From IMG/VR virus record IMGVR_UViG_3300034152_000554: a DNA stretch of 64,000 nt; one strand, written 5' to 3'. Origin of the DNA: an uncultured virus (IMG/VR IMGVR_UViG_3300034152_000554) (lineage: Duplodnaviria; Heunggongvirae; Uroviricota; Caudoviricetes). Positions within the stretch are counted from its first letter, which is position 1; every line of letters begins with the position of its first letter. Made by a program: the position numbers and the translations under genes. Positions 1 through 64,000 of the stretch are shown here, piece after piece. The notes beneath the pieces were generated by a model. That model saw only the letters and a program-made list of their open reading frames with translations. It did no database searches and was not told the DNA's origin.

Positions 1-186
1 AAGGGCAAAATCAACAATCCTGATATAATTTCTAATCTGATTCTTGTCTTTAGATGTCCTGGAATTGTTCAGATAAAGAAACACGACGATCTTGCATGGG
101 ATTCGCCAATTTTTGATTGTAATTCCAGGACATCTAAAGACAAGAATCAGATTAGAAATTATATCAGGATTGTTGATTTTGCCCTT
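1..186. repeat. Perfect 66-bp inverted repeat (1-66 vs 121-186) at the window start
   Basis: 1-66 is the exact reverse complement of 121-186, with a 54-bp spacer. Confidence 0.95.
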
Positions 187-249
187 GATGTATTCGAGAA
201 TCCTGATGACTGGTTTTATAAGATACAGGAAGGGAGGATAATAGAGTGA
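67..249 (+). CDS. 3' end of a truncated hypothetical gene
   Basis: Open frame VQIKKHDDLAWDSP...KIQEGRIIE*; its TGA overlaps the GTG start at 246 (GTGA coupling). Confidence 0.6.
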   Translation, partial: VQIKKHDDLAWDSPIFDCNSRTSKDKNQIRNYIRIVDFALDVFENPDDWFYKIQEGRIIE

Positions 250-653
250 TCAAACAAGAAACTCGTGAGCGAATCATCTACCAGTTAGCTAATGCAATGT
301 CGTTGGCAATGGTTGAACAGGTGCTATCAAACCCGAAATTGATGCTCGGATCTGCGGTGTTGGATGCTATTGATAGCGAGGCTGATCTTGAGTTTTACTT
401 TCGTAAAATACTGAGTGCATTTGCTAAAGAACTGCACAAAGAATCTATGAAGCAGAATTGGCTTGCTGAGGTAATTGAAGAGGCTAAAGGAATTGCTGGT
501 GATGCAATTCTTGAACAGTTCAATTCAAACATTAGGCCGCTGCTAAAAGAGATAGAAGCTACTCCACCGAATGAAGATGAGAGTGAAGATGTAGACCAGG
601 CAGCACAATCGGTTGCTGCGAATTTCAATGGACAAATTATTGAGGACGACTAA
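246..653 (+). CDS. Hypothetical phage protein
   Basis: 135-aa ORF, GGAGG upstream, tightly packed operon. Confidence 0.7.
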   Translation: MIKQETRERIIYQLANAMSLAMVEQVLSNPKLMLGSAVLDAIDSEADLEFYFRKILSAFAKELHKESMKQNWLAEVIEEAKGIAGDAILEQFNSNIRPLLKEIEATPPNEDESEDVDQAAQSVAANFNGQIIEDD

Positions 654-654
654 A

Positions 655-897
655 ATGCAAGACAGTGATAAGATGCTCCCAGAATATGATGAGATGATCC
701 CAGAATATGAGCGACTGCTTGAACAAATGGGGAGGCTTCAAGCTCGATGTGAAATGCTGGAAAACCATTGCAAGGAATGGCAAGAGCTTTCCTTGCCTGA
801 CAAGCCTGATCAGAATTTTGATTTTGTCAATAGCGTATATCGGCTTCAACACATCGGCTCTATAGTATTGGGTTCTATAGCATTGGAGGATAACTAA
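655..897 (+). CDS. Hypothetical protein
   Basis: ATG directly after the previous stop with GAGG upstream; internal 21-bp tandem duplication (MLPEYDE/MIPEYE). Confidence 0.6.
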   Translation: MQDSDKMLPEYDEMIPEYERLLEQMGRLQARCEMLENHCKEWQELSLPDKPDQNFDFVNSVYRLQHIGSIVLGSIALEDN

Positions 898-898
898 A

Positions 899-1333
899 AT
901 GCAAGATCATTTATCTGCCTGGTTTGAACAAAAGGCATTCAATGCAACTAGCTGGAAAGAGTTGCAAGATAGCTGGCCTGACTGGGTTCCAGAACATATC
1001 CAACAGGAGATTATGTTTATCTGGTCAGATCAAGGTAAAAATCTTAAGCGCACGCCTTCTGACTGGATAGTATCATGTGACGTAGTGAATACTCCTCTGC
1101 TTGGAGAAATTGTCAAATGCAATATCCTGGTTCAGGGTGATAATGGCTGCCTTGATTGGAAGATTATTGAAGGCCGCTATGTCCATGTGTCAGACAATGT
1201 TGGCTATGTGGTTTTGCCTAACAAAAAGACGATCAGTGCAACCACTCACGACAATGGGATTTGTCTTTCAATACCTTTCATGATGCCCTCTAAAGACTAT
1301 GACGAGTATTTGACAGCCAGCAAATCAGGCTGA
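899..1333 (+). CDS. Hypothetical protein
   Basis: 144-aa ORF, GGAGG RBS, operon packing. Confidence 0.7.
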   Translation: MQDHLSAWFEQKAFNATSWKELQDSWPDWVPEHIQQEIMFIWSDQGKNLKRTPSDWIVSCDVVNTPLLGEIVKCNILVQGDNGCLDWKIIEGRYVHVSDNVGYVVLPNKKTISATTHDNGICLSIPFMMPSKDYDEYLTASKSG

Positions 1334-1334
1334 T

Positions 1335-1892
1335 ATGCCTTTATCAAAGCTAAACAATAAAGCAACACGCCAGGTTTACGTTCTTGATCAGGGTTGTCGG
1401 CTGGATGAATTAGAACGTAAACCTGGACAACCTGATGCCTGGATACAAAAAGTTCAGGTTGTCAAATCAAAGCTTGATGCTAAAGTAGCTCGGATCGATT
1501 TCTTTAACATCCTGGTTGGTATCCCTTGCAGTTATGCAAAAGCCTGGTTTCTGCACCAGCGATTAAGTGAGTATATCACTCAACCCTGGGAGGTCTATCG
1601 ATGTCGTTGTACTTGCCCTGACTGCCAGGGTGAAACATTCAATCAAACTGAATGGACATTGTTTGATCAGTTTTGGGAAGCCTGTTCAATATCAGTTAAG
1701 CGCTCATTGGTATCTGTAGCTGATCTGCAAACAGGATTACCAATTCTAATTGATTCGCAGTTTGTCTACTGGGAGCAGGAAGGGAAAAAGAAATTCCCAA
1801 TTAAGCCAATGACATTTGATGAAGTAGTGCATCTTCAAGTTCATTCACGAAAGCAAAAAGACAGCAAGGGGGAATGGAATGACGAGAGATGA
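1335..1892 (+). CDS. Hypothetical protein with CxCxCxxC cysteine cluster
   Basis: 185-aa ORF; motif CRCTCPDC. Confidence 0.65.
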   Translation: MPLSKLNNKATRQVYVLDQGCRLDELERKPGQPDAWIQKVQVVKSKLDAKVARIDFFNILVGIPCSYAKAWFLHQRLSEYITQPWEVYRCRCTCPDCQGETFNQTEWTLFDQFWEACSISVKRSLVSVADLQTGLPILIDSQFVYWEQEGKKKFPIKPMTFDEVVHLQVHSRKQKDSKGEWNDER

Positions 1893-2094
1893 AGCGATTA
1901 AGATCCTGGATCAGACCAGCCTTGGCAAATCAGACGAGATGGTTTATTACAAATGTGAGGGAGAGCCGGTTGAACTTCTCAATTTGAATTTCCCTTTCAG
2001 CAGTGTCCAGGGGGCCAGGATCAAGCGGCCTAATGGCAAAATTCAATGGGTATTATTAAAAGACTTGGAAGTTAGGCAAACGGAGGTTAAATAA
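1879..2094 (+). CDS. Hypothetical protein
   Basis: Overlapping start and stop with neighbours. Confidence 0.6.
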   Translation: MTRDEAIKILDQTSLGKSDEMVYYKCEGEPVELLNLNFPFSSVQGARIKRPNGKIQWVLLKDLEVRQTEVK

Positions 2095-2300
2095 TGCAAT
2101 TTCTAGCAATTGAAGATGGCAACTACATTCTCAATCTCTCTCAAATTTCGCATATTGAAGCGTTTGACGAGGATCGCTGGGATGTAGTATTGACATGCGG
2201 CACTACTTTTTTCGTTGAAGGTGACGGACTGGAAAACTTAAAGAAGGTCGTGCGTAAAAATCAAGCAAATCCAGGAACTCAGGAGGTCAATGATGCCTAG
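2094..2300 (+). CDS. Hypothetical protein
   Basis: GGAGG RBS, TAATG coupling. Confidence 0.65.
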   Translation: MQFLAIEDGNYILNLSQISHIEAFDEDRWDVVLTCGTTFFVEGDGLENLKKVVRKNQANPGTQEVNDA

Positions 2301-2697
2301 AAATTCAATTTGCTCCAAAGGTATTAACTGGTATCAGGGTGAAATTGTTGAAGGGTATAAAACAAAGCGTGTGTACGGGCTTCCTCGTACTAATCCGCTT
2401 GCTCGAATTGAGTTCGACATGCAAACGGCTGGGTTTTGGCTTGCCGATCGTATTGACCAATTTCACTACTGGCTGCTCACGCTTGGCAAGCCAGAGCGTA
2501 GCTGTCAAGACTGCATTCATTTTGAATGGGATTTTGATGAGTCTAGTGGCTTGGCAGCGCCAGAATGTCGGCTTGCTTTCACCAAATATTCCGGTCAGTA
2601 TCCAGATGTCGTTGAGATTCTTGATCTTGCTATCAGGATAAACGGGAACGAAACCCTGGATGTTGCTACAATCTGTAATCACTACAAGGAGTATTAA
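2290..2697 (+). CDS. Hypothetical Cys-rich, possibly metal-binding protein
   Basis: AGGAGG RBS; CQDCIHF...C...CNHY. Confidence 0.6.
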   Translation: MMPRNSICSKGINWYQGEIVEGYKTKRVYGLPRTNPLARIEFDMQTAGFWLADRIDQFHYWLLTLGKPERSCQDCIHFEWDFDESSGLAAPECRLAFTKYSGQYPDVVEILDLAIRINGNETLDVATICNHYKEY

Positions 2698-2698
2698 A

Positions 2699-2887
2699 AT
2701 GTCTTCGATACGAAAGATAGTGTTCTCCAATCAGGAGATTGATTATGGCGGAACTGTGGGAGTGATCCCTGCTGGGCATGTTGGAGAAATTGTTGACTTT
2801 GGGCGAAGCTCTGGCGACCCAGTGATTTTGTGGGAAGATGGCAGGCGAACAATCGCGCCGTGGGCACTTATAGTAGTGGGTGATTGA
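2699..2887 (+). CDS. Small hypothetical protein
   Basis: AAGGAG RBS before ATG 2699. Confidence 0.55.
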   Translation: MSSIRKIVFSNQEIDYGGTVGVIPAGHVGEIVDFGRSSGDPVILWEDGRRTIAPWALIVVGD

Positions 2888-3219
2888 TAAGTTTTTCTAA
2901 TGAGTTGGGCTGTTGAACTATGGCAGACCCCCTGCTATGATTTCTGTAATTAAACTTTTTATCACTATGATGATAAGAGTTTTACCTACTATCAGGGTGT
3001 CTACCAACTGCCAGTGTAAATGGATTCAGAGAATGGTCAGTACAAGCAATCAAGATTGATTCAGATTCTATTTGAGTCTGCATCAAAGCTTCCTGGATAC
3101 GGCAAAGTATCACAGTACCGACTATTGGATCTCTGCAATCAATCGGGACTTGAAACGCTTAAAGAAGTCATTGATTTCTCAGTCGTTTCAAGTCCTGACA
3201 TTATCAAGCTCATTAGATT

Positions 3220-3858
3220 TTGGGAACAAAGGATATGCCAGCACTCACTCCAGAAAGACCCGAAGACGAGAATCAGAACCAGCAAGATGTGAATAACATT
3301 GATGCTGCTGATGATATTGAGTCCGATCTCGAAGGTCGATATGTCAAAATCGTTTTCAGCCTGCCAGAGGGCGTTTCTGTTGACCTCAATTTTCTTGATG
3401 AGACAGTGGAGTTGTTTGAAGGGGGTGATGATCAGTTCCCAACAAATGAAGATTTGGAATTGGCAAAGGCATTTGAGGAATCTGAAGCCCTGGGCGAGAG
3501 TGCAGAAGAAATCAAGGAACTTGAAGAACTGAAAGAAGCTGGGGCTGTTGGGGATCTGGGATTTGCCAAGTTTATTGCCAGTCCAGGTAGACAACAGAAT
3601 AAAGCTTTGCTTGAAACAGAAGTTGATGATCTTGATGCGATTGCAGAAGAACTAGAAAAAACGTTGCCTCCACAAATCGACCGTGAAGAATACATCGATA
3701 TGTATATTGGCATGGCTCGACTGATCAATGCACTTGAAGTCAGCCGTATGGAATTGCAAAACAAGCTGATCCAAGTCCGGTTTCATGATGACTCTCTATT
3801 AAAGTTTTTCTTGCAGAATCAGCAAGACTTAATGGATTTTTATACCGGACTGTTTTAA
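3220..3858 (+). CDS. Highly acidic hypothetical protein
   Basis: 212-aa D/E-rich ORF; start uncertain. Confidence 0.65.
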   Translation: MGTKDMPALTPERPEDENQNQQDVNNIDAADDIESDLEGRYVKIVFSLPEGVSVDLNFLDETVELFEGGDDQFPTNEDLELAKAFEESEALGESAEEIKELEELKEAGAVGDLGFAKFIASPGRQQNKALLETEVDDLDAIAEELEKTLPPQIDREEYIDMYIGMARLINALEVSRMELQNKLIQVRFHDDSLLKFFLQNQQDLMDFYTGLF

Positions 3859-3873
3859 TTTAGGTAACTAACA

Positions 3874-4188
3874 ATGCTAGTAAATCAAGTGCAGTCTGCC
3901 TCGCCAATCGATGCAGGTGAAATGACCTGGCTATTGGTTGATGGTAAGATGTTTCGAGAGCTATATGTCTCTCCTATTGGCGAGACAGCCTGGTTTCATT
4001 GTTCTCATACCAAGATCCGATCATTGCCTCAATGTAAAGGCACATGGATCAGAGGGGGAAATGGCTGGGGTGAAAAAGGTCGAGACACCAAAGCAGGAGA
4101 GAGCGTCGGCATGAGTACAATGCAGGCGCTCTTGAAAAGTAATTACAAAGTGATCCGACCTGATGACATTGATGAGGATCTCAAATAA
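3874..4188 (+). CDS. Hypothetical protein
   Basis: ORF coupled to the next gene. Confidence 0.6.
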   Translation: MLVNQVQSASPIDAGEMTWLLVDGKMFRELYVSPIGETAWFHCSHTKIRSLPQCKGTWIRGGNGWGEKGRDTKAGESVGMSTMQALLKSNYKVIRPDDIDEDLK

Positions 4189-4580
4189 TGACCATAATGA
4201 TTTCCAGCTTGCTTGGATATGATCCTGGCTTCTCCCTAAATCAGCAGTATTTAATTGCCAGCGAAGAGCCGGTTAGCCTTGATTCGGATGAAACTGAACT
4301 GTGGTATGTCTATTCAACCCATCCCCCACAGATAGCGCCATCAAGAATGTTTGGTGAGAACTGTAGGCCGATTGTATTTTCTTCGAGCAGTCGTAGTCGG
4401 TATGGCTATTCTGATGCAATTCAGGTGTGGCATCATTCTAGTAGGCTGCATCAAAAGACCCTGAAAATCTTTAGCTTGCAAGAGCTAATTCGTTCAGGCC
4501 GATTAGAACGATTTACTCAAGAGGAGCTAAATCAAGCAGGAGTGTTAAAGCAAGATAATAAGACTTGTGGTGATAAATAA
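4188..4580 (+). CDS. Hypothetical protein
   Basis: TAATG coupling on both sides. Confidence 0.6.
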   Translation: MTIMISSLLGYDPGFSLNQQYLIASEEPVSLDSDETELWYVYSTHPPQIAPSRMFGENCRPIVFSSSSRSRYGYSDAIQVWHHSSRLHQKTLKIFSLQELIRSGRLERFTQEELNQAGVLKQDNKTCGDK

Positions 4581-5389
4581 TGAATGACAAAACGATTGTT
4601 GATGTAGAGCAAACCCAACCCCGTGATCCGTTTTTCCGGGTTGAGTTAATGAGGCAAACCCCATTGCCTAACTCTCTTGTCTATATGGCAATGCGGCAAG
4701 ATCACTTGTCTGAATATATCTTTGAACGACTAATTTGCCCTGATGAGCGTGAATGCGGGAACCGAATTGTTAAGCATCTGCTGTCTGGAAGCAAAGGTCA
4801 TTATGGAGTTTTAGAGGCTCCGCAGATTACTTTAGCCTGTGGCTATTTCCCGCACAGTGTTATGCAGCAGCTACGCACGCACCGGATTGGCATCTCATTT
4901 GATGTTCAATCATTCCGGTTCACATCAAATCCAATCGAAGAGATTGGTGAGATGATATCAAAGCATCGTTATTGCATTGACGACCCAGAGCTTACTTATT
5001 TGATTGAGAAAACATTCTACTTGCGGCCAGCAGGTGATTACCAAGATCCCGAAAATGGCAGCACCTACACATATGATGTAGTGATGCGGGAAGAAGATAT
5101 TCAAGCAATTGCTGATGCTTGTGCATCTTATTACTACAAGCGTCATTTTCTTAACATCTCAAAAGAACACGCCAGGGGTACGCTACCATTTGACATGCGG
5201 CAACATTTTGTTGTTTCAATGAACATGCGAAGCATGATGCACCTGCTTCAAATTCGATCGAAAAAAGATGCTCAACTGGAAGTTCGTCAGTGGTGTGATC
5301 TGGTGTTGCCACACTTTGAAAAATGGTCGCCAGAGGTTTACCAGTGGTTTATGGATAATCTTTACATCAAAGGAAAGCTGGCCCCATGA
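4580..5389 (+). CDS. thyX: FAD-dependent thymidylate synthase ThyX
   Basis: GHYGVLE, QLRTHRIGISFDVQSFRF (ThyX RHR..S signature variant), KEHARGTLP, NMRSMMH, AQLEVR. Confidence 0.93.
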   Translation: MNDKTIVDVEQTQPRDPFFRVELMRQTPLPNSLVYMAMRQDHLSEYIFERLICPDERECGNRIVKHLLSGSKGHYGVLEAPQITLACGYFPHSVMQQLRTHRIGISFDVQSFRFTSNPIEEIGEMISKHRYCIDDPELTYLIEKTFYLRPAGDYQDPENGSTYTYDVVMREEDIQAIADACASYYYKRHFLNISKEHARGTLPFDMRQHFVVSMNMRSMMHLLQIRSKKDAQLEVRQWCDLVLPHFEKWSPEVYQWFMDNLYIKGKLAP

Positions 5390-5589
5390 ACGCATACGAT
5401 ATTGCGCTCGATATGAAAGCTTTGCTTGATCAGGGTGTCAGCATGGCAAGCGCAATATCAAAATACCTTGATGCAGGAGTGCCCCTGGAGATTGTCCAGA
5501 AAGCATACAGCATTGTTCTGGACGATCCGTTAATTGGCATTATGCAGGCAGAACCATTTAAGGCTCCTGGAGTTGTGATCTATGAGTAG
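5386..5589 (+). CDS. Hypothetical protein
   Basis: ATGA overlap with thyX. Confidence 0.6.
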   Translation: MNAYDIALDMKALLDQGVSMASAISKYLDAGVPLEIVQKAYSIVLDDPLIGIMQAEPFKAPGVVIYE

Positions 5590-5932
5590 CCATCTAGACA
5601 AGTTGCCAGCAATTATTGAGCTTCTTGAACAGGAGGCTCCAGGCTCATTGATGCCTTATTTGAGGCAGCGACACATGCTTGGCATGAAAAAATATGGTCA
5701 GCCATTAAAGCCATTTGGCGGCAACGATCCGATTGTTTACGCCTTTGAAGAGTTTCTTGATGGGATTTTCTATACCAGGCAAGCACTGGCAGAACGCAAT
5801 CGGTTTGTGACCTGGCTGTTCTATAAGCTGCTGGTACTGTTAACAACTGCATACTATCATCAGCATAAGTCCAGGCTTGATATTTGGTGTGCATCCAAGC
5901 TTGATAAATATTATCAACACGATGTAGAATGA
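5582..5932 (+). CDS. Putative all-alpha NTP pyrophosphohydrolase-like (MazG-like) protein
   Basis: R...GMKKYG...AFEEFLDGIFY pattern; next to thyX. Confidence 0.5.
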   Translation: MSSHLDKLPAIIELLEQEAPGSLMPYLRQRHMLGMKKYGQPLKPFGGNDPIVYAFEEFLDGIFYTRQALAERNRFVTWLFYKLLVLLTTAYYHQHKSRLDIWCASKLDKYYQHDVE

Positions 5933-5939
5933 GTGCAGC

Positions 5940-6185
5940 ATGAGGAATAACGAAACCAACTTTAGTAGACTGCTGGCTGGAATTGAAAGTCAGTATCAAC
6001 TCCGGCTCAGTGCAGTCTGGGCTAACCATCGCAGGTTTCCAAAATACGGCATCTACCATGACAAGATCCTCAAAGGGCTTGAGGTGTTAGATAAGAATAA
6101 CCCTGAAGCAGTTGAGGCTTTTGTTGAAGAATGTGAGAAGGATTATCAATTTCACAGTGCTTACAAAGCGAATAGAAGAAAATAG
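5940..6185 (+). CDS. Hypothetical protein
   Basis: ORF in operon. Confidence 0.55.
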   Translation: MRNNETNFSRLLAGIESQYQLRLSAVWANHRRFPKYGIYHDKILKGLEVLDKNNPEAVEAFVEECEKDYQFHSAYKANRRK

Positions 6186-6500
6186 ATGGAACAAGAATCA
6201 CAGCAAGCAACGTTGCTTGAAATGCAAAAAAAGCTTGACCAAATAATTCTGGCTGCAAACAGTATTGCCAAAGAGCTAAGGCAGATGCAGTCAAATGGAG
6301 ACAAGCGCACTTCAAAGTCTGAAGTGTCAAGGCAACTTTGTATTAGTGTTAACACAATCAATAAGCTGCTTGCTCAAGGTGTTTTAAGAATCGGGGTGCA
6401 TTATACTATCAATCAGTCGGGTCGCTACTATTTCGATATCAATGCGACCCGCACAAGATTGGAAGAAGTTGGATACATAGTTTCTGAACCTGAAAGATAA
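6186..6500 (+). CDS. Excisionase/MerR-like winged-HTH DNA-binding protein
   Basis: SKSEVSRQLCISVNTINKLLAQGVLRIGVHY...RYYFDI; about 1.1 kb from the integrase. Confidence 0.7.
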   Translation: MEQESQQATLLEMQKKLDQIILAANSIAKELRQMQSNGDKRTSKSEVSRQLCISVNTINKLLAQGVLRIGVHYTINQSGRYYFDINATRTRLEEVGYIVSEPER

Positions 6501-6525
6501 GGAACCTGAAAAATAAGGAGAAATA

Positions 6526-7623
6526 GTGATGGAACAAGAACCTAAGTTTGCCTATCAGTCTACCGAGAAAGTAAAGGAACTCAAGTTCCGCTATGAGCTT
6601 TCTGAAAAGGTTCGCAATAAGTATTTTGCTGAAATCGGGGTTATGCTCGAACCCAGTCAGACTATCTGGATCGATGCTGACCGACTGACCCAGGAACAGC
6701 GTGAGCATCTTCTTGCTACAACGAAAGGGATTTATCTTGAATATTCTCTTGGCAAATTTGACAAGCTAGAGATTGATGCCAGTGATATCGGCAATCGAAT
6801 CACTGAGAAGTTCAACGAGAAAAAAGCAGAAGAGCAAGAAGAGCGTGAACGTTGGGAGGCTCAAGTCCGTAAGTGGGAAGAGATGCCAGTTGAAGACTTA
6901 CCCAATGAGCGTCTTATGATTTTCTGCAAATTCCCAGAGGTTGAAGATGAGTTCACCGCTCGACTGGATGCCTTGAGGAAGAAAGCACGCGACTATTTTG
7001 ATGAAGTGTGCGAAAAAGATGCAGCAGAGCTTGAAGGTCTGACTCCAGAAGAGCTTGTCAAACTGGATGTTTTGAAACAGAAAGCACGCGACTATTTTGA
7101 TAAAGATGCAGCAAAGCCTGTCAACAAGGGAGCTTCTTATCTTTACAATAAAGATCGTTATCGACATTCATTTTTGAAAGTACGGGAGGATATCAAGCAG
7201 CGGTTTGATGCGATTCATGACCGTTACACACGCGAAAAGCAGCGCATCAAGGAAAACGAGAAAGCCCGTAAGGAGACAGAGAAAGCTGTCTGGATCTCTC
7301 GGCATGGCTCTGAGCATCTACGGAAGCTTTACGAAGGCGGATACGATACCAGCACAGTTTACGCCAAGGAGCGTGCAGCCCTGGAGTATCCTGGCTTTTG
7401 CATCGATTTGGATGACAACCTTAATTTTCGTAAATGCAGTCAGCCAAGCCTCCGTTCACTCAAAGAGCAAGAGTGCTATTCTCCCAAACCATCGATTGTG
7501 ATAGTGTCTGATTCTCACGATGAAGATGAACACCTAATCAATCCTGAGTATCCAGAGGAAGCCCTGCTGTTTGAGTCCTACCTTGATGAGTTCAACCTGG
7601 TTAAGTATCTTGGGATGGCTTAA
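6526..7623 (+). CDS. Hypothetical charged/coiled-coil protein
   Basis: 365 aa, AAGGAG RBS, internal duplication KARDYFD..KDAA. Confidence 0.75.
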   Translation: MMEQEPKFAYQSTEKVKELKFRYELSEKVRNKYFAEIGVMLEPSQTIWIDADRLTQEQREHLLATTKGIYLEYSLGKFDKLEIDASDIGNRITEKFNEKKAEEQEERERWEAQVRKWEEMPVEDLPNERLMIFCKFPEVEDEFTARLDALRKKARDYFDEVCEKDAAELEGLTPEELVKLDVLKQKARDYFDKDAAKPVNKGASYLYNKDRYRHSFLKVREDIKQRFDAIHDRYTREKQRIKENEKARKETEKAVWISRHGSEHLRKLYEGGYDTSTVYAKERAALEYPGFCIDLDDNLNFRKCSQPSLRSLKEQECYSPKPSIVIVSDSHDEDEHLINPEYPEEALLFESYLDEFNLVKYLGMA

Positions 7624-8732
7624 CTCAGGAAATAGCGCTTAATGTCAGAATCCCTAATCCAGCGCTGATACGTTTTGATATGTTCCTCGACTGTGTGACC
7701 CATTGCAGCAGCGGCTACACGGTCGGGGATTCCATCGTGAATCAGACGAATGGCGTAAGCGTGACGTAATGAATAGGGCAGGAATGGCATTTTGTAATAA
7801 TCGTTCAAGGCTTTGTAAACGCCTACCCCAAACTGATAGGTGCTATTGCGCTCCTGGTTGATTTGAGGCAGCTTGCCTTTCCAGGGTTGCCATTGATGCC
7901 ACCATTCAATTGGTCGTGCATAGACAATTCGGCGGCCTGTCTTGCCTTCAGTTACAATTGCTGTTCCTTCGTTGACTGAAATTGAACCCCAGTCTATGTA
8001 CCAGCACTCTGAAGGACGCAACCCAAATACTGCAATCAGCGCATAGGCTGTAGCCCAGATTTCACTTCGAGCCGCAAGAGTGTGATAGAACTCTTCTATC
8101 TCACTGTCTTCAGGGATATTCTTTGGTCTTAATTTGCTCCTGCTGTAACTACTCTTAACCCTTGATAGCTGCTCGTCAGTGAATGGCATCCCAAGCCAGT
8201 CGGCCAAAAGCTTAAATGCACTGCGAGCTTTACGCCTGCTTGGAGAGGCAATATCAAAGCTGCTAATAAACTTAATAATTTCTTCATGATCGAACTGCCT
8301 GTCTAGCCCATATCGGGCAAACCAGTAATAGTGAGAGTTTTTCCATGTATTTTGCCTGCGATACCGTTCACTCGTAGCGATCGCAAAAAAGTATTGCTCA
8401 TATTCAGGAATAACTTCTGCAAGGGTTTTACCAGAACGGTCATTGTTGTTGCCCTGCCTGGTATAGTCAGACCAACTGAATGAACGGTCAGCAATCTTGC
8501 CACTAATAATCCTGGCAATGCGTTCGGCCTCATAGCATCCTGGTATATTTGCCAGGATCGGTGGGTGTGGAGAGATGAATTGCTGGCTCCATTTCCCATT
8601 GCCATCTTTAGGGGGCAGCACCCCTCTGAGGTTGAGCCGTCTTCCTCTAACACAGATTGTCAGCCCAACATTGCCTGATTTAAGTTTTTTATTGATCTTG
8701 TCCAGAAGTGCGATAACCTGCTTGTCTACCAC
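7620..8732 (-). CDS. int: Tyrosine recombinase/integrase, cyanobacterial XisA/XisC-like
   Basis: N-terminal LNLRGVLPPK; catalytic R (GLRPSE), K (GKTGRR), YSLRHAYA, MGHT, Y (KTYQRW). Confidence 0.92.
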   Translation of the reverse strand: MVDKQVIALLDKINKKLKSGNVGLTICVRGRRLNLRGVLPPKDGNGKWSQQFISPHPPILANIPGCYEAERIARIISGKIADRSFSWSDYTRQGNNNDRSGKTLAEVIPEYEQYFFAIATSERYRRQNTWKNSHYYWFARYGLDRQFDHEEIIKFISSFDIASPSRRKARSAFKLLADWLGMPFTDEQLSRVKSSYSRSKLRPKNIPEDSEIEEFYHTLAARSEIWATAYALIAVFGLRPSECWYIDWGSISVNEGTAIVTEGKTGRRIVYARPIEWWHQWQPWKGKLPQINQERNSTYQFGVGVYKALNDYYKMPFLPYSLRHAYAIRLIHDGIPDRVAAAAMGHTVEEHIKTYQRWIRDSDIKRYFLS

Positions 8733-8751
8733 TAAGACACCACCACCAAGC

Positions 8752-8998
8752 TTTGATCTATATTTTGCTCTACTTAATATAGATCAAAAAGTCGATATTA
8801 TTATATTTTTTCTGCACTTTTTTAAGTACGCAATAGCTGTAAAGCCTTTGCTGTGCAAAGGCCAGAGCGCCAAAGCTGGCATTTGCCTGGTCTGTATCGG
8901 TAATTCTCTCATTAGAGAGTTGACTTAAAAGCCAGGAAGCTGGCTATAGCAACAACTCCTGGCTGTCTTAAAAATGATTTGTCTACATTTTGATCTTA
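8752..8998. other. Putative attP region with arm-type repeats
   Basis: TTTGATCTA-like motifs at 8752, 8764, inverted at 8780, and again at about 8978-8998, immediately upstream of int. Confidence 0.5.
8927..8964 (-). terminator. Intrinsic terminator ending the late operon
   Basis: Minus strand agccaggag...ttcctggct followed by TTT. Confidence 0.6.
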
Positions 8999-9391
8999 CT
9001 GCGGCAACTCTGGTTCTGGCTCAGGGAACACAATCCCTTCAGCCAGAACAAAATTTAGCGAGTACAGAAATTCACGGGCATAACTGTACCCTTCACCAGC
9101 TCGACACCAGGTTAAAAGATCAGGTGCTAGAAAATGCCGATCGTCAGTGGAAGTCCGGTAGTTCATTTTGTACTGCTTATCCGACTGATCAATTGCCTCA
9201 AATTCATCAAGGCGATCAGCCGGTATCTCTAAAAGGAACTGACTGATAAATACCCTCTGCTCCGCGTTGAATCCTCGTCCTGGCGGGACACGCATCGTTT
9301 CTGATATCTCTAAAGAGGCATCCTCGCTTAAAGCCTGGATTTCTTCGAGAGATTTGCCAGGTAGTAGTTCTAAAATTTGCTCCGGTGTCAT
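8996..9391 (-). CDS. Hypothetical protein, last gene of the tail block
   Basis: ATGA overlap with the upstream 1005-aa gene. Confidence 0.7.
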   Translation of the reverse strand: MTPEQILELLPGKSLEEIQALSEDASLEISETMRVPPGRGFNAEQRVFISQFLLEIPADRLDEFEAIDQSDKQYKMNYRTSTDDRHFLAPDLLTWCRAGEGYSYAREFLYSLNFVLAEGIVFPEPEPELPQ

Positions 9392-12300
9392 TCAGATTTC
9401 CTCCCAAATGCAATCATTAAGTCATCAATAGCAGCCTTAAACACCCCCACTTTATCATCAGGGATCTTTTGGTTGCCTGCATAGTAGCTGGCAATTTTTA
9501 CGGTTTTTGATACGTCTCCATCAACCCTGAAAGCATTAATAATAAAATCGAGAACATAACCTTCTGGTACATCCTGCCAGTTAGGTGTTGCGCCTAATGC
9601 ATTTAGGTTTCCAGATGCAATAGGGGTTTCTGAGTCTGTAATATAAAAGTCTTGAGTATTTTCAGTTTTAGAAAAGTTTGCTAGAACAAATCCATATCCA
9701 TCATCCGGTTGCGTTGGTGAAGTTCCAGACACTTCAGTGCCATTATTAAAAGCTCTAAGATAATAATTGCTACCCAAAGCAGGTATTGCATAAATACTCC
9801 AATCACCAGACCCGTTGCCATTAGGCAAAGACCTCCTAGCATGACAAGTAAATGAGTCAATGTTTAATTCATAAGGAAAGTAGCCACCCAAAAAGCCATC
9901 TTGAGGCGCATGGGTAAAAGTGTTTTTAGGATCTAGGTTTATTACACCATGTTTTCCTGGAACCAATGAAAACCCAACAGTGCGACTATAATCACCTTCT
10001 ACTACTCCAGTCCAGGTAATGCTACCAACACTGGCAGGTGCAATTAAAGGCACACTTGCCGCTGCCAAATTGCTGCCTGCTAACGGATTGAAATATAAAA
10101 CAATACTGTTAGTTGCATTATGGTTAGCAGGGTCAGCAGTTACTAGCCCCTGACTAATTAAGATATCTACAAAGTTATTAAGCTCTAGAAGATCATCACC
10201 AGAAATACCACCACCAGCAAGAATGACATTTTCAAAATACTGCCTAGTCCAGGCATTAAGCGGCAATCCATCATAGTCAGTTCTTCGCTCAAATGCAACC
10301 ATCAAGCTATTAACTGCTGCTCTTAGTGTTGGAATCTTCTCTGGCGCTACAGTCTGGTTGCCAATCATTACCAGGCCATATCTGAAAGTCCCAGTATTAC
10401 CTGCTACATCGAATCCACTGTATACACCATTTAATACAAATGGGCCGAACAGGTTACTGGAGTGTGCAAACGATTCAACCCCATTATCAGGAAAAACTGG
10501 TAGCGACTCGTTGACTAATGTAGGCGTGTCTGAGTCATAGTAAAACTGAAAATCACCTACATCCAGCCCGTCATTTTGAAGCATCCAAAGACCCCAGCCA
10601 TCAGAAGGCTGTGGAAATGCTGGCCCTTCAAAGCGAATACCATGTATTGCTATAGTCCCTGGGTCATGATAATAACCTAACTGTTGAGTAAAAAATCTCT
10701 CATCTCCGCCTGGAAAAACCCACGGACTCATTGTATAAGACATAGCATGTATGGCCCACCCAACCGCAAGAGGTATTTCACCAGTATCAATATGAGGGAA
10801 ATACACCGCTATAAAGGTTGCATAATCGTCATGAGTGAAATAGGTTGCAGGGGTAAGACTGGTTCTACCGTACTTGCCACCTGTTAAAAGGATTCCCCCT
10901 TCACGACTGTAATCACCTTCAACTACGCCTGTCCAGCCAACACTGCTAAGATCAGATGGCGCAATTAATGGCACACTAGCAGCCGTTAAATCATCCCCAG
11001 CAAACGGATGCAAATATAGAATTGTACTTGTGCTTGCATCATGATTGGCTGGATCTTCAGCTACTAGCTCTTCATTAATAAGAGTTTCTACAAAACTGTC
11101 CAGTATCAACAAATCTTCAGCAGAAACAGAACCACCTGCAAATGCTACATTGTATGCAAATTGTTCAGTCCAATCATTGAGGTCAAGTCGCCTCCCAAAT
11201 GCGATCATTAAATCATCAATAGCGGATTTCAACGTAGCTATTTTTTCTACTGGTATTGGTTGATTGCCTAAAGATACTAACCCAAACCTGGAAGTTAAAG
11301 CATTCCCAATTATAGTGGGATATTCTGAAGGATATCCATTCAGTATATATGGATCGCCATAATTACTATTATTGTCACTCCCTGAAACTGCGCTAGTACT
11401 TGTTTCAGTTGCCGTTGCAGAGCTTATATATATTGTTGCTCCACCGGCATCACGAGAGGTTAGCTGTTTTAGACAAAAGCCCCAGCCATCAGCGGGTTGA
11501 GGGTACAATGTTGGGCCTGCTAAACGCAATCCAGTAACGTGCCCAAAAAAGTCGCCTACGTATTCATTTGTTTGTATCGGATTTGTAGTCCAGGGAATTA
11601 AGCCATTTAATCCAGTGCTACCAGATGTTGCCCTGTTACCTAAAATATAGCCATATCCAGTTGTTAAAGAGTCCCAATATGGGAAGTATGCGATTTCATG
11701 GTGTTTATCCAAATCGTCTGTATAGTGCGTTGCGGGAATTATTCCAGTGCTTGCAGACTTGCCAGAGGTAAAGTAAACTCCGCCTTCTCGACTATAGTCA
11801 CCTTCTACTACACCAAACCACTCAATGTTGCCAACATCTGATGGTGCAATTAACGGTACGCTTGCCGCTGCTAAGTTGTTGCCTGCGAGGGGGTTCAAGT
11901 AAAGAATAATGCTGTTGGTTGCATTATGATCTTCAGGTTTGCTGGCTAACAGTCCTTCACTGATTAAAGTGTTAGTAAACACATTAAGAGCAGTCAGATC
12001 ATCAAGTGAAATAGTTCCACCGTTAGCAATGACATTGGCTTGATACTGACCAACCCAGTCATTAAGCACAACAAACTCATCGCTGGTAATTGTATCTACC
12101 AAACCACGCCAGGAATAATTTCGCTCACCTGAATCGGACGCTGGATTATCTCGTTCCAGGATTTGAATAATCCCAGCCATCGAAGCGTCATACTCAACGC
12201 CTTCCTGTCCAAAGTTGAGAGACAGTAAGCAATCTCGTAGCCCTGCCCAATTGTAATCGAACGGACAATGCTCAGTTTCATCAAGACCCAGCAACAATCT

Positions 12301-12405
12301 AATAACCCCTCTCATGTTGGGATCATACCGGATGCCATCTTGACCAAGCCCTTTTGCTCTCAGGGCTTTAATTAATCCGCTCCAGTTTGCGTCGTAAAGT
12401 GGCAT
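9388..12405 (-). CDS. Putative tail fibre/receptor-binding protein with three ~300-aa repeats
   Basis: Three units LNxW...NPLAG.NL.AASVPLIAP...GVVEGDYSR...AIDDLMIAFGR; distal position in the structural operon. Confidence 0.65.
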   Translation of the reverse strand: MPLYDANWSGLIKALRAKGLGQDGIRYDPNMRGVIRLLLGLDETEHCPFDYNWAGLRDCLLSLNFGQEGVEYDASMAGIIQILERDNPASDSGERNYSWRGLVDTITSDEFVVLNDWVGQYQANVIANGGTISLDDLTALNVFTNTLISEGLLASKPEDHNATNSIILYLNPLAGNNLAAASVPLIAPSDVGNIEWFGVVEGDYSREGGVYFTSGKSASTGIIPATHYTDDLDKHHEIAYFPYWDSLTTGYGYILGNRATSGSTGLNGLIPWTTNPIQTNEYVGDFFGHVTGLRLAGPTLYPQPADGWGFCLKQLTSRDAGGATIYISSATATETSTSAVSGSDNNSNYGDPYILNGYPSEYPTIIGNALTSRFGLVSLGNQPIPVEKIATLKSAIDDLMIAFGRRLDLNDWTEQFAYNVAFAGGSVSAEDLLILDSFVETLINEELVAEDPANHDASTSTILYLHPFAGDDLTAASVPLIAPSDLSSVGWTGVVEGDYSREGGILLTGGKYGRTSLTPATYFTHDDYATFIAVYFPHIDTGEIPLAVGWAIHAMSYTMSPWVFPGGDERFFTQQLGYYHDPGTIAIHGIRFEGPAFPQPSDGWGLWMLQNDGLDVGDFQFYYDSDTPTLVNESLPVFPDNGVESFAHSSNLFGPFVLNGVYSGFDVAGNTGTFRYGLVMIGNQTVAPEKIPTLRAAVNSLMVAFERRTDYDGLPLNAWTRQYFENVILAGGGISGDDLLELNNFVDILISQGLVTADPANHNATNSIVLYFNPLAGSNLAAASVPLIAPASVGSITWTGVVEGDYSRTVGFSLVPGKHGVINLDPKNTFTHAPQDGFLGGYFPYELNIDSFTCHARRSLPNGNGSGDWSIYAIPALGSNYYLRAFNNGTEVSGTSPTQPDDGYGFVLANFSKTENTQDFYITDSETPIASGNLNALGATPNWQDVPEGYVLDFIINAFRVDGDVSKTVKIASYYAGNQKIPDDKVGVFKAAIDDLMIAFGRKSE

Positions 12406-12410
12406 TGTAA

Positions 12411-12872
12411 TTACTCAATTGGAGGCAGGGTAATCAGAGAGTCAAAATTGGTATCAATTAATGCTTGCTCAATCCGGCTCCTATTATCAGTATAAACGCC
12501 TTCGGATTGAAGTATCGCAATGACATCATTGATTGCATCCTGGATTGCTGCTATCTTATTGGTTTTGCTCAACCCACCATTCCAAGTTATAGTTAATGCG
12601 TTTTGAAGCAGTAACGCTGCTGCTTTATCTACTGATTTAATAGTCAGATAGAGATCAACCAGTCCACCATCTTCAACGGGGGTCAACATCAGATCAACTA
12701 ATGCTTTAGGATTTGGGCCTGGAGGACGATTCAAAAATGAAACGACATCTGGATCGCCAAGAGCCTTTTCAACAATTGACACTCCTTCAGGAGCTACTTC
12801 AGGCGGCCCTGCGTAGTAGATTGAGATAATTTGGTTGTCTTTAATTCCAGCATGAACAATATTGGATGCCAT
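12411..12872 (-). CDS. Putative tail-fibre assembly chaperone
   Basis: Small gene directly after a fibre-like gene; inferred from position. Confidence 0.4.
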   Translation of the reverse strand: MASNIVHAGIKDNQIISIYYAGPPEVAPEGVSIVEKALGDPDVVSFLNRPPGPNPKALVDLMLTPVEDGGLVDLYLTIKSVDKAAALLLQNALTITWNGGLSKTNKIAAIQDAINDVIAILQSEGVYTDNRSRIEQALIDTNFDSLITLPPIE

Positions 12873-12884
12873 AACTCTAATCCC

Positions 12885-14282
12885 TTAAAATAAAATTCTG
12901 TATCCTTCTTGCCGAAGCTGTGCCGATACTGCATCAACAATTGATGTCCAGAAAACAATAGAGCCATTTGTCGTTATTACATTAACAGGAACAGCAGCTT
13001 CAACAGTATCTTGGGTGACTGACCAGAGTATATTGTTGGTCGCTCCATGCGGATACCCGGCAATCTGAGCGTTGATATTTGAGCCAACCGAGTTTGCTAT
13101 ATAAGCCCTACCAATAAACTCAGTCACAACGCCACGGGGACAAAGAGTACCAACTAAACTGGTTGGTGATGATGACAAATCTGTTGTGTCATAGACAAGC
13201 TGCGAGTCTTCAAATGTCCACAAACCAGGGACATCATTCCTGATATTTTCAATTACATCTCCTCCTGCATCGCAGGGAATACTACCAAGATACAGCCATA
13301 AATATTGGTCGGGATTATTGGAATCACTGGTTGGAGATACTTGAGCATTACCGTACTCAGGTTGACGGGTTGGCGGAGTATTGCTTACAAAACCAGAATT
13401 AAGAGCGAGACTGTCGGTAGCTGATGTTAGCCCAAACCTGAGTCCGTGAATTGGATTGTACCCGGCAAAAACATGGTAGGTTCTGCCTGATGGAATCTGC
13501 ACTTCGTCAAGCCGATGACCTGTGCCATCTTGAAATTCATTATCAGGATCCAGCAATCGATCAGACGGGCCAGGAAGTGATAAGTCATCTGGGATTAATA
13601 CCTTATACCATTCATCTCCCCAGCTTAACGGGTTATTAAATGTCAATACTGTGCTGGGTCTAAATGTTTCAACTTTGATAAATCCTGCGTCAAGACCATC
13701 ACTGGTTGTCAGCTTGAGTGTTCCAACTCCATTGTTAAAGCCGTTAATAGCATAATAGTTGCCATCATAGTCATCAAGCCGGTCTGCATTTAACGCTGCT
13801 GAAACAGTTGATTGCTGAATCCTTGAAAGGATTCCTTCGTTTTTATCGATGCCAATCAGCACTGCTACTTCATGCTGGTTCAATACTCCAACAAGCCGGT
13901 GCAGTGTAGTGCCCTGCTCAACAATAATTACCTGAGCTGGAGCGTCTTTTGCATTGACTATCAGCACAAAATCTTGCGCTTCAATGCTGGTAACGTATGC
14001 AATCGTTTGGGATACACCATCAAAGATGATGACATTACCATTATCTTCGTGGGTAATCTGAGCTTCACTACTGCTTACATTTCGATGGTTAAAGCCAATT
14101 ACTTTTTTCTTAAATTCTGCAACTGTTGTAACCTGCATTGCAGAAGCACGCACGCCTCCCTTTTTATCGACCACCATAACTAGATTGTCATCTTCATACT
14201 CGTTGCTTGATAGCTCAGGGTTATGGAAGATGTTATCTATTAGCAGCTTGGCTATTGCCTGAGAGTTTTGTGCGCTACTCAT
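12885..14282 (-). CDS. Putative tail fibre/spike protein
   Basis: 465 aa, LNADRLD motif, beta-rich C-terminus, structural operon. Confidence 0.55.
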   Translation of the reverse strand: MSSAQNSQAIAKLLIDNIFHNPELSSNEYEDDNLVMVVDKKGGVRASAMQVTTVAEFKKKVIGFNHRNVSSSEAQITHEDNGNVIIFDGVSQTIAYVTSIEAQDFVLIVNAKDAPAQVIIVEQGTTLHRLVGVLNQHEVAVLIGIDKNEGILSRIQQSTVSAALNADRLDDYDGNYYAINGFNNGVGTLKLTTSDGLDAGFIKVETFRPSTVLTFNNPLSWGDEWYKVLIPDDLSLPGPSDRLLDPDNEFQDGTGHRLDEVQIPSGRTYHVFAGYNPIHGLRFGLTSATDSLALNSGFVSNTPPTRQPEYGNAQVSPTSDSNNPDQYLWLYLGSIPCDAGGDVIENIRNDVPGLWTFEDSQLVYDTTDLSSSPTSLVGTLCPRGVVTEFIGRAYIANSVGSNINAQIAGYPHGATNNILWSVTQDTVEAAVPVNVITTNGSIVFWTSIVDAVSAQLRQEGYRILF

Positions 14283-14303
14283 TTGTCTTTTAACCTTTAT
14301 AAA

Positions 14304-14774
14304 TTAATCAACTTTTAGCACGCCAGTTGAAGGCAGCACAATTGTAAATGTAATCAGAGTAGCTGAACTCGATGGCGGTGTGTAAGGAGATGCCGCACCA
14401 AGTCCGTCAACCAATTCGATATAGCTAATTACAGCATCGGTTGATGCTTTAGCTCCACCACTGCCATTGGTTGATTTGCAGCAAATCACATAGCCCACAA
14501 TTGCTGTTCCATCAGTATAGAGATCAACCCAGGTTGGGTCATCAAAGTCAAGTTTCCAACCTGTGCCATCAGATGAAAACTGACGGACAGATAAATCGTA
14601 GGGAGCATAGTTGCCGCCTGTAGCCAAGACCAGATCATCTACATCAGCATCACCCTGGTTGGGTTCAGACGTTACCAGGTGAACATAGAAATCACCGGCC
14701 TGGTCAAGATCAGTGAAGTTAACTGAGCCTTTTAGTAAGCGCTCATCAAGTGTGTTGAAAATAAAAGATGCCAT
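14304..14774 (-). CDS. Putative virion structural protein
   Basis: 156-aa beta-rich ORF in the structural operon. Confidence 0.6.
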   Translation of the reverse strand: MASFIFNTLDERLLKGSVNFTDLDQAGDFYVHLVTSEPNQGDADVDDLVLATGGNYAPYDLSVRQFSSDGTGWKLDFDDPTWVDLYTDGTAIVGYVICCKSTNGSGGAKASTDAVISYIELVDGLGAASPYTPPSSSATLITFTIVLPSTGVLKVD

Positions 14775-14799
14775 GTTGGTTAAAAACTATCTCTTTATA

Positions 14800-15660
14800 T
14801 TATGTCAGGGTATACTCAGAGCTTGCATTACTCAAGCTAAGAACCAGATCAGTTTCATTGCTGCTCCTGATAGCAGTAAGGATATATGGACTACCTGCTG
14901 CTGTCAGAGTTTCTAGTGCAGGCAATAGATCAGCTTGCAGAGTAATTTCAATAAGCGCCTGAGAGCTAACTGCACTGGTCGTAAGCAGTTTGACAAATAG
15001 GCCGCTTTGACGAACAAACGAGTCAGTAAATGATGTGTCATCTTTAGGTGGTTCAGGTTTAACTCCAGTAATGTTTTCGGAATATAGCTGGGCTGAGTAG
15101 ATATGTTTGCAGTGCGGAGTTGGAATGCTTGAACCTGCTGGAATCTTGGCTCCAGCATCACTGTTTGTCCATTCCCGCTCTGTACGCAGTTCTCCTCCAG
15201 TGCTAATCCTATTTTGCTGCTCTTCTTTTTTACTCCAATCAGGACAATTGCACGACCATACTGGATAGCGGCCTGGGGTATATTGGACTGTCCAGAATCC
15301 AGTTGGCGCACGTCGGCTGGCAAATTCAAAATTGATATTGTCTCCATCCTGGGGCAGGATTGCACTGGGAACCAGTCTTGCCCCAGACAAATATCGTTTC
15401 AGTGGAGACTGGTAATCAATTGTTTTCTGGGGGTCATAGGTAACAACTGAATACTCTTCTCGTCCTCCTTTGCTTCGATCTCGATCCCATCGAGCATCCT
15501 GGATATCTCGCTCCAATCGGATTGATGGGAAGTGCATATCTGGACGAGTATTTGGTGAACCAAGACTAAACCCTTGTGGCTCAATATCTTTGCGCCGCTT
15601 ATTAATAGGCTTATCAATTCTGCCCATCTGCTGCCTGCGTTCTCTTCGTGATCGTCCCAT
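14800..15660 (-). CDS. SWIM zinc-finger protein
   Basis: WSCNCPDW...HCKHIY (CxC...CxH). Confidence 0.7.
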   Translation of the reverse strand: MGRSRRERRQQMGRIDKPINKRRKDIEPQGFSLGSPNTRPDMHFPSIRLERDIQDARWDRDRSKGGREEYSVVTYDPQKTIDYQSPLKRYLSGARLVPSAILPQDGDNINFEFASRRAPTGFWTVQYTPGRYPVWSCNCPDWSKKEEQQNRISTGGELRTEREWTNSDAGAKIPAGSSIPTPHCKHIYSAQLYSENITGVKPEPPKDDTSFTDSFVRQSGLFVKLLTTSAVSSQALIEITLQADLLPALETLTAAGSPYILTAIRSSNETDLVLSLSNASSEYTLT

Positions 15661-15669
15661 ATATGACTC

Positions 15670-16857
15670 CTATCGTATTGCAGCCATCTGAAGAATTTCT
15701 AAACGAAGGTAAAGTTCCAGGCCAAGGTTGGGCAAATTGGGATCAATATCAGCCATGTCAAGAAAAATTCGGAATGGGCCTATGTCAGTTTCTTCGGTAA
15801 TGTCTACATATATAATGACTTCTTCTGTAAATGTTTGGTCTGATACCTCAATTAGGCTGTATATATATTCAGTTGCACCAACGTAGAAAGTAAGGTCAGC
15901 AGTATTGATCGTAACGTCAAGGTCTACAACTGATAAAGCAGTTGCTCTTAATGAGATTCGATACCTTCCTGGACGGGCTTTTCTAACCATGTCAGATCCC
16001 CCTCCCGCTTTCAGTGTCAATGGACTACTGCCAAGCCAACCGAGATCACCCGCATAGGCCGGATAAGCTTCCCCTCCAGTAAGAGCGAAATCAGCCTGAA
16101 CAAGAGTGCCAGATAGCACTGTAAGGAATGCTTCAGGGGATACTCCCAAAAAATAATAAGCCCGTTCATCAATCGTTTTATAAGCCGAATTTGCTCCAGT
16201 TAATAGCCTTAATGGTGTCAATACTGGAGCATCATTTAGAGTGACAATATCATCTACTGGATCTACTTCAGTTGAGTCAATATGTCCACCACTAACAATG
16301 ACATTGACTGGATCAGATTGAGCTTGTCCTAATGCAACTCCAAGCAATTGCCCTGGCTCCAGGAATAAGCCATAGCCTTCACTGAACGGGTCTTTGTAAT
16401 AGTCACAAACATCTGAGCCGGTATGCTCAGGGGCACTAATCTCTTTAGCAAACAATACAAATGGTAGACCCATCGATACTGGAGTTGCGCCTCTATCAGC
16501 TTTGAACTGGCTGCCAAAGATTGCACCCTCAGCAGTAAGGTCTAGTGATGAATATTCCAATTCCCAAATCAGATGCCAGATAACTGGCTGTCCAGTTTGA
16601 GTCTCTTCAGGCGTGCTTATAAATAGTCTGATTAAATTATCTGATGGCGTTACGCCATTAGCAGTAACAAAACTAATATAAATGTTATTAACAATTGATC
16701 CTGCACTCAGTCCATTGCGATTAGATCCCTGAGCAATTGGCCTGATTACACCTGTGCCATCTCGGTTGGCAGCACTGTAAAGACGCTCAGAGTGAGTAAA
16801 GCGCCTTGAGATAAATAATGGCCGTTCAAATAGTGCATTGCTGGGAATTTGAGACAC
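15670..16857 (-). CDS. Tail/virion structural protein
   Basis: N-terminal domain paralogous to 16860-17315. Confidence 0.65.
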   Translation of the reverse strand: MSQIPSNALFERPLFISRRFTHSERLYSAANRDGTGVIRPIAQGSNRNGLSAGSIVNNIYISFVTANGVTPSDNLIRLFISTPEETQTGQPVIWHLIWELEYSSLDLTAEGAIFGSQFKADRGATPVSMGLPFVLFAKEISAPEHTGSDVCDYYKDPFSEGYGLFLEPGQLLGVALGQAQSDPVNVIVSGGHIDSTEVDPVDDIVTLNDAPVLTPLRLLTGANSAYKTIDERAYYFLGVSPEAFLTVLSGTLVQADFALTGGEAYPAYAGDLGWLGSSPLTLKAGGGSDMVRKARPGRYRISLRATALSVVDLDVTINTADLTFYVGATEYIYSLIEVSDQTFTEEVIIYVDITEETDIGPFRIFLDMADIDPNLPNLGLELYLRLEILQMAAIR

Positions 16858-16859
16858 TA

Positions 16860-17315
16860 TTAATCTCCACTGTAGTATCCTCCCATCACACAGACCTGCT
16901 GCCCAATTGATCCAGTTTCAGTTGGAGGTGCTGTTGCCAGGGCTGCATATAGTGTAACGTTAGCAGGGATGTATAGTCCTTTACTGCTTGAATCAGGACT
17001 CATTGTGGATGGCAGTGTAATAGTTGTCCGAGTAGCAGCAGTTGTTGAATCAGCCGCACTTAAAGGGATAGCAGTTTCAAATAAGAACTTAAATAGCCCA
17101 CCATCTTCTGATACAAAGAAGCGCACAACATTAGCCGCTTCATCATCGGCTAACGGAACAACCCAGGCATCAGTAATCAATGCTCCATAGGCTCCACCGC
17201 TGACAATTTCATGGGGCAATGCTGCACCCGTTCCGCTTCTGCTCAATACAGCACTACAGCTAACTGCTTTAAGCAACCGATATTTGATAAACCGTGGCTC
17301 AGTATTCATCGACAT
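16860..17315 (-). CDS. Tail/virion structural protein
   Basis: R.GTG...G.I...RF/LF.S...L.....L..AL....V...GG pattern shared with the downstream gene. Confidence 0.65.
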   Translation of the reverse strand: MSMNTEPRFIKYRLLKAVSCSAVLSRSGTGAALPHEIVSGGAYGALITDAWVVPLADDEAANVVRFFVSEDGGLFKFLFETAIPLSAADSTTAATRTTITLPSTMSPDSSSKGLYIPANVTLYAALATAPPTETGSIGQQVCVMGGYYSGD

Positions 17316-17330
17316 AGCAATGCTGCTCCA

Positions 17331-17804
17331 TTAAACATAGTGTTTCCATAGCTCAATACGGCAGGCAATCGATGTGTCTGCTGGCCCAGGAATTGATCGA
17401 ATATAAGCGCCATCACTGACATAGAATCGCCAACTGGCCGATGATGGATTGTTATAGTTGGGAACCCGCAGCAAATCAGCAAGGCGATCAGTTTCAGTAT
17501 TATAGTTTTCCATCCGAACCCTGAGCCGTTCTGCTTTATAGCGAACAACAGTTCGGTTAATGTCGCCAGTAATTAACTCTCGGTAATCAATCCCGGAGTC
17601 TTGCCGATCGGTTTCAGTTTCTTCAAAGGTGCGATCGCAGCGGTCAAGCTGTTCTTTAACTCGTCGCATTAGATGATCTGACAGGATATTGTTCATGGCG
17701 TTTTCCAGTCGGGCAACATCTCCGGCTGGAGTGCCTTCACCGACTGCACCATATCCCAGATGAAACCGGGTTCTATCCTTGTCGAGATTGCTTAATGCAA
17801 CCAT
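17331..17804 (-). CDS. Head-tail adaptor protein
   Basis: LSNLDKDRTRFHLGY N-terminus, helical, downstream of the capsid genes. Confidence 0.6.
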   Translation of the reverse strand: MVALSNLDKDRTRFHLGYGAVGEGTPAGDVARLENAMNNILSDHLMRRVKEQLDRCDRTFEETETDRQDSGIDYRELITGDINRTVVRYKAERLRVRMENYNTETDRLADLLRVPNYNNPSSASWRFYVSDGAYIRSIPGPADTSIACRIELWKHYV

Positions 17805-17815
17805 GTTATTAAGTC

Positions 17816-18238
17816 CTATTCAAACGAGATCAGCAACCCAATCACTGTCCAGTCAAGGTAGCTAAGATCCTGGTTGACTTCTTTCATGTGCTGAAGATCG
17901 ACGTACCGCTTTCCAGGCTGCTGGTTCCTGCGAGACAATAATTTGTTTGCCGATACTTTGCCAACTGTTGAAATTGCAACCAGCGGTTCCCAGTCAGATT
18001 CAGAAAGCTGATTGATAAAGATCGTAGCGGTACTGATCTCCTTACTGCTACCAGTCGTGGGGCTGGTTTCAGTATGAATAGCGACCTCATAAGGGGTCAG
18101 TTCAGACTGAAGCACTGTTAGCTTTTTGCCGCCAACGTCAATCAAGACACCAGCATCAATGTCTTTATCTTGGTTTGAAGGGGCACAATATCGCTTAAGC
18201 TCACGGGCCAGTTGGCCTCGGTATAGAAAATAACTCAT
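17816..18238 (-). CDS. Helix-hairpin-helix (ComEA-like) protein
   Basis: IFINQLS...LVAISTVGKVSANKLLSRR...Y.DL. Confidence 0.6.
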   Translation of the reverse strand: MSYFLYRGQLARELKRYCAPSNQDKDIDAGVLIDVGGKKLTVLQSELTPYEVAIHTETSPTTGSSKEISTATIFINQLSESDWEPLVAISTVGKVSANKLLSRRNQQPGKRYVDLQHMKEVNQDLSYLDWTVIGLLISFE

Positions 18239-18311
18239 CTTAAAGCCTACCGCTTGTCAGTTTTTATTTTTAGCAAGATTAGGGCAGTTTAATAACTGCC
18301 CTATAATCTCA

Positions 18312-18911
18312 CTAGGGATATGTAACATTGGATTTGGCGTTACGTGCCCGGTAGTCTTTGTAGATGTCGCCTTCTTCAACGACTTCAGGCATTGTGTAAA
18401 CCATCCGAAAACCAATTCGGGTATCTTCAGCGGCAGCGGTAATGCTGCTGTTAGCGGTAGCTGCATCAATCGCAGCTTTGGCAAACAACTGAACAGTCTT
18501 GGCCGTGCTGGCGTTAGCAGTGCTTCCATAAAACGCAGAGGTTGTTGAAACAACTTCTTCTTCTACAGCACCACCAGTTGCAGCAGTGCTGGCAATTGCT
18601 ACCGCAGCACTGTCAGCAATCGATGTTGCATCAGCAGCAGCAGCAACAGAAGCCATAATTACCCCAGTCGCAGTTGTGTGAGTGATCCCAGCAGGAACAT
18701 CAAGGTCAAGCCGGTACACTTTTGCGCCGATGGGGATAGTCGGCTTTTCGCCATTGCGGTCATAGATTTGCATTGTTGCAGTCGCCTCAGTGGGGACTGT
18801 AGCAGTGCCAACATATTCGTGGAAAGTCATACCAGGGATCAGCAATGCCTCGTCATTGTAATTAGAGAGGTCATTGCAATAGTTACCTGGCAAAATTTTA
18901 CGGGTTGCCAT
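18312..18911 (-). CDS. Capsid decoration/minor capsid protein
   Basis: Ala/Thr-rich, directly after the major capsid gene, GAGG RBS. Confidence 0.6.
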   Translation of the reverse strand: MATRKILPGNYCNDLSNYNDEALLIPGMTFHEYVGTATVPTEATATMQIYDRNGEKPTIPIGAKVYRLDLDVPAGITHTTATGVIMASVAAAADATSIADSAAVAIASTAATGGAVEEEVVSTTSAFYGSTANASTAKTVQLFAKAAIDAATANSSITAAAEDTRIGFRMVYTMPEVVEEGDIYKDYRARNAKSNVTYP

Positions 18912-18967
18912 TTTATTATCCTCTTAAGGGGAAATAGTTAGGGTTCTATCAGGAGAACCCCAGTTAA

Positions 18968-20017
18968 TTAGTCAGCGTAAGTACGAGCTTCAACTACAAA
19001 GTCTTCATTGAGAAGCTGGAAGTCACCGTACATTTGCCAGATCAAAATGATGAATCGACCAAAATCATCATCCTGGTTAACCAGAATCCGTGGCCCCATT
19101 CCGCCAGTTGCAATACCGACTGACTGCATTCCGAAGAAATAGGCAGGGTAGGCAATATCGCCAGCGCCCACATCGGTAGTAACAGACAGAGTGGGAACGT
19201 TTGTGCTTTCAAAGAACAGCACGCCTTCATACATAACCGGAGGGCTGATTGGGTTGATTGGCCCCATTGGCCCCATCTGACCCAGTAGTGGCCCAGGCCC
19301 AGTAATCAGGTTGGCGATCTGAGCAGATTGCTGCCAGGTCTGACGGAAGTCAGAGTCTTGGCGCAAGTGCTTCATGAATCGGGGAGAGCAGATGCAGTGG
19401 TAGGTTCCATCAGGGAAGGGCGGAATGTTTTTATTCCGCAGCATCTCAACAACTGTTACCAGGTCGGTTGTAATGTCGAACTTGGTATTGTCCAGGTCGT
19501 TAGTACCTGTCCCTACCTCTGCATCAGTAACGCCATTGGGGTTATAGGCAACACTGGTTGCAGCCAGTTCGTTGATAATAACGCGATCACGCCAACGCTT
19601 ATAGTCATCAAGTAGGCGAGTAGATCCAATCGAATCATGGAATGCCTGCATATTTCCAGTGTCAAACAGGCGGCGTTGAGCATAAAGAGCATCTTGCAAT
19701 GCAATCTTGAAGGTGCTTGCCTGTCCACTGGAGGTTGAGGGGCCGGTGTATTCCTGTAAGACCAGGTTCACGACCTCTTTGTCAATATCTTCGCTGTTAG
19801 CAGTACCGAGTGTTTCGGTCTTGGAGCGACGACGTGCATCTTTAGTCAGACCCCGCTCAGACCAAAATTCATACCGATCAAGTTGAATTGTGTCACCGGG
19901 GCGCTTTGAAGCATCCCATACAAGTACAGGTTGTACGGCTGCTTCCGCGATGTAGTTGGGGTGCGGCTCAAAGAGCATTGCCCCCAATAAATCAGGGAAA
20001 ACCTCATCAATAAACAT
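18968..20017 (-). CDS. Major capsid protein (S-EIV1-like)
   Basis: MFIDEVFP.LLGA...PGDTIQLDRY...EYTGP...YHCICSP...LRQDSDF...FFESTN...DDFGRFIILIW; GAGGAG RBS; after portal and scaffold. Confidence 0.9.
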   Translation of the reverse strand: MFIDEVFPDLLGAMLFEPHPNYIAEAAVQPVLVWDASKRPGDTIQLDRYEFWSERGLTKDARRRSKTETLGTANSEDIDKEVVNLVLQEYTGPSTSSGQASTFKIALQDALYAQRRLFDTGNMQAFHDSIGSTRLLDDYKRWRDRVIINELAATSVAYNPNGVTDAEVGTGTNDLDNTKFDITTDLVTVVEMLRNKNIPPFPDGTYHCICSPRFMKHLRQDSDFRQTWQQSAQIANLITGPGPLLGQMGPMGPINPISPPVMYEGVLFFESTNVPTLSVTTDVGAGDIAYPAYFFGMQSVGIATGGMGPRILVNQDDDFGRFIILIWQMYGDFQLLNEDFVVEARTYAD

Positions 20018-20444
20018 TAGTTGAGAACTCCTCTCAAGTTAGTAGGGACTTTGCACCAACTAAGCGCCCACAGTGAGAGTTATTTGCCAAAAAGAATTTA
20101 GCCTTATCAAGCAATCTTCTCTGCTAAAAGAAGTGCAGAAATTGTTTCAAAATAGTTTGCCTACTTTAATGATAGTAAAGTTGTCTTTTATACTGCAACA
20201 ATACCGAGAAATACTGAGGTTATAATAGGATATTGCTCCAGATTTGTTGATAAGTATTATCAAGTTGCAGGTATCACTTTATACCTTGTTAAAATAATAC
20301 TCATCACCACTAAGCGCTACTAGCGCAGCGACCTTCAGTTCTATACTGAGGGTCGCTTTATCTATGGCCCCAAAAGGCAATTTAGAAATAGGCAAACAGA
20401 AACGACCTCAAAGCATTGCCAGTAAAGGCGTTGAGGTCGTTTCA

Positions 20445-20476
20445 AAAACACGACAAACTGTATTAATAATATATAA
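20445..20476. repeat. 32-bp dispersed direct repeat, copy 1
   Basis: aaaacacgacaaactgtattaataatatataa, identical at 43085-43116. Confidence 0.9.
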
Positions 20477-20502
20477 GGGAGCGTGTCAGGTTAAGTGCAG
20501 CC

Positions 20503-20757
20503 TTAAAGACCAAACCCAATTGGGATTTCAAGGTTCAAAGCGCTTTCATACACTTCAAATGCTTTGTTGTAGGATGGCAGATACCTAAGAGTGCAGCAAA
20601 TCCGCAGTGGGAAAAGCTTTGGGAGATTCCATTTAAGCTGATAGTTCTTCAATTCATGGTCGCCAACGGTGTGGATAAACTCTTCAACCTTCTCTTTGAC
20701 CTGCATGATTTCCAGGAGGGCAACCATGCTGAGTGCGGCTTTGGCTTTTTTCTTCAT
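20503..20757 (-). CDS. Hypothetical protein
   Basis: 84-aa ORF, weak support. Confidence 0.4.
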   Translation of the reverse strand: MKKKAKAALSMVALLEIMQVKEKVEEFIHTVGDHELKNYQLKWNLPKLFPLRICCTLRYLPSYNKAFEVYESALNLEIPIGFGL

Positions 20758-20857
20758 CTCTAAGACCTTGGGTGGCAGTTAATGGGAGTGGCAATCAATG
20801 GGGCAATTGCCTTTATTTTATCAAGGCTGATGGCTATACTGAAATGGCTAGTTAGCG

Positions 20858-21301
20858 GTGAGAGATATGCCCCAATTCAAATATCGCCTTGAGCATGAAG
20901 GAAATGGCCCATACGTGCCCAAGCCAGAGTATCAGGTATGTGACCTCATCCTGATCAATGGCACGACTGTTAACGGCCAATTACGAGGCCATGTAGCAAG
21001 GATCGTAAAATGCGAGTTAGTTCCTGACTGTGGCGATCGCTATATCTGGAACGAACATGAAGGTCATGTAACATTTGATACCGTACTAACCAAAATGTCC
21101 TATCTGGTTACTGACCCCGATAATCCTGATAATTGCATCAATGTGCCATACCAGTATGGCATTAAATATACAGCGGAGATTGTCTGGGTTGATCAGGATC
21201 TCCAGCTACAACACACTCACGACAGTATTAGAGTTGGTAGTAAAATTGTTTATGAACCTGGGTATGAAAAAGATATTGTCAAGATTAGCAGCGCCAGTTA
21301 A
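20858..21301 (+). CDS. Hypothetical protein inserted antisense in the head operon
   Basis: 147-aa ORF with TATACT upstream. Confidence 0.65.
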   Translation: MRDMPQFKYRLEHEGNGPYVPKPEYQVCDLILINGTTVNGQLRGHVARIVKCELVPDCGDRYIWNEHEGHVTFDTVLTKMSYLVTDPDNPDNCINVPYQYGIKYTAEIVWVDQDLQLQHTHDSIRVGSKIVYEPGYEKDIVKISSAS

Positions 21302-21484
21302 TCAATTGCTCTGCTGTCTTGAGCGATACATTTGCTGAGGCATATTTTCATACACCTTGGCATATCGAGGTTTGATCCGTTCGGGTAGCTGCTCAATATT
21401 GGGAGTTTCACGTTCCCATCGTTGAGCGATATCAGGACGTTCCCGGTGCATCCACCGTCGTTGAGCTTTGGATCTAAAAGGCAT
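21302..21484 (-). CDS. Small conserved basic phage protein
   Basis: MPFRSKAQRRWM...A.RWE.ETP...LPER, a motif I recall from phage head regions. Confidence 0.7.
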   Translation of the reverse strand: MPFRSKAQRRWMHRERPDIAQRWERETPNIEQLPERIKPRYAKVYENMPQQMYRSRQQSN

Positions 21485-21716
21485 GAGTAATAGAAACTTT
21501 TGGAAGAAAATCCCTACAGCTAAGTTCCTGACCGGAGATACTGTTTGTCTTCACAATCCAGACATGATTAAAGAAGATGAAGATGTGATCATCCTGTCAT
21601 CTGAGGTTGTCGAAAATCCAACCGGAGAAGGCGACCCCTACCATATCCGATATAACTGTGCATTCTTGGACGATCAATACTGCGTGTTCCAAGTTCGAGA
21701 GAACCAGCTTTATTAA
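21483..21716 (+). CDS. Hypothetical protein
   Basis: ATG 21483, KFLTGDTV SH3-like start, ends at a terminator. Confidence 0.55.
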   Translation: MSNRNFWKKIPTAKFLTGDTVCLHNPDMIKEDEDVIILSSEVVENPTGEGDPYHIRYNCAFLDDQYCVFQVRENQLY

Positions 21717-21750
21717 AATATTGAGGGGAGTAGAATCCCCTCAATATTTT
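21715..21750. terminator. Bidirectional intrinsic terminator
   Basis: 15-bp inverted repeat aaaatattgagggga/tcccctcaatatttt between convergent genes. Confidence 0.8.
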
Positions 21751-21777
21751 GCTAATTCAAAAAGAGGCAAGGGCTAA

Positions 21778-23196
21778 CTAGGCAGGGTTTTCAAACTGGA
21801 ACATTCGGGGCGTATACTGCTGCCAGAAGTCTTTGGGCAGATTGCGTAGAAATTCATGACGCTTTTCAGGGGGGATCTGATACATAGTAGCAAGCGTTTC
21901 ATTGACCCCACCAGGAGCAACGCTTTGCGGAGGTGTAGCCGGAAATGCTTGACGTACATTAGGCTGAACGTTTTGCTGCATTTCAAACACACGCCGGATC
22001 TCAGCTTCCTTTTGAGCGTTTTGGACTTGGGAAGCTTGCTGAACTGCTTGCTGACGCTGGGCTTCTGCCAATTGATTTGCCTGGTGACGAGCATAATACT
22101 CGTTAGAAGACATCTGGCTGGGGCCATTAGGCATCGGCTGTTGATTCGGTAGAGGCTGTTGATTCGGTACAGGCCGTTGATTCGGTACAGGCCGTTGATT
22201 AGGCATTTGCTGTTGCATTTGTTGACGACGCATTTGATCTGCAATTTGCTGGTTCCGTTGAGCCGTTGCAGGATCATTGTTGCCAACATGAGGTGCAAAT
22301 GGGCCTTGTGGACTAAATGCAAACTCAGTCCATGCAGCCAACTTTTCAGGAGTAGTCAGGATATCCTCAAGCGCATTATGCCGTTGATAGAGCTTTTGAG
22401 CTTGCTCTTTAATGTAAGCAAGTTCATCCTCTTTCCTGACTGCGTAAGCATTCAGATCACCAACCGGATCAGCCGAACCCGATGCCGCCAGTTTATCGAG
22501 AACCATCAGGCCATGAGGGTTGCCGTCCTGGCGAGGCTGCCCAATTGCCAACTGACCAACAGCAGCCAGATCAAATAACTCCTGACTAACGCCGCCCGAT
22601 GCCGAACCAACGCTTGAAGGTTGGGAATAGCTCTGGCCTGCGGGTGTTGCTTGAGGTGCTTGGTGGTATCCCTGGTACTGGGGACTGCCCGTATAGGTTT
22701 GAGGTGCTTGTGCCGGGTAGGTTTGCGGATAGGGTTGCGCCTGGGGCTGGTATTGCTGCGGTGTACTCTGGGGGATATGCGTGGGCCGCTGTTGTTGGCC
22801 GAATCCCGGCATTGATACTGGGGTTGCCAGCTTGTTGACCAGCCATTCGCTCATCTGCTGCCAGGGGTTGCTGTCCTGGCGTACCTGGCCTGTTTCCTGG
22901 ATTTGGCCTACTCCGCTCTGAACCGGAGCTTGTTGCCCCTGGTACATAGGAGGTGTAGTTTGTTGCGGGGGCGTAGCCATCGGGGACGGCTGGGCTTGGA
23001 ACATTTGGGTTCCCGCCTGTCCGAACATCGATGGAGTCGATTGGGGGGAATAGGGCGAGGTAGTCGGCGAGTAGCTCTGGGGATACCCCTGGGTAGTTTG
23101 AGTAGGTTGGCTCTGGTACGCTTCCGGGTGTGTTGCCGGTGCTGCCTGGGCCGGAGGAGCTTGAACCGGGGGTGCTTGAGTTTGGTAGTTGTCCAT
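21778..23196 (-). CDS. Putative capsid scaffolding protein (Q/P-rich)
   Basis: Between portal and capsid; helical core LNAYAVRKEDEL...LEDILTTPEKLA; PNQRPV repeats. Confidence 0.7.
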   Translation of the reverse strand: MDNYQTQAPPVQAPPAQAAPATHPEAYQSQPTQTTQGYPQSYSPTTSPYSPQSTPSMFGQAGTQMFQAQPSPMATPPQQTTPPMYQGQQAPVQSGVGQIQETGQVRQDSNPWQQMSEWLVNKLATPVSMPGFGQQQRPTHIPQSTPQQYQPQAQPYPQTYPAQAPQTYTGSPQYQGYHQAPQATPAGQSYSQPSSVGSASGGVSQELFDLAAVGQLAIGQPRQDGNPHGLMVLDKLAASGSADPVGDLNAYAVRKEDELAYIKEQAQKLYQRHNALEDILTTPEKLAAWTEFAFSPQGPFAPHVGNNDPATAQRNQQIADQMRRQQMQQQMPNQRPVPNQRPVPNQQPLPNQQPMPNGPSQMSSNEYYARHQANQLAEAQRQQAVQQASQVQNAQKEAEIRRVFEMQQNVQPNVRQAFPATPPQSVAPGGVNETLATMYQIPPEKRHEFLRNLPKDFWQQYTPRMFQFENPA

Positions 23197-25027
23197 TGTT
23201 CTCTTGTTGAATTAGCTCGTTTTCTTGTGCAGCACGTTGCCGTGCGCGTTCCTGCATTTCTAATTGCGCTTCAATCTCTGACATGGAGATTGGAACCGAT
23301 AGAGAAGGCTGTGCTTCATATCCTAAATTCATTTCTTTGAACACCACTTCTAGCGACTGACCAACCATTCCTGAAAGATCCATTCGGTATCCAAGAGGGA
23401 ATTGCGGGTCTTGTGGATCAGGCAATGATAATAACTCTCTCCATAATCCTAACAATTGTCCTGCTGTTCCTGCTATATTGCTGAGATACCTGTAGGGATA
23501 TCCACCATCTACAAGTTGATTAATCTCATCATCAGTCTTGTCAGGATAAATGATTTTTAGGATTTCTGATGTCTTGACTCCTTCTTCTCGGAGGTTTCTA
23601 CCAACAATTGATTTCTCCAAAATATCTCGCGGAGAATCTTCAAAGACCGGGCCTCTCCAGCGCCAGCGAACAGATCGGTCGCCAAATGGGTACAGCCCTG
23701 GCAGATTAGTTGGCAATAGTTCCTGGTCAAACAATGCCTTCAGAAAATCAGCATTGATATTCTTCCAGTCAATGATATTGAACTCTTCTGCTGTCTTTGC
23801 AAATGTTTCTTGATCAGACAGCATCAGGTTAAACAAGCTGCGCTTGTAAATATTTTCCTCAGCAAAAATTGCCATTGAAAATAGTTCGCAAAGCCCATAG
23901 GTGTAAAGCGCTTCTGCTTTTTTCTTAGCAGTTGCAGCAGCCCTACCATACAAGCTCTTTAGCTCAAATGCAGTTGCTCCACTGCTAATCCCATTCTCAT
24001 CGACTCCACCAAGAGCCGTCCGAATTGATTCTCGATAAAGCGCTTCATAGCGAGCATGGTCAGGTGAGATCGGATCAGGATGGATAAAGCCAAATCGTTC
24101 ATCTGGCTCAACTCCACCAATGACCTTGCGGATTTTCATCCCTCCACCAGGACGGGTACGGGGATCATCAATGCGAGTAGATGGCATCGAACCATAGCCG
24201 ATGTAATTAGACTGGCTTGAAATAGATGGCCGCCATACCCCTCCAATTGAAGAGTGAGCCATCGTTGATGTACCAGTCATGCCTGCTGCTTCCAGGACTT
24301 CTTTTTGGCTGCGGGTTGATACCAGCATTGGGTTGCCAAAGAATCGCATATTGTCGCCAATTGAGGCAGCAATTTCATCATGGCTTTCAATTTGAGATGC
24401 CAGGAATGCAAAGTCACTGGGTGCAGCAACTCCGTCATCAGTCATTGAGTTCTTGACAACAATGCAGGGCATAAACTCCAGAGAGTTTTCGTAGATGTTG
24501 ACAACTCCAAGATTGCTGTCATCCTGATCAAATGTTGGCCGGACTTCAGTTTCAGACTGGTAAATCTTATCAAGCGTAATTCGGATCTTAATCCAGCGCA
24601 GGTTTCCAGGTAGCTGTGGAGTCGATTGCGCCCGATAGCTATAGATAATAATTACTTCAACCAGGTTGCCATCAGCATCATAGTAATCTCTAAACTGACT
24701 GCGAGATGGGTCTTCATGTCCCCAGTAATACTGGATCTTGTAGCCAGTTGTCGTGGGTCGCAAATACATTAATAGCGACCCTTTGCCACACAGCAGATCG
24801 ATCATGCGATCGAGGTGCAGATCGAGCTTATTTTCTTTCCAGACTTTTTTAATAAACTTGGATCGTCCCTGGTCAGGCGTGTCCTGAGATGGATATAATT
24901 CAATCCCCTGCCGGTTTGCAAACAGACGCATTTGCGCTAAGTGCAAGGGAATAATTAGACTTTCAGAGTTGCCACCCTTACGGAACAGGGCGGCATCGAT
25001 CATTTCTTCAACGCGAGGATTGCTCAT
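22586..25027 (-). CDS. Portal protein with long low-complexity C-terminal extension
   Basis: Follows terL; helical core with FFGNPMLVS, IRTALGGVDE, WRWRGPVFED. Confidence 0.8.
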   Translation of the reverse strand: MSNPRVEEMIDAALFRKGGNSESLIIPLHLAQMRLFANRQGIELYPSQDTPDQGRSKFIKKVWKENKLDLHLDRMIDLLCGKGSLLMYLRPTTTGYKIQYYWGHEDPSRSQFRDYYDADGNLVEVIIIYSYRAQSTPQLPGNLRWIKIRITLDKIYQSETEVRPTFDQDDSNLGVVNIYENSLEFMPCIVVKNSMTDDGVAAPSDFAFLASQIESHDEIAASIGDNMRFFGNPMLVSTRSQKEVLEAAGMTGTSTMAHSSIGGVWRPSISSQSNYIGYGSMPSTRIDDPRTRPGGGMKIRKVIGGVEPDERFGFIHPDPISPDHARYEALYRESIRTALGGVDENGISSGATAFELKSLYGRAAATAKKKAEALYTYGLCELFSMAIFAEENIYKRSLFNLMLSDQETFAKTAEEFNIIDWKNINADFLKALFDQELLPTNLPGLYPFGDRSVRWRWRGPVFEDSPRDILEKSIVGRNLREEGVKTSEILKIIYPDKTDDEINQLVDGGYPYRYLSNIAGTAGQLLGLWRELLSLPDPQDPQFPLGYRMDLSGMVGQSLEVVFKEMNLGYEAQPSLSVPISMSEIEAQLEMQERARQRAAQENELIQQENNGQLPNSSTPGSSSSGPGSTGNTPGSVPEPTYSNYPGVSPELLADYLALFPPIDSIDVRTGGNPNVPSPAVPDGYAPATNYTSYVPGATSSGSERSRPNPGNRPGTPGQQPLAADERMAGQQAGNPSINAGIRPTTAAHAYPPEYTAAIPAPGATLSANLPGTSTSNLYGQSPVPGIPPSTSSNTRRPELFPTFKRWFGIGRR

Positions 25028-25060
25028 AATAGCCCTATCTTATAATTGAAAACGGGATAG

Positions 25061-25405
25061 TTAGGAACCAACCGGGAACGATGGGGCCATTGTTGGAAAT
25101 GCCCGTTGCTGAGAGTTCCAATCTTCCCATTCCGGCTGTCCATTCGGGCTTGATGCAACTGGCGAACCGCTGCCACCTGTTGTTTCCTGAGCCGGAGGGG
25201 GAGCAGCCCGGAGTGATTCACTGCCACCCGTATCATCAATTATATTGCTGCTGTCAGTTGGCCCCTGGAAATTAGAGCCTGAATTACTAACTCCAATTGC
25301 TTGCTCAAATTGGGGATCAATCGGATCAATGCCCTGGCTTTGGAGTTCACGGTCTAGCAATGCTTTGGCAAACATTTTCTTTCGTTTAGTCTCATCATTA
25401 ATCAC
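25061..25405 (-). CDS. Hypothetical protein
   Basis: GTGA overlap with terL. Confidence 0.65.
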   Translation of the reverse strand: MINDETKRKKMFAKALLDRELQSQGIDPIDPQFEQAIGVSNSGSNFQGPTDSSNIIDDTGGSESLRAAPPPAQETTGGSGSPVASSPNGQPEWEDWNSQQRAFPTMAPSFPVGS

Positions 25406-26976
25406 AATAACCCATCACCTCCGTCCAGTGGCCTCCGACTGGTTACACCTTTAAGAGCGTAAACAATTGCATCAACACAATCGTCATGGTCAACTGAGCC
25501 AAAATTGGTTAGCTCTTTAATTGCTCGACCAAACCGGGCGTGTTCGTTAAAGATAACCAGCCCATTCTCGAACAACCCCGATACCCCTCTCAGGCGTGAT
25601 AGCTTGTCTGATTTAGTTTCAGGCTTGCGGTAAACAATATTGTTCACTTCCATTTCCTGCACCACATAGGTCTTAAAGTCGCCCTGGAGAGATGACTGAT
25701 AGCTAGTTGCTTCAGCCATTAAGTAGACTGTCCTATCTCCACTGTAGTAAATTTTCTCGGAGATATTTTCATGGAGTCGGTCATCGAATGGATCAATATC
25801 ATCTGGCTCAATTTCTTCACAGCCAACTAAGCCCCATCGGGCAAACATATCAAGCATCACATTGAGCTTGGTAATATTTCCTGACCAGCGACCTCTGGCA
25901 ATATCAAGTACATAGATGTTTGGATCACCAGAGCGCTTGCCTACCAATACAAATACAGTATAGTCCGCCCGTTCTTTTTGAGATGATGAAAGGTCAGCAC
26001 CACAGACATACATATCAAATACATCTGGAATAGTCTTGCGCTTAATCCATTTGGGATCAATTGAGATTTCAGAAATCCTGACAATCTGGTTCTGATACTG
26101 AAATGAGAAGATTGCCGGGTTTTGATCTCTGACTCCTTTTAGAAATTCAATTGAGAATCGTTCCGGCCATGCTGATGTCTCTTCACCATCTTTGTCTACA
26201 ATTGCAGACTGAGTTAAAACGTTCCATCCCTTCTCTGCAATAAACTCAGTTGCATGAACATCATCTGGCCTGAAGCGGGTTCCTACACAGAGTTCTCGAC
26301 CTCCTGGAATCAGTGTTGGTCGCAACACCTCATTGATCTGTTGCACCATCTTTTCACGCATTTCTGCATTGGTGATCGAATCAGATGACTTGATAATGTC
26401 ATCAAAGATAATCAATCCTGATCGGCGTGATGTAATTGATGCTCCAATTCCAGTTGCATAAAAGGTGTAGTCAAAGTCAAGGTCAACAACCCCAGCAACA
26501 CTTTTATCAATTTCCCAGTCAGTATCAGACCAGCGATTACCTGGCATGATGTGAGGAAATACCTCTTTGTATTTCGGGCTTTCAATAATCCGCTTGATAA
26601 TCCGAGATCGTGATAAGGCAACGCTTTCAGAATAGGACACATAGATAATTGGAATTGATGGGTTGTGTCCAATTACCCAGGCAACAAAGATTGCAATTAC
26701 GGTACTTTTGGCACTTCCTCGAAAGCTAAGAATGTTGGTATTGGGGCCAGCTACTCGGTTGAGTAAATGATTATCCTGGTTGGTAACTAATGCTTCAATC
26801 CAGGGCAAATGATGACTGGCTGGAGGTTTATCAACAACATAATCTGAAAATGTTGCAAAGTCATCTCTGGCTTTAACTGCTAACTCAGATGGTTCATAAA
26901 CCTCTGATTGGTTGATAAGTTGTTTTAACTTCCAGCGATATCGCTGAGAAATGCTAGTCGCAGTCAGTTTAGACAT
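25402..26976 (-). CDS. terL: Terminase large subunit
   Basis: Walker A FRGSAKST, Walker B LIIFDDII, GTRF coupling motif, RNase-H GADLS...ADYT...HDDCVDA. Confidence 0.95.
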   Translation of the reverse strand: MSKLTATSISQRYRWKLKQLINQSEVYEPSELAVKARDDFATFSDYVVDKPPASHHLPWIEALVTNQDNHLLNRVAGPNTNILSFRGSAKSTVIAIFVAWVIGHNPSIPIIYVSYSESVALSRSRIIKRIIESPKYKEVFPHIMPGNRWSDTDWEIDKSVAGVVDLDFDYTFYATGIGASITSRRSGLIIFDDIIKSSDSITNAEMREKMVQQINEVLRPTLIPGGRELCVGTRFRPDDVHATEFIAEKGWNVLTQSAIVDKDGEETSAWPERFSIEFLKGVRDQNPAIFSFQYQNQIVRISEISIDPKWIKRKTIPDVFDMYVCGADLSSSQKERADYTVFVLVGKRSGDPNIYVLDIARGRWSGNITKLNVMLDMFARWGLVGCEEIEPDDIDPFDDRLHENISEKIYYSGDRTVYLMAEATSYQSSLQGDFKTYVVQEMEVNNIVYRKPETKSDKLSRLRGVSGLFENGLVIFNEHARFGRAIKELTNFGSVDHDDCVDAIVYALKGVTSRRPLDGGDGLL

Positions 26977-26991
26977 TTGCTTACCACCCTG

Positions 26992-27822
26992 TTATGTTTC
27001 GTTTTGCCCTACTCCAATCCTTGCTTCTGCCTGTTCAATTGCTGACTGCAATACCATTAATGCTGGCTCTTCCCAGCTTGGCTTTAGATGACTCAGTTCT
27101 GCTCGGAAAATTTCTGCAACAATATAAGCACCAGAGGCTTCCATTGCGCGTTTCAGTCGTGAGTTGCGGGTAGTAACAATATCTTTTGATGTGTTGCGAA
27201 GCTGCACCGAAAGCTCATTAACCAGTCTGATAATTGCAATTGGATTATCAATGCTTTCAAATGCTTCTGTTTCAGCAATTGCTTGTAATCCTTGCTGTAA
27301 CAAGTTAGTTAGCTGAACAGCCTGCCATTCAATAATTCGCTCAACATCAATGCCACGATAAACAGAAAGCCGGTCATTGATTTCACCCGCTTCATCACCG
27401 ACTCCAAAACTGCTCTGATACCATCGGTCAATAGCGGCAACGGGTACATAGCCCTCATCCCCAACCGATTCAACCAGATACCGTTGAATATCTAGTGGAG
27501 ATGAGTTTCGTCTACAGAATTGCTCGAAGTCTTCTTTTTCTGACCGGGAAAATCTTTCAACAATGATTTGATCAACTTTGTACTGGTCACTTTTTTGAAC
27601 AATTTCTGAGGAAGCTCCTTGGCTTGCTGGGGTAATCGCCGCAGAAGTAGCTGCGCTAATTGCATCTGCAACATTCCTTTGAGCGTCTTTAAGAGAGTCA
27701 CTATCAATAACTTCAGCATTTTTAAGCGAATCACGGTAAACCTCCGCACTTTTTAAGCGTTTTTTACGATCCTGGGGATTATTCCCCTGTCTTTTCTTTC
27801 GATGTTCTGGGTTGGTAGGCAT
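26992..27822 (-). CDS. Putative terminase small subunit
   Basis: Directly upstream of terL, basic N-terminus, helical; inferred from position. Confidence 0.45.
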   Translation of the reverse strand: MPTNPEHRKKRQGNNPQDRKKRLKSAEVYRDSLKNAEVIDSDSLKDAQRNVADAISAATSAAITPASQGASSEIVQKSDQYKVDQIIVERFSRSEKEDFEQFCRRNSSPLDIQRYLVESVGDEGYVPVAAIDRWYQSSFGVGDEAGEINDRLSVYRGIDVERIIEWQAVQLTNLLQQGLQAIAETEAFESIDNPIAIIRLVNELSVQLRNTSKDIVTTRNSRLKRAMEASGAYIVAEIFRAELSHLKPSWEEPALMVLQSAIEQAEARIGVGQNET

Positions 27823-27840
27823 GGCTAATTTGACTTCTAT

Positions 27841-28620
27841 TTACGCTCCCCACGTTCGACGACCAAACGAACGGAATACATTTGCTGCTCTTGCTCCAGT
27901 TGACCGCCTTAAACGATCTTCATCAAACATTGCAGACGTGTTTGTCTTTCGAGTTTCATCACCTTGAGTCCTAATATTCTGGCGAGTTTGAGTGCCAGTC
28001 TCCTGGATACCCTCTCGCTGTAAGACTCTCTGGTTTCTGAAATCTTGATCTCGCAGTTGAGTTTCAAATCCGAAGTCTTGCTCGTTTAAGCCTCGCTGTT
28101 GCTGGTAGCGCTGCTCAGACAATTGGGTTTCAAATCCAAACCGTTGCTCGCCTAACCCTCGCTCTTGTTGATAAGCTTGATCGGACAGCCTACTCTGGAA
28201 GCCAAATGCCTGTTCATTTAAGCCTCGCTGCTGTCCATACGCCTGGTCAGATAGTTTACTTTGGAAACCAAAATCTTGTTCGTTCAGTTGTCGCTGCTGT
28301 TGAAATGCCTGGTCATTTAAGCCCAACTGTTGTTGATAGCTTTGCGCTCCCAGTTGCAATGCACTATCAAGAGCCTGGTTAGCCTGCCATCTTGAAAGTT
28401 GTCGATCACGTTTATTTTCTTTCTTGTTAAATCGAGACTCCCATTTGATTTCTCGCTCCCGCTGTTCAGCATAGAAATCACGATCTTCAACAGACCATTC
28501 CCGTGCCTGCTTGACCCCTTCCATCGCATCTTCTCTGGCTTGAGAAGCAGATGAACTGCCAAACAGTCCACTAACGATTGAAGATACCCCTGAAATAGCT
28601 GGAGCAATCCATCCTGCCAT
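27841..28620 (-). CDS. DNA-pilot-like ejection protein with hendecad repeats
   Basis: Gly/Ser hydrophobic N-terminus; ten Q-rich 11-aa repeats. Confidence 0.65.
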   Translation of the reverse strand: MAGWIAPAISGVSSIVSGLFGSSSASQAREDAMEGVKQAREWSVEDRDFYAEQREREIKWESRFNKKENKRDRQLSRWQANQALDSALQLGAQSYQQQLGLNDQAFQQQRQLNEQDFGFQSKLSDQAYGQQRGLNEQAFGFQSRLSDQAYQQERGLGEQRFGFETQLSEQRYQQQRGLNEQDFGFETQLRDQDFRNQRVLQREGIQETGTQTRQNIRTQGDETRKTNTSAMFDEDRLRRSTGARAANVFRSFGRRTWGA

Positions 28621-28629
28621 TGTCTTACC

Positions 28630-29286
28630 CTACCTCCACTGAATTGCGTATCTAGCCCAGGCTTCCGGGTCGTACAATGCTCCACCACCTCCGCCCAGTG
28701 CTGCACCAATGCTGCTGCCTAAATCAGATAGCGAATGGAACAATGATGCTTCTCGTGCTGTGTTGCGATCTTCCCGTCGCCGCTCTGCTGCAAATTCGCG
28801 TTCCCGTTCCTGGTTATAAATCCACCACTGCATATTCTGAGTCCGAGGATCATCAGATAGTCCTTCAATTGAAGGCATCTGGATTGAACCACCTGAACCC
28901 AGTCCGGTATAGGTCTGGTCAGCCTGTCCAGGATTTTCGTTTGGCCTATTGCCAAACTGGGGCAGATTGTTTGGCCTACCTGTGCTTGGCATTGTGAAGG
29001 AGCGATCAGCCTCAATGTTGTTATTGCCTTGCTGGTTCTGGCTTCGTTGAGAACGCTGTTGGGCAGAGCGTCCAGGCTGTGCAGGAGTTTGATATCCCTG
29101 GTCAACCATTACTGATCCAGGTCGTTCAAATTGGAAATCATTATTAAAGTTTGTATTAAATTGCTGTCGTGGCCGACGATTGCCAAGACGACGATTGGTT
29201 AATTGAGTCCCCCTGGATGTTCCCGGTTGAAACTGGGAATTGTTCATCCAATAAGATTGAACTGGGTTACGAGCTAAAGGGTTCAT
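28630..29286 (-). CDS. Putative internal virion protein (Q/N/R-rich)
   Basis: Low complexity, Gly-rich C-terminal segment. Confidence 0.6.
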   Translation of the reverse strand: MNPLARNPVQSYWMNNSQFQPGTSRGTQLTNRRLGNRRPRQQFNTNFNNDFQFERPGSVMVDQGYQTPAQPGRSAQQRSQRSQNQQGNNNIEADRSFTMPSTGRPNNLPQFGNRPNENPGQADQTYTGLGSGGSIQMPSIEGLSDDPRTQNMQWWIYNQEREREFAAERRREDRNTAREASLFHSLSDLGSSIGAALGGGGGALYDPEAWARYAIQWR

Positions 29287-29300
29287 TGTTATTGCCTCAA

Positions 29301-29852
29301 CTAAATACGCCTTGATGTCCTGGTGTCATAAGGGTTGCCAACCCACCTTGACAGTGCTTGGCGACCCCGTTCCCGTGAGCCGCTATCATCGTATGCCTTC
29401 TTTTGCCGATCTGACATTGATGCCAGCGGGTTATTAGCTCCGACCTGCTCAAACATCGAGGGCTGCTGTCCGCCCTGAGATGACCCACCTCCACCTGCTC
29501 CTGACATCATTTGAGATACACTGCCAATGATTCGTTCATAATCAACATCTTGACTATTGCCCTGCTCGTCAGGATATTGATAATCATTGTGCCGACTAGC
29601 CCTGGCGCTGTATTCAATTGATGCCGGATTGCCTACTCCAAAGTTGTCTTGAGATTGCCGGGTTCTCATTGGGGTTGAGAATGCATCTGCTCGTTGCTGG
29701 TAGTTGGAATAGTTCGGCTCATAGGTAAAAGTGCGACTCGATGGATTAACAACTGCACGACTGACAGAGCCACTGTCAACGCTCCAATTGTTGCCAAACA
29801 TCGGGTTATAGCCGAGGTCATCGCCAGTGTATTGACTTCCAAAAAACTTCAT
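29301..29852 (-). CDS. Putative internal virion protein
   Basis: 183-aa low-complexity ORF in operon. Confidence 0.6.
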   Translation of the reverse strand: MKFFGSQYTGDDLGYNPMFGNNWSVDSGSVSRAVVNPSSRTFTYEPNYSNYQQRADAFSTPMRTRQSQDNFGVGNPASIEYSARASRHNDYQYPDEQGNSQDVDYERIIGSVSQMMSGAGGGGSSQGGQQPSMFEQVGANNPLASMSDRQKKAYDDSGSRERGRQALSRWVGNPYDTRTSRRI

Positions 29853-29858
29853 AGCTCT

Positions 29859-30851
29859 TTACTGGTAAACGTGTGGTCGAAGAATATTACTGTAAGCGCT
29901 CGATGAAATGGCTTCAGTATTTAAGGCGTAATCAAGCAGGTTACGAGCCATCTCACTTTGCTGCCTGCGGTTTAACACCTGCATTCCCAGGTCGTGCTGT
30001 TGTCGGTAGGCATTCAATTGCCGCTCCAGTTCAGCATTTGCCATTGCATTTCTGGATTCATAGATCCGACCTCCTGGCAGCATTTCATCCAATGTCTGAG
30101 AATCAGTTAATGCCTGGGTATCGTAGTTCCCATTGATGAATGTATTTTCCCAGTTGCGTAATTCCTGTGCCCGTTCAGTTGGATCAGGGAGGTTCTGGAT
30201 TCGCCTCAATTCCTCTTGAGCAATTTCATTTTGAACTGTATCAAATTGGTTCTCTACTGAAAACTCTCGTTCAAACGCATCACGACCAGCCTGGTTGATT
30301 TGCTGCTGCGATCGCCGCAAGAAATCAACATTGTTAGAACGTTCACGAACATCTGAATCAGTCAGATGCCGGAATGCTTGCCAGTAGCCCCCAACCGGAT
30401 TGTAAAGGTCATTAGCCTGAAACCCTCGCTCACCGCTATCTACCTCTGGCAGTAGTGACCCAAGAGCAACGTTTCCTGCATAAGCAGCAGTGATCACGGG
30501 ATGACTTAATGCAAATTGACCCAGCCGTCCTCCCAGGCCAGCAACTCCACGCCAAACAGTTCGAGGTGCAAGGAAGGCTGCATTTAATCCCAGGTTGCCC
30601 AAAAAGCGCCCAAACCCTCGACTCGATGAAGCCGGTGCGGTACTGGGTGCTGGAGTCGGCGGGACAGTCGGGTTGGGAATATTAGTCGTTCCAGTTCCGA
30701 CACCCAGAGAGGGTGAAGGGTTGTAGTTGGGAGGAGGCGGCGGCGATGGATACATATAGGTGTTTACCGCTGGCCCAGTTGGTATTTGAGTTACAAACTG
30801 AGTTTGAGGTCTTTGTCCGGTTGATGCAAGCTGGGTAATTGGTCTTGTCAT
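29859..30851 (-). CDS. Putative internal virion/ejection protein
   Basis: Pro-rich N-terminus, Gly/Ala hydrophobic stretch, coiled C-terminus; ATG 30851 preferred. Confidence 0.6.
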   Translation of the reverse strand: MTRPITQLASTGQRPQTQFVTQIPTGPAVNTYMYPSPPPPPNYNPSPSLGVGTGTTNIPNPTVPPTPAPSTAPASSSRGFGRFLGNLGLNAAFLAPRTVWRGVAGLGGRLGQFALSHPVITAAYAGNVALGSLLPEVDSGERGFQANDLYNPVGGYWQAFRHLTDSDVRERSNNVDFLRRSQQQINQAGRDAFEREFSVENQFDTVQNEIAQEELRRIQNLPDPTERAQELRNWENTFINGNYDTQALTDSQTLDEMLPGGRIYESRNAMANAELERQLNAYRQQHDLGMQVLNRRQQSEMARNLLDYALNTEAISSSAYSNILRPHVYQ

Positions 30852-30954
30852 GATGAGATAAAACCTTGCAGGAGATGAGGGGGCTATCTCTACAGTAGCG
30901 AATTTAAGTATACAATTGCGGTTTGCAAGTATAAAAAGCAACAGCATTGTCAAT

Positions 30955-30981
30955 AAAAAAGAGAGCCTGGAGATGGCTCTC
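30955..30981 (-). terminator. Intrinsic terminator
   Basis: gagagcc/ggctctc stem followed by a T-run on the minus strand. Confidence 0.65.
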
Positions 30982-31008
30982 TAATTTGTCGCTTACTGCA
31001 TTTTCATA

Positions 31009-31956
31009 TTAACGTCGCCAGAGTGCTGCCAGGAAACTTCGATGGTTGGCAGTATCTCCAAGCCAGCGGTCAAGCTGGAATTGGGCATTTTCAGATTGGC
31101 GATTCATTGACGCATATTCCATTCCTTGCTGGTGATTTTGGGCTGACGCCTGAGATGCCCGTTCAAAGTTGTTTTGAGCTTGCTGTTCTCTTCCTTGAAA
31201 AAGAGCCGAATCAGGATTAAATAGCTGGTCAAGAATTTCCCGATCAGTTAATGCCCGGTCTTCCTGGGATTCATACGATCTCAGGGGAGGTTGAGTTGGC
31301 TGTGCTGCTCCTGGATTGGCAAATGGATTTGTTGCAACAGTCGATGCAGGTAGTTGTGGATTGTTGGGATTGTTGCTGGTTGCCGGTTGAGTTTCAATCC
31401 TGCGAGTTGGGGGTAATCCAGCATTTGTCCGGCCTATATTCTCAGCCGCTCCAGCATTACTAAATGCTGGTGGGGTATTAGGAACTTGAGGGGTCTGGTT
31501 TCTGTAATTGCCTTCTCGCAGCCTGTTAAAGTAATCTTCAATTTCAGGGCGAGTCACTGAGCGATCAGTAATTCGGTTGCTGGTGATTGAACTCCAATCG
31601 TTCCAATCGGCCCCAGAATCAATGAACTCCCAGTGCAGGTGGGGGCCAGTTGAATTGCCGGTGCTGCCCTGAGTGAAAATGTAATCTCCTGCATTGACGC
31701 GATCGCCAACACTATAAGGAGATTCCTCATTTCCGTGAGCCATAAATACAGACCTTCCAGTTTCAGCATCGCGGACTGCAACAGTATGTCCATAGCCATT
31801 GACCCAATCATCCCAAACAATCTCGCCAGTGTAGGGAGAGGGTACAGAAACATACTGATTGCCATCAAGGTCAATCGTAAAATCGTAAGCTCCCCCAGGA
31901 GAATCATCAATCAGGTATGGGGTATGGACTTGGTAGCGATTGGGTGTGCTGGACAT
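31009..31956 (-). CDS. M23 peptidase-domain protein (virion-associated peptidoglycan hydrolase)
   Basis: GYGHTV...MAH...VGDRVNAGD...GSTGNSTGPHLHWEF. Confidence 0.9.
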   Translation of the reverse strand: MSSTPNRYQVHTPYLIDDSPGGAYDFTIDLDGNQYVSVPSPYTGEIVWDDWVNGYGHTVAVRDAETGRSVFMAHGNEESPYSVGDRVNAGDYIFTQGSTGNSTGPHLHWEFIDSGADWNDWSSITSNRITDRSVTRPEIEDYFNRLREGNYRNQTPQVPNTPPAFSNAGAAENIGRTNAGLPPTRRIETQPATSNNPNNPQLPASTVATNPFANPGAAQPTQPPLRSYESQEDRALTDREILDQLFNPDSALFQGREQQAQNNFERASQASAQNHQQGMEYASMNRQSENAQFQLDRWLGDTANHRSFLAALWRR

Positions 31957-31976
31957 TTTAGTTAAGCCCTCTTTAA

Positions 31977-32585
31977 TTAGCTTTCAACATCAAGACGAGG
32001 ATCAGCAACCAGACCGCTGTTGATTAGCTGTTGAGCATAAAATTCACCAAGTGCCTGGTTTCTTAGCTGACGGTTGACCTCATATTCAAGTTGTTTCGGG
32101 TCAACCTGTTGCAAATTGTAAGGAACTGTCATTGCAGCATTGGGGATCATATTAGTTCCCTGCACTGGAGGCAGTGCTGTTGCAGACATCATTCGTTCAG
32201 CCCTTTGCTGAGGTGGTTCGTCATCTCCACCCAGCATTGATAGAGCTACCAGTCCTGCACCACCAGCAGCCGTCCAGGGTAAAACGTTACGAGCCAGCAT
32301 AGCTCCGCCAGATGTACCAAGAGCATTGGCAGCCGCAACTGCACTCCGTGACAGAAGACCACGGGATTCAATGTAGTTATCACCGAGTTCTGCATCTGCA
32401 TAATCCCAGACTTCATTGTCGGACAATTGAGTAAAACGGTCATCATCAGCACCAATAAAGATGCGCTCGTTGCCGTCAGGATTTCTAACCCCTCTATATC
32501 TAGTAGGATTGCTTAAGAGTCGCCTTGCTGCGTTGAAGTCAGCAAGAGGATTCCAGAACCGATTACCACCTCGTAATGTTGGCAT
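31977..32585 (-). CDS. Putative internal virion protein
   Basis: Paralogue of 32603-33088 (LSRSAVAAANALG...AAGGAGL). Confidence 0.65.
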   Translation of the reverse strand: MPTLRGGNRFWNPLADFNAARRLLSNPTRYRGVRNPDGNERIFIGADDDRFTQLSDNEVWDYADAELGDNYIESRGLLSRSAVAAANALGTSGGAMLARNVLPWTAAGGAGLVALSMLGGDDEPPQQRAERMMSATALPPVQGTNMIPNAAMTVPYNLQQVDPKQLEYEVNRQLRNQALGEFYAQQLINSGLVADPRLDVES

Positions 32586-32602
32586 AATTATAATCTCTCC
32601 TA

Positions 32603-33088
32603 TTAATACATCATTTGATATTGTGGGTTTTGATTCGTATTTACACGCCCGTAAATAGTTGCAGGATCAAGAGATTGCTGCTCTAATGCGTGCTTTATTT
32701 TTTCCTGTTCAATCAGTCGGTTAACTGACTCCTGCCCTGGATACAATTCGACACCACCAGAGAGTGCATTATAAGCACCATATCCAGCCAGTCCTGCTGC
32801 ACCTAAAGCCAGATATGGCGTAGCAGTACGAACTGCCATTGCCGGTTGTGAAACTCCAGCTAAATTAGCAATTGCCACTGCTGCTCTTGATAGGGGGCCA
32901 GCCGATTCAAATTCATTAGCATCAGGAACGTCCCAATCATATAAATAGTCTGGCTCATAAAGTGCAGGATCTAATGGCGTTCTGCTTCTCTCTGTTCGAT
33001 AAGTGTAAGGAGAAGTCAGGACATGATTCGCCCGTCCGATGTCACGAAATAAATTGTACCGTCGTGGATTTATAGGAGCATTAATCAT
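32603..33088 (-). CDS. Putative internal virion protein
   Basis: LSRAAVAIANLAG...ALGAAGL hydrophobic segment. Confidence 0.65.
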   Translation of the reverse strand: MINAPINPRRYNLFRDIGRANHVLTSPYTYRTERSRTPLDPALYEPDYLYDWDVPDANEFESAGPLSRAAVAIANLAGVSQPAMAVRTATPYLALGAAGLAGYGAYNALSGGVELYPGQESVNRLIEQEKIKHALEQQSLDPATIYGRVNTNQNPQYQMMY

Positions 33089-33103
33089 CTTGACAAATCC
33101 CTA

Positions 33104-33859
33104 TTAATAATAGACAGAAGGATCGAACGGTTGACCGTAGGTTGATGGCTGCGAATTAATCCAATTAGCTGCCATTTGAGAGGTCATTGTTGGTGATTCA
33201 GCAGATGGTGATGCTGTATATTCAGGGGATTGCCAGTAGGTCGGATTGTCTTGATACATCGGAACTGCACCAGAATCAGAAGCTCCATAGGACGCTGCCA
33301 GCAGTGCATCCAGATCAGCGTCAGTCAGCCCATTAGAAGGAAGCGGTTGCATCCCAACATCATAAGCAGAATAGGGATCTTGTCCACCACTAAGCAATGA
33401 TGCTCCTGCTGCCAGACCCCCAAAGAGTATTAATTCTGGAGCAACACCCACTGCGCTCATTGTTGCAAGGTCTCTAACTGTCCGGCCTGCTTCTCTAAGA
33501 CCATCTTGAGGCGTGACCATATCTCTTGTTCTTGTAGCGGGTCTTGCAGATGGATTGGGCGCTGCTGGAGGAGGCGGATTCAGCCTGTTATTTGTATGGA
33601 TATTTTCATGGAGTCTGTTCAAACGGTTTAGGCCGGCTCGTTGTGCTTCTGTAAGACTTTCTCTAATCTCTTCATTTGTTCTGGGATTACGACCACCCAG
33701 TCCTACTCTTAATTGACCCCTCGATGAACCTCCACCAACATTATAAATCTGTCCAGTATTTGACCCTGGAGTCATTCTGACAATTTGCCGTGGCGCTCTG
33801 GCAGCAAGACGAGATTGCCTTGCCAAATTAACTAGCGCTCGTCGTGCTGCATTTAGCAT
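33104..33859 (-). CDS. Putative internal virion protein
   Basis: Arg-rich N-terminus, Gly/Ala hydrophobic segment. Confidence 0.6.
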   Translation of the reverse strand: MLNAARRALVNLARQSRLAARAPRQIVRMTPGSNTGQIYNVGGGSSRGQLRVGLGGRNPRTNEEIRESLTEAQRAGLNRLNRLHENIHTNNRLNPPPPAAPNPSARPATRTRDMVTPQDGLREAGRTVRDLATMSAVGVAPELILFGGLAAGASLLSGGQDPYSAYDVGMQPLPSNGLTDADLDALLAASYGASDSGAVPMYQDNPTYWQSPEYTASPSAESPTMTSQMAANWINSQPSTYGQPFDPSVYY

Positions 33860-36775
33860 TTAGAAAATCTCCAATTGGGAGGGCTGGTTATCAATTTCAT
33901 AATTTAAAGGGGTGATCAATCGGTTAAGTCGATTTCGATTGAGCCGTTTAATCGCTTGATACCCTAACCCTATCGTAGCAGCGGAGGCAGCTAATCCAAT
34001 TGGATTGATCCTAAATCCCATGATTTGTGCTTCATACTGTCGTGGATCTAATGGATGAGCATCTTGAGGTGCAGCAATCGAGTCATCAGTTGCCCGGATC
34101 AGGCCATCCATTAATTCAATACCTTGATTACCCCAGAGGTATTCTTGATAGTCTCGATAATGTTCATAGGGTACTTCAGGGCGCTCTTTGCGAAACTCTT
34201 CCCAGGGCAATAAATAGGACGATTGCCCGGTAAACAATGCCATTGTTGTTGCTAATGGATAGTTCTGAGTAACGGTTGGGTTTTCATAGGTTGAACGCAA
34301 TGCCCGATAGCCTTCCGGTCGTGGCCCTTCTTCGGTATTAAATAAGTTACCAAGATCAACGTTGCCAGAACCAACCGATAAAGCAATCATGCCGGGTACT
34401 GCCAGGAATGGTTTGTACTTATTAATATCAGCCCGGAGATAGGTTGGCGGATCGACAGCCTGTTTTGTTACATAAGGCGTTATCTGAGTTTGAACAACAT
34501 CGCCAGGGTGAGATCGCCACAGGTATTTCATTGTTCCGTGTGACCATAAATCCCCTGCCAGTGCGCCAATTGTGCTACCAACGCCAGAGAGTCCACTATC
34601 AAGAATGTCTCTCAATCGTGGGGAGTCTGGCCCTTGCGCTTGAGTGAGCCAGTCAGATAACTGCCTGAGTGACAGTCGTGGTGCAATGTTGCTCATTGCC
34701 AACTGGTCATTGAGCTTTTGCACATCACGCTGGCGATCAAGCTGTTCAGGTAGCAACATTGTCAGGATTGAGCGGCCATGCTCACCCCGGTTCTTGATTG
34801 GGAATGCACCAGTTCCCCATTCCCAACCGGCCTGGAATGCACCCTTTAAGTTCTCAAGTGCTGTCCGGCTATGGTATTTGAGTGCTTCTGGATTATCAGG
34901 AGAAGGATATTCGCTGCCAGGAAATGTACCCTGGACTTCAAGCGATCGAGCATCAACAACATAGGTGTTGCCATCACCGCCAATGATTTCCAGAGTAGGA
35001 TTTTTGCCGCCGCCACCCCGATACCAGTGCAGTAGCCGATCAATCTTATAGGCTTCATTGAGTCGTGCTTTATATGCTGGCTCTGATTCGCCAGGTCGTT
35101 TTGGCCCCATAAATGCAGCTTTTTGGTCAAGATCCATAAACTCATAAGCATTGATCTTGCCAACCAATTCTCTGGCTTGAGGCATTGTTAGCGGAGCCAA
35201 AGCGTCCCAGTTGGGGACAATCTGCATTGCATCATCACTCCAGCGAGGCAGTTTCTCGCCAGTCCTACGAGCTTCATCTTCTACCCAGGGTTGATACTTT
35301 CCGCGTCTGATTGGTTCATAGCGGAAGTCTTCAGGACTATCATCGCCTGATCTGGTGGGAGGAATATAAGGCGGATCAAGTCTGTTAAGTTCTGTAAAGA
35401 ATCGAGTTGATAGTTCTTCAGGTGGTCTACCCCGTTCAGATTGAGGGTACTTTTTCCTGGCAAACATTTCATTTGCATCAGGAATACCTCTGATTGGTTC
35501 ACCTTTTTTCCAGGCAGCAATAATGTCCCTATCTGTATATGGGGCTTTATCGTAAGGTGCAGGGAATAGAAAATCAGGTCTATTGGGCAGATCGCTAGAT
35601 GGCAACCCTGCTGCGGAGTAATTGAGAATGATGTCATTAGCACGAATGCGTGCTGCATCTCGCTGTGCGCCAATTTGATCTCGTTGACGTTTTAGCTCTC
35701 CCAGTATCGCTTTTTGATGTTTGCCCAACATACTAAAGCGCTGAGGGTGATTGCTGTCGAGATTATGTTCACGCCGAAACTGAACATAATCAGCACTGGC
35801 TTTTTGGTATTCATGCTCTAACAAACGATACTGCTCAACATAATCTAATGCCATTGCAGCATCCTGTTCAGGCGTGTTCCTGAACCTGACAAAAGGCTCT
35901 TTACCTTTTCCCTGTGAACCTGGATCATTGTTGCCAGGAGGGGGTGGCTGTCGTGGTGGCTGTCGTGGTGGGCCTTGTGGAGGTTGTCCTGCTCCCATAT
36001 CTGGCTTGGTCTGTAGCCTGGGAGGTTCTGCTTGCTGAGGTCTTTGGGGAGTTGGTGCTGGCTGTTGAACTGGTGCTGGTTGCTGAGTTTCAGCAGCAGG
36101 CGTGCTGCCAACAGTTCTGACCTTCTCACTTAAATTTATTTTGGGATAGCGTTGCGGCTCTGCTGTTGATCTGGGAATTGCTCCAGCCGGATCAACATCA
36201 AGTCCTGATACCATTTGCCTGGTGTAAAGCCTATTGGTAACAGTGTTATTAATTGGCGGTTCAGAATCAATTGACGACCTGATATTGGGTTCAGGCTGTT
36301 GACGGGTTTGCGGAACTGCTCCCAATTCTGGAGGGGGAGTCGTTGGTGCAGGAGTTGTCGGTTCAACTCGACTTAAGCCACTGGTCAAATTGGTTAACCG
36401 AGTTGGTTCTGTTGTTGATCTGGGTACAGCATTGGCAGGTGGCTCTTGAGGTGCAGGTGGCTGTTGAGATATAGGCTGCTGTTGAGGTGCAGGCTGTCGA
36501 TTAGATTGCTGTTGGCGAGGTGGTCGCTGATAAGGCTTATTGCCAGATGCCCGCTTCTTTCGGCTACGTGCCATACTCGGTCGTGCCTGTTGAGCTACTT
36601 GCTGGGGGTCAATCCTTCGGCGAGATAGCTCCTGCATCACAGCAGGTAGGTACTCTGCTTCTGACTGGTCGATTGACATTGCTTGCCATGCCCGAACAAG
36701 ATCATTGTCCGGGATTACATCAATCGATGATGCCTGAGTTTGCCTGAAAAGGTTCGCAAGGATTCGGCTTGCCAT
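33860..36775 (-). CDS. Large internal virion/ejection protein
   Basis: 971 aa, P/Q-rich N-half; C-terminal PEGY...LLPWEEF..ERPEV..E.Y..Y domain recalled from S-EIV1-like phages. Confidence 0.65.
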   Translation of the reverse strand: MASRILANLFRQTQASSIDVIPDNDLVRAWQAMSIDQSEAEYLPAVMQELSRRRIDPQQVAQQARPSMARSRKKRASGNKPYQRPPRQQQSNRQPAPQQQPISQQPPAPQEPPANAVPRSTTEPTRLTNLTSGLSRVEPTTPAPTTPPPELGAVPQTRQQPEPNIRSSIDSEPPINNTVTNRLYTRQMVSGLDVDPAGAIPRSTAEPQRYPKINLSEKVRTVGSTPAAETQQPAPVQQPAPTPQRPQQAEPPRLQTKPDMGAGQPPQGPPRQPPRQPPPPGNNDPGSQGKGKEPFVRFRNTPEQDAAMALDYVEQYRLLEHEYQKASADYVQFRREHNLDSNHPQRFSMLGKHQKAILGELKRQRDQIGAQRDAARIRANDIILNYSAAGLPSSDLPNRPDFLFPAPYDKAPYTDRDIIAAWKKGEPIRGIPDANEMFARKKYPQSERGRPPEELSTRFFTELNRLDPPYIPPTRSGDDSPEDFRYEPIRRGKYQPWVEDEARRTGEKLPRWSDDAMQIVPNWDALAPLTMPQARELVGKINAYEFMDLDQKAAFMGPKRPGESEPAYKARLNEAYKIDRLLHWYRGGGGKNPTLEIIGGDGNTYVVDARSLEVQGTFPGSEYPSPDNPEALKYHSRTALENLKGAFQAGWEWGTGAFPIKNRGEHGRSILTMLLPEQLDRQRDVQKLNDQLAMSNIAPRLSLRQLSDWLTQAQGPDSPRLRDILDSGLSGVGSTIGALAGDLWSHGTMKYLWRSHPGDVVQTQITPYVTKQAVDPPTYLRADINKYKPFLAVPGMIALSVGSGNVDLGNLFNTEEGPRPEGYRALRSTYENPTVTQNYPLATTMALFTGQSSYLLPWEEFRKERPEVPYEHYRDYQEYLWGNQGIELMDGLIRATDDSIAAPQDAHPLDPRQYEAQIMGFRINPIGLAASAATIGLGYQAIKRLNRNRLNRLITPLNYEIDNQPSQLEIF

Positions 36776-37191
36776 TGACTGTGCCCTATAGTGCTACTTC
36801 TATTCTGGCACTTTGCAAGAAAACAATAGAATTTTGGGTACAGATATATATGAGGGCTATAGATTTTGAGGGTACTTCTATAGGTACACGTATATCAGGG
36901 GGGCTTCGTTATACTACTATATATATCAAATCCCTCATTAAAAAAGGGTTTGAGGCTTCTGGCGATCGCACCTTTCCTCTCAGTGGGGCGTGGCTGGCTT
37001 CGCACCATCATCGCTGGCGCTCGCGTTCGCAGAGCGAACGCTCGCTCTCGCCGCTTCGCGGCTCGGGAGCCACCTGGAGGCGATCGCACTTAGTTCTACC
37101 GCATCTCGCTCTTAGACACTCTGCACTTGATTCTGAGAGCTACTTAATTGCCTTCGGCAATCAAGGAAGTGTAGAGTTCAGACACACACAC

Positions 37192-37428
37192 ATGACAGCT
37201 ACACAATCACAAGTCGAAGCCGTAACGTTTCTGTTCGAGCTGGCATTCGGCTTCCAGCCGCATACCATCTCTTGCGACGAGAACAGTATTGTCGCTGTCT
37301 CCAGCGATGAGATGTCCTTCGCAGACATTGACCGGAAAACGGGATGCGTCGGCATCGCCGACGTGGAACAGGGCTGCTGGTCATTTGCGTCTGTCGCAGA
37401 CGCATACGCCTGCATAGAAGGAATCTGA
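37192..37428 (+). CDS. Cassette ORF, hypothetical (78 aa)
   Basis: ATG after the half element; weak resemblance to 38631/38938. Confidence 0.7.
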   Translation: MTATQSQVEAVTFLFELAFGFQPHTISCDENSIVAVSSDEMSFADIDRKTGCVGIADVEQGCWSFASVADAYACIEGI

Positions 37429-37502
37429 TCGTATTCCCGAAGGGCATTAGGTAGCCCTTCGGGAATTATTTCATTGAAGTTTAGCCCACCAAGGAGGGCG
37501 TA

Positions 37503-37907
37503 ATGAGTTACGATACCGCAATGGCGCTGTGTGACAGCGCCGTGCAGTGGATCGCAATCGCTACGGCGATCCACTTCGCACTGACGGTAGTGGCCGCCGT
37601 TACAAGGCCGCTACCGCAGCCTGCTCCGCAGCCTGCTCCGGAACCGGAACTGGAACCGGAACCGCAGCAACCACAGCAGGCGATCGCGCCCATCAGCTTG
37701 GCCTACGAGCCGAGCTTCCCTGCCGTAGCAGTCATCCCCGTGGGGATGACTGCAGCTACGGTTTCAGTTCCCAAAGCCCAGGCGATCGCAGCAGCCTGGG
37801 GATCAACCGTCAAGGAATTGCGGCAACAGTGCCGCGACCAGGGCATCCGGGTTCCCAAGGGAACCAGGAAGGCAGGGCTAGTCGCCTTGCTCGTACAGGG
37901 GGCATAA
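37503..37907 (+). CDS. Cassette ORF with N-terminal hydrophobic helix and C-terminal Rho-N/HeH-like domain
   Basis: AAGGAGG RBS; TVKELRQQCRDQGI...RKAGLVALL. Confidence 0.75.
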   Translation: MSYDTAMALCDSAVQWIAIATAIHFALTVVAAVTRPLPQPAPQPAPEPELEPEPQQPQQAIAPISLAYEPSFPAVAVIPVGMTAATVSVPKAQAIAAAWGSTVKELRQQCRDQGIRVPKGTRKAGLVALLVQGA

Positions 37908-38003
37908 GCCCCCACTCCAGGTATCCATACCCCCGAAGGGCTACCTAATGCCCTTCGGGAATTATCAACATTGAAGTTTTAGCCCAAAGGAGGGCGTTGT
38001 CTT

Positions 38004-38222
38004 ATGTTGTATTACGTGGAAATGCTGGCTGTAAGCTGCGGTGGTAACTCGTCTATTTTCTTAGACGAGTACGTCACCCATCTGCCACCTCACCCACCGG
38101 GTGAGAAGCAGACTATTCAGCGGGAAGGCGACCCCAGCTCAGGGGTCTTCGTCACAAAAGTTTGGGCGATCCCGCCCGAAGAGGAATCGGACTACGATGA
38201 TGTCAAATACATCGATCCGTAG
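38004..38222 (+). CDS. Cassette ORF, paralogue A1
   Basis: AAGGAGG RBS; MLYYV...DEYVT.LPPH. Confidence 0.8.
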   Translation: MLYYVEMLAVSCGGNSSIFLDEYVTHLPPHPPGEKQTIQREGDPSSGVFVTKVWAIPPEEESDYDDVKYIDP

Positions 38223-38318
38223 TTTCTTCATTCCGAAGCTCGTCATCCCGAAGGGTTGCGTAATGCCCTTCGGGAATTTTTCTCATTGAACTTTTTAGCC
38301 CGAAGGAGGCTTTCAACG

Positions 38319-38534
38319 ATGCTGTACTACGTCTGCGAGTACGAAGTAACTGCAAACGGGACGACTCACCTCAGAGATGAGTCTGTCACCGAGTTTCCGC
38401 CACACTATTCAGGCGATCGCGCAGTGCCCGCCCAGGGCTACCCTGGGGGGAAAATCGTTACGTCCGTGATACGGATCAACGACGCCGACAAGTCGGAATA
38501 CTCCGACTTAATCCCTACCAGACGCAGTTGGTAG
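38319..38534 (+). CDS. Cassette ORF, paralogue A2
   Basis: AAGGAGG RBS; MLYYV...DESVT.FPPH. Confidence 0.8.
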   Translation: MLYYVCEYEVTANGTTHLRDESVTEFPPHYSGDRAVPAQGYPGGKIVTSVIRINDADKSEYSDLIPTRRSW

Positions 38535-38630
38535 GATTAGGCGATCGCACCGTGACTGCTTTCCCGAAGGGCTACCTAATGCCCTTCGGGAATTATTGGC
38601 GCTGAACTTCATCAGCCCAGGAGGGCAGTC

Positions 38631-38852
38631 ATGAGCAAGTCATTCTTCCGTTTCATTCTAGAAAGTTGGTTCGCTTCCCACCTCATCGAGGTCGGAGAAA
38701 GCAATAACCTGATCGTCGCCCGAGTAGAACCGGGCACGTTCGTGGTTTTCAACCAGGCTGATAACAACATCACTGTCATGACTCCGACTTGCAGCCGGAC
38801 TTGCTCCGACATGCAGGAGTTCATAGGAGCCGTTGACCACCTCATTTTTTAG
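38631..38852 (+). CDS. Cassette ORF, paralogue B1
   Basis: AGGAGG RBS; FRFILE..F...LIEVGES...VARV...TFV. Confidence 0.8.
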   Translation: MSKSFFRFILESWFASHLIEVGESNNLIVARVEPGTFVVFNQADNNITVMTPTCSRTCSDMQEFIGAVDHLIF

Positions 38853-38937
38853 AGGCGATCGCGCCCGTATTCCCGGAGGGCTACCTAATGCCCTTCGGGA
38901 ATTATTGGTGTTGAACTTTAGCCTAAAGGAGGCAACG

Positions 38938-39174
38938 ATGAGCAAAACTATTGGCATGAAGGGCATGTTTCGGCTAATTCTCGAAGCCCGGTTTGAACCG
39001 GAGCTAATCGAAATTGGCGAAAGCCATAGCCAAATGGTTGCGAGGGTCGGAAAGGAGACCTTCGTAATCTACGACAAGCATGTTTCGAGTCTGACAATTA
39101 TCACCCAAGTCCACACTGAAGCGTGCTATGGGCTTGAAGACTTTCTTGAATCCTGCGATCGCATCCTTCCGTAA
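38938..39174 (+). CDS. Cassette ORF, paralogue B2
   Basis: AAGGAGG RBS; FRLILE..F...LIEIGES...VARV...TFV. Confidence 0.8.
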   Translation: MSKTIGMKGMFRLILEARFEPELIEIGESHSQMVARVGKETFVIYDKHVSSLTIITQVHTEACYGLEDFLESCDRILP

Positions 39175-39259
39175 GGCGATCGCACCGCACCTGTCTTCCC
39201 GAGGGGCTACTTAATGCCCTTCGGGAATTTTTTCAGGTGTTCTTCGTTGAGGCAACACT

Positions 39260-39502
39260 ATGCAGACTTTTCCATGCGTTGACTACCCTTGCTACGTACC
39301 CGCAGTTGATCCGAGCAACTGCGCCCTCGGCTGGTACGTGGTCAGATACGCAAACGGAAGTGCAGGTATCGCCTGCCTTCCCAGTATCAACCCGAACGTT
39401 GTGGAGATCCTTGGCGATCGCCACCGCAGCCGGACAGCCGCTCTCGTCGAAGCGGTTGACCTGAACCTGAAAGAGACTATTGCGGACATCCGCAACGCCT
39501 AG
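39260..39502 (+). CDS. Cassette ORF, hypothetical (80 aa)
   Basis: GAGG RBS after the element. Confidence 0.7.
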   Translation: MQTFPCVDYPCYVPAVDPSNCALGWYVVRYANGSAGIACLPSINPNVVEILGDRHRSRTAALVEAVDLNLKETIADIRNA

Positions 39503-39733
39503 TCTCTCCGCCACCTGTCACCCCCAAGGGCTACTTAATGCCCTTCGGGGGTTTTTCCAGGTGAATTTTCAAAGGAGGGAGGGGGACGATAAGGCACTGC
39601 CAACGGTAAGGATGGGGCGGCGATCGCCCTGCCAACGACACCCAATCCCCTCTCTCCCAGTTGCGTGTCTTCCCGAAAGGCTACTTAATGCCCTTCGGGA
39701 ATTATTGCAGTTGAAGTTTCTCAAGGTCACATT

Positions 39734-40399
39734 ATGACTACTTCCAACAATTCCAAGTCCGAGTCCAACATCCCCGTTGCCCCCGAGAAACCTCGTTGGG
39801 TGCAATACGAGTTCGTCGCTCGGCAAGACTGCCGCAACCCCGAAGCGTATGCAAGCACCGTTCTTCGGAACGGGGGCTGGGCTGACCTGTTTACGAATGA
39901 AGAAGGATCGCCCTACGGGGTGATTCCTGGCTGTCGCGAGGGGAACCTCGTGGTTGCCGTATACGTGAACAGCCACATTGCGCGGCAATACGAGGCTGAA
40001 CTCGCTGATGCGTTGTCCCGGAATCGGGCAGTGCCAGTCTACCACCCGGAACTGACAGGTGAAGAAGAGACTGAACCATACAGCGTCTTTTTCGTGGGCG
40101 GCACAGCCCGCCACCTCCTGCGGATCGTAAAGGGGCTTGACGGGAAGCGGCCGATTGTAGGCCAACTCATGTCTGGCAACAGCCAGCTTGTCAACAAACT
40201 GGTCGGCTATGTGTACGGCAAGCAGCCGACATCCCCGACCATGCCAAGCCTCGGCAGCCTGACCATGGCTGGAACGCCTAGCGACGGGCAAGCCACTGAG
40301 CGCCCGATTCCCCCGGCTGACGCTAAGCCCAAGACCCGCAAGGGTCGGAAGCCAGCGGCAGCCAAGAAGCAGCAAGCCGTTGACGACCTGCAATTTTGA
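39734..40399 (+). CDS. Cassette ORF, hypothetical (221 aa) with DDLQF tail
   Basis: Follows the last full element; disordered basic C-terminus ending in an acidic-Phe tip. Confidence 0.75.
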   Translation: MTTSNNSKSESNIPVAPEKPRWVQYEFVARQDCRNPEAYASTVLRNGGWADLFTNEEGSPYGVIPGCREGNLVVAVYVNSHIARQYEAELADALSRNRAVPVYHPELTGEEETEPYSVFFVGGTARHLLRIVKGLDGKRPIVGQLMSGNSQLVNKLVGYVYGKQPTSPTMPSLGSLTMAGTPSDGQATERPIPPADAKPKTRKGRKPAAAKKQQAVDDLQF

Positions 40400-40495
40400 A
40401 GGAGGTGCATAGCAACCGGCCTCAGACCGAAGAGGCCGGTAGTCCGGTGATCGGCTGGCTGATAGTGGTCGGCCTGATTCTGCTATGTATCTGAA

Positions 40496-40544
40496 TGATT
40501 ACCCCTGGGAGGACGTAAGTCCTTTCGGGGGTGATCATTTTTTT
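40496..40544 (+). terminator. Intrinsic terminator closing the cassette array
   Basis: tgattacccctgggaggac-GTAA-gtcctttcgggggtgatca followed by T7. Confidence 0.75.
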
Positions 40545-40637
40545 GGAGCCATTGTGACCTGGCTGCCAACTATAAGAAGGGATAGGGAGACTACCGCCCC
40601 CAGGTCTAGACAGTATCGTCTCCCCAGCCGCGATCGA

Positions 40638-42866
40638 TTATTTGCCTTTCCGTTTAGCCCACTTAATCAGATCAGAGCAGGGACTATACTCAACACCACT
40701 GATAAGGGCATTGAATATGTCCAGGTCTGATAGTGGCTCTGGTTCTGGCTCTACCGTCTGCTCTTGCTGTGCCTGTAAGTGCAGCCGTTTCAGTTGCTCA
40801 ACTGCATTGTTTTTCTTTTCAGTGGACAGCATATCTGCCAACGATAAGCTGGGGCTGTCGATATCTAGCTGGGACACATCGATATTAGACAGAAGGGTCT
40901 TATCAACTCGCTCCCTAAGATCGGGAACGGCATCGAGCAAAGGTTGACATTGCAATTCTGGCAAAGCAATCCCATTTAATAAGATTTGCTTATCTATTAG
41001 CTGGGAATACTCTGCCAGGAAATTGTCCAGCAGGGTAGTCAGTATCGTCCTGCGGGTCAACTCTGGCTCACCATTGCTGCCAGCAATGACCGTTTCCAGC
41101 ATCGCCAAGGGAGAGTTGGGATGCAAAGACGCATCGGCGATCGCTCCTTCCAGGTTATTGTCCAGGATTACCTTGACCCGCAAGACTGATTGCGGAATTG
41201 GAATAAATGCTGGCAAGTAATTGGCTGGGGGATAGTGACCTGACTGCTGCCTGAACTGCCTATAAGCCGAGCGGGCTTCTATAAACCTACTCCAACTCTG
41301 CAATCGGCTAATTGTTCTTGGGCTTGTATCAAGAATTTCAGCAATCTGAGATCGACTGAGGGGGTAAGGCTTGCTTTGTCTGACCCTGATAGATGAAGTG
41401 CTGTTAGCTTTAGCTTCCTTGCGTACCGTCTTTAACAGCTTGCCTAACTGCCTGATCTCCTTTGGCGTTGCAAATGCAACCCTGATGCCATACTCAGCAA
41501 TGATACTGATCAATAATCGATCAATATCCAGATCAAGCTGGTTAACTAAGTAGGTCGTGGCGTTAGCTGAGTAGTTAGTCCTGACTGGGATGCCATCAAT
41601 AGTGGTGCAGGTCGGCTTGTCAGTGTCTTTAAGCGACTGCCAATAAGCTAATGTCCGCTTGCGTCTGCGCTGACTTTCCAGTTGCCTGACAAATTCAACA
41701 ATCTCTTTGGGCTGATTGTTCTGATTGTTGACCGCTTCTGGATAGAGGCAGTTAGTAATTGCAATGCTGAACTGATGCAAGTAGTCTCTTGTCAGTTCTG
41801 ATGCCCGACTGATAAGTTCTGCTGATGTGTCATCGTCATGCAGGTCGAATGACTTTGACTGCTTTGCGGCTGCTGCTGACAACTCAACCGTTGCTTGATA
41901 AAGGTTATCAGTGACCTTATCTTGATAGTCAAGCGTCATCGATAGCAGTGCTTCGATTCGGCTGGCTGGCAGGTTACTGAGTGAGCGGGCAAAACTTTCA
42001 GGCGGACTGTCGTGCTGCCAATACAGTTCTGAGGCAAAAACCAGATCCGGTAATCCCTGTAGACAGACCGTTCTAGCTAGTGGGCAGAGGGCTGAAATCC
42101 ATGCGTATAGCGGGTCTTGCGCGTGGGATAAGATACCCCTCCAGTACATTTTACCGGATGCGGTACCCCTCCAGTACATTTTACCGGATGCTGTAGTAGT
42201 GTCCTGCCAGTCCTCATTACCGGATACCTGTTCACTGCTACTATGCACCCACGTAAATGGCCCACTTCTCCTGCCATCACTGTCAACATAGAGCCGTTGT
42301 CTACTAATCTGATTGCTTAAACCGTAAACAGTGAGCCTATCCCACAAGGGGGCAAACTTTTTGCTCACTGGTATCTTATTTTTTAATGCAAAAATAATTT
42401 GACTAACATTCTCATTACCGGACTCCTGGCTCTCAGCTTCAATGCAGCCAGCACTAACCAGCATCCAATACTGAGAACGATAATCATTCTCATTATTATC
42501 GCTATTACTATTGCTATTGCTATCCTGCTTTGTCTCTTCTTCCTGTTGACACTCTCCCAATATGTCAACAAAGAATGCGACAGCATTCCTATCAATATCT
42601 ACTCGCCTATCAATGCTGCTATCGACAATGCTATCAATCCTATCAGCACTGCTATCACAGTCAGAGAAGCTATCAATACGGCCATTGCTATCAGCAAACT
42701 TATCAGTAACATGCTTGGCTATCTCCTCCTGACTAATCTTCGCACCACCAAGAGTGATATACCAATCATCATACGCTTCAATCGATCGGAAATAAGCACT
42801 CCCATCTTTAGAGGTGGGTCTACCTCTAGACACTCTTGATTTGAATTCCTTATCAATTCTATCCAT
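40638..42866 (-). CDS. Large hypothetical HTH protein, possibly a divergent sigma-70-like factor
   Basis: 742 aa; LSRSQIAEILDTSPRTISRL HTH; 30-bp tandem duplication TASGKMYWRG x2. Confidence 0.55.
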   Translation of the reverse strand: MDRIDKEFKSRVSRGRPTSKDGSAYFRSIEAYDDWYITLGGAKISQEEIAKHVTDKFADSNGRIDSFSDCDSSADRIDSIVDSSIDRRVDIDRNAVAFFVDILGECQQEEETKQDSNSNSNSDNNENDYRSQYWMLVSAGCIEAESQESGNENVSQIIFALKNKIPVSKKFAPLWDRLTVYGLSNQISRQRLYVDSDGRRSGPFTWVHSSSEQVSGNEDWQDTTTASGKMYWRGTASGKMYWRGILSHAQDPLYAWISALCPLARTVCLQGLPDLVFASELYWQHDSPPESFARSLSNLPASRIEALLSMTLDYQDKVTDNLYQATVELSAAAAKQSKSFDLHDDDTSAELISRASELTRDYLHQFSIAITNCLYPEAVNNQNNQPKEIVEFVRQLESQRRRKRTLAYWQSLKDTDKPTCTTIDGIPVRTNYSANATTYLVNQLDLDIDRLLISIIAEYGIRVAFATPKEIRQLGKLLKTVRKEAKANSTSSIRVRQSKPYPLSRSQIAEILDTSPRTISRLQSWSRFIEARSAYRQFRQQSGHYPPANYLPAFIPIPQSVLRVKVILDNNLEGAIADASLHPNSPLAMLETVIAGSNGEPELTRRTILTTLLDNFLAEYSQLIDKQILLNGIALPELQCQPLLDAVPDLRERVDKTLLSNIDVSQLDIDSPSLSLADMLSTEKKNNAVEQLKRLHLQAQQEQTVEPEPEPLSDLDIFNALISGVEYSPCSDLIKWAKRKGK

Positions 42867-43084
42867 TATTATAAATATTGATAAGTTTTGCTTATCTCCC
42901 CTACCTGATATCTTGCAACAAAATATCTGATTTTCCTTTGCTTGTCAACCTATTTCCAACCTCATCTTATTGCCAAAATGCATACCTCGACATATTAGTG
43001 CATTTTGGCAACTAAATCTAATTTTGAATTACCTCGACCTGACAGCACTCAAACGTAGACTACACCGTCAGTCTAGCGTTTTTG

Positions 43085-43116
43085 AAAACACGACAAACTG
43101 TATTAATAATATATAA
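43085..43116. repeat. 32-bp dispersed direct repeat, copy 2
   Basis: Identical to 20445-20476. Confidence 0.9.
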
Positions 43117-43290
43117 AGGGTGTCGCGTCGCGCTATTTATTTTCCAAAGCATGGCAAATTTTAATCCCATGTGTCATCCTTGATCTTCTATTAGATAAGG
43201 CCATGCTTAGTACCACATTTGATTTCAAATGTCAACCTTTTTAGCAAACTTCTTAGCAAAGCACTATCAAGAGATAAGGCTTACATTAGA

Positions 43291-43378
43291 CTGTCGTGCT
43301 GACTTGATCTTGAAGCTGTCGTGCTGACCTGATGGGTGACTGCTATCTTCCCATTGACATGCAACTGTCGTGCTTGAT
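43291..43378. repeat. Iteron/operator-like direct repeats ctgtcgtgct(gacYtgat)
   Basis: Copies at 43291, 43316 and 43365 in a ~730-bp divergent intergenic region. Confidence 0.7.
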
Positions 43379-43600
43379 AAAATTAATCAAGTTGACTACT
43401 CTTTTTTGACACAGCAAAGGCAGCTATAAGACAGCACCACCAATATTGACCTGCAAGCAGCCTCAATCTTCTCTGACATCTACCAGCACCCATATCTTCC
43501 CAGACACCCCTAGACGCTTCTCCTTCCCTCCCCTCAGCTTCCCAATGCCCTTCGGGCTATAATCAAATCCTCAAATAGCTAAAGCTTAATAAGGAGTAGA

Positions 43601-43849
43601 TTGATGGCAGAAATAAGACTGATTGACCTGCTGAAAGGCAAAACAATCCTGGAAGTTGAGTGGCTCAGATATCTTGACTACGACGACAAGGGATACTTAC
43701 TACTTGAGTTCCATGATGGAACCAGGGCACTGATAGCAGCCTATCACCAGGGATACACAGCCAAGAGCCGAGATGAGTATCAGACAAATATAAGCGTCAG
43801 TTTCCTTTCTTCAGATGAAGACCTGACTGGCTTCCAGGTAGTCTCTTAA
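43601..43849 (+). CDS. Hypothetical protein
   Basis: AAGGAG RBS; half element aatgcccttcggg at 43544. Confidence 0.75.
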   Translation: MMAEIRLIDLLKGKTILEVEWLRYLDYDDKGYLLLEFHDGTRALIAAYHQGYTAKSRDEYQTNISVSFLSSDEDLTGFQVVS

Positions 43850-43936
43850 AGCTTTTCCCCTCTCTTCTCAGCTTCTTAATGCCCTTCGGGGCATTTCCCC
43901 ATTGCTTTATAACTTAAATACCAAGGAGACTCGATT

Positions 43937-44305
43937 ATGCTTAAGCAACTTGCATACCTGGCCGATGCCATTGCCGACGATATCACGACCGGCCTTAAGG
44001 TGCAGATTGCGCCTAAAGGTTCGTACTTCCTCCGCAACCTGATCAACGAAGAGGTTGATTGGGATAAATTTTTCGTGGTTCTCAAATGGTCGGGGATCAA
44101 GACCGAGAAACACATTAGCTGTCAGAAGCAATTTATCGGAAGGCTAAGTGATCTGTCTGCCTTAGAAGATTGCGGCTTCAAGGTCGAATATCTCATGCTT
44201 GTCCAGCGGGATAACTGGCATCGTCGTTTCTACTTGTACGATGGCGAACTGGATCATTTCTATTCGGTCGCTGAGATCGAGTACAAGAAACCGTTGGGAT
44301 ACTGA
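43937..44305 (+). CDS. Hypothetical protein
   Basis: AAGGAG RBS; half element gcttcttaatgcccttcggg at 43871. Confidence 0.75.
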   Translation: MLKQLAYLADAIADDITTGLKVQIAPKGSYFLRNLINEEVDWDKFFVVLKWSGIKTEKHISCQKQFIGRLSDLSALEDCGFKVEYLMLVQRDNWHRRFYLYDGELDHFYSVAEIEYKKPLGY

Positions 44306-44529
44306 TGAGCAAGAAATTTTACTACGTAAAATATAAAGCAGGCAGCACTGGTCGAACTATTACCAGTGCTGGCAGTCCATACACGCGGAAAGAAGCGCTT
44401 CGCGTCGCTATCGATCTGAACAATGCTCAAAGCTATGGAGGAAGAACACCCTGGCACATCTGGGTCGAGAAGGATAATGAAGTTGTTTGGGAGAACAAGA
44501 AGCATGAACAACAACATAAGCCTGAATGA
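44305..44529 (+). CDS. Hypothetical protein
   Basis: TGATG coupling. Confidence 0.6.
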   Translation: MSKKFYYVKYKAGSTGRTITSAGSPYTRKEALRVAIDLNNAQSYGGRTPWHIWVEKDNEVVWENKKHEQQHKPE

Positions 44530-44791
44530 ACAACTACAGAAGGCAGGCGTGGTAAAGCGCTTGCCGCATAACACCCAGGACGCCTGGATCAGAAACAATG
44601 AGCCTGGTCTACTATATCCAAGACAGGCAAGAGTCGTCCCTGTTTTGATGCAAAACGACTCATTCAAATGGGTCTGTATTGACGAAACAGGCTGGGATGG
44701 GTTTGAAAGAATCCCCAACCAGCTAGTTGGCGTTTTTGACACCGAGGAAAAAGCATGGGAAAAGGCAGAGGAGGTAATCAGTGAAAACTGA
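44504..44791 (+). CDS. Hypothetical protein
   Basis: ATG 44504 with GGAG upstream. Confidence 0.6.
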   Translation: MNNNISLNEQLQKAGVVKRLPHNTQDAWIRNNEPGLLYPRQARVVPVLMQNDSFKWVCIDETGWDGFERIPNQLVGVFDTEEKAWEKAEEVISEN

Positions 44792-45074
44792 GATACTCTG
44801 CCGGTTGTACTACCGAGTCTGTACTGAGATACTCTGCTGGTTGTACTACCCAATCTGTGAGGCAGTTGATTACCTCAAAGACCGGCAGTTCCAGGCCAGC
44901 TTCCGCTACCACCAAAGCAAAGACCTTTCCCCGGTGGATCTTTTTTGCCGCGCACCATTGTCAACAGTGCTGCTATGGATAGTGTTTCCAATGCAGCTAA
45001 CATATCTAGAATTGCCGGAGGATCATCCGGTCATGCAAAGGTTGATTGAAAATCAAAGCAAAAATAAGAGGTAA
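44781..45074 (+). CDS. Hypothetical protein with 36-bp tandem duplication
   Basis: GAGGAGG RBS; TEILC.LYY..C x2. Confidence 0.6.
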   Translation: MKTEILCRLYYRVCTEILCWLYYPICEAVDYLKDRQFQASFRYHQSKDLSPVDLFCRAPLSTVLLWIVFPMQLTYLELPEDHPVMQRLIENQSKNKR

Positions 45075-45079
45075 TAGAA

Positions 45080-45421
45080 ATGACAATCAACGCAATCTGC
45101 AACGCTATTAGTCTCAACATGCTGAGTGACCCCTTCCAGGAGGGAGCAGGGTTTCGAGTAGTGGAAGTAAATCCAGACGTTTCCAAACTTGATCTGTCCT
45201 ATGCCGTAGCCGGTATTGGACATCAAGATACTGCCAATGTCGTGGCAAAGACCTTTGGGCTACCAGTAGAGAAGATCAGTGGTCGGCCTACACTCCAGTT
45301 GGAATCAGGCGATCAAGTGCTGGTGTTTCAATACACTGGCCCCCGACTTCCTGCTGGAGCAACCGAGCTACCTGAAGGGGCGACACTTACCCCCTTAATC
45401 ATTGATATCACCTGCAATTAA
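45080..45421 (+). CDS. acrIII-1: AcrIII-1 family viral ring nuclease (DUF1874/STIV B116-like)
   Basis: NAISLNML, GIGHQDTA (catalytic His), GRPTLQLESGD, QYTGPRLPAGAT; 113 aa. Confidence 0.85.
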   Translation: MTINAICNAISLNMLSDPFQEGAGFRVVEVNPDVSKLDLSYAVAGIGHQDTANVVAKTFGLPVEKISGRPTLQLESGDQVLVFQYTGPRLPAGATELPEGATLTPLIIDITCN

Positions 45422-45435
45422 AGGAGAAGAATACC

Positions 45436-45600
45436 ATGACCGACAAAGCCCGTGACAAACAAAAGAATAACTCAGTTAATGGCGATGCCGACATCGCTGA
45501 ACGTGCCAAGCAGGAGCATAAGCGTTTAGCAGATGAAGCCGATCGTTTGCTCCAGGAAAAGCACGAGGAAGAGTTAAGAAAACTATTGGAGGAGGCATAA
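45436..45600 (+). CDS. Small charged helical protein (54 aa, not in the ORF track)
   Basis: AAGGAG RBS; MTDKARDK...LRKLLEEA*; fills the gap exactly. Confidence 0.65.
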   Translation: MTDKARDKQKNNSVNGDADIAERAKQEHKRLADEADRLLQEKHEEELRKLLEEA

Positions 45601-46044
45601 ATGACAACAGTAAATCTGGCAGAAGTGCTTGCTGGAGCCTGGACATTCGCCGGTTCTTGCGAGGTAGCAAGAGAGTGCTATAAGGGAATCGAGATCAAGG
45701 GCTTGCAGCACAAAACCGTAAAAAACCTGGGCGATTGCCGCTGGGGTGGCGATGAAAGGGACGATACCTTTATCTACATCTACACCGCCAGGGTGCTGGC
45801 ACTAGGCTGTAGCACTCCTTTGTTCAACACTCTGGAGGAGGCGATTGACGATGCCAAGGAATTGATCGATACATTCGATCAGAAACCTTTGAATAGCTAT
45901 GAGGAACTGGCTCAGGTCATTGAGGACTATGCACTGCAAATCGATTATGAAACTGGAACAAGTTTTATCTGTGCCGCAGTGCTGTCAACAATCATCGAGA
46001 AGTTCTTAGCCAGAAATGGATTGCAAAAAGAGGTAAAACAATGA
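45601..46044 (+). CDS. Hypothetical protein, paralogue of 47810-48145
   Basis: YKGI...EA......ID.....P....ELA..I pattern shared. Confidence 0.7.
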   Translation: MTTVNLAEVLAGAWTFAGSCEVARECYKGIEIKGLQHKTVKNLGDCRWGGDERDDTFIYIYTARVLALGCSTPLFNTLEEAIDDAKELIDTFDQKPLNSYEELAQVIEDYALQIDYETGTSFICAAVLSTIIEKFLARNGLQKEVKQ

Positions 46045-46316
46045 AAGCTCAAGTGATTTATGATTTGGCAAACCAGACTGCCTGGGTAAGTGGACACGAC
46101 ATGCACAAGCTTCTGTTCCGTCTGACTGGTGAGTATTCCCCATCAGGAAAGCTTGAGCTAAATCCTTCCATCCTGGAGGATGAAGTTTACAAAGACAAAG
46201 AGCTTGCCGGTTTGCTAATGGGTCTGGCAACGTTTGGGCAAAACGCCGAAGTGCGTGACTTCCTGGAAAATTATATGAAGTGGAGCTTGGGCTATCACAC
46301 GCCTGAGTACGCCTGA
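46041..46316 (+). CDS. Hypothetical protein
   Basis: GAGG RBS, ATGA overlap. Confidence 0.65.
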   Translation: MKAQVIYDLANQTAWVSGHDMHKLLFRLTGEYSPSGKLELNPSILEDEVYKDKELAGLLMGLATFGQNAEVRDFLENYMKWSLGYHTPEYA

Positions 46317-46336
46317 GTTGCTTCACTTTACCAGCC

Positions 46337-46627
46337 ATGACAAAGAAAAAGTTCCAGGCAGGCGACCAGGCGTGGTTGAGATTCTACAACCAGCGAGAAG
46401 GGCTTCATTATGGCCCTCGCCTGCCTGTAGAAATTATCAAGACGATAGATGATATCACTCCAGACGAATATCTGGAGTATCAGGTCATCTATAAAACAGT
46501 CAATTTCGTTGTCGGCAAAGTACCGGCTGATTACCAGGTCGTGCATCAGTCGCCTGAAAGGCAGGGTGTAATTGCCTGGGCGTGGGAAGATGAATTATCA
46601 GAAAGGAGAGAGGATGATGAAAACTAA
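46337..46627 (+). CDS. Hypothetical SH3/KOW-like protein
   Basis: KFQAGDQ...WAWEDEL. Confidence 0.6.
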   Translation: MTKKKFQAGDQAWLRFYNQREGLHYGPRLPVEIIKTIDDITPDEYLEYQVIYKTVNFVVGKVPADYQVVHQSPERQGVIAWAWEDELSERREDDEN

Positions 46628-46862
46628 AACTGGAAACTTTTTATTCCTGCCACTGATGGTAGCGATAACCGCTGGCGCACTGTTCATCAGCTTTGGCAGC
46701 AGGCCAAAGAACAATGCACCGTTGCCAACGACGGTTGAGGACTGCCAGTGGTTGCGTGAGCAATACAATGCTCGCAACCCCTGGATTGAAGACTTATTAA
46801 CGACCGATCCGGCAAGTACGCCGCAAGGTCAGGCGTGTGTCAACCTTAATGAGCCTATCTAA
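46614..46862 (+). CDS. Hypothetical membrane-anchored protein
   Basis: AGGAG RBS; N-terminal hydrophobic helix. Confidence 0.6.
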   Translation: MMKTKTGNFLFLPLMVAITAGALFISFGSRPKNNAPLPTTVEDCQWLREQYNARNPWIEDLLTTDPASTPQGQACVNLNEPI

Positions 46863-46953
46863 ATAGCTCTGATTCCCCCTAACGTATTTCCCCTTAGCCT
46901 CCCGCTGCTTAGTTCCCTTCGGGGGGCTTTTATCTTAAGCTCTTGCTGTAACT

Positions 46954-47823
46954 ATGGAGATCAATTTTATGGAAGACCATATTGACCATATTGAATACAA
47001 AGGGATTGAAGAGCCAGTTAAAGTCCAATACAAAAAGGTTCAGACAGTCTATTGCGTGTTCCAATGGGACTCGAACTATCAGCAGAGCAGCCTGCGAGGT
47101 TGCTATCTGACAAAGCAAGACGCTGAAACTGCAATCGAATCAGGTCTGCATCCTGAAACAAATGATCTGGATGAACCAGCTATCGTCCCAATGTCTGTTC
47201 TTGCCAGAGAAGAGGAAGAAATCGAAGAAGAAGCACAGCAGATGGGGGACTATTCCCCTGTCTTCCGGCATACATACACTAACGGAGGAGTCGGCTACTC
47301 ATGCAACCCCGACAACGGAGTGCGTGGGTTGAACGTCCTGGCTCATTCATCCGAGTGGGAAGACATCATTGCCGAGTGGATCCTCATGAACCAGAAGGGG
47401 ATCAACTTGCAAGGCGATCGCTTCCTCTTTGCAGACGGCAAATTCGTCGTCCATGTCCGGCCAGTCGGCGAATGGCAGCACCCTATGGATCTGCCGCAAG
47501 AGAGAACTAGAGTGGGCTACAGTCGCAATTGCGATCAACAGACCGAGTACGAAGATGGCGAAGTATATGAAGCTGTCTACAGTTCCGACACGGATTACTT
47601 CGTGTTGCCGGATGGTAGCGCAGAGGTTGTCCACACCCGTTCGAGCTGGGACGACGAGAACGATGTCGAAATAATTACGACAACTCACCCCCCTGGGTGT
47701 TGGGAGTTCTACCCCAATGGGGGCGGCAGCTATGGGGGTAAAGCCATCGTGGAGAAATGCAGCCCCGATCAGATTGAAAACTATTTAGTTCTTACAGAGG
47801 AGAAAATCAATGGCGATGATTGA
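46954..47823 (+). CDS. Acidic hypothetical protein
   Basis: 289 aa (start may be 46969); degenerate half element at 46904-46923. Confidence 0.7.
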   Translation: MEINFMEDHIDHIEYKGIEEPVKVQYKKVQTVYCVFQWDSNYQQSSLRGCYLTKQDAETAIESGLHPETNDLDEPAIVPMSVLAREEEEIEEEAQQMGDYSPVFRHTYTNGGVGYSCNPDNGVRGLNVLAHSSEWEDIIAEWILMNQKGINLQGDRFLFADGKFVVHVRPVGEWQHPMDLPQERTRVGYSRNCDQQTEYEDGEVYEAVYSSDTDYFVLPDGSAEVVHTRSSWDDENDVEIITTTHPPGCWEFYPNGGGSYGGKAIVEKCSPDQIENYLVLTEEKINGDD

Positions 47824-48145
47824 TATCGGCAACGGTTCCTACAAGGGGATCGTTTATAAAGTTACTTATTCGACTTCAATCAAAAGGTTCTGGGCAAATG
47901 CGTACTGCCTCAATAGTGCCATTGGCAGTTGCGATTGCATTACCGAAACCGAAGCTGTCAACGAGCTTATGAATCAAATTGATGAGATGATAGACAGCCC
48001 TATCACAACATGGGATGAACTGGCGAATGCCATCAGCGATTCTATCTATATCGAACACAATGACAAGATCGATATCGATCCCAAGGTGATCGAGATACTC
48101 GTCACCAACTTCATGAACAATAGTGATAGTAACGGAGATAAATAG
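47810..48145 (+). CDS. Hypothetical protein, paralogue of 45601-46044
   Basis: GAGGAG RBS; shared motif pattern. Confidence 0.7.
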   Translation: MAMIDIGNGSYKGIVYKVTYSTSIKRFWANAYCLNSAIGSCDCITETEAVNELMNQIDEMIDSPITTWDELANAISDSIYIEHNDKIDIDPKVIEILVTNFMNNSDSNGDK

Positions 48146-48147
48146 TT

Positions 48148-48972
48148 ATGCCACTAGGAACAGCCACGCTTTTTGGGTACGCCTTCAGTTTCAGTCAGAA
48201 GGCTGCTGGATATGGGAGCTTCTTTCTTTCCCGTCCAGCCACGACTGATTACGAAAGAGGCGACAACGAAAGCCAGTGGGTCTATGTGACCTGCCGGTAT
48301 CCCAAAGATCAACCAATCGACCCTGATGATCTGGTTGATAACACACCAGTTGTCGTCACCGGACAACTTGATTTGATCAAGTTCGGTGATAGTCACGATG
48401 AGCAGCCGCACATCACCAATGCATCAGTGTTTTTGCTGGACAGTAGCCCGGTATCAGTCGGCTACCGCTCAACGTTAAACATCGTGAGTGGAGCCTGCCG
48501 TGCCTACAACATGGAATACAAAGCCACGGCAAACTCGGAGCTTGTCAACTTCCGAGTCCAGTTTAAGAAGGGCAGGGACGATGTTATCTACCTCAACGCA
48601 GTTGCGTGGGGTAAAACCGCTGAGATTATCAACAAATATGTAGGCCACGGACACTTCATCTCAATTGATGAGGCTGTCTTGAAGTTCAACACCTTTGTTG
48701 ATAAGTATAATCAGCGACGAGTCAAGCCAGAGCTAACCATAACTAGCCTGTCTCTGCTGCCCAACAACAAGGAGGAAGGAAATGGATCTGGCAATCATGA
48801 TTCTGGAGATGGAGCAGATAACAATCTGCCTGTTCCTCCTAGTCTTTCTGGCAAGCGCAATCAAGCGCCTTCGGTAGAGCAGTCAGAACCTAACCGGATG
48901 AAGGTTCCAAAAGCGCCAACAATGGCAAGCAATGGTCACAACAGTGATGAGTTTGACGATATTCCCTTCTAA
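48148..48972 (+). CDS. ssb: Single-stranded DNA-binding protein with two OB folds
   Basis: WVYVTC...VVVTGQL and NAVAWGKTAEIINKY...; C-terminal DDIPF. Confidence 0.85.
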   Translation: MPLGTATLFGYAFSFSQKAAGYGSFFLSRPATTDYERGDNESQWVYVTCRYPKDQPIDPDDLVDNTPVVVTGQLDLIKFGDSHDEQPHITNASVFLLDSSPVSVGYRSTLNIVSGACRAYNMEYKATANSELVNFRVQFKKGRDDVIYLNAVAWGKTAEIINKYVGHGHFISIDEAVLKFNTFVDKYNQRRVKPELTITSLSLLPNNKEEGNGSGNHDSGDGADNNLPVPPSLSGKRNQAPSVEQSEPNRMKVPKAPTMASNGHNSDEFDDIPF

Positions 48973-49005
48973 CGGTATTCAAACAATGCCAAGCTAACTA
49001 TAAAG

Positions 49006-49049
49006 ATGTCAGGATGGTAATAGCTATCATCCTGACATTTATTTTTTTT
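49006..49049 (+). terminator. Intrinsic terminator after ssb
   Basis: atgtcaggatg/catcctgacat stem followed by a T-run. Confidence 0.8.
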
Positions 49050-49072
49050 ACAAAGGACTAGAGGATTAAGGT

Positions 49073-52000
49073 ATGAGAATCCGTAGAACACTGGCCGATT
49101 TTCAGAACGCATTCAGGCCGGATTCAAGTGGAATTACTGGAGCAGTTCGACCAACTGCGCCAGTCGTGCAGAGTGATAGCCCCAGTCCGGTAGCAAATCC
49201 AGCGAGAGGATGGCGCTTACCAGCATCGTATGAGCGTAGCTCTAGTCCGACCTATCGACCTGTCGTGTCGCTGCGGGGCGGCAGCATGTCAACTCCAGAA
49301 GGGGTGACGCAGGGAATCCCAGTCATGCAGCAGGCACGACTGGCAGATCCTCGCAATGTCGGTATTGTTACCGGCTACCGAGACTTGGCTCGAAGCAATG
49401 ACTTTGCAGGTCGTTTGTCCAACTACGACCAGAGCATTGCAGCACAGCAAGGACAATTATCCAGAGCAGTCAAGCCTAGCGACGTTAGGCGATACACTGA
49501 GAACATTGCCAACATCCGTCGCCGCAGAGAACGGCAAATCAAAGCCGATGCCAATTCGATGCTGGCATCAAAGTCGTTTGAGGGGATCAATCCTCAATCT
49601 GGATTTGGTGTGATGGTACGTCGGTTCGATCAGGATGGCAATGTTATTGTCGGTGCTGATGGTCAGCCGGTATTCGATCTGATCACGCAAACCAGCAGCC
49701 CAACCCAATTGGCTGAAGGACTTAACCTGCAAGTCATTCAGGACAAGGGCGTTAAAGATGCTGGACTGACTCTTTTGCAATTGCCTTCACCGCCACAAGA
49801 TGTAAAGGCAAACATTCGAGCGTTCATTGCCCGCAACGAACCTGGTGCATTGGAGCGGGTATATCAGAAGTCGCGCAGCAACGATCCAGTTGAGCGTGAA
49901 GATGCTCAACGCACCCTTGATAAGCTGCTGACATCAGCAGAAATCATTGAAGCTCCCGATGGGAGTATCAGCACGATGGCAGTTAACGATCGCTGGAACA
50001 GGCTCAATACCAATGAAGCCCTGGCAGCAGCGTTACTGCGTCCTAAGAAGGAAGGATCGGGTTTATTTACCCGTGCTGATTTGATGCTGTCTAGACAACA
50101 GCAAGACCAACGCTTTGCTGATGGTATTCAAACACTGACCCCTGACGTGGCAGCACAGTATCAGTATGTTGAGCCGCTGGAGTCTGTGACTGAAGCCTAC
50201 TCTCGCAACATTGGCTCAGGGGATATTGCATACCGACCTGATGCTCGGCTCGATGCCACGACTGGAATCTTCCCTGATATTGAAGGCCAGAATGACTACC
50301 GGGAAAGCTTACGGGCATACGGAATGCAGCCCGTTGATCGGATCGTTTCAATTACTCCGATCGAAGTTAAACGGGCGGCGGATCTGTTTGACCCGATCTA
50401 TACCGAACGGCTAAAGATTACGAAGAATCTACCTGAAGAAGAGAGGACTTATCTTCGAGACATCAATAACCAGGATGTCTACGAAGAACTGGCTGAACAG
50501 CTTTACACTAGTGGCTATGCTGAAACACCACAAGAAGCATACCGAGTTATGGATGTGATGCGGGAATACCGCAATGCAGTTCCCTGGGAGAACCGGGTAG
50601 AGCCAGGGTTAGAGTATGACGGCAAGAAGCTGGTCAAGGTCTATCCGACTGCTGGTGAATACGCAGCAGCAATGCGACCTTACTATCCAGCAGGGTTTAA
50701 CCCACCATCAAGGGGTCTGGATACTACTGGATTTGCTGAACAGCAACGAAACCTGGAGCGGATTGGCTTTGAGGTTTTCTCAGGCCAGCAGGAAATCGGC
50801 ACTGATCCTGACTCAATTGCATTTCGGGTTAGCAGTGAGCAAGATTTTAATAGGCAGCGTCCAGAGCTAACTGAGTCTGGCTACGAGCAGACAATTAACT
50901 ACGACTCAGGACTTCCGGCTGAGTTTGCCAGTCCAGCCAGGTTATCACTACCTGCAAGCCTCAATCCAGCTAATCGACCTGCACCCCTCAGCCCAGCACA
51001 GGCGGATCTGGTATCGAGCCTGCCTGCTATCCGGCAAGGAATCAAAACAGCAGAGCTTGAAGGCAACTTGCCAGAAGCCGCACGACTAAGAAGGATGCGG
51101 GATGAGGCGATTGCTCTTGAAGCAAGTACCGCAGGCTACGATCGCACTGAACCAGTTGATGTTGATCCGGCATTTATTGGTTTACAAATGCACCGGGGCG
51201 GGTTTAACTATGTGCCTGATGCAGCGGCGGGATATGCTGCGATCAGGGGCATGGATAGCGGCTTTATTCCAGGGCATCTCTCAGCCAGCGGTCAACCTGA
51301 AGCCCGGATGGCAGTCAGAACAGCGCCACCAGCAGGCAATATCGATCCTGATAGTCCAGCCTATCTGATGGGGTACGGTGAATATGATCAGCGACGGCTG
51401 GCTGAGAATCGAGCAATGCCATCTGAGTCCGTTCGTGAAGTCTACCCACTAGCTGATGACAGAACTCTTGGATTCAATCGCCTAATCCTGGGATCGTCAC
51501 CGGGCGAGAATGATTACCCAATCCGCAGGCAGGTTGGAGCAATCAATCCATTCCAGGTGCAGAACCTAACACCGAGTGGTTATACCGGCCAGTCTCTATT
51601 GTTTAGCCGAAACATGGAGACGCCTGTTGGCCGTTACAATCCTCGCAACTACATGGCTAACCCTGAATTTGGAATGGTTGATGGCACACTGGCCCGTGAG
51701 ATGTCAGTTGTACCAACGATGCCCAGAGGAGATGGATACATTGCTCCAATCAATTTCTTACGACAAGCTACTGACGCTCACAATCCAGCAATTGAACGGC
51801 TGCGTACCAGGATTGCCGAAGCTGAGCAGGCTGGCGAAATGACACGGGTAGAAAACCTGGAAAACCTGCTTGGCGGTGAAGTCCAGGAGCTTGAAAAGAA
51901 ACTTGACTACGCATTGAGAGCGATGGGTACAAACCCAGAGCAAATCGGCAATGCGTCTGATATCAACCGGATCGTTGCCAGTCGTGCAATTGTTGATCGC

Positions 52001-53461
52001 ATGGGTGGGCAAGCCAATGTTGAAGCACGGATACAGCAGTTAGGTCAACTGTTACAAGATCCCAGCTTGCCAGTAACCCAGCGAGGATTCCTGGAACGAG
52101 AACTGGATCAGCTAAGTCAGGTTGGATTCTACAGCGATGCTGATGTGCAATCAGCCTATCGACGACGGGATGAGTTAAACCGAATCCCAGTGACTCCATC
52201 AACCATCCCAGCCCGTGATGATGCGGCTTTGCGGGAAGCCTATAATGCAGCATTTGAAGCAAGGAAGCGACAGGCTGCTGCTGATTTTGTAATTGGGGAT
52301 GTCCTGCGGGATCGAGGGACAATCAGAGATGCCATTATCCGAGAGGGTGCTGACCCACTTGATGCACAGGCAATCATGCGGCTTGATCCATCTGAAGCAG
52401 CACTGCCTGAAATATCTGAACTGACTCTTGCAGATCGGCAACGACAAGATGCAATCGACACTGCAATCAGAGCAGAACGGATGATGCCAGAGCGAGATGC
52501 ACTGCTGGCAGAGTACAGCCGTACTGAAGCAGCATTGGGCAGGATTCAGGCGGCACTGGAAAACCCGGCACTACCAGGCGATCTCAACAGCCTTGCAACA
52601 TTGCAGGCAACTGAGAGCCGACTGAATGAGCGGCTGGAAGAGATTGGCGAAGTCCTTAAAGACGGCCAGCTTGGTCAAATCAATGTCACACCCTATCGAC
52701 AACTGGCTGAAGAACTTGAACTGACTGGAGAAACCGGCATTGATCGGGATGCTTCTCTGACTGATGAAGCCATTACTCGTAGCGCACTTGGTCAGGGTAA
52801 GTTTTTTGTCCGACCAGAAGATGATCGGACAATACTGCCTGAAGAGTTGCCAACACGAGATTCGATGCGTGACTTGCGTTTGGATGGTGCAACTAACCAG
52901 ACTGTCAGGCTGATCGATGAGATTTATAAGTTGTCCAGCTTGACTGACTACGATGTTGCCGAAACAATTAGCAATGAACTAAGCCTGGATAATCGTCATC
53001 CGTTTACCGGCGATCTTGAAGGGATGCTTAACCGGGCTTACCTGACTGGTGATCCGGCTCAACTGCTGCGCTTAAAAGAAACAATTGAGCGTAGCCGTGC
53101 CTATCGAGACACTATGAATACCATTCGTAACCGGGTGCAGGATTCAGCAGTTAACCAGTCAAGAGCTGCACTGACTCAACAGGGATCAGTTCTTGAATCT
53201 CAAGCTCAACAACAACGCATTGCCAATGAAGCAAAGATTATTGCTTTGGCTAACAGTCTAAAGATGAATCCTGCTGTTGTTCGCAGGTTAGTCAATTCAG
53301 GGCAGATCCAACTGGACAATCCAGGCAATGTCAGCTATCAACCCCCGAGCGGAGTTGACCCAATTGCCGGTCAGCTATCACAGCCACCAGCAATGTATCG
53401 AACCGCACCTCAGCTTGACTACTTTAGTGAGGGCGTGCCCGTGTATCGCCCTGCATTTTAA
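49073..53461 (+). CDS. Very large hypothetical protein (1462 aa), possible internal virion protein
   Basis: Long ORF, GAGG RBS, R/Q/P/A-rich like the ejection proteins; no domain recognised. Confidence 0.75.
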   Translation: MRIRRTLADFQNAFRPDSSGITGAVRPTAPVVQSDSPSPVANPARGWRLPASYERSSSPTYRPVVSLRGGSMSTPEGVTQGIPVMQQARLADPRNVGIVTGYRDLARSNDFAGRLSNYDQSIAAQQGQLSRAVKPSDVRRYTENIANIRRRRERQIKADANSMLASKSFEGINPQSGFGVMVRRFDQDGNVIVGADGQPVFDLITQTSSPTQLAEGLNLQVIQDKGVKDAGLTLLQLPSPPQDVKANIRAFIARNEPGALERVYQKSRSNDPVEREDAQRTLDKLLTSAEIIEAPDGSISTMAVNDRWNRLNTNEALAAALLRPKKEGSGLFTRADLMLSRQQQDQRFADGIQTLTPDVAAQYQYVEPLESVTEAYSRNIGSGDIAYRPDARLDATTGIFPDIEGQNDYRESLRAYGMQPVDRIVSITPIEVKRAADLFDPIYTERLKITKNLPEEERTYLRDINNQDVYEELAEQLYTSGYAETPQEAYRVMDVMREYRNAVPWENRVEPGLEYDGKKLVKVYPTAGEYAAAMRPYYPAGFNPPSRGLDTTGFAEQQRNLERIGFEVFSGQQEIGTDPDSIAFRVSSEQDFNRQRPELTESGYEQTINYDSGLPAEFASPARLSLPASLNPANRPAPLSPAQADLVSSLPAIRQGIKTAELEGNLPEAARLRRMRDEAIALEASTAGYDRTEPVDVDPAFIGLQMHRGGFNYVPDAAAGYAAIRGMDSGFIPGHLSASGQPEARMAVRTAPPAGNIDPDSPAYLMGYGEYDQRRLAENRAMPSESVREVYPLADDRTLGFNRLILGSSPGENDYPIRRQVGAINPFQVQNLTPSGYTGQSLLFSRNMETPVGRYNPRNYMANPEFGMVDGTLAREMSVVPTMPRGDGYIAPINFLRQATDAHNPAIERLRTRIAEAEQAGEMTRVENLENLLGGEVQELEKKLDYALRAMGTNPEQIGNASDINRIVASRAIVDRMGGQANVEARIQQLGQLLQDPSLPVTQRGFLERELDQLSQVGFYSDADVQSAYRRRDELNRIPVTPSTIPARDDAALREAYNAAFEARKRQAAADFVIGDVLRDRGTIRDAIIREGADPLDAQAIMRLDPSEAALPEISELTLADRQRQDAIDTAIRAERMMPERDALLAEYSRTEAALGRIQAALENPALPGDLNSLATLQATESRLNERLEEIGEVLKDGQLGQINVTPYRQLAEELELTGETGIDRDASLTDEAITRSALGQGKFFVRPEDDRTILPEELPTRDSMRDLRLDGATNQTVRLIDEIYKLSSLTDYDVAETISNELSLDNRHPFTGDLEGMLNRAYLTGDPAQLLRLKETIERSRAYRDTMNTIRNRVQDSAVNQSRAALTQQGSVLESQAQQQRIANEAKIIALANSLKMNPAVVRRLVNSGQIQLDNPGNVSYQPPSGVDPIAGQLSQPPAMYRTAPQLDYFSEGVPVYRPAF

Positions 53462-53479
53462 TTAATAGGAGAAGGCTAT

Positions 53480-55204
53480 ATGCTTCGGATTGCATCAGTT
53501 GGGATTAACCCACGACAGTTGTTATACACAGATCGGTTGCCTGCTTATAGTCCAGAGCAGCACCAGCGATTGAAAGGGTTGGCATCGGTTGTGTTGCGAA
53601 GCAAGCGCCAGCAGGGTGACATTGATTCAATCATTACTGGCCTGCAACCTGGCTATTCTCTGGCTATGGCTGAAGCAGCAACCGAATCAGGCATTCCTCT
53701 GGTCGTGGCAACACCAGGGCGAATTGAGGAATTTGCTCGGCGGTTTAATGACCGCACTCGTGGACACATGCTTGACCTGCTTGGGCGGGCTAACGTCCGA
53801 GATGTATATGAAATCCTGCCTGATGAAGATGCCGATATCATTACGACTTACGGACGTGATATCGGTGCAATTTTGGCTGAGGGGAACCAGCGAGGACTGG
53901 TATCTGCACTAATGCAGGATGAAAGGCCAATCATTCAGGCGATCAGGGCAACCGCTCCTAATGCAGAGATTGACTACTCTCCCTGGAGTGCCTGGGAAAA
54001 ACACGCACTGAGGGGTGTTGAACCAGTACAGCAACAGCCAGCACGACAACAGCCAGTAACCAGGGCAGTACGACAGGATAGTGAGCGATGGGAGAATCCT
54101 CCTGGCAACCAGAACTGGCAAAGAGAATGGTTTTCTAATATGCACCCATTCAGCCAGCCGGTTATCCATGAAGGAGTGACTTACACTCACCCTGAGATTA
54201 TGTATCATGCCCTGAAGAGTAGCAGTTCTGATGAACGGGCACGGCTGGCTGCATTTACAAATCCATTTGAAGCCAAGAAACAGTATCGCAACATTATTAC
54301 AATGCCGGAAGGGTTTGACACCAGGGAGGCGATGCTGCAAACAACCAGGATCAGAGCGCAGCAAGATCCAGCATTTAGAGACAGGCTGCTATCAACTGGC
54401 GATCAACCTTTGGTGGAATGGAATCGTCATGGCGATCAATACTGGGGCGCTGATGCCCAAACAGGAGTAGGCCAAAACAATCTTGGCAAGATTATGATGC
54501 AGGTCAGAAATGAATTGCGTCAACAACAGCCAGCCCCACCTGTACCCCAAGCTGGAGCAGAGCCTCGAATCGCTCAGGTTACAGCGAATTTGGCACTTCC
54601 AAATCAGCAACCAATTGCAGCAGTCAGGAGTGAACCAGAACCTCGAATTGCTAACGTTGGATCAACTCCTGATATTGGCGAATCATTATATAGAACTTTT
54701 GACAGGCAAATGGCAAATGATTATTATGGCGAGCCTGTAGAGATCCAGACATTCACAGATGATAGAGGCAGGCCATCGATCTACGCTGCTATTCACGATG
54801 TAGGATCTCTGCCCAGAGGCGACATCAATATCGTCCAATCGAGGGAAGGGGGACTTATATCAAATGCTACGAGCTATGAAGAGTTGAGGGATCTTGGATA
54901 CGGACGATACGACCTGGTTGCAATTGATGAGTACGGAGATCAGGATATTGTTCATCTGTATCGAGAGCCTGAACGGTTCCGTCAATTGAGAACCAATAAC
55001 GCTCATGCCGAAGCCCTCATTGACATGCTGAACGAAGATGGCAAGCTGCTCAGGGCATATCATGATCCTGACTTTGAAAGAAAGCTCTCAGTATTAGAGC
55101 AGCAGATGGACGAGGTTGATCGCCAGTGGCAAGCTGGCATTTTACGAAACCCACTAGAGGTTGAGTATCAGCCTGTCTATGAAAACTTTGTACGTGGCTA
55201 TTAG
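53480..55204 (+). CDS. SLOG(YspA-like)-NADAR fusion protein
   Basis: N-terminal IITGLQPG...AEAATESGIPLVVA; NADAR WFSNM...PEIMYHALK...RLLSTGDQPLVE...DQYWG...GQNNLGKIMMQVR. Confidence 0.85.
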   Translation: MLRIASVGINPRQLLYTDRLPAYSPEQHQRLKGLASVVLRSKRQQGDIDSIITGLQPGYSLAMAEAATESGIPLVVATPGRIEEFARRFNDRTRGHMLDLLGRANVRDVYEILPDEDADIITTYGRDIGAILAEGNQRGLVSALMQDERPIIQAIRATAPNAEIDYSPWSAWEKHALRGVEPVQQQPARQQPVTRAVRQDSERWENPPGNQNWQREWFSNMHPFSQPVIHEGVTYTHPEIMYHALKSSSSDERARLAAFTNPFEAKKQYRNIITMPEGFDTREAMLQTTRIRAQQDPAFRDRLLSTGDQPLVEWNRHGDQYWGADAQTGVGQNNLGKIMMQVRNELRQQQPAPPVPQAGAEPRIAQVTANLALPNQQPIAAVRSEPEPRIANVGSTPDIGESLYRTFDRQMANDYYGEPVEIQTFTDDRGRPSIYAAIHDVGSLPRGDINIVQSREGGLISNATSYEELRDLGYGRYDLVAIDEYGDQDIVHLYREPERFRQLRTNNAHAEALIDMLNEDGKLLRAYHDPDFERKLSVLEQQMDEVDRQWQAGILRNPLEVEYQPVYENFVRGY

Positions 55205-55218
55205 TAGCTGGAGATTGT

Positions 55219-55467
55219 ATGAGCAGAAGTTTAAGATCGGAACTGGGGCTAGTCCCCAGGACTCCGACCAAAGAAGAGATGGACAAGCGCATTGATGCTT
55301 ATGCGCTACGACCGCAGGAACCATTAGAAAACCTGGTTGACTTCTTAAAGTCAGTGGAGGCCCATGAAACTAACGCCGAACAATTCAACAGCATTAGCCC
55401 TATTGATATCAGCAGGGCTTTGCGAGTTATCGAGACATTCAGTGATAGATTTAGCAGGAGTAGTTGA
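55219..55467 (+). CDS. Hypothetical protein
   Basis: GGAG RBS. Confidence 0.6.
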   Translation: MSRSLRSELGLVPRTPTKEEMDKRIDAYALRPQEPLENLVDFLKSVEAHETNAEQFNSISPIDISRALRVIETFSDRFSRSS

Positions 55468-55471
55468 CGAT

Positions 55472-55747
55472 ATGATGAAAGTTGTAAATGTTATTGCAGG
55501 CTTCTTTACGATCTTTGCGTTTGTTGTTTTGACCTGGGAAGGATTGCACCAGGCATCTGAAGCTGAACGGCTGCAACGTGAACTGGAAGACTGCCAACAA
55601 CACGAAGCCCCTGCCCTACCAGGACAGGAGCAACCAGTTGAAGCGGAACCGAAAGAGGATAAGGAAAGGAAAATTTCCGACACTGATCCAGGCAAGCCCG
55701 TGAATGTTTACGAACTTGATGTGTTGCTTAATCGCAGCCAGAAATGA
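55472..55747 (+). CDS. Hypothetical membrane-anchored protein
   Basis: AGGAG RBS; N-terminal TM helix. Confidence 0.6.
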   Translation: MMKVVNVIAGFFTIFAFVVLTWEGLHQASEAERLQRELEDCQQHEAPALPGQEQPVEAEPKEDKERKISDTDPGKPVNVYELDVLLNRSQK

Positions 55748-56235
55748 AGTGCTGATAGTCTTCGGTATCCCAATGAGGATCAAGCATGATCTGTCGAAGA
55801 TTTTGATATCTCCGATTTGCACGCTCAAGCGCTTCAGCCAACCGCTGAATTTCAGCGGCCATAGCCTTGGGGTTACGCCTATCGCAAGTAGCAGTTGCCA
55901 TTTTCTCTCTCCTTATTAACCTCCTGAAAATCAATGATACTAATTATCAATTACATCCTATATAGCACATATAATGGCAAAATGACAAAGTGGCGACCAG
56001 ATAAAAACAAACCTTACCGAGGCAAGTCAGACCCAGATAAAGGAGAGCCTGGGTTTAAGTACACCTATGTCGAATATCGCAATCCCAAAACGCCCTGGAG
56101 AACTGATCTGATCAGGGCGTTTTTGGGTAAAGCTGATTCGTTTATTCTCTGGCGACGCTTATTAGTTTGCAGGCTGAAGATGATAGCTCAGTCTATTATG
56201 ACTAAGCTATTCAAATGGCTTGTAAAACCAAAACG

Positions 56236-56589
56236 TCAATAGCCTTTCCAGCGATCTTTCCGTTGCTTGGTAGACTTGGCAACGCTGCTATCGCCAAGTA
56301 GTGCTTTTGCAGCAAGGCAATTTCCACCAGTGCAATCACCAAATGAAATTGATTTGCCTCGCAAAAAGCTAACCATTACCCATCGAGGTTTATTGTCTGA
56401 GCATTCACAACAATAAAGTGAATAGCTCGAATCAGGGACATCAAGGTAGCCTTTAATTTTCAGCACAGTCCAGCCATTGTCTTTAACATCAGCGATCGCG
56501 TCATTGATAAACCCGACGTATTCATCAACACGATTACTGATCATCCAGTTGAGATTATTAAGAGCAGGACAACTGCCACTATCTGCCAT
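56236..56589 (-). CDS. Hypothetical Cys-containing protein
   Basis: ATG overlaps the end of the transglycosylase gene. Confidence 0.55.
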   Translation of the reverse strand: MADSGSCPALNNLNWMISNRVDEYVGFINDAIADVKDNGWTVLKIKGYLDVPDSSYSLYCCECSDNKPRWVMVSFLRGKSISFGDCTGGNCLAAKALLGDSSVAKSTKQRKDRWKGY

Positions 56590-58129
56590 AGTATCCCTGG
56601 AATCGATCGTAGACACTGCTGGTATAGTCAGCAATCGACGGATAGGAATTACCGCCGTAGCTCTGAGGCCGAGTATTATTCCACAGTTCTGGATTGCCAG
56701 AGTACCACTGAGAAGCAGTCCGACGAACGCCAGTAGCCAGATCGCCACCTGCTGCTTCAAGGTTGCGTTCAAGTTGCGAACCAAGCTGGTGGTTAATAAT
56801 CTGCAATTGTAAATCAGGATTGTTTAGAAACTCATCACGGGTTACACCCCGACCAAGAGCCTGAACATCCCAGGCAGCAGATTGATCAGCCCCACCAAAT
56901 GACATATTGCTTGGCATGATTTGGGCAAATCCCAATGCCCCACTGTCAGGGTTAATAGCCTGGTAATTGTTGTTAGATTCCTGACCGATAATCGCTTGGC
57001 GTAATGCGTCCAGTGCTGCACTGCTGCTTGCTCCAGGTTGAGGAGTCGCTGCCGGACTGGGCGCTGATGGAGCAGGACTATTGTTGCGGTTGCGGTATTC
57101 TTCAGCCACGTCAGCAAATCTGCCGGTCGGGCGATTCCCGTAATCATGAGTAACATCGTCAAACCTGCCCGTTGGACGATTTCCGTAATTGCGAGCAACA
57201 TCATTAAACCTGTCAGTTGGACGACTCCCGTAACTACGAACAACATCATCAAACCTGCCGGTTGGGCGATTGCCATAATCACGAGCGACATCATTAAACC
57301 GATAATCAGTGCGACCGGAAATTGTCCCTGAACTAACTGGGCCTGCACTTTTCTTGCGACCAAAGCTAGGCGGTGATGAAGGCGCTTCGGACTCTCGATA
57401 GTTGTCACGGCTAATGATGCTATTCAGTAGCCGACGTGCTGACCATCTCATTTCTCCATCTGGGCCTTCTTCCCAGGCTGTAAATGGAGTGCGCTCATCT
57501 GCACTTTGAAACGGTTCAGAGTATTGACGAGCAACTGGTTGCCAGTCTTTATTATGTTGACGAGCAACTGGTAGCCAGTCCTTATTGGCCGGACTACTGC
57601 CATAGCTTGCTCCAAACTCCTGGGCAACCGATGACCAGTTCTTGCCTGGAGAATCTGCAACAACGGCATCCTGTTGAGTATAGGCAGGAGCAGTTGAAAT
57701 TGGTTCTCGCCGTGGCCCTACTGTTGGGGGTAGTGGTCTTGGCATTGGTTGTACTGATCGCCCTTGTAACTGTCGTTCAGCCGATCGTCCTGGTGTGCTG
57801 GCAGCCCTACTGATGAAGTTTTCAACACCCCTATCAAGCCCCTGATCTGCATTGCGAACTGTTCGCAGATCATCCAATAGTTGCTGGTTCTGGTATACTG
57901 ACTGACCAGTATTAACAAATGGAGCCAGTCCAGGAAACACATCTGCAACGATTCCACTGCCAACACCTCCAACTGCACCTGGGATCATTTGATTTAATTG
58001 CTGTTCAGTCTCTTGATCAAACCAGCCACGCTCACGAGCAGCACTGGTCGCATTGGGGATTAATCCTTGCGCCATCTCAGATGTGCGCCGCCAGTAGTCT
58101 TGAAAGTTGCGAATCAAATCAATAGCCAT
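56579..58129 (-). CDS. Lytic transglycosylase (lysozyme-like) domain protein with 15-aa repeats
   Basis: AIIGQESNNNYQAIN..SGALGFAQIMP...FLNNPDLQ...WYSG...YTSSV. Confidence 0.85.
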   Translation of the reverse strand: MAIDLIRNFQDYWRRTSEMAQGLIPNATSAARERGWFDQETEQQLNQMIPGAVGGVGSGIVADVFPGLAPFVNTGQSVYQNQQLLDDLRTVRNADQGLDRGVENFISRAASTPGRSAERQLQGRSVQPMPRPLPPTVGPRREPISTAPAYTQQDAVVADSPGKNWSSVAQEFGASYGSSPANKDWLPVARQHNKDWQPVARQYSEPFQSADERTPFTAWEEGPDGEMRWSARRLLNSIISRDNYRESEAPSSPPSFGRKKSAGPVSSGTISGRTDYRFNDVARDYGNRPTGRFDDVVRSYGSRPTDRFNDVARNYGNRPTGRFDDVTHDYGNRPTGRFADVAEEYRNRNNSPAPSAPSPAATPQPGASSSAALDALRQAIIGQESNNNYQAINPDSGALGFAQIMPSNMSFGGADQSAAWDVQALGRGVTRDEFLNNPDLQLQIINHQLGSQLERNLEAAGGDLATGVRRTASQWYSGNPELWNNTRPQSYGGNSYPSIADYTSSVYDRFQGYYGR

Positions 58130-58140
58130 AATAGAACCTT

Positions 58141-58833
58141 TTAATTATCCTCTTGTGTTTTCTTTGGTAAAAACTTATGGGCATAAAAGTGATATGCCTC
58201 AGTTTTTTTAATAAAGCTATCATCAGGAATTGGCAGCCGATGTACCAGATGATAAATAGCTTGTAGCTCATTACTCATATTCCGCCCTTCGAGATAACGA
58301 TAAGCAATCAGCTTGGCAATTAAATCGCACAAAACAATTGCCTCTTTCTCGACCATTGAATTTTGATAGCAGTCAAAATCTTTACTGCAAACCAGAGAGA
58401 CATTGTAGTTGCCCTCCTTATCTGGATGATGAGATGCACGCAAGATTGTAACTGTGTGGGTAGCTCGGCTGGCTGGCTTAACAGTCCGACTGGGGATGCG
58501 AATTGTTTTATTATTCCCCAAGCTTCGGTAAGCAACTGACTCTCTGATTGGCACGTACTGTAAATAATCAAGATAGATATGCCAATCGAGTGGGCGCTTC
58601 AGTTTCATCTGCTGTCGTGCTTGGTTGACAGCAGGACTAAACACCCATGTCCTGACAGACCTCAGTGTGTCACGACCTTCGACCAGTTTTAAGACACCTC
58701 GATTAGGAATCGTATATGAGCGCACCGCTTTGTAAGGCGGTTTAACGCTGCCCTTGTTTGACATTAAAAAACGACGAATCCAGTCCAGAATGTCGTTAAT
58801 CAAGCGATTCAACATCATAGTGTCACCCCTCAT
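58141..58833 (-). CDS. Hypothetical basic protein
   Basis: 230-aa ORF, ATGA overlap. Confidence 0.65.
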   Translation of the reverse strand: MRGDTMMLNRLINDILDWIRRFLMSNKGSVKPPYKAVRSYTIPNRGVLKLVEGRDTLRSVRTWVFSPAVNQARQQMKLKRPLDWHIYLDYLQYVPIRESVAYRSLGNNKTIRIPSRTVKPASRATHTVTILRASHHPDKEGNYNVSLVCSKDFDCYQNSMVEKEAIVLCDLIAKLIAYRYLEGRNMSNELQAIYHLVHRLPIPDDSFIKKTEAYHFYAHKFLPKKTQEDN

Positions 58834-59138
58834 TCTTTATCGTCATCAATAGGGCAACTATCACCTGGCTGGTAATTTTCTGAACGCTTAACTGAGATGC
58901 CAGGTAGTTCAATCTCAATATCGTATTTGTCAATCAATTCTCTGAGTCGCCTATCAACTCGCTCACTATTAATTGATCGACCCAGGAATCCCAGGGTTAA
59001 TCCTCCAACGTAATAGACCCACGATTCTTTATTCGGCTCTTCGATTGACAGGCGAATACCATGCGCTGTAACTAAAAGCGCAGCAACCCAAAAGAAGACT
59101 TCAGTTAAGTGGTCTTTAACTACTGATTTGCGGGTCAT
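58830..59138 (-). CDS. Two-TM membrane protein (holin candidate)
   Basis: Two hydrophobic helices, charged tail, upstream of the transglycosylase. Confidence 0.45.
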   Translation of the reverse strand: MTRKSVVKDHLTEVFFWVAALLVTAHGIRLSIEEPNKESWVYYVGGLTLGFLGRSINSERVDRRLRELIDKYDIEIELPGISVKRSENYQPGDSCPIDDDKE

Positions 59139-59207
59139 TTTTTATACCCCAACAGGGATGCCTCTACTTAATTTTAGATTGGGCATTGCTTTTTTGTCTG
59201 ATACACC

Positions 59208-59246
59208 TTGACAAAGGCTTGACAATCCGCTGATAATAGTTATCAT
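59208..59246 (+). promoter_or_regulatory. Overlapping sigma70-type promoters
   Basis: TTGACA 59208 with GATAAT 59232; TTGACA 59219 with TATCAT 59241. Confidence 0.6.
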
Positions 59247-59248
59247 TT

Positions 59249-59333
59249 CAGAGGGTGAGCAGAGGTTGAGCAGAGGTCGAACAGAGGTCGTGATCCTGAT
59301 CAACCGATGTACGACCTCTGTTCAACCGATGTA
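59249..59333. repeat. 11-bp phased repeats (4 direct, 3 inverted)
   Basis: cagaggtYgaR-like units at 59249, 59260, 59271, 59282; inverted units at 59300, 59311, 59322. Confidence 0.85.
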
Positions 59334-59353
59334 GAGAGAACGGATAAGGGGGC

Positions 59354-59674
59354 ATGGCAGACTACTTGATCGACCTTGAACAGACAGCAAATGGTAGTTA
59401 TGCAGCTAAAAATTGCTACATAACAATTCGGGAATTTGCTGAACAGCTACGGACTTCGGAGTCTGCTATCAGGAGATACATCCAATGGTCAGATGACCTG
59501 GACTCATTAGAGTTGCCTGGATATCTCAGCCCTGACGAGCAAGAAGAAATTCTACGTCGTCGTAAATTCTCTCTCAAGACGTGCAAACGGATTGCTCCAA
59601 CAGGCGATACGGTTGCTAGTTTCTATTTCCGACTAAAAGAACAGAATAAATTGAAAGATTTTCTAGGAGGCTGA
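59354..59674 (+). CDS. MerR/Xis-like HTH protein
   Basis: YITIREFAEQLRTSESAIRRYI. Confidence 0.7.
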   Translation: MADYLIDLEQTANGSYAAKNCYITIREFAEQLRTSESAIRRYIQWSDDLDSLELPGYLSPDEQEEILRRRKFSLKTCKRIAPTGDTVASFYFRLKEQNKLKDFLGG

Positions 59675-59675
59675 T

Positions 59676-60116
59676 ATGCCATTGAATGATAAACCGCAAC
59701 AACAAAGTGAAACCCCCAAGGGTAAAAAGCGTAAAGCAAAAACTAACTCGCAAGCCCAAACAACCAGCCCAATCTCTGGTGAGGCATTAGGGGGCACTCA
59801 CCTTCAAGATGGGATGCTGGAAGGAACAAAAGCGTTCCTGCAAGAGGTTGAGGTTGCTAACCAAACGTATGTTTATTTAATGAATTGCCGCCGCGATGGC
59901 ATAGTTCCCAACAATTCGTTTAAGGACATCCTTATGGAGGCGGCATCGATTGATCAGAAATATATTCAGGAACGCCAGGGAAATTTTATGAGTCGGGACA
60001 GCGATGGCAACCTGGTCATCGATGTTCCATCAGTGACCATCAACGAACTGCAAACCTCGATGGACAAGTTGATCCAGGGGCACAGCAGCCAATACCTTCT
60101 AGAGGGAGGAGAGTAG
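59676..60116 (+). CDS. Hypothetical protein
   Basis: AGGAGG RBS. Confidence 0.7.
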   Translation: MPLNDKPQQQSETPKGKKRKAKTNSQAQTTSPISGEALGGTHLQDGMLEGTKAFLQEVEVANQTYVYLMNCRRDGIVPNNSFKDILMEAASIDQKYIQERQGNFMSRDSDGNLVIDVPSVTINELQTSMDKLIQGHSSQYLLEGGE

Positions 60117-60121
60117 AAGAC

Positions 60122-60781
60122 ATGGCGGCAAATAAGTCTCCGATTATCAGATTTTTGTGCCGCCATACCGTATTGGCAGCATTAAGTCTGATTGGGGCCA
60201 GTGGGGTTGGCTTGACTGTCTACTCCATCAAAGGAGTTGAATGGCTCAAGCCATCCCCGATGTATTTATATATGATCGCTGGAGGCACAACTCTTACTGG
60301 CGTGCTGGAATGGCTGTCTTCAGAAGCCAATAGCGAGGAAGCATTACCAATCAATGCCAAGTTCTTGCAGGGCGAAGTTGACCTGGATGATCAGGCTCGA
60401 CGGGCAGCAATCCGTTACATTGCCAGCAACCCCAATGACCCAAAGCTAGGAGAGCAGGTAAGGGCATTCAGCCAGGTACTACAGCACCAGATTAAAGAGG
60501 GCGCAATGTCTCCTGCACAAGAACAGTTTGTCCTGGCAGCACAAGATCGAGCATTGCTTGATAGCGCTAAATCTCAGGAGCCATTTGCTCAAGCTCCCCA
60601 GGAACCGTTTGCTCAACCCCGTGATGCACGACCTCCTAACGTGGTTCAACTGCATGAGCGGACTGAGTTAAGACCTCCGCCTGCTGGAAGTGAAGTAACC
60701 CCAAACTTCTTTGAGGATGAGAGTCCACAAAAGGAAAAGACAAATGATGTGGGCGAACTCTTTGAAGAGCTATGGGGTTGA
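60122..60781 (+). CDS. Membrane protein (2 TM)
   Basis: Two N-terminal hydrophobic helices. Confidence 0.7.
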   Translation: MAANKSPIIRFLCRHTVLAALSLIGASGVGLTVYSIKGVEWLKPSPMYLYMIAGGTTLTGVLEWLSSEANSEEALPINAKFLQGEVDLDDQARRAAIRYIASNPNDPKLGEQVRAFSQVLQHQIKEGAMSPAQEQFVLAAQDRALLDSAKSQEPFAQAPQEPFAQPRDARPPNVVQLHERTELRPPPAGSEVTPNFFEDESPQKEKTNDVGELFEELWG

Positions 60782-60799
60782 TAGCAACCTGGAGTAGCA

Positions 60800-61633
60800 A
60801 TGCGGATTAATATTGACATTACTCCACAAGAAATGGTCGAGGTGGCGAGAGGTTTTCTTTCGCCATCTCTTAATACTGTTTCTCAGTTCCCTGCATTTGG
60901 CAGGGTTGACCCTGAGAAAATACTTGAGATTGATCAACCAGTGTTGGGCAACAGTCAGCAGTTTGATTTCAATACAATACCGACTCCAGCCCCGACTCCG
61001 GCAGTTACAGTTCCTATCAGGAGTGTGTCAGTCCAAGAAATCTTTCCCGATATTGATAGCAGTCCAGCCGATAGTTATAGTTATCCTACTGTTGACTATA
61101 ATGACCAGGCTGAAAACAATCAGTATGAATATGAGTATGATTACGACAATGATGACTATGACTATGATGATGAACCGCACTGGGTCATCAAACAGTTGAC
61201 ACGGCTGGGAATAATTGGAGTGATGGTTATAGGGGCAGGAATATTCCTGACTATAAATAAAGGTTCTGATGCCGATACATCTCAACCAATTCAAGCACGA
61301 CTGAACATTGCTCCTATTCCATTACTGCCAGTAACTCCGTTGATGCTGGGGTTAGCTCAAAGCAATTCGATAATTGCAGAGTCGGAGCTTGACCTTACTC
61401 CCAACCCGACTCAATTGCTGAGTTGTATCAACAACGACTCAAGCTATCGAGCCTGCCTGCAAAGGTATTTCACAGAGAGAGCTACACAGGAAGAGACTCC
61501 CCAGCCTGACAGTGAACAACCTGATGTTGTTCCAGTCCCCAGCGAGGAACCACCACCGGGCCGCAATGATGGGTCAATACCTGAAGCAGTCAATCCACCG
61601 GCCCCGCAAATTCCAATTCCAGTTATTGAATAA
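60800..61633 (+). CDS. Membrane protein (1 TM, acidic and Pro-rich)
   Basis: YD-rich stretch, central TM, Pro-rich tail. Confidence 0.7.
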   Translation: MRINIDITPQEMVEVARGFLSPSLNTVSQFPAFGRVDPEKILEIDQPVLGNSQQFDFNTIPTPAPTPAVTVPIRSVSVQEIFPDIDSSPADSYSYPTVDYNDQAENNQYEYEYDYDNDDYDYDDEPHWVIKQLTRLGIIGVMVIGAGIFLTINKGSDADTSQPIQARLNIAPIPLLPVTPLMLGLAQSNSIIAESELDLTPNPTQLLSCINNDSSYRACLQRYFTERATQEETPQPDSEQPDVVPVPSEEPPPGRNDGSIPEAVNPPAPQIPIPVIE

Positions 61634-61644
61634 GTGAGGTAAGC

Positions 61645-62103
61645 ATGGGCATTAGACCGATCAACCCAGATGATTTTCAGCCGTCATTGTTTGGCGAATC
61701 TGACGGCTATCCAGAACCGCCAAACTATGAGTATCTGCAACAAGACATAGCGGTGTCTGCAACCACTGTTAATGATCCTGATAAAGATAAATCTAGCCGT
61801 GGCAAAAAAGGCCGCCGCAAAAAAACTCAAACTGCAATCAATAATAAACGGAAGCCTAAATTTAATTCTGACTTTATTAAGCAGCGAACGATCACCGAAT
61901 ACTTCTGTGTGTTTGGATCATTGCTTGCAATTATTAGCAAGCTGCCCCCAGAGGTAATTCAGCTTTTGATGAATAGCGTCTACCCTGCTGGAGCGGTTTT
62001 GGCAGTAGTGGTTCTATACCATGACAAGCAAGACCGGGAAGCGTCCCGCTTGACGATCGGGGCATTACTGCCCTGGGTTATTGCTAGAGCATTGTTTTTC
62101 TGA
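61645..62103 (+). CDS. Membrane protein
   Basis: C-terminal hydrophobic helices. Confidence 0.7.
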   Translation: MGIRPINPDDFQPSLFGESDGYPEPPNYEYLQQDIAVSATTVNDPDKDKSSRGKKGRRKKTQTAINNKRKPKFNSDFIKQRTITEYFCVFGSLLAIISKLPPEVIQLLMNSVYPAGAVLAVVVLYHDKQDREASRLTIGALLPWVIARALFF

Positions 62104-62111
62104 GGTGTGAG

Positions 62112-63599
62112 ATGAACCTGGCAAGAAGTAATCAACTATACACTGTCACGCTATCCTCTTCCAAAGCAGAGATAGGTCGGGTTGCAACAGAACTGGTTGA
62201 GCAGGTCATCAATCCAATTGCTAACAACACAGCAGACTTACAGGAAATTGTCTGGCAAGCGTATCGGTACGGGCAGACCAAACGAGTAGACCCAGCAGTT
62301 ATTTACTGGGTTTTAGATCGTTGGGCTATGGCAGTTAACATCGCCGCTGAACAACTTCGAGATGCTTGGCAGTTTATTTTGCATAACAGAGCCAGGACTG
62401 ATCTGGAAGTTTCATCTCTTCAGGTAGCTGGTGGGCCGATGCCAGCATCAGAAAACCCTGGGATCGTGCAGCAAACAACTGATGCCCCTACTGCAACTGG
62501 TTTTAAGATGCCAGAGGTTAGCCAGTCCGATCAGGTTTATAGCCAGATTGCCAAGATGGGCAGCCATTTAGCAATCGTCTGGAACGAGTGTTTGACCCGC
62601 CGCAACTCTGCTAATGGTGAAATTGATTCCTATGTTGCCTATAAAGAGTGCAATGTCGGTAATCGCAATGTTGATCTGGTATTTGATTATGATCACACAA
62701 AAGTTGCTTTGACTAAGGTGCAACAGCAGCTTAGCGCTTTAATTGTAAAGACACGGTATTTCCCAACCCCTGACGATGTTGAGCTATTGATCAGAGGTGG
62801 CGGAATTGTTTTACGAATCCGTAGAAGTAACGCCCAGGATATTTACTTGCAGGACTATCAGCCATTAGGAAAAGGAGATTATACAAAGCCTCCTATGTTC
62901 TGGCTGGGGATTGATGAGTTTCTTCAGCAAGTTGTCACACCGATCGAGAATACAATTATCGGTGGATCAACTGCTGATCGAATTGCGTTCGCTCACACAC
63001 AAATACAATGCTTACTCAGGCAGGCTCGCCCTGGAACCCTCGACATATCGGTTATTGACCTGTCTGGAAACGGTCGTGGGATTGAGTTTGCCAAATACAG
63101 AAAGCAAGGCGTAAAGCATGTGACTGAAATCCCGAAGATTCAGAAGTTCTTTGAAATTGCTTTACCAAAATTTACTGACAAAATTTTTGAAACCCTTTCG
63201 ATGAATGGAGTAACGAGTGTTGGTGAATTGAATCATAACTATTCACTCAACGAATCAAGCAGTTTTGTTCGCTGGCAAATCATCTGGATTCAGGATGTTG
63301 ACCTACTGGCCCGGAAGTATCCAGGTGATTTCCGCTCACAAATAATTGATGCAATCGCCCAGAGCGAAGGGGCTGGCATTTTCTGGATACTGTCATCCGA
63401 CCGGCCTGACCGTAATGTGATTCCGCTGGAGCTAAGACAACGGATTACTGGTCGGGTTTGCTTTCGTTGCAACAGTTCAGGAGATTACCAAATCATCCTT
63501 GGCCCTGCTGATGGACAGCGACCCAAGCTCAGGGGTAACGGTGAAGGCATTGTGCAGATCGATGGACGGGAAGTTTGGTTTCAGATGTTTAGAGTATGA
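62112..63599 (+). CDS. FtsK/SpoIIIE-like domain protein with degenerate Walker motifs
   Basis: AGIFWILSSDRP...RVCFRCNS..D..IILG...L.GNGEG; P-loop reads IIGGSTADRI. Confidence 0.75.
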   Translation: MNLARSNQLYTVTLSSSKAEIGRVATELVEQVINPIANNTADLQEIVWQAYRYGQTKRVDPAVIYWVLDRWAMAVNIAAEQLRDAWQFILHNRARTDLEVSSLQVAGGPMPASENPGIVQQTTDAPTATGFKMPEVSQSDQVYSQIAKMGSHLAIVWNECLTRRNSANGEIDSYVAYKECNVGNRNVDLVFDYDHTKVALTKVQQQLSALIVKTRYFPTPDDVELLIRGGGIVLRIRRSNAQDIYLQDYQPLGKGDYTKPPMFWLGIDEFLQQVVTPIENTIIGGSTADRIAFAHTQIQCLLRQARPGTLDISVIDLSGNGRGIEFAKYRKQGVKHVTEIPKIQKFFEIALPKFTDKIFETLSMNGVTSVGELNHNYSLNESSSFVRWQIIWIQDVDLLARKYPGDFRSQIIDAIAQSEGAGIFWILSSDRPDRNVIPLELRQRITGRVCFRCNSSGDYQIILGPADGQRPKLRGNGEGIVQIDGREVWFQMFRV

Positions 63600-63608
63600 G
63601 GTATAAAA

Positions 63609-63881
63609 ATGGAAAAGGTTTACATTGTTTTCGATAGCTGTGTTATTAACTCTGGCTCTAATGAGCCTCCTTTCACAGAAGACGATGATGTCTTGGGTGT
63701 TTTTTCGACACCTGAAAAAGCTGATCTGTATATCGAGCATTTGTGGGACAATATTCCAGGTCTTCAAAACCAGCAACACAAATTCTTGCGGGAATCCCCC
63801 AAGGTGATTGTTAAAGGATCTTCGGGGGCTATCTATTGGCTTGAGTATGACGTTGACGATCTCTTAAGGGGGATAATTTAA
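63609..63881 (+). CDS. Hypothetical protein
   Basis: KVYIV...VLGVFST.EKA small-phage-protein pattern. Confidence 0.65.
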   Translation: MEKVYIVFDSCVINSGSNEPPFTEDDDVLGVFSTPEKADLYIEHLWDNIPGLQNQQHKFLRESPKVIVKGSSGAIYWLEYDVDDLLRGII

Positions 63882-64000
63882 TGAATGACTATCCTATTGG
63901 CAGTACGTGGAAAATTGTTGGCGACAAAGGGTTTACATTCAAGATCATTGAACACGGCCATTTGTCTTTGAAAACTGATTGCCAACTTGGATGGATCGGC

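Follow-up and report, generated by a model that had tools for sequence, protein, structure and literature searches.

Near-identical hairpin-plus-leader modules separate eight small orphan genes of this novel cyanophage. They most likely work at the level of the transcript, as leaky terminators and translation-start regions, and a role as recombination sites is unlikely. Judged from the sequence, there is about an even chance that the element serves as transcript-level 'punctuation' in a plus-strand operon of orphan genes, similar to the PeSL or ESAS/SAS elements of other phages, and that it duplicates together with its gene. An earlier note on this DNA had proposed an integron- or loxP-like cassette platform and had listed a promoter or an RNA-level site as alternatives, and it was these alternatives that fitted better.

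The whole stretch of DNA analysed (the window, 64 kb) was searched with the pattern CCCGAAGGGCTACYTAATGCCCTTCGGG, allowing up to 3 mismatches. Eight full palindromes were found, as had been claimed, while 0.00 were expected from 100 shuffles (Table 1). The sequence also bore out the described arms of 10-13 bp around an asymmetric 8-nt core, and the copy-to-copy distances (496, 315, 316, 309, 326, 324 and 150 bp) agreed with the range of about 150-500 bp given before. All eight copies lay between genes at 37.4-39.7 kb, in an array of small plus-strand ORFs. The seven hairpins that follow an ORF began 5-26 nt after its stop codon, U8 following the empty unit instead, and the seven with a downstream ORF ended 32-42 nt before its ATG. 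Three variants of the core occurred in the array (TACCTAAT, TACTTAAT and TGCGTAAT). The core of U1 was an exact inversion, and over 33 nt this unit and the copy at 38561 were 100% complementary. Within the inner 10 nt of the arms no change was found on the right and five on the left, a hint that the right half is read in a sequence-specific manner. The layout of the element can also be described as two inverted mini-hairpins, CCC-GAA-GGG and CCC-TTC-GGG, with a short spacer between them.

Table 1. Features of the array and of the next plus-strand operon, with positions in the window. U0-U8 and E9-E11 are copies of the repeated element; kcal/mol values are fold energies.
Feature	Position	Strand	Remarks
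Weak sigma-70-like promoter candidate, CTGGCA-16-TAGAAT	36805..36832	+	9/12; consensus match only
U0, decayed full copy GCTACTTAATTGCCTTCGGC	37139..37158	+	3 mismatches; 34 nt before ORF1
ORF1, 78-aa orphan	37192..37428	+	no clear Shine-Dalgarno; GC3 0.62
U1, 13-8-13 palindrome, 8-nt core inverted	37433..37466	+	pattern match on minus strand; -24.3 kcal/mol
ORF2, 134-aa orphan	37503..37907	+	hydrophobic N-terminus, P/Q-rich linker
U2 hairpin, 10 bp paired	37930..37961	+	-22.5 kcal/mol
ORF3, 72 aa, paralogue of ORF4	38004..38222	+	shuffle test
U3 hairpin, variant core TGCGTAAT, one U.G pair, T5 tail	38245..38276	+	-21.6 kcal/mol
ORF4, 71 aa, paralogue of ORF3	38319..38534	+	shuffle test
U4 hairpin	38561..38592	+	-24.6 kcal/mol
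ORF5, 73 aa, paralogue of ORF6	38631..38852	+	BLASTP
U5 hairpin, 13 bp, one G.U pair	38869..38902	+	-24.4 kcal/mol
ORF6, 78 aa, paralogue of ORF5	38938..39174	+	BLASTP
U6 hairpin, one G.U pair, T6 tail	39196..39227	+	-24.3 kcal/mol; tail score 5.09
ORF7, 80-aa orphan	39260..39502	+	no profile matches
U7 hairpin, one C.C mismatch, T5 tail	39520..39551	+	-23.1 kcal/mol
Empty unit	39553..39669	+	no ORF; putative cassette remnant
U8 hairpin, one A.C mismatch	39670..39701	+	-18.0 kcal/mol
ORF8, 221-aa orphan, last gene of operon	39734..40399	+	matches only itself among 5.8 billion clusters
First hairpin past ORF8, no T run	40412..40447	+	-19.3 kcal/mol
Strong intrinsic terminator closing operon, 20-bp stem and T7	40494..40545	+	-35.0 kcal/mol
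E9, asymmetric half without left arm	43537..43556	+	1 mismatch; about 45 nt before first gene of next plus-strand operon
E10, asymmetric half as its own hairpin, AAUGCCC-UUCG-GGGCAUU	43871..43897	+	0 mismatches; -10.4 kcal/mol
E11, diverged copy (20-mer at 46904)	46896..46928	+	2 mismatches; -15.4 kcal/mol

The array is a compositional island of host-like composition, with 11 of the 19 HIP1 sites of the window and a GC3 of 0.56-0.68. None of the eight ORFs had a match in Pfam, PHROGs, NCBIfam or PADLOC. A helix-hairpin-helix-like stretch at the C-terminus of ORF2 was recognised by eye only. The AlphaFold2 model of ORF5 was confident (pLDDT 89.2, alpha-beta5-alpha) and had no matching solved fold, and the structure model of ORF8 was poor (pLDDT 49.5). 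The promoter candidate upstream of the array is situated in a divergent intergenic region. In U0 the left arm is decayed and the right arm forms a small hairpin of its own; the fold of the wider region was not significant (z -1.33). In a sequence alignment, the loop and right arm of the terminator that closes the operon resembled the repeated element. This likeness, the decayed U0, the flipped core of U1 and the compositional island go beyond what had been noted earlier.

U1-U8 formed hairpins in every context fold, with energies of -18.0 to -24.6 kcal/mol and z values of -2.3 to -6.1. T-rich tails are confined to the sense side: the 8 nt past the stem contained 5, 3, 6, 4, 5, 6, 5 and 4 T residues on the plus strand and 2, 3, 1, 1, 1, 1, 1 and 0 on the minus strand. 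A weighted terminator tail score gave values of 3.33-5.09; all eight hairpins exceeded the 95th percentile of the window (3.19) and four the 99th (3.97), and two obvious terminators scored 4.58 and 4.04. On both sides of U7, the outer pairs were CG in place of UA. A lower stem in U5-U8 was without statistical support, as cognate flank duplexes had a mean of -6.8 kcal/mol versus -5.6 kcal/mol for non-cognate ones.

The leader described previously was recovered in part. Its AATTWTT...TGAA portion was present in seven of the eight units and a Shine-Dalgarno of the AGGAGG type in six, but the AGCC(C/T) block before the Shine-Dalgarno in only five. In U1-U5 the Shine-Dalgarno precedes the start codon by 5-9 nt and is situated in the loop of a small hairpin, GCC(C)/(G)GGC.

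Two pairs of neighbouring genes had been taken for paralogues, and both pairs held. ORF5 and ORF6 were aligned by BLASTP (E=1e-18, 36% identity). ORF3 and ORF4 gave no BLASTP alignment, and their relationship was evident from a local score of 92 versus 23.5±4.5 for shuffled sequences, none of 2000 shuffles reaching it. The pairs are adjacent and their homology extends from the hairpin into the first codons, in agreement with the proposal that element, leader and ORF duplicate as a unit. Third codon positions were 32% and 34% identical in the two pairs, which is near saturation, and the leaders 67% and 69%, while the 34-nt hairpins were 82% and 94% identical; the hairpins are conserved beyond the neutral level. 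The unit at 39520 was confirmed to lack an ORF. It has a Shine-Dalgarno, followed by ATA where its siblings have ATG, a stop six codons on and then a HIP1 site, and it would appear to be the remnant of a decayed cassette, with both flanking hairpins retained.

The conserved unit is an asymmetric half and not the palindrome. The 20-mer GCTNCYTAATGCCCTTCGGG, consisting of the core and right arm, was present in 12 copies in the window versus 0 expected, and 11 of these were in sense orientation, along transcription. A perfect 12-bp left arm was absent from four of them (U0, E9, E10 and E11), of which the last three precede genes of the next plus-strand operon. These three copies are outside the region covered by the earlier note. 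In three of these four (U0, E10 and E11) alternative pairings still gave a hairpin (-11.5, -10.4 and -15.4 kcal/mol), which argues that a hairpin has been kept and not a 13-8-13 recombinase site. E10 is situated between the ORFs at 43601-43849 and 43937-44305 and shares the CATTG...TTTA leader, while E11 pairs in a different register (AGCCUCCCG/CGGGGGGCU), has a T-rich tail and precedes the ORF at 46954-47823. A near-consensus sigma-70 promoter (TTGACA-18-TAAAAT, 11/12) was located about 150 nt upstream of E9, placing E9 within the predicted 5' UTR.

In the mechanism that we favour, the very stable hairpin immediately past the stop codon would act with its U-rich 3' tail as a leaky intrinsic terminator or attenuator, and a 3' end formed there would also protect the upstream cistron. 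The A/U-rich and probably single-stranded linker with its conserved UGAA block is a plausible endonuclease processing site, and is followed by the Shine-Dalgarno, which in U1-U5 is in the loop of the small hairpin. The hairpin-leader-ORF module may spread through tandem duplication, its uniformity being maintained by selection, gene conversion or both. The homology among the repeats, 60-70 nt long, could as a side effect lead to unequal homologous crossover and thereby to duplication and loss of genes. Such PeSL-like homologous recombination between the repeats is plausible and would not need a dedicated recombinase. Several observations speak against the punctuation module: a loop of 8 nt is long for a terminator, core and arms are conserved beyond the needs of a purely structural role, covariation was minimal (one compensatory pair and three G.U pairs, a score reached by 159 of 500 shuffles), and only four of the eight elements passed a simple terminator scan. 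In addition, U0 and E9 front the first genes of operons and have no upstream cistron to terminate.

The closest known counterparts are also found in phages. Promoter-early stem-loop (PeSL) cassettes lie between orphan genes of T4-type phages, and their authors drew a comparison with integrons themselves (Arbiol et al. 2010, PMC2839356; Comeau et al. 2014, PMC4122927). In the cited passages, PeSL resemble the array in a G/C-rich stem-loop (often GGGG...CCCC) acting as terminator or attenuator together with a Shine-Dalgarno, in their repetition before small orphan genes of a plastic region, and in providing homology for gene gain, loss and duplication. The array differs in that no sigma-70 -35/-10 pair was found in it, in a longer hairpin (12-13 bp, 8-nt loop) of far more uniform sequence, and in belonging to a cyanophage unrelated to T4, with a cyanobacterium as host. 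The ESAS/SAS elements of Cluster K mycobacteriophages combine inverted repeats with a start-associated sequence (Pope et al. 2011, PMC3203893). As described there, the sequence around the Shine-Dalgarno is conserved a few nucleotides before the start of some non-structural genes, about half of the SAS are preceded by imperfect 17 bp inverted repeats with a 4-13-nt spacer, and the two repeat arms are unequally conserved, as they are in the array; like the array, these elements have one orientation and are private to a phage group. In the array, however, the better-conserved arm is the right one, the repeat is near-perfect and its spacer is always 8 nt, the block around the Shine-Dalgarno varies more than the 13-bp SAS does, and the copies cluster in one operon instead of being spread over half a genome. 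There is also some likeness to T7, as in both phages a polycistronic operon has similar hairpins between successive cistrons. The early genes of T7 are separated by RNase III processing sites, and the upstream message keeps the hairpin at its 3' end. The stems of the array are 12-13 bp, the lower stem being found in some units only and statistically unsupported, and the host RNases differ.

We consider it rather unlikely that every module holds its own phage-specific promoter, read by a phage factor, with the 20-mer at about -32 to -13, AATTAT/AATTTT as a weak -10 and the G of TGAA, 7-8 nt on, as the start site. The left arm in the array would then be only an insulating terminator for the preceding gene, which is exactly the logic of PeSL. 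Such a promoter would suit an asymmetric half that is common to all 12 copies, an invariant right arm beside a variable left one, and the presence of U0 and E9 in divergent intergenic regions before the first gene of each plus-strand operon, E9 being directly followed by a perfect TATAAT (43558-43563). In seven of the eight array units GGG is followed by a hexamer that has A as its second and T as its sixth letter, at a variable, discriminator-like distance of 5-7 nt from the conserved TGAA; this hexamer is missing only from U7 (GGTTTT), which fronts the dead cassette. However, no -35-like element was found, a scan gave no sigma-70 promoter within any unit, and E10 and E11 lack a -10-like hexamer at the expected offset. 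The flipped core of U1 would disrupt or reverse the motif, yet the leader of ORF2 is normal; E9 already has the near-consensus promoter upstream; and T-rich sequence past a GC-rich hairpin can just as well be the tail of a terminator. As a candidate factor, the neighbouring 742-aa ORF (40638-42866) has an HTH-like stretch, with sub-threshold matches at residues 495-524 (E 0.03-0.17), and weak Atlas feature matches to sigma-70 r3/r4 clusters (0.75-0.78, under the 0.9 bar), but the window had no recognisable gene for an RNA polymerase or a sigma factor. It is improbable that the palindromes are operators of a dimeric phage regulator that would bind between genes and silence or time the whole island, for example during lysogeny, in the manner of mycobacteriophage stoperators such as those of L5 mentioned by Pope et al. 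(PMC3203893). Their symmetry suits a dimer, arms and core are conserved well above structural need, and a phage with an integrase is possibly temperate. Half-site centres about 20 bp apart, as in the element, are nevertheless unusual for HTH dimers. Moreover, the two arms are unequally conserved, the four copies without a perfect left arm have kept their position, neither the sense orientation nor the sense-strand tail is needed by an operator, and no repressor was identified.

Very improbable is the reading put forward originally, that a tyrosine recombinase excises, inserts, inverts or reorders one-gene cassettes at loxP/FRT-like 13-8-13 sites, forming a phage mini-integron. The geometry is genuine, with inverted arms of 12-13 bp and an A/T-rich asymmetric core as in the Cre and Flp sites, one core is inverted, and paralogue pairs are found among the cassette-like units. 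Units of a single promoterless-looking ORF between palindromes recall attC arrays, and the homogeneous repeats recall chromosomal integrons. HIP1 sites, implicated in plasmid recombination of Synechococcus in the cited part of PMC9239245, flank several cassettes. A tyrosine recombinase is indeed encoded at 7620-8732 (Pfam Phage_integrase, 1.1e-11), but it is generic, its best NCBIfam match scoring 26.8 bits where the cut-off is 220, with none of the integron-integrase models reached there; it lies 29 kb from the array, and no copy of the element was found near it in a window scan. No IntI and no adjacent attI or Pc were found, the near-perfect palindromes have no R''/L''/L'/R' boxes and no extrahelical bases, and, unlike in attC arrays, a conserved leader and Shine-Dalgarno separate element and ORF. 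The array contains three core variants, and core heterology blocks Cre-type exchange. The resemblance to loxP and FRT is one of geometry only: no dedicated recombinase is adjacent, orientation, half and pre-gene position are kept where the perfect left arm is missing, the tail is strand-specific, orientation follows transcription, and the element has a fixed place with respect to stop and start codons. The dead cassette kept both flanking sites and was thus not lost via site-to-site excision, and the flipping of only the core at U1, without leader and ORF, fits hairpin-loop inversion and not site-specific inversion. It is hardly probable at all that the hairpins are small selfish palindromes inserted in intergenic spacers, like REP/REPIN or the small dispersed repeats of cyanobacteria. 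Two inverted mini-hairpins around a short spacer and the host-like island would agree with this, but the copies are limited to two plus-strand operons and nearly all have the same orientation, each comes with a conserved leader and Shine-Dalgarno, and no transposase was present among the ORFs scanned. A 22-mer of the element had 0 matches in 185,579 species genomes and in IMG/VR, and the 38 metagenome matches of an 18-mer were all single and in unrelated contexts.

Database searches found no relatives and no similar arrays. In other phage contigs the arm pair CCCGAAGGG...CCCTTCGGG was present at 25 loci, a single time at each of the 25, and about half of these loci had the A-rich or T-rich flanks typical of terminators.

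The eight palindromes described in the earlier note (U1-U8) were recovered with a 28-nt pattern, which matched 8 times in the 64-kb window against 0 matches expected. The elements are near-perfect palindromes of the form TTCCCGAAGGGC-N8-GCCCTTCGGGAA, and in all eight copies an 8-nt core is enclosed by arms that pair over 10-13 bp, as had been reported. Successive palindromes are spaced 496, 315, 316, 309, 326, 324 and 150 bp apart, and the fold energies of the hairpins range from -18.0 to -24.6 kcal/mol. Three core variants were found, TACCTAAT in four copies (one of them inverted), TACTTAAT in three and TGCGTAAT in one, and only some neighbouring copies have the same core. The core of U1 is an exact inversion of the other cores, a point overlooked before. 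As the leader of U1 and the following ORF2 are in normal orientation, only the loop was flipped. Palindromic hairpins, for example those of chloroplasts, are known to flip their loops by intra-palindrome exchange or template switching. The leader was less uniform than first proposed: AATTWTT, a variable stretch of 5-7 nt and TGAA(G/C)TTT were present in 7 of the 8 units, while just 5 contain AGCC(C/T) and 6 a Shine-Dalgarno sequence of the AGGAGG type. The Shine-Dalgarno sequence of U1-U5 lies in the loop of a small hairpin with a GCC(C)/(G)GGC stem.

The conserved unit is the asymmetric half of the element and not the palindrome. A whole-window direct-repeat search and a 20-mer search yielded 12 copies of GCTNCYTAATGCCCTTCGGG, which consists of the core and the right arm, against 0 expected; the copy counts cover the 64-kb window, and ORF8 is recorded on a single contig of 96,261 bp, presumably the same record, about one third of which would then lie outside. 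Besides U1-U8, the copies comprise U0, which is decayed, and E9, E10 and E11, which had been missed before and are located upstream of ORFs of the next plus-strand operon. Eleven of the 12 copies are in sense orientation, the exception being the flipped U1. The perfect 12-bp left arm is missing from U0, E9, E10 and E11, and three of these four copies fold by alternative pairings: U0 with -11.5 kcal/mol, E10 as AAUGCCC-UUCG-GGGCAUU with -10.4 kcal/mol, and E11 by pairing of AGCCUCCCG with CGGGGGGCU with -15.4 kcal/mol. The CATTG...TTTA leader is also present in E10. The terminator closing the array can be aligned to the element, which had likewise been overlooked. A covariance model of the eight units, run with filters off, retrieved no more than the 8 copies and the reverse image of each (next best match, E=0.29). 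U0, E9-E11 and the final terminator escaped it and came from the direct-repeat and 20-mer searches.

The window is a tailed-phage genome or prophage without a close relative in the collections searched. The structural module occupies the minus strand, and the array island with its eight small ORFs is situated between this module and a minus-strand ORF of 742 aa. Two hairpins end the island, the second of which is a strong terminator. A cyanobacterial host is suggested by HIP1 octamers (GCGATCGC). Of the 19 octamers in the window, 11 occur within 2.7 kb over the array (36962-39627), and several of these are found immediately past stop codons and ahead of the hairpins; of seven control octamers, 6 are absent from the window and one is present twice. 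The GC3 values were 0.56-0.68 in all 8 array ORFs and 0.30-0.60 in 25 other ORFs. The island is thus distinct in composition and looks host-like or separately acquired.

Positions of the repeated elements and of the genes and sequence features discussed in the text
Feature	Position	Strand	Remarks
Tyrosine integrase, generic	7620-8732		Pfam Phage_integrase
Structural module	~8.9-36.8 kb	-	
Major head protein	18968-20017	-	structural module
Portal-like virion protein	22586-25027	-	structural module
Large terminase	25402-26976	-	structural module
M23-type peptidase	31009-31956	-	structural module
In-frame tandem repeats	57087-57311, 28054-28338, 22126-22233	-	within ORFs
40-nt repeat	20440-20479, 43080-43119		intergenic
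GC-rich segment	36961-37089		array leader
U0	37139	+	decayed copy
U1-U8	37433, 37930, 38245, 38561, 38869, 39196, 39520, 39670	+	U1 core inverted
Array island	37192-40399	+	ORF1-ORF8
Empty unit	39553-39669		after U7
Final terminator	40494-40545		second hairpin at island end
742-aa ORF	40638-42866	-	between the two operons bearing the motif
30-nt tandem duplication	42126-42185		within 742-aa ORF
Segment with CTGTCGTGCTGAC copies	43291-43383		
Near-consensus promoter	43354-43383	+	heads right-hand operon
E9	43537	+	upstream of ORF 43601
E10	43871	+	upstream of ORF 43937
E11	46904	+	upstream of ORF 46954
1462-aa ORF	49073-53461	+	after SSB gene
574-aa NADAR-domain protein	53480-55204	+	last in right-hand operon

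The position of the hairpins relative to the genes was very regular. In 7 of 7 cases the hairpin starts 5-26 nt past the stop codon of an ORF (U8 comes after the empty unit), and the distance from the hairpin end to the next ATG is 32-42 nt for the seven hairpins preceding an ORF. T-rich tails are present on the sense side only: the 8 nt after the stem contain 5, 3, 6, 4, 5, 6, 5 and 4 T residues on the plus strand and 2, 3, 1, 1, 1, 1, 1 and 0 on the other strand. The tail scores, calculated with a terminator tail weighting, were above the 95th percentile of the window for all eight elements and above the 99th for four, and were comparable to those of two obvious terminators. In a simple terminator scan, for which an 8-nt loop is the upper limit, 4 of the 8 elements passed. 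Two features of intrinsic terminators were thus found, a G/C-rich stem-loop with a U-rich tail on the transcribed strand and a sense position just past the stop codon. The element may also resemble loxP/FRT and the RNase III sites of T7. A lower stem, as in an RNase III-like two-tier hairpin, was unsupported (on average -6.8 kcal/mol for cognate and -5.6 kcal/mol for non-cognate flank duplexes on the plus strand). Wobble pairs were uninformative as a strand indicator, with 3 G.U-compatible changes on the plus strand and 2-3 on the minus strand.

Two pairs of neighbouring array genes had been described as diverged paralogues, and both pairs were substantiated. ORF5 and ORF6 were aligned by BLASTP (1e-18); ORF3 and ORF4 gave no BLASTP alignment, yet their score of 92, compared with 23.5+-4.5 for shuffled sequences, was reached by 0 of 2000 shuffles. 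The third codon positions of the pairs are only 32% and 34% identical and thus near saturation. The hairpins of the pairs are identical in 28 of 34 and 32 of 34 nt and the leaders to 67-69%, and the mean pairwise identity among all eight 34-nt hairpins is 87%. As the hairpins are conserved while third codon positions are near saturation, selection on the sequence, gene conversion or both are needed. Covariation cannot decide between the two (1 compensatory pair, 3 G.U pairs and 93.8% of cells paired, values equalled by shuffles in 159 of 500 cases). ORF1 was rejected as a further paralogue of ORF5 and ORF6, as the scores were reached by 234 and 207 of 2000 shuffles, and it had no significant similarity to other array ORFs.

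The closest known system is that of the PeSLs, and ESAS/SAS are also close. The PeSLs of T4-type phages are composite stem-loop and promoter motifs that span the interval between a stop codon and the ATG of an orphan gene; terminator and promoter activities and the formation of minicircles by exchange between adjacent motifs were demonstrated, and the authors likened PeSLs to integrons (PMC2839356, PMC4122927). Here, too, an intergenic stem-loop motif is repeated before orphan genes and ends with a Shine-Dalgarno sequence and ATG, but the strong sigma-70-like -35/-10 sequence inside the PeSL motif was not found in any unit. In Cluster K mycobacteriophages, about half of the 13-bp start-associated sequences (SAS) have imperfect inverted repeats of 17 bp, separated by a spacer of variable length, ahead of them (ESAS), and their function is reported as still unknown (PMC3203893). 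The SAS consensus GGGATAGGAGCCC, located 3-8 nt before start codons, is absent here; AGCC(C/T)-N0-4-AAGGAGG(G)C is found instead in 5 of 8 units, so that the analogy is functional only. As the PeSL promoter is lacking and the sequence is unlike SAS, the element would appear to work like both while being a member of neither. The feature is real, and it is a new form of the repeated intergenic regulatory cassette known from plastic regions of phage genomes. Conserved intergenic modules moving with small orphan genes are among the few recognisable 'grammar' elements of such regions, and only a handful of kinds, PeSLs and SAS/ESAS, have been described. With 12 motif copies and 8 near-perfect 12-8-12 hairpins, the present array is an unusually clean case from an otherwise uncharted cyanophage lineage.

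We consider the chances about even that the element is a transcript-level punctuation module. The hairpin would act as a leaky terminator or protect the 3' end, the A/U-rich linker after it may be a processing site, and a translation-initiation region would form the third part. Such a module would duplicate together with its gene, and the repeats would supply homology for unequal crossover. Were the hairpins to function as graded terminators or as processing sites, the array would illustrate how relative expression within an island of accessory genes is set by a cyanophage, and the hairpins could provide compact, portable regulatory parts for cyanobacteria. The main rival, which appears rather unlikely, regards the asymmetric half as a promoter specific to the phage and the left arm as an added insulator. 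U0 and E9 are located at the head of their operons, TATAAT follows directly after E9, 7 of the 8 array hairpins are followed by an A/T hexamer (A as its second and T as its sixth base) whose distance to the conserved TGAA is fixed, and HTH and sigma-like signals, both sub-threshold, were obtained for the adjacent 742-aa ORF; all this favours a promoter, as does the invariant right arm. A sigma-70 promoter scan detected none within any unit and, upstream of the array (36776-37191), gave only a weak sigma-70-like match. The near-consensus promoter TTGACA-18-TAAAAT is situated about 150 nt upstream of E9, which therefore falls inside a predicted leader RNA. No substitution is seen in the inner right arm, while five different ones are present in the inner left arm. 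This asymmetry argues against a symmetric DNA-binding dimer and thus against the palindromes being an operator, which is improbable; it would fit a factor that reads the right half by its sequence.

The integron- or loxP-like platform put forward in the earlier note was not borne out. It is very unlikely that the palindromes are core-type sites for a tyrosine recombinase, be it the phage integrase or a host Xer-like enzyme, and there is equally little to expect of single-gene cassettes being excised, inverted (via the flipped U1 site) or exchanged without IntI or attC. The geometry of loxP/FRT is present in eight copies, but the four further family members lack the perfect left arm, and the three core variants may also count against such sites. 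A tyrosine recombinase is indeed encoded, recognised by a Pfam match only; it is generic, is the sole one of the window and lies 29 kb from the array, beside which no integron integrase was found. In NCBIfam its best match was XerA_Arch with 26.8 bits (cut-off, 220), no integron-integrase model was reached, and window searches revealed no element copy near its gene. In attC sites the palindrome is imperfect, with extrahelical bases and R''-L''...L'-R' boxes (RYYYAAC / GTTRRRY); the elements have neither GTTRRRY nor RYYYAAC at their ends and no extrahelical bases. Neither an integrase gene nor attI was detected next to the head of the array, nor a Pc promoter in 36776-37191. The empty unit retains its Shine-Dalgarno sequence and has ATA in place of the ATG of its siblings, a stop codon six codons on and then the HIP1 site that follows ORF4-6. 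It is still flanked by hairpins on both sides, and we infer that its gene decayed internally and was not excised from site to site. A new principle would be at hand only if recombination did occur, and an integron-like gene-shuffling platform in a cyanophage lineage without close relatives is hardly to be expected. That the hairpins are a selfish palindrome is the least probable reading.

The array ORFs 1-8 had no match in Pfam, PHROGs, NCBIfam or PADLOC. ORF8 matched only itself among 5.8 billion clusters, and an ORF5/6 profile found nothing credible among 1.84 billion representatives: the matches were the window's own ORF6 with a longer upstream start, a 24-residue fragment and three repetitive proteins, whose Pfam matches look spurious. 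The structure model of ORF5 was confident (pLDDT 89.2) and predicted a small alpha-beta5-alpha domain, which had no PDB match at E<=0.001 and in BFVD matched only small, uncharacterised proteins of phages, and these weakly (E 0.02-0.05). The quality of the ORF8 model was poor. The 'early', 'host-takeover' and 'anti-defence' roles assigned to the array genes before are guesses.

No match to 36800-40600 was obtained by blastn among 50,697 phage records. A 22-mer of the element was found 0 times in IMG/VR and 0 times in 185,579 species genomes; an 18-mer occurred at 38 metagenome loci, all single matches in unrelated contexts and none with the left arm. The hairpin arm pair with any loop was present at 25 viral loci in IMG/VR, with one hairpin per locus and no array; at about half of these loci the flanks are rich in A or T, as is typical of terminators. 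Rfam gave no match at the gathering threshold for the whole window and none at E<=1 for 36700-40700. Relatives of ORF8 and of the 971-aa neighbour were absent from the viral contigs searched, and relatives of the portal-like protein from the viral and genome contigs searched. The only recognisable relative was Synechococcus phage S-EIV1, with 35% identity in the portal-like protein. The syntenic small-gene region of S-EIV1 (KJ410740.1, 39.7-45.0 kb) contains no comparable palindrome family. Its 11 small genes are divergent from the structural module and have long spacers with few two-copy motifs, among them a 34-nt repeat at 4466 and 4760 of the examined segment (in which 700-6000 corresponds to that region).

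Several other features were observed. The 742-aa ORF has a sub-threshold HTH at residues 495-524, an internal tandem duplication of 30 nt and weak Atlas feature matches to sigma-70 r3/r4 clusters (0.75-0.78, below 0.9), which are a lead only. With a possible RNA polymerase or sigma factor of the phage in mind, the 742-aa and 1462-aa proteins were compared with PDB sequences, and neither gave a match; in Atlas the former had only these sub-0.9 leads and the latter no usable match. The 1462-aa ORF had zero matches in Pfam, PHROGs, NCBIfam, PADLOC, PDB sequence, phage tblastn and Atlas searches and is possibly the replicase of this lineage. The last protein of the right-hand operon has a NADAR domain (Pfam, 7.7e-14). 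The GC-rich segment of about 118 bp in the array leader has the direct repeat GGCGATCGCAC at both ends and no Rfam match, and could be an insertion or a structured RNA. Ahead of the right-hand operon, CTGTCGTGCTGAC is present in two exact copies 25 nt apart, and a third copy (10/13) lies inside the spacer of the near-consensus promoter; by its layout this segment looks like an operator/promoter switch. The two copies of the 40-nt repeat are 93% identical, the one at 43080 contains a promoter-like TTGAAA-17-AATAAT, and the repeat may represent a promoter common to both sites and belonging to another temporal class. The in-frame tandem repeats consist of 45-nt units in a 516-aa SLT-like protein, 66-nt units in a 259-aa ORF and 18-nt units in a 472-aa ORF. 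The 971-aa ORF adjoining the array has a long P/Q-rich N-terminal region.
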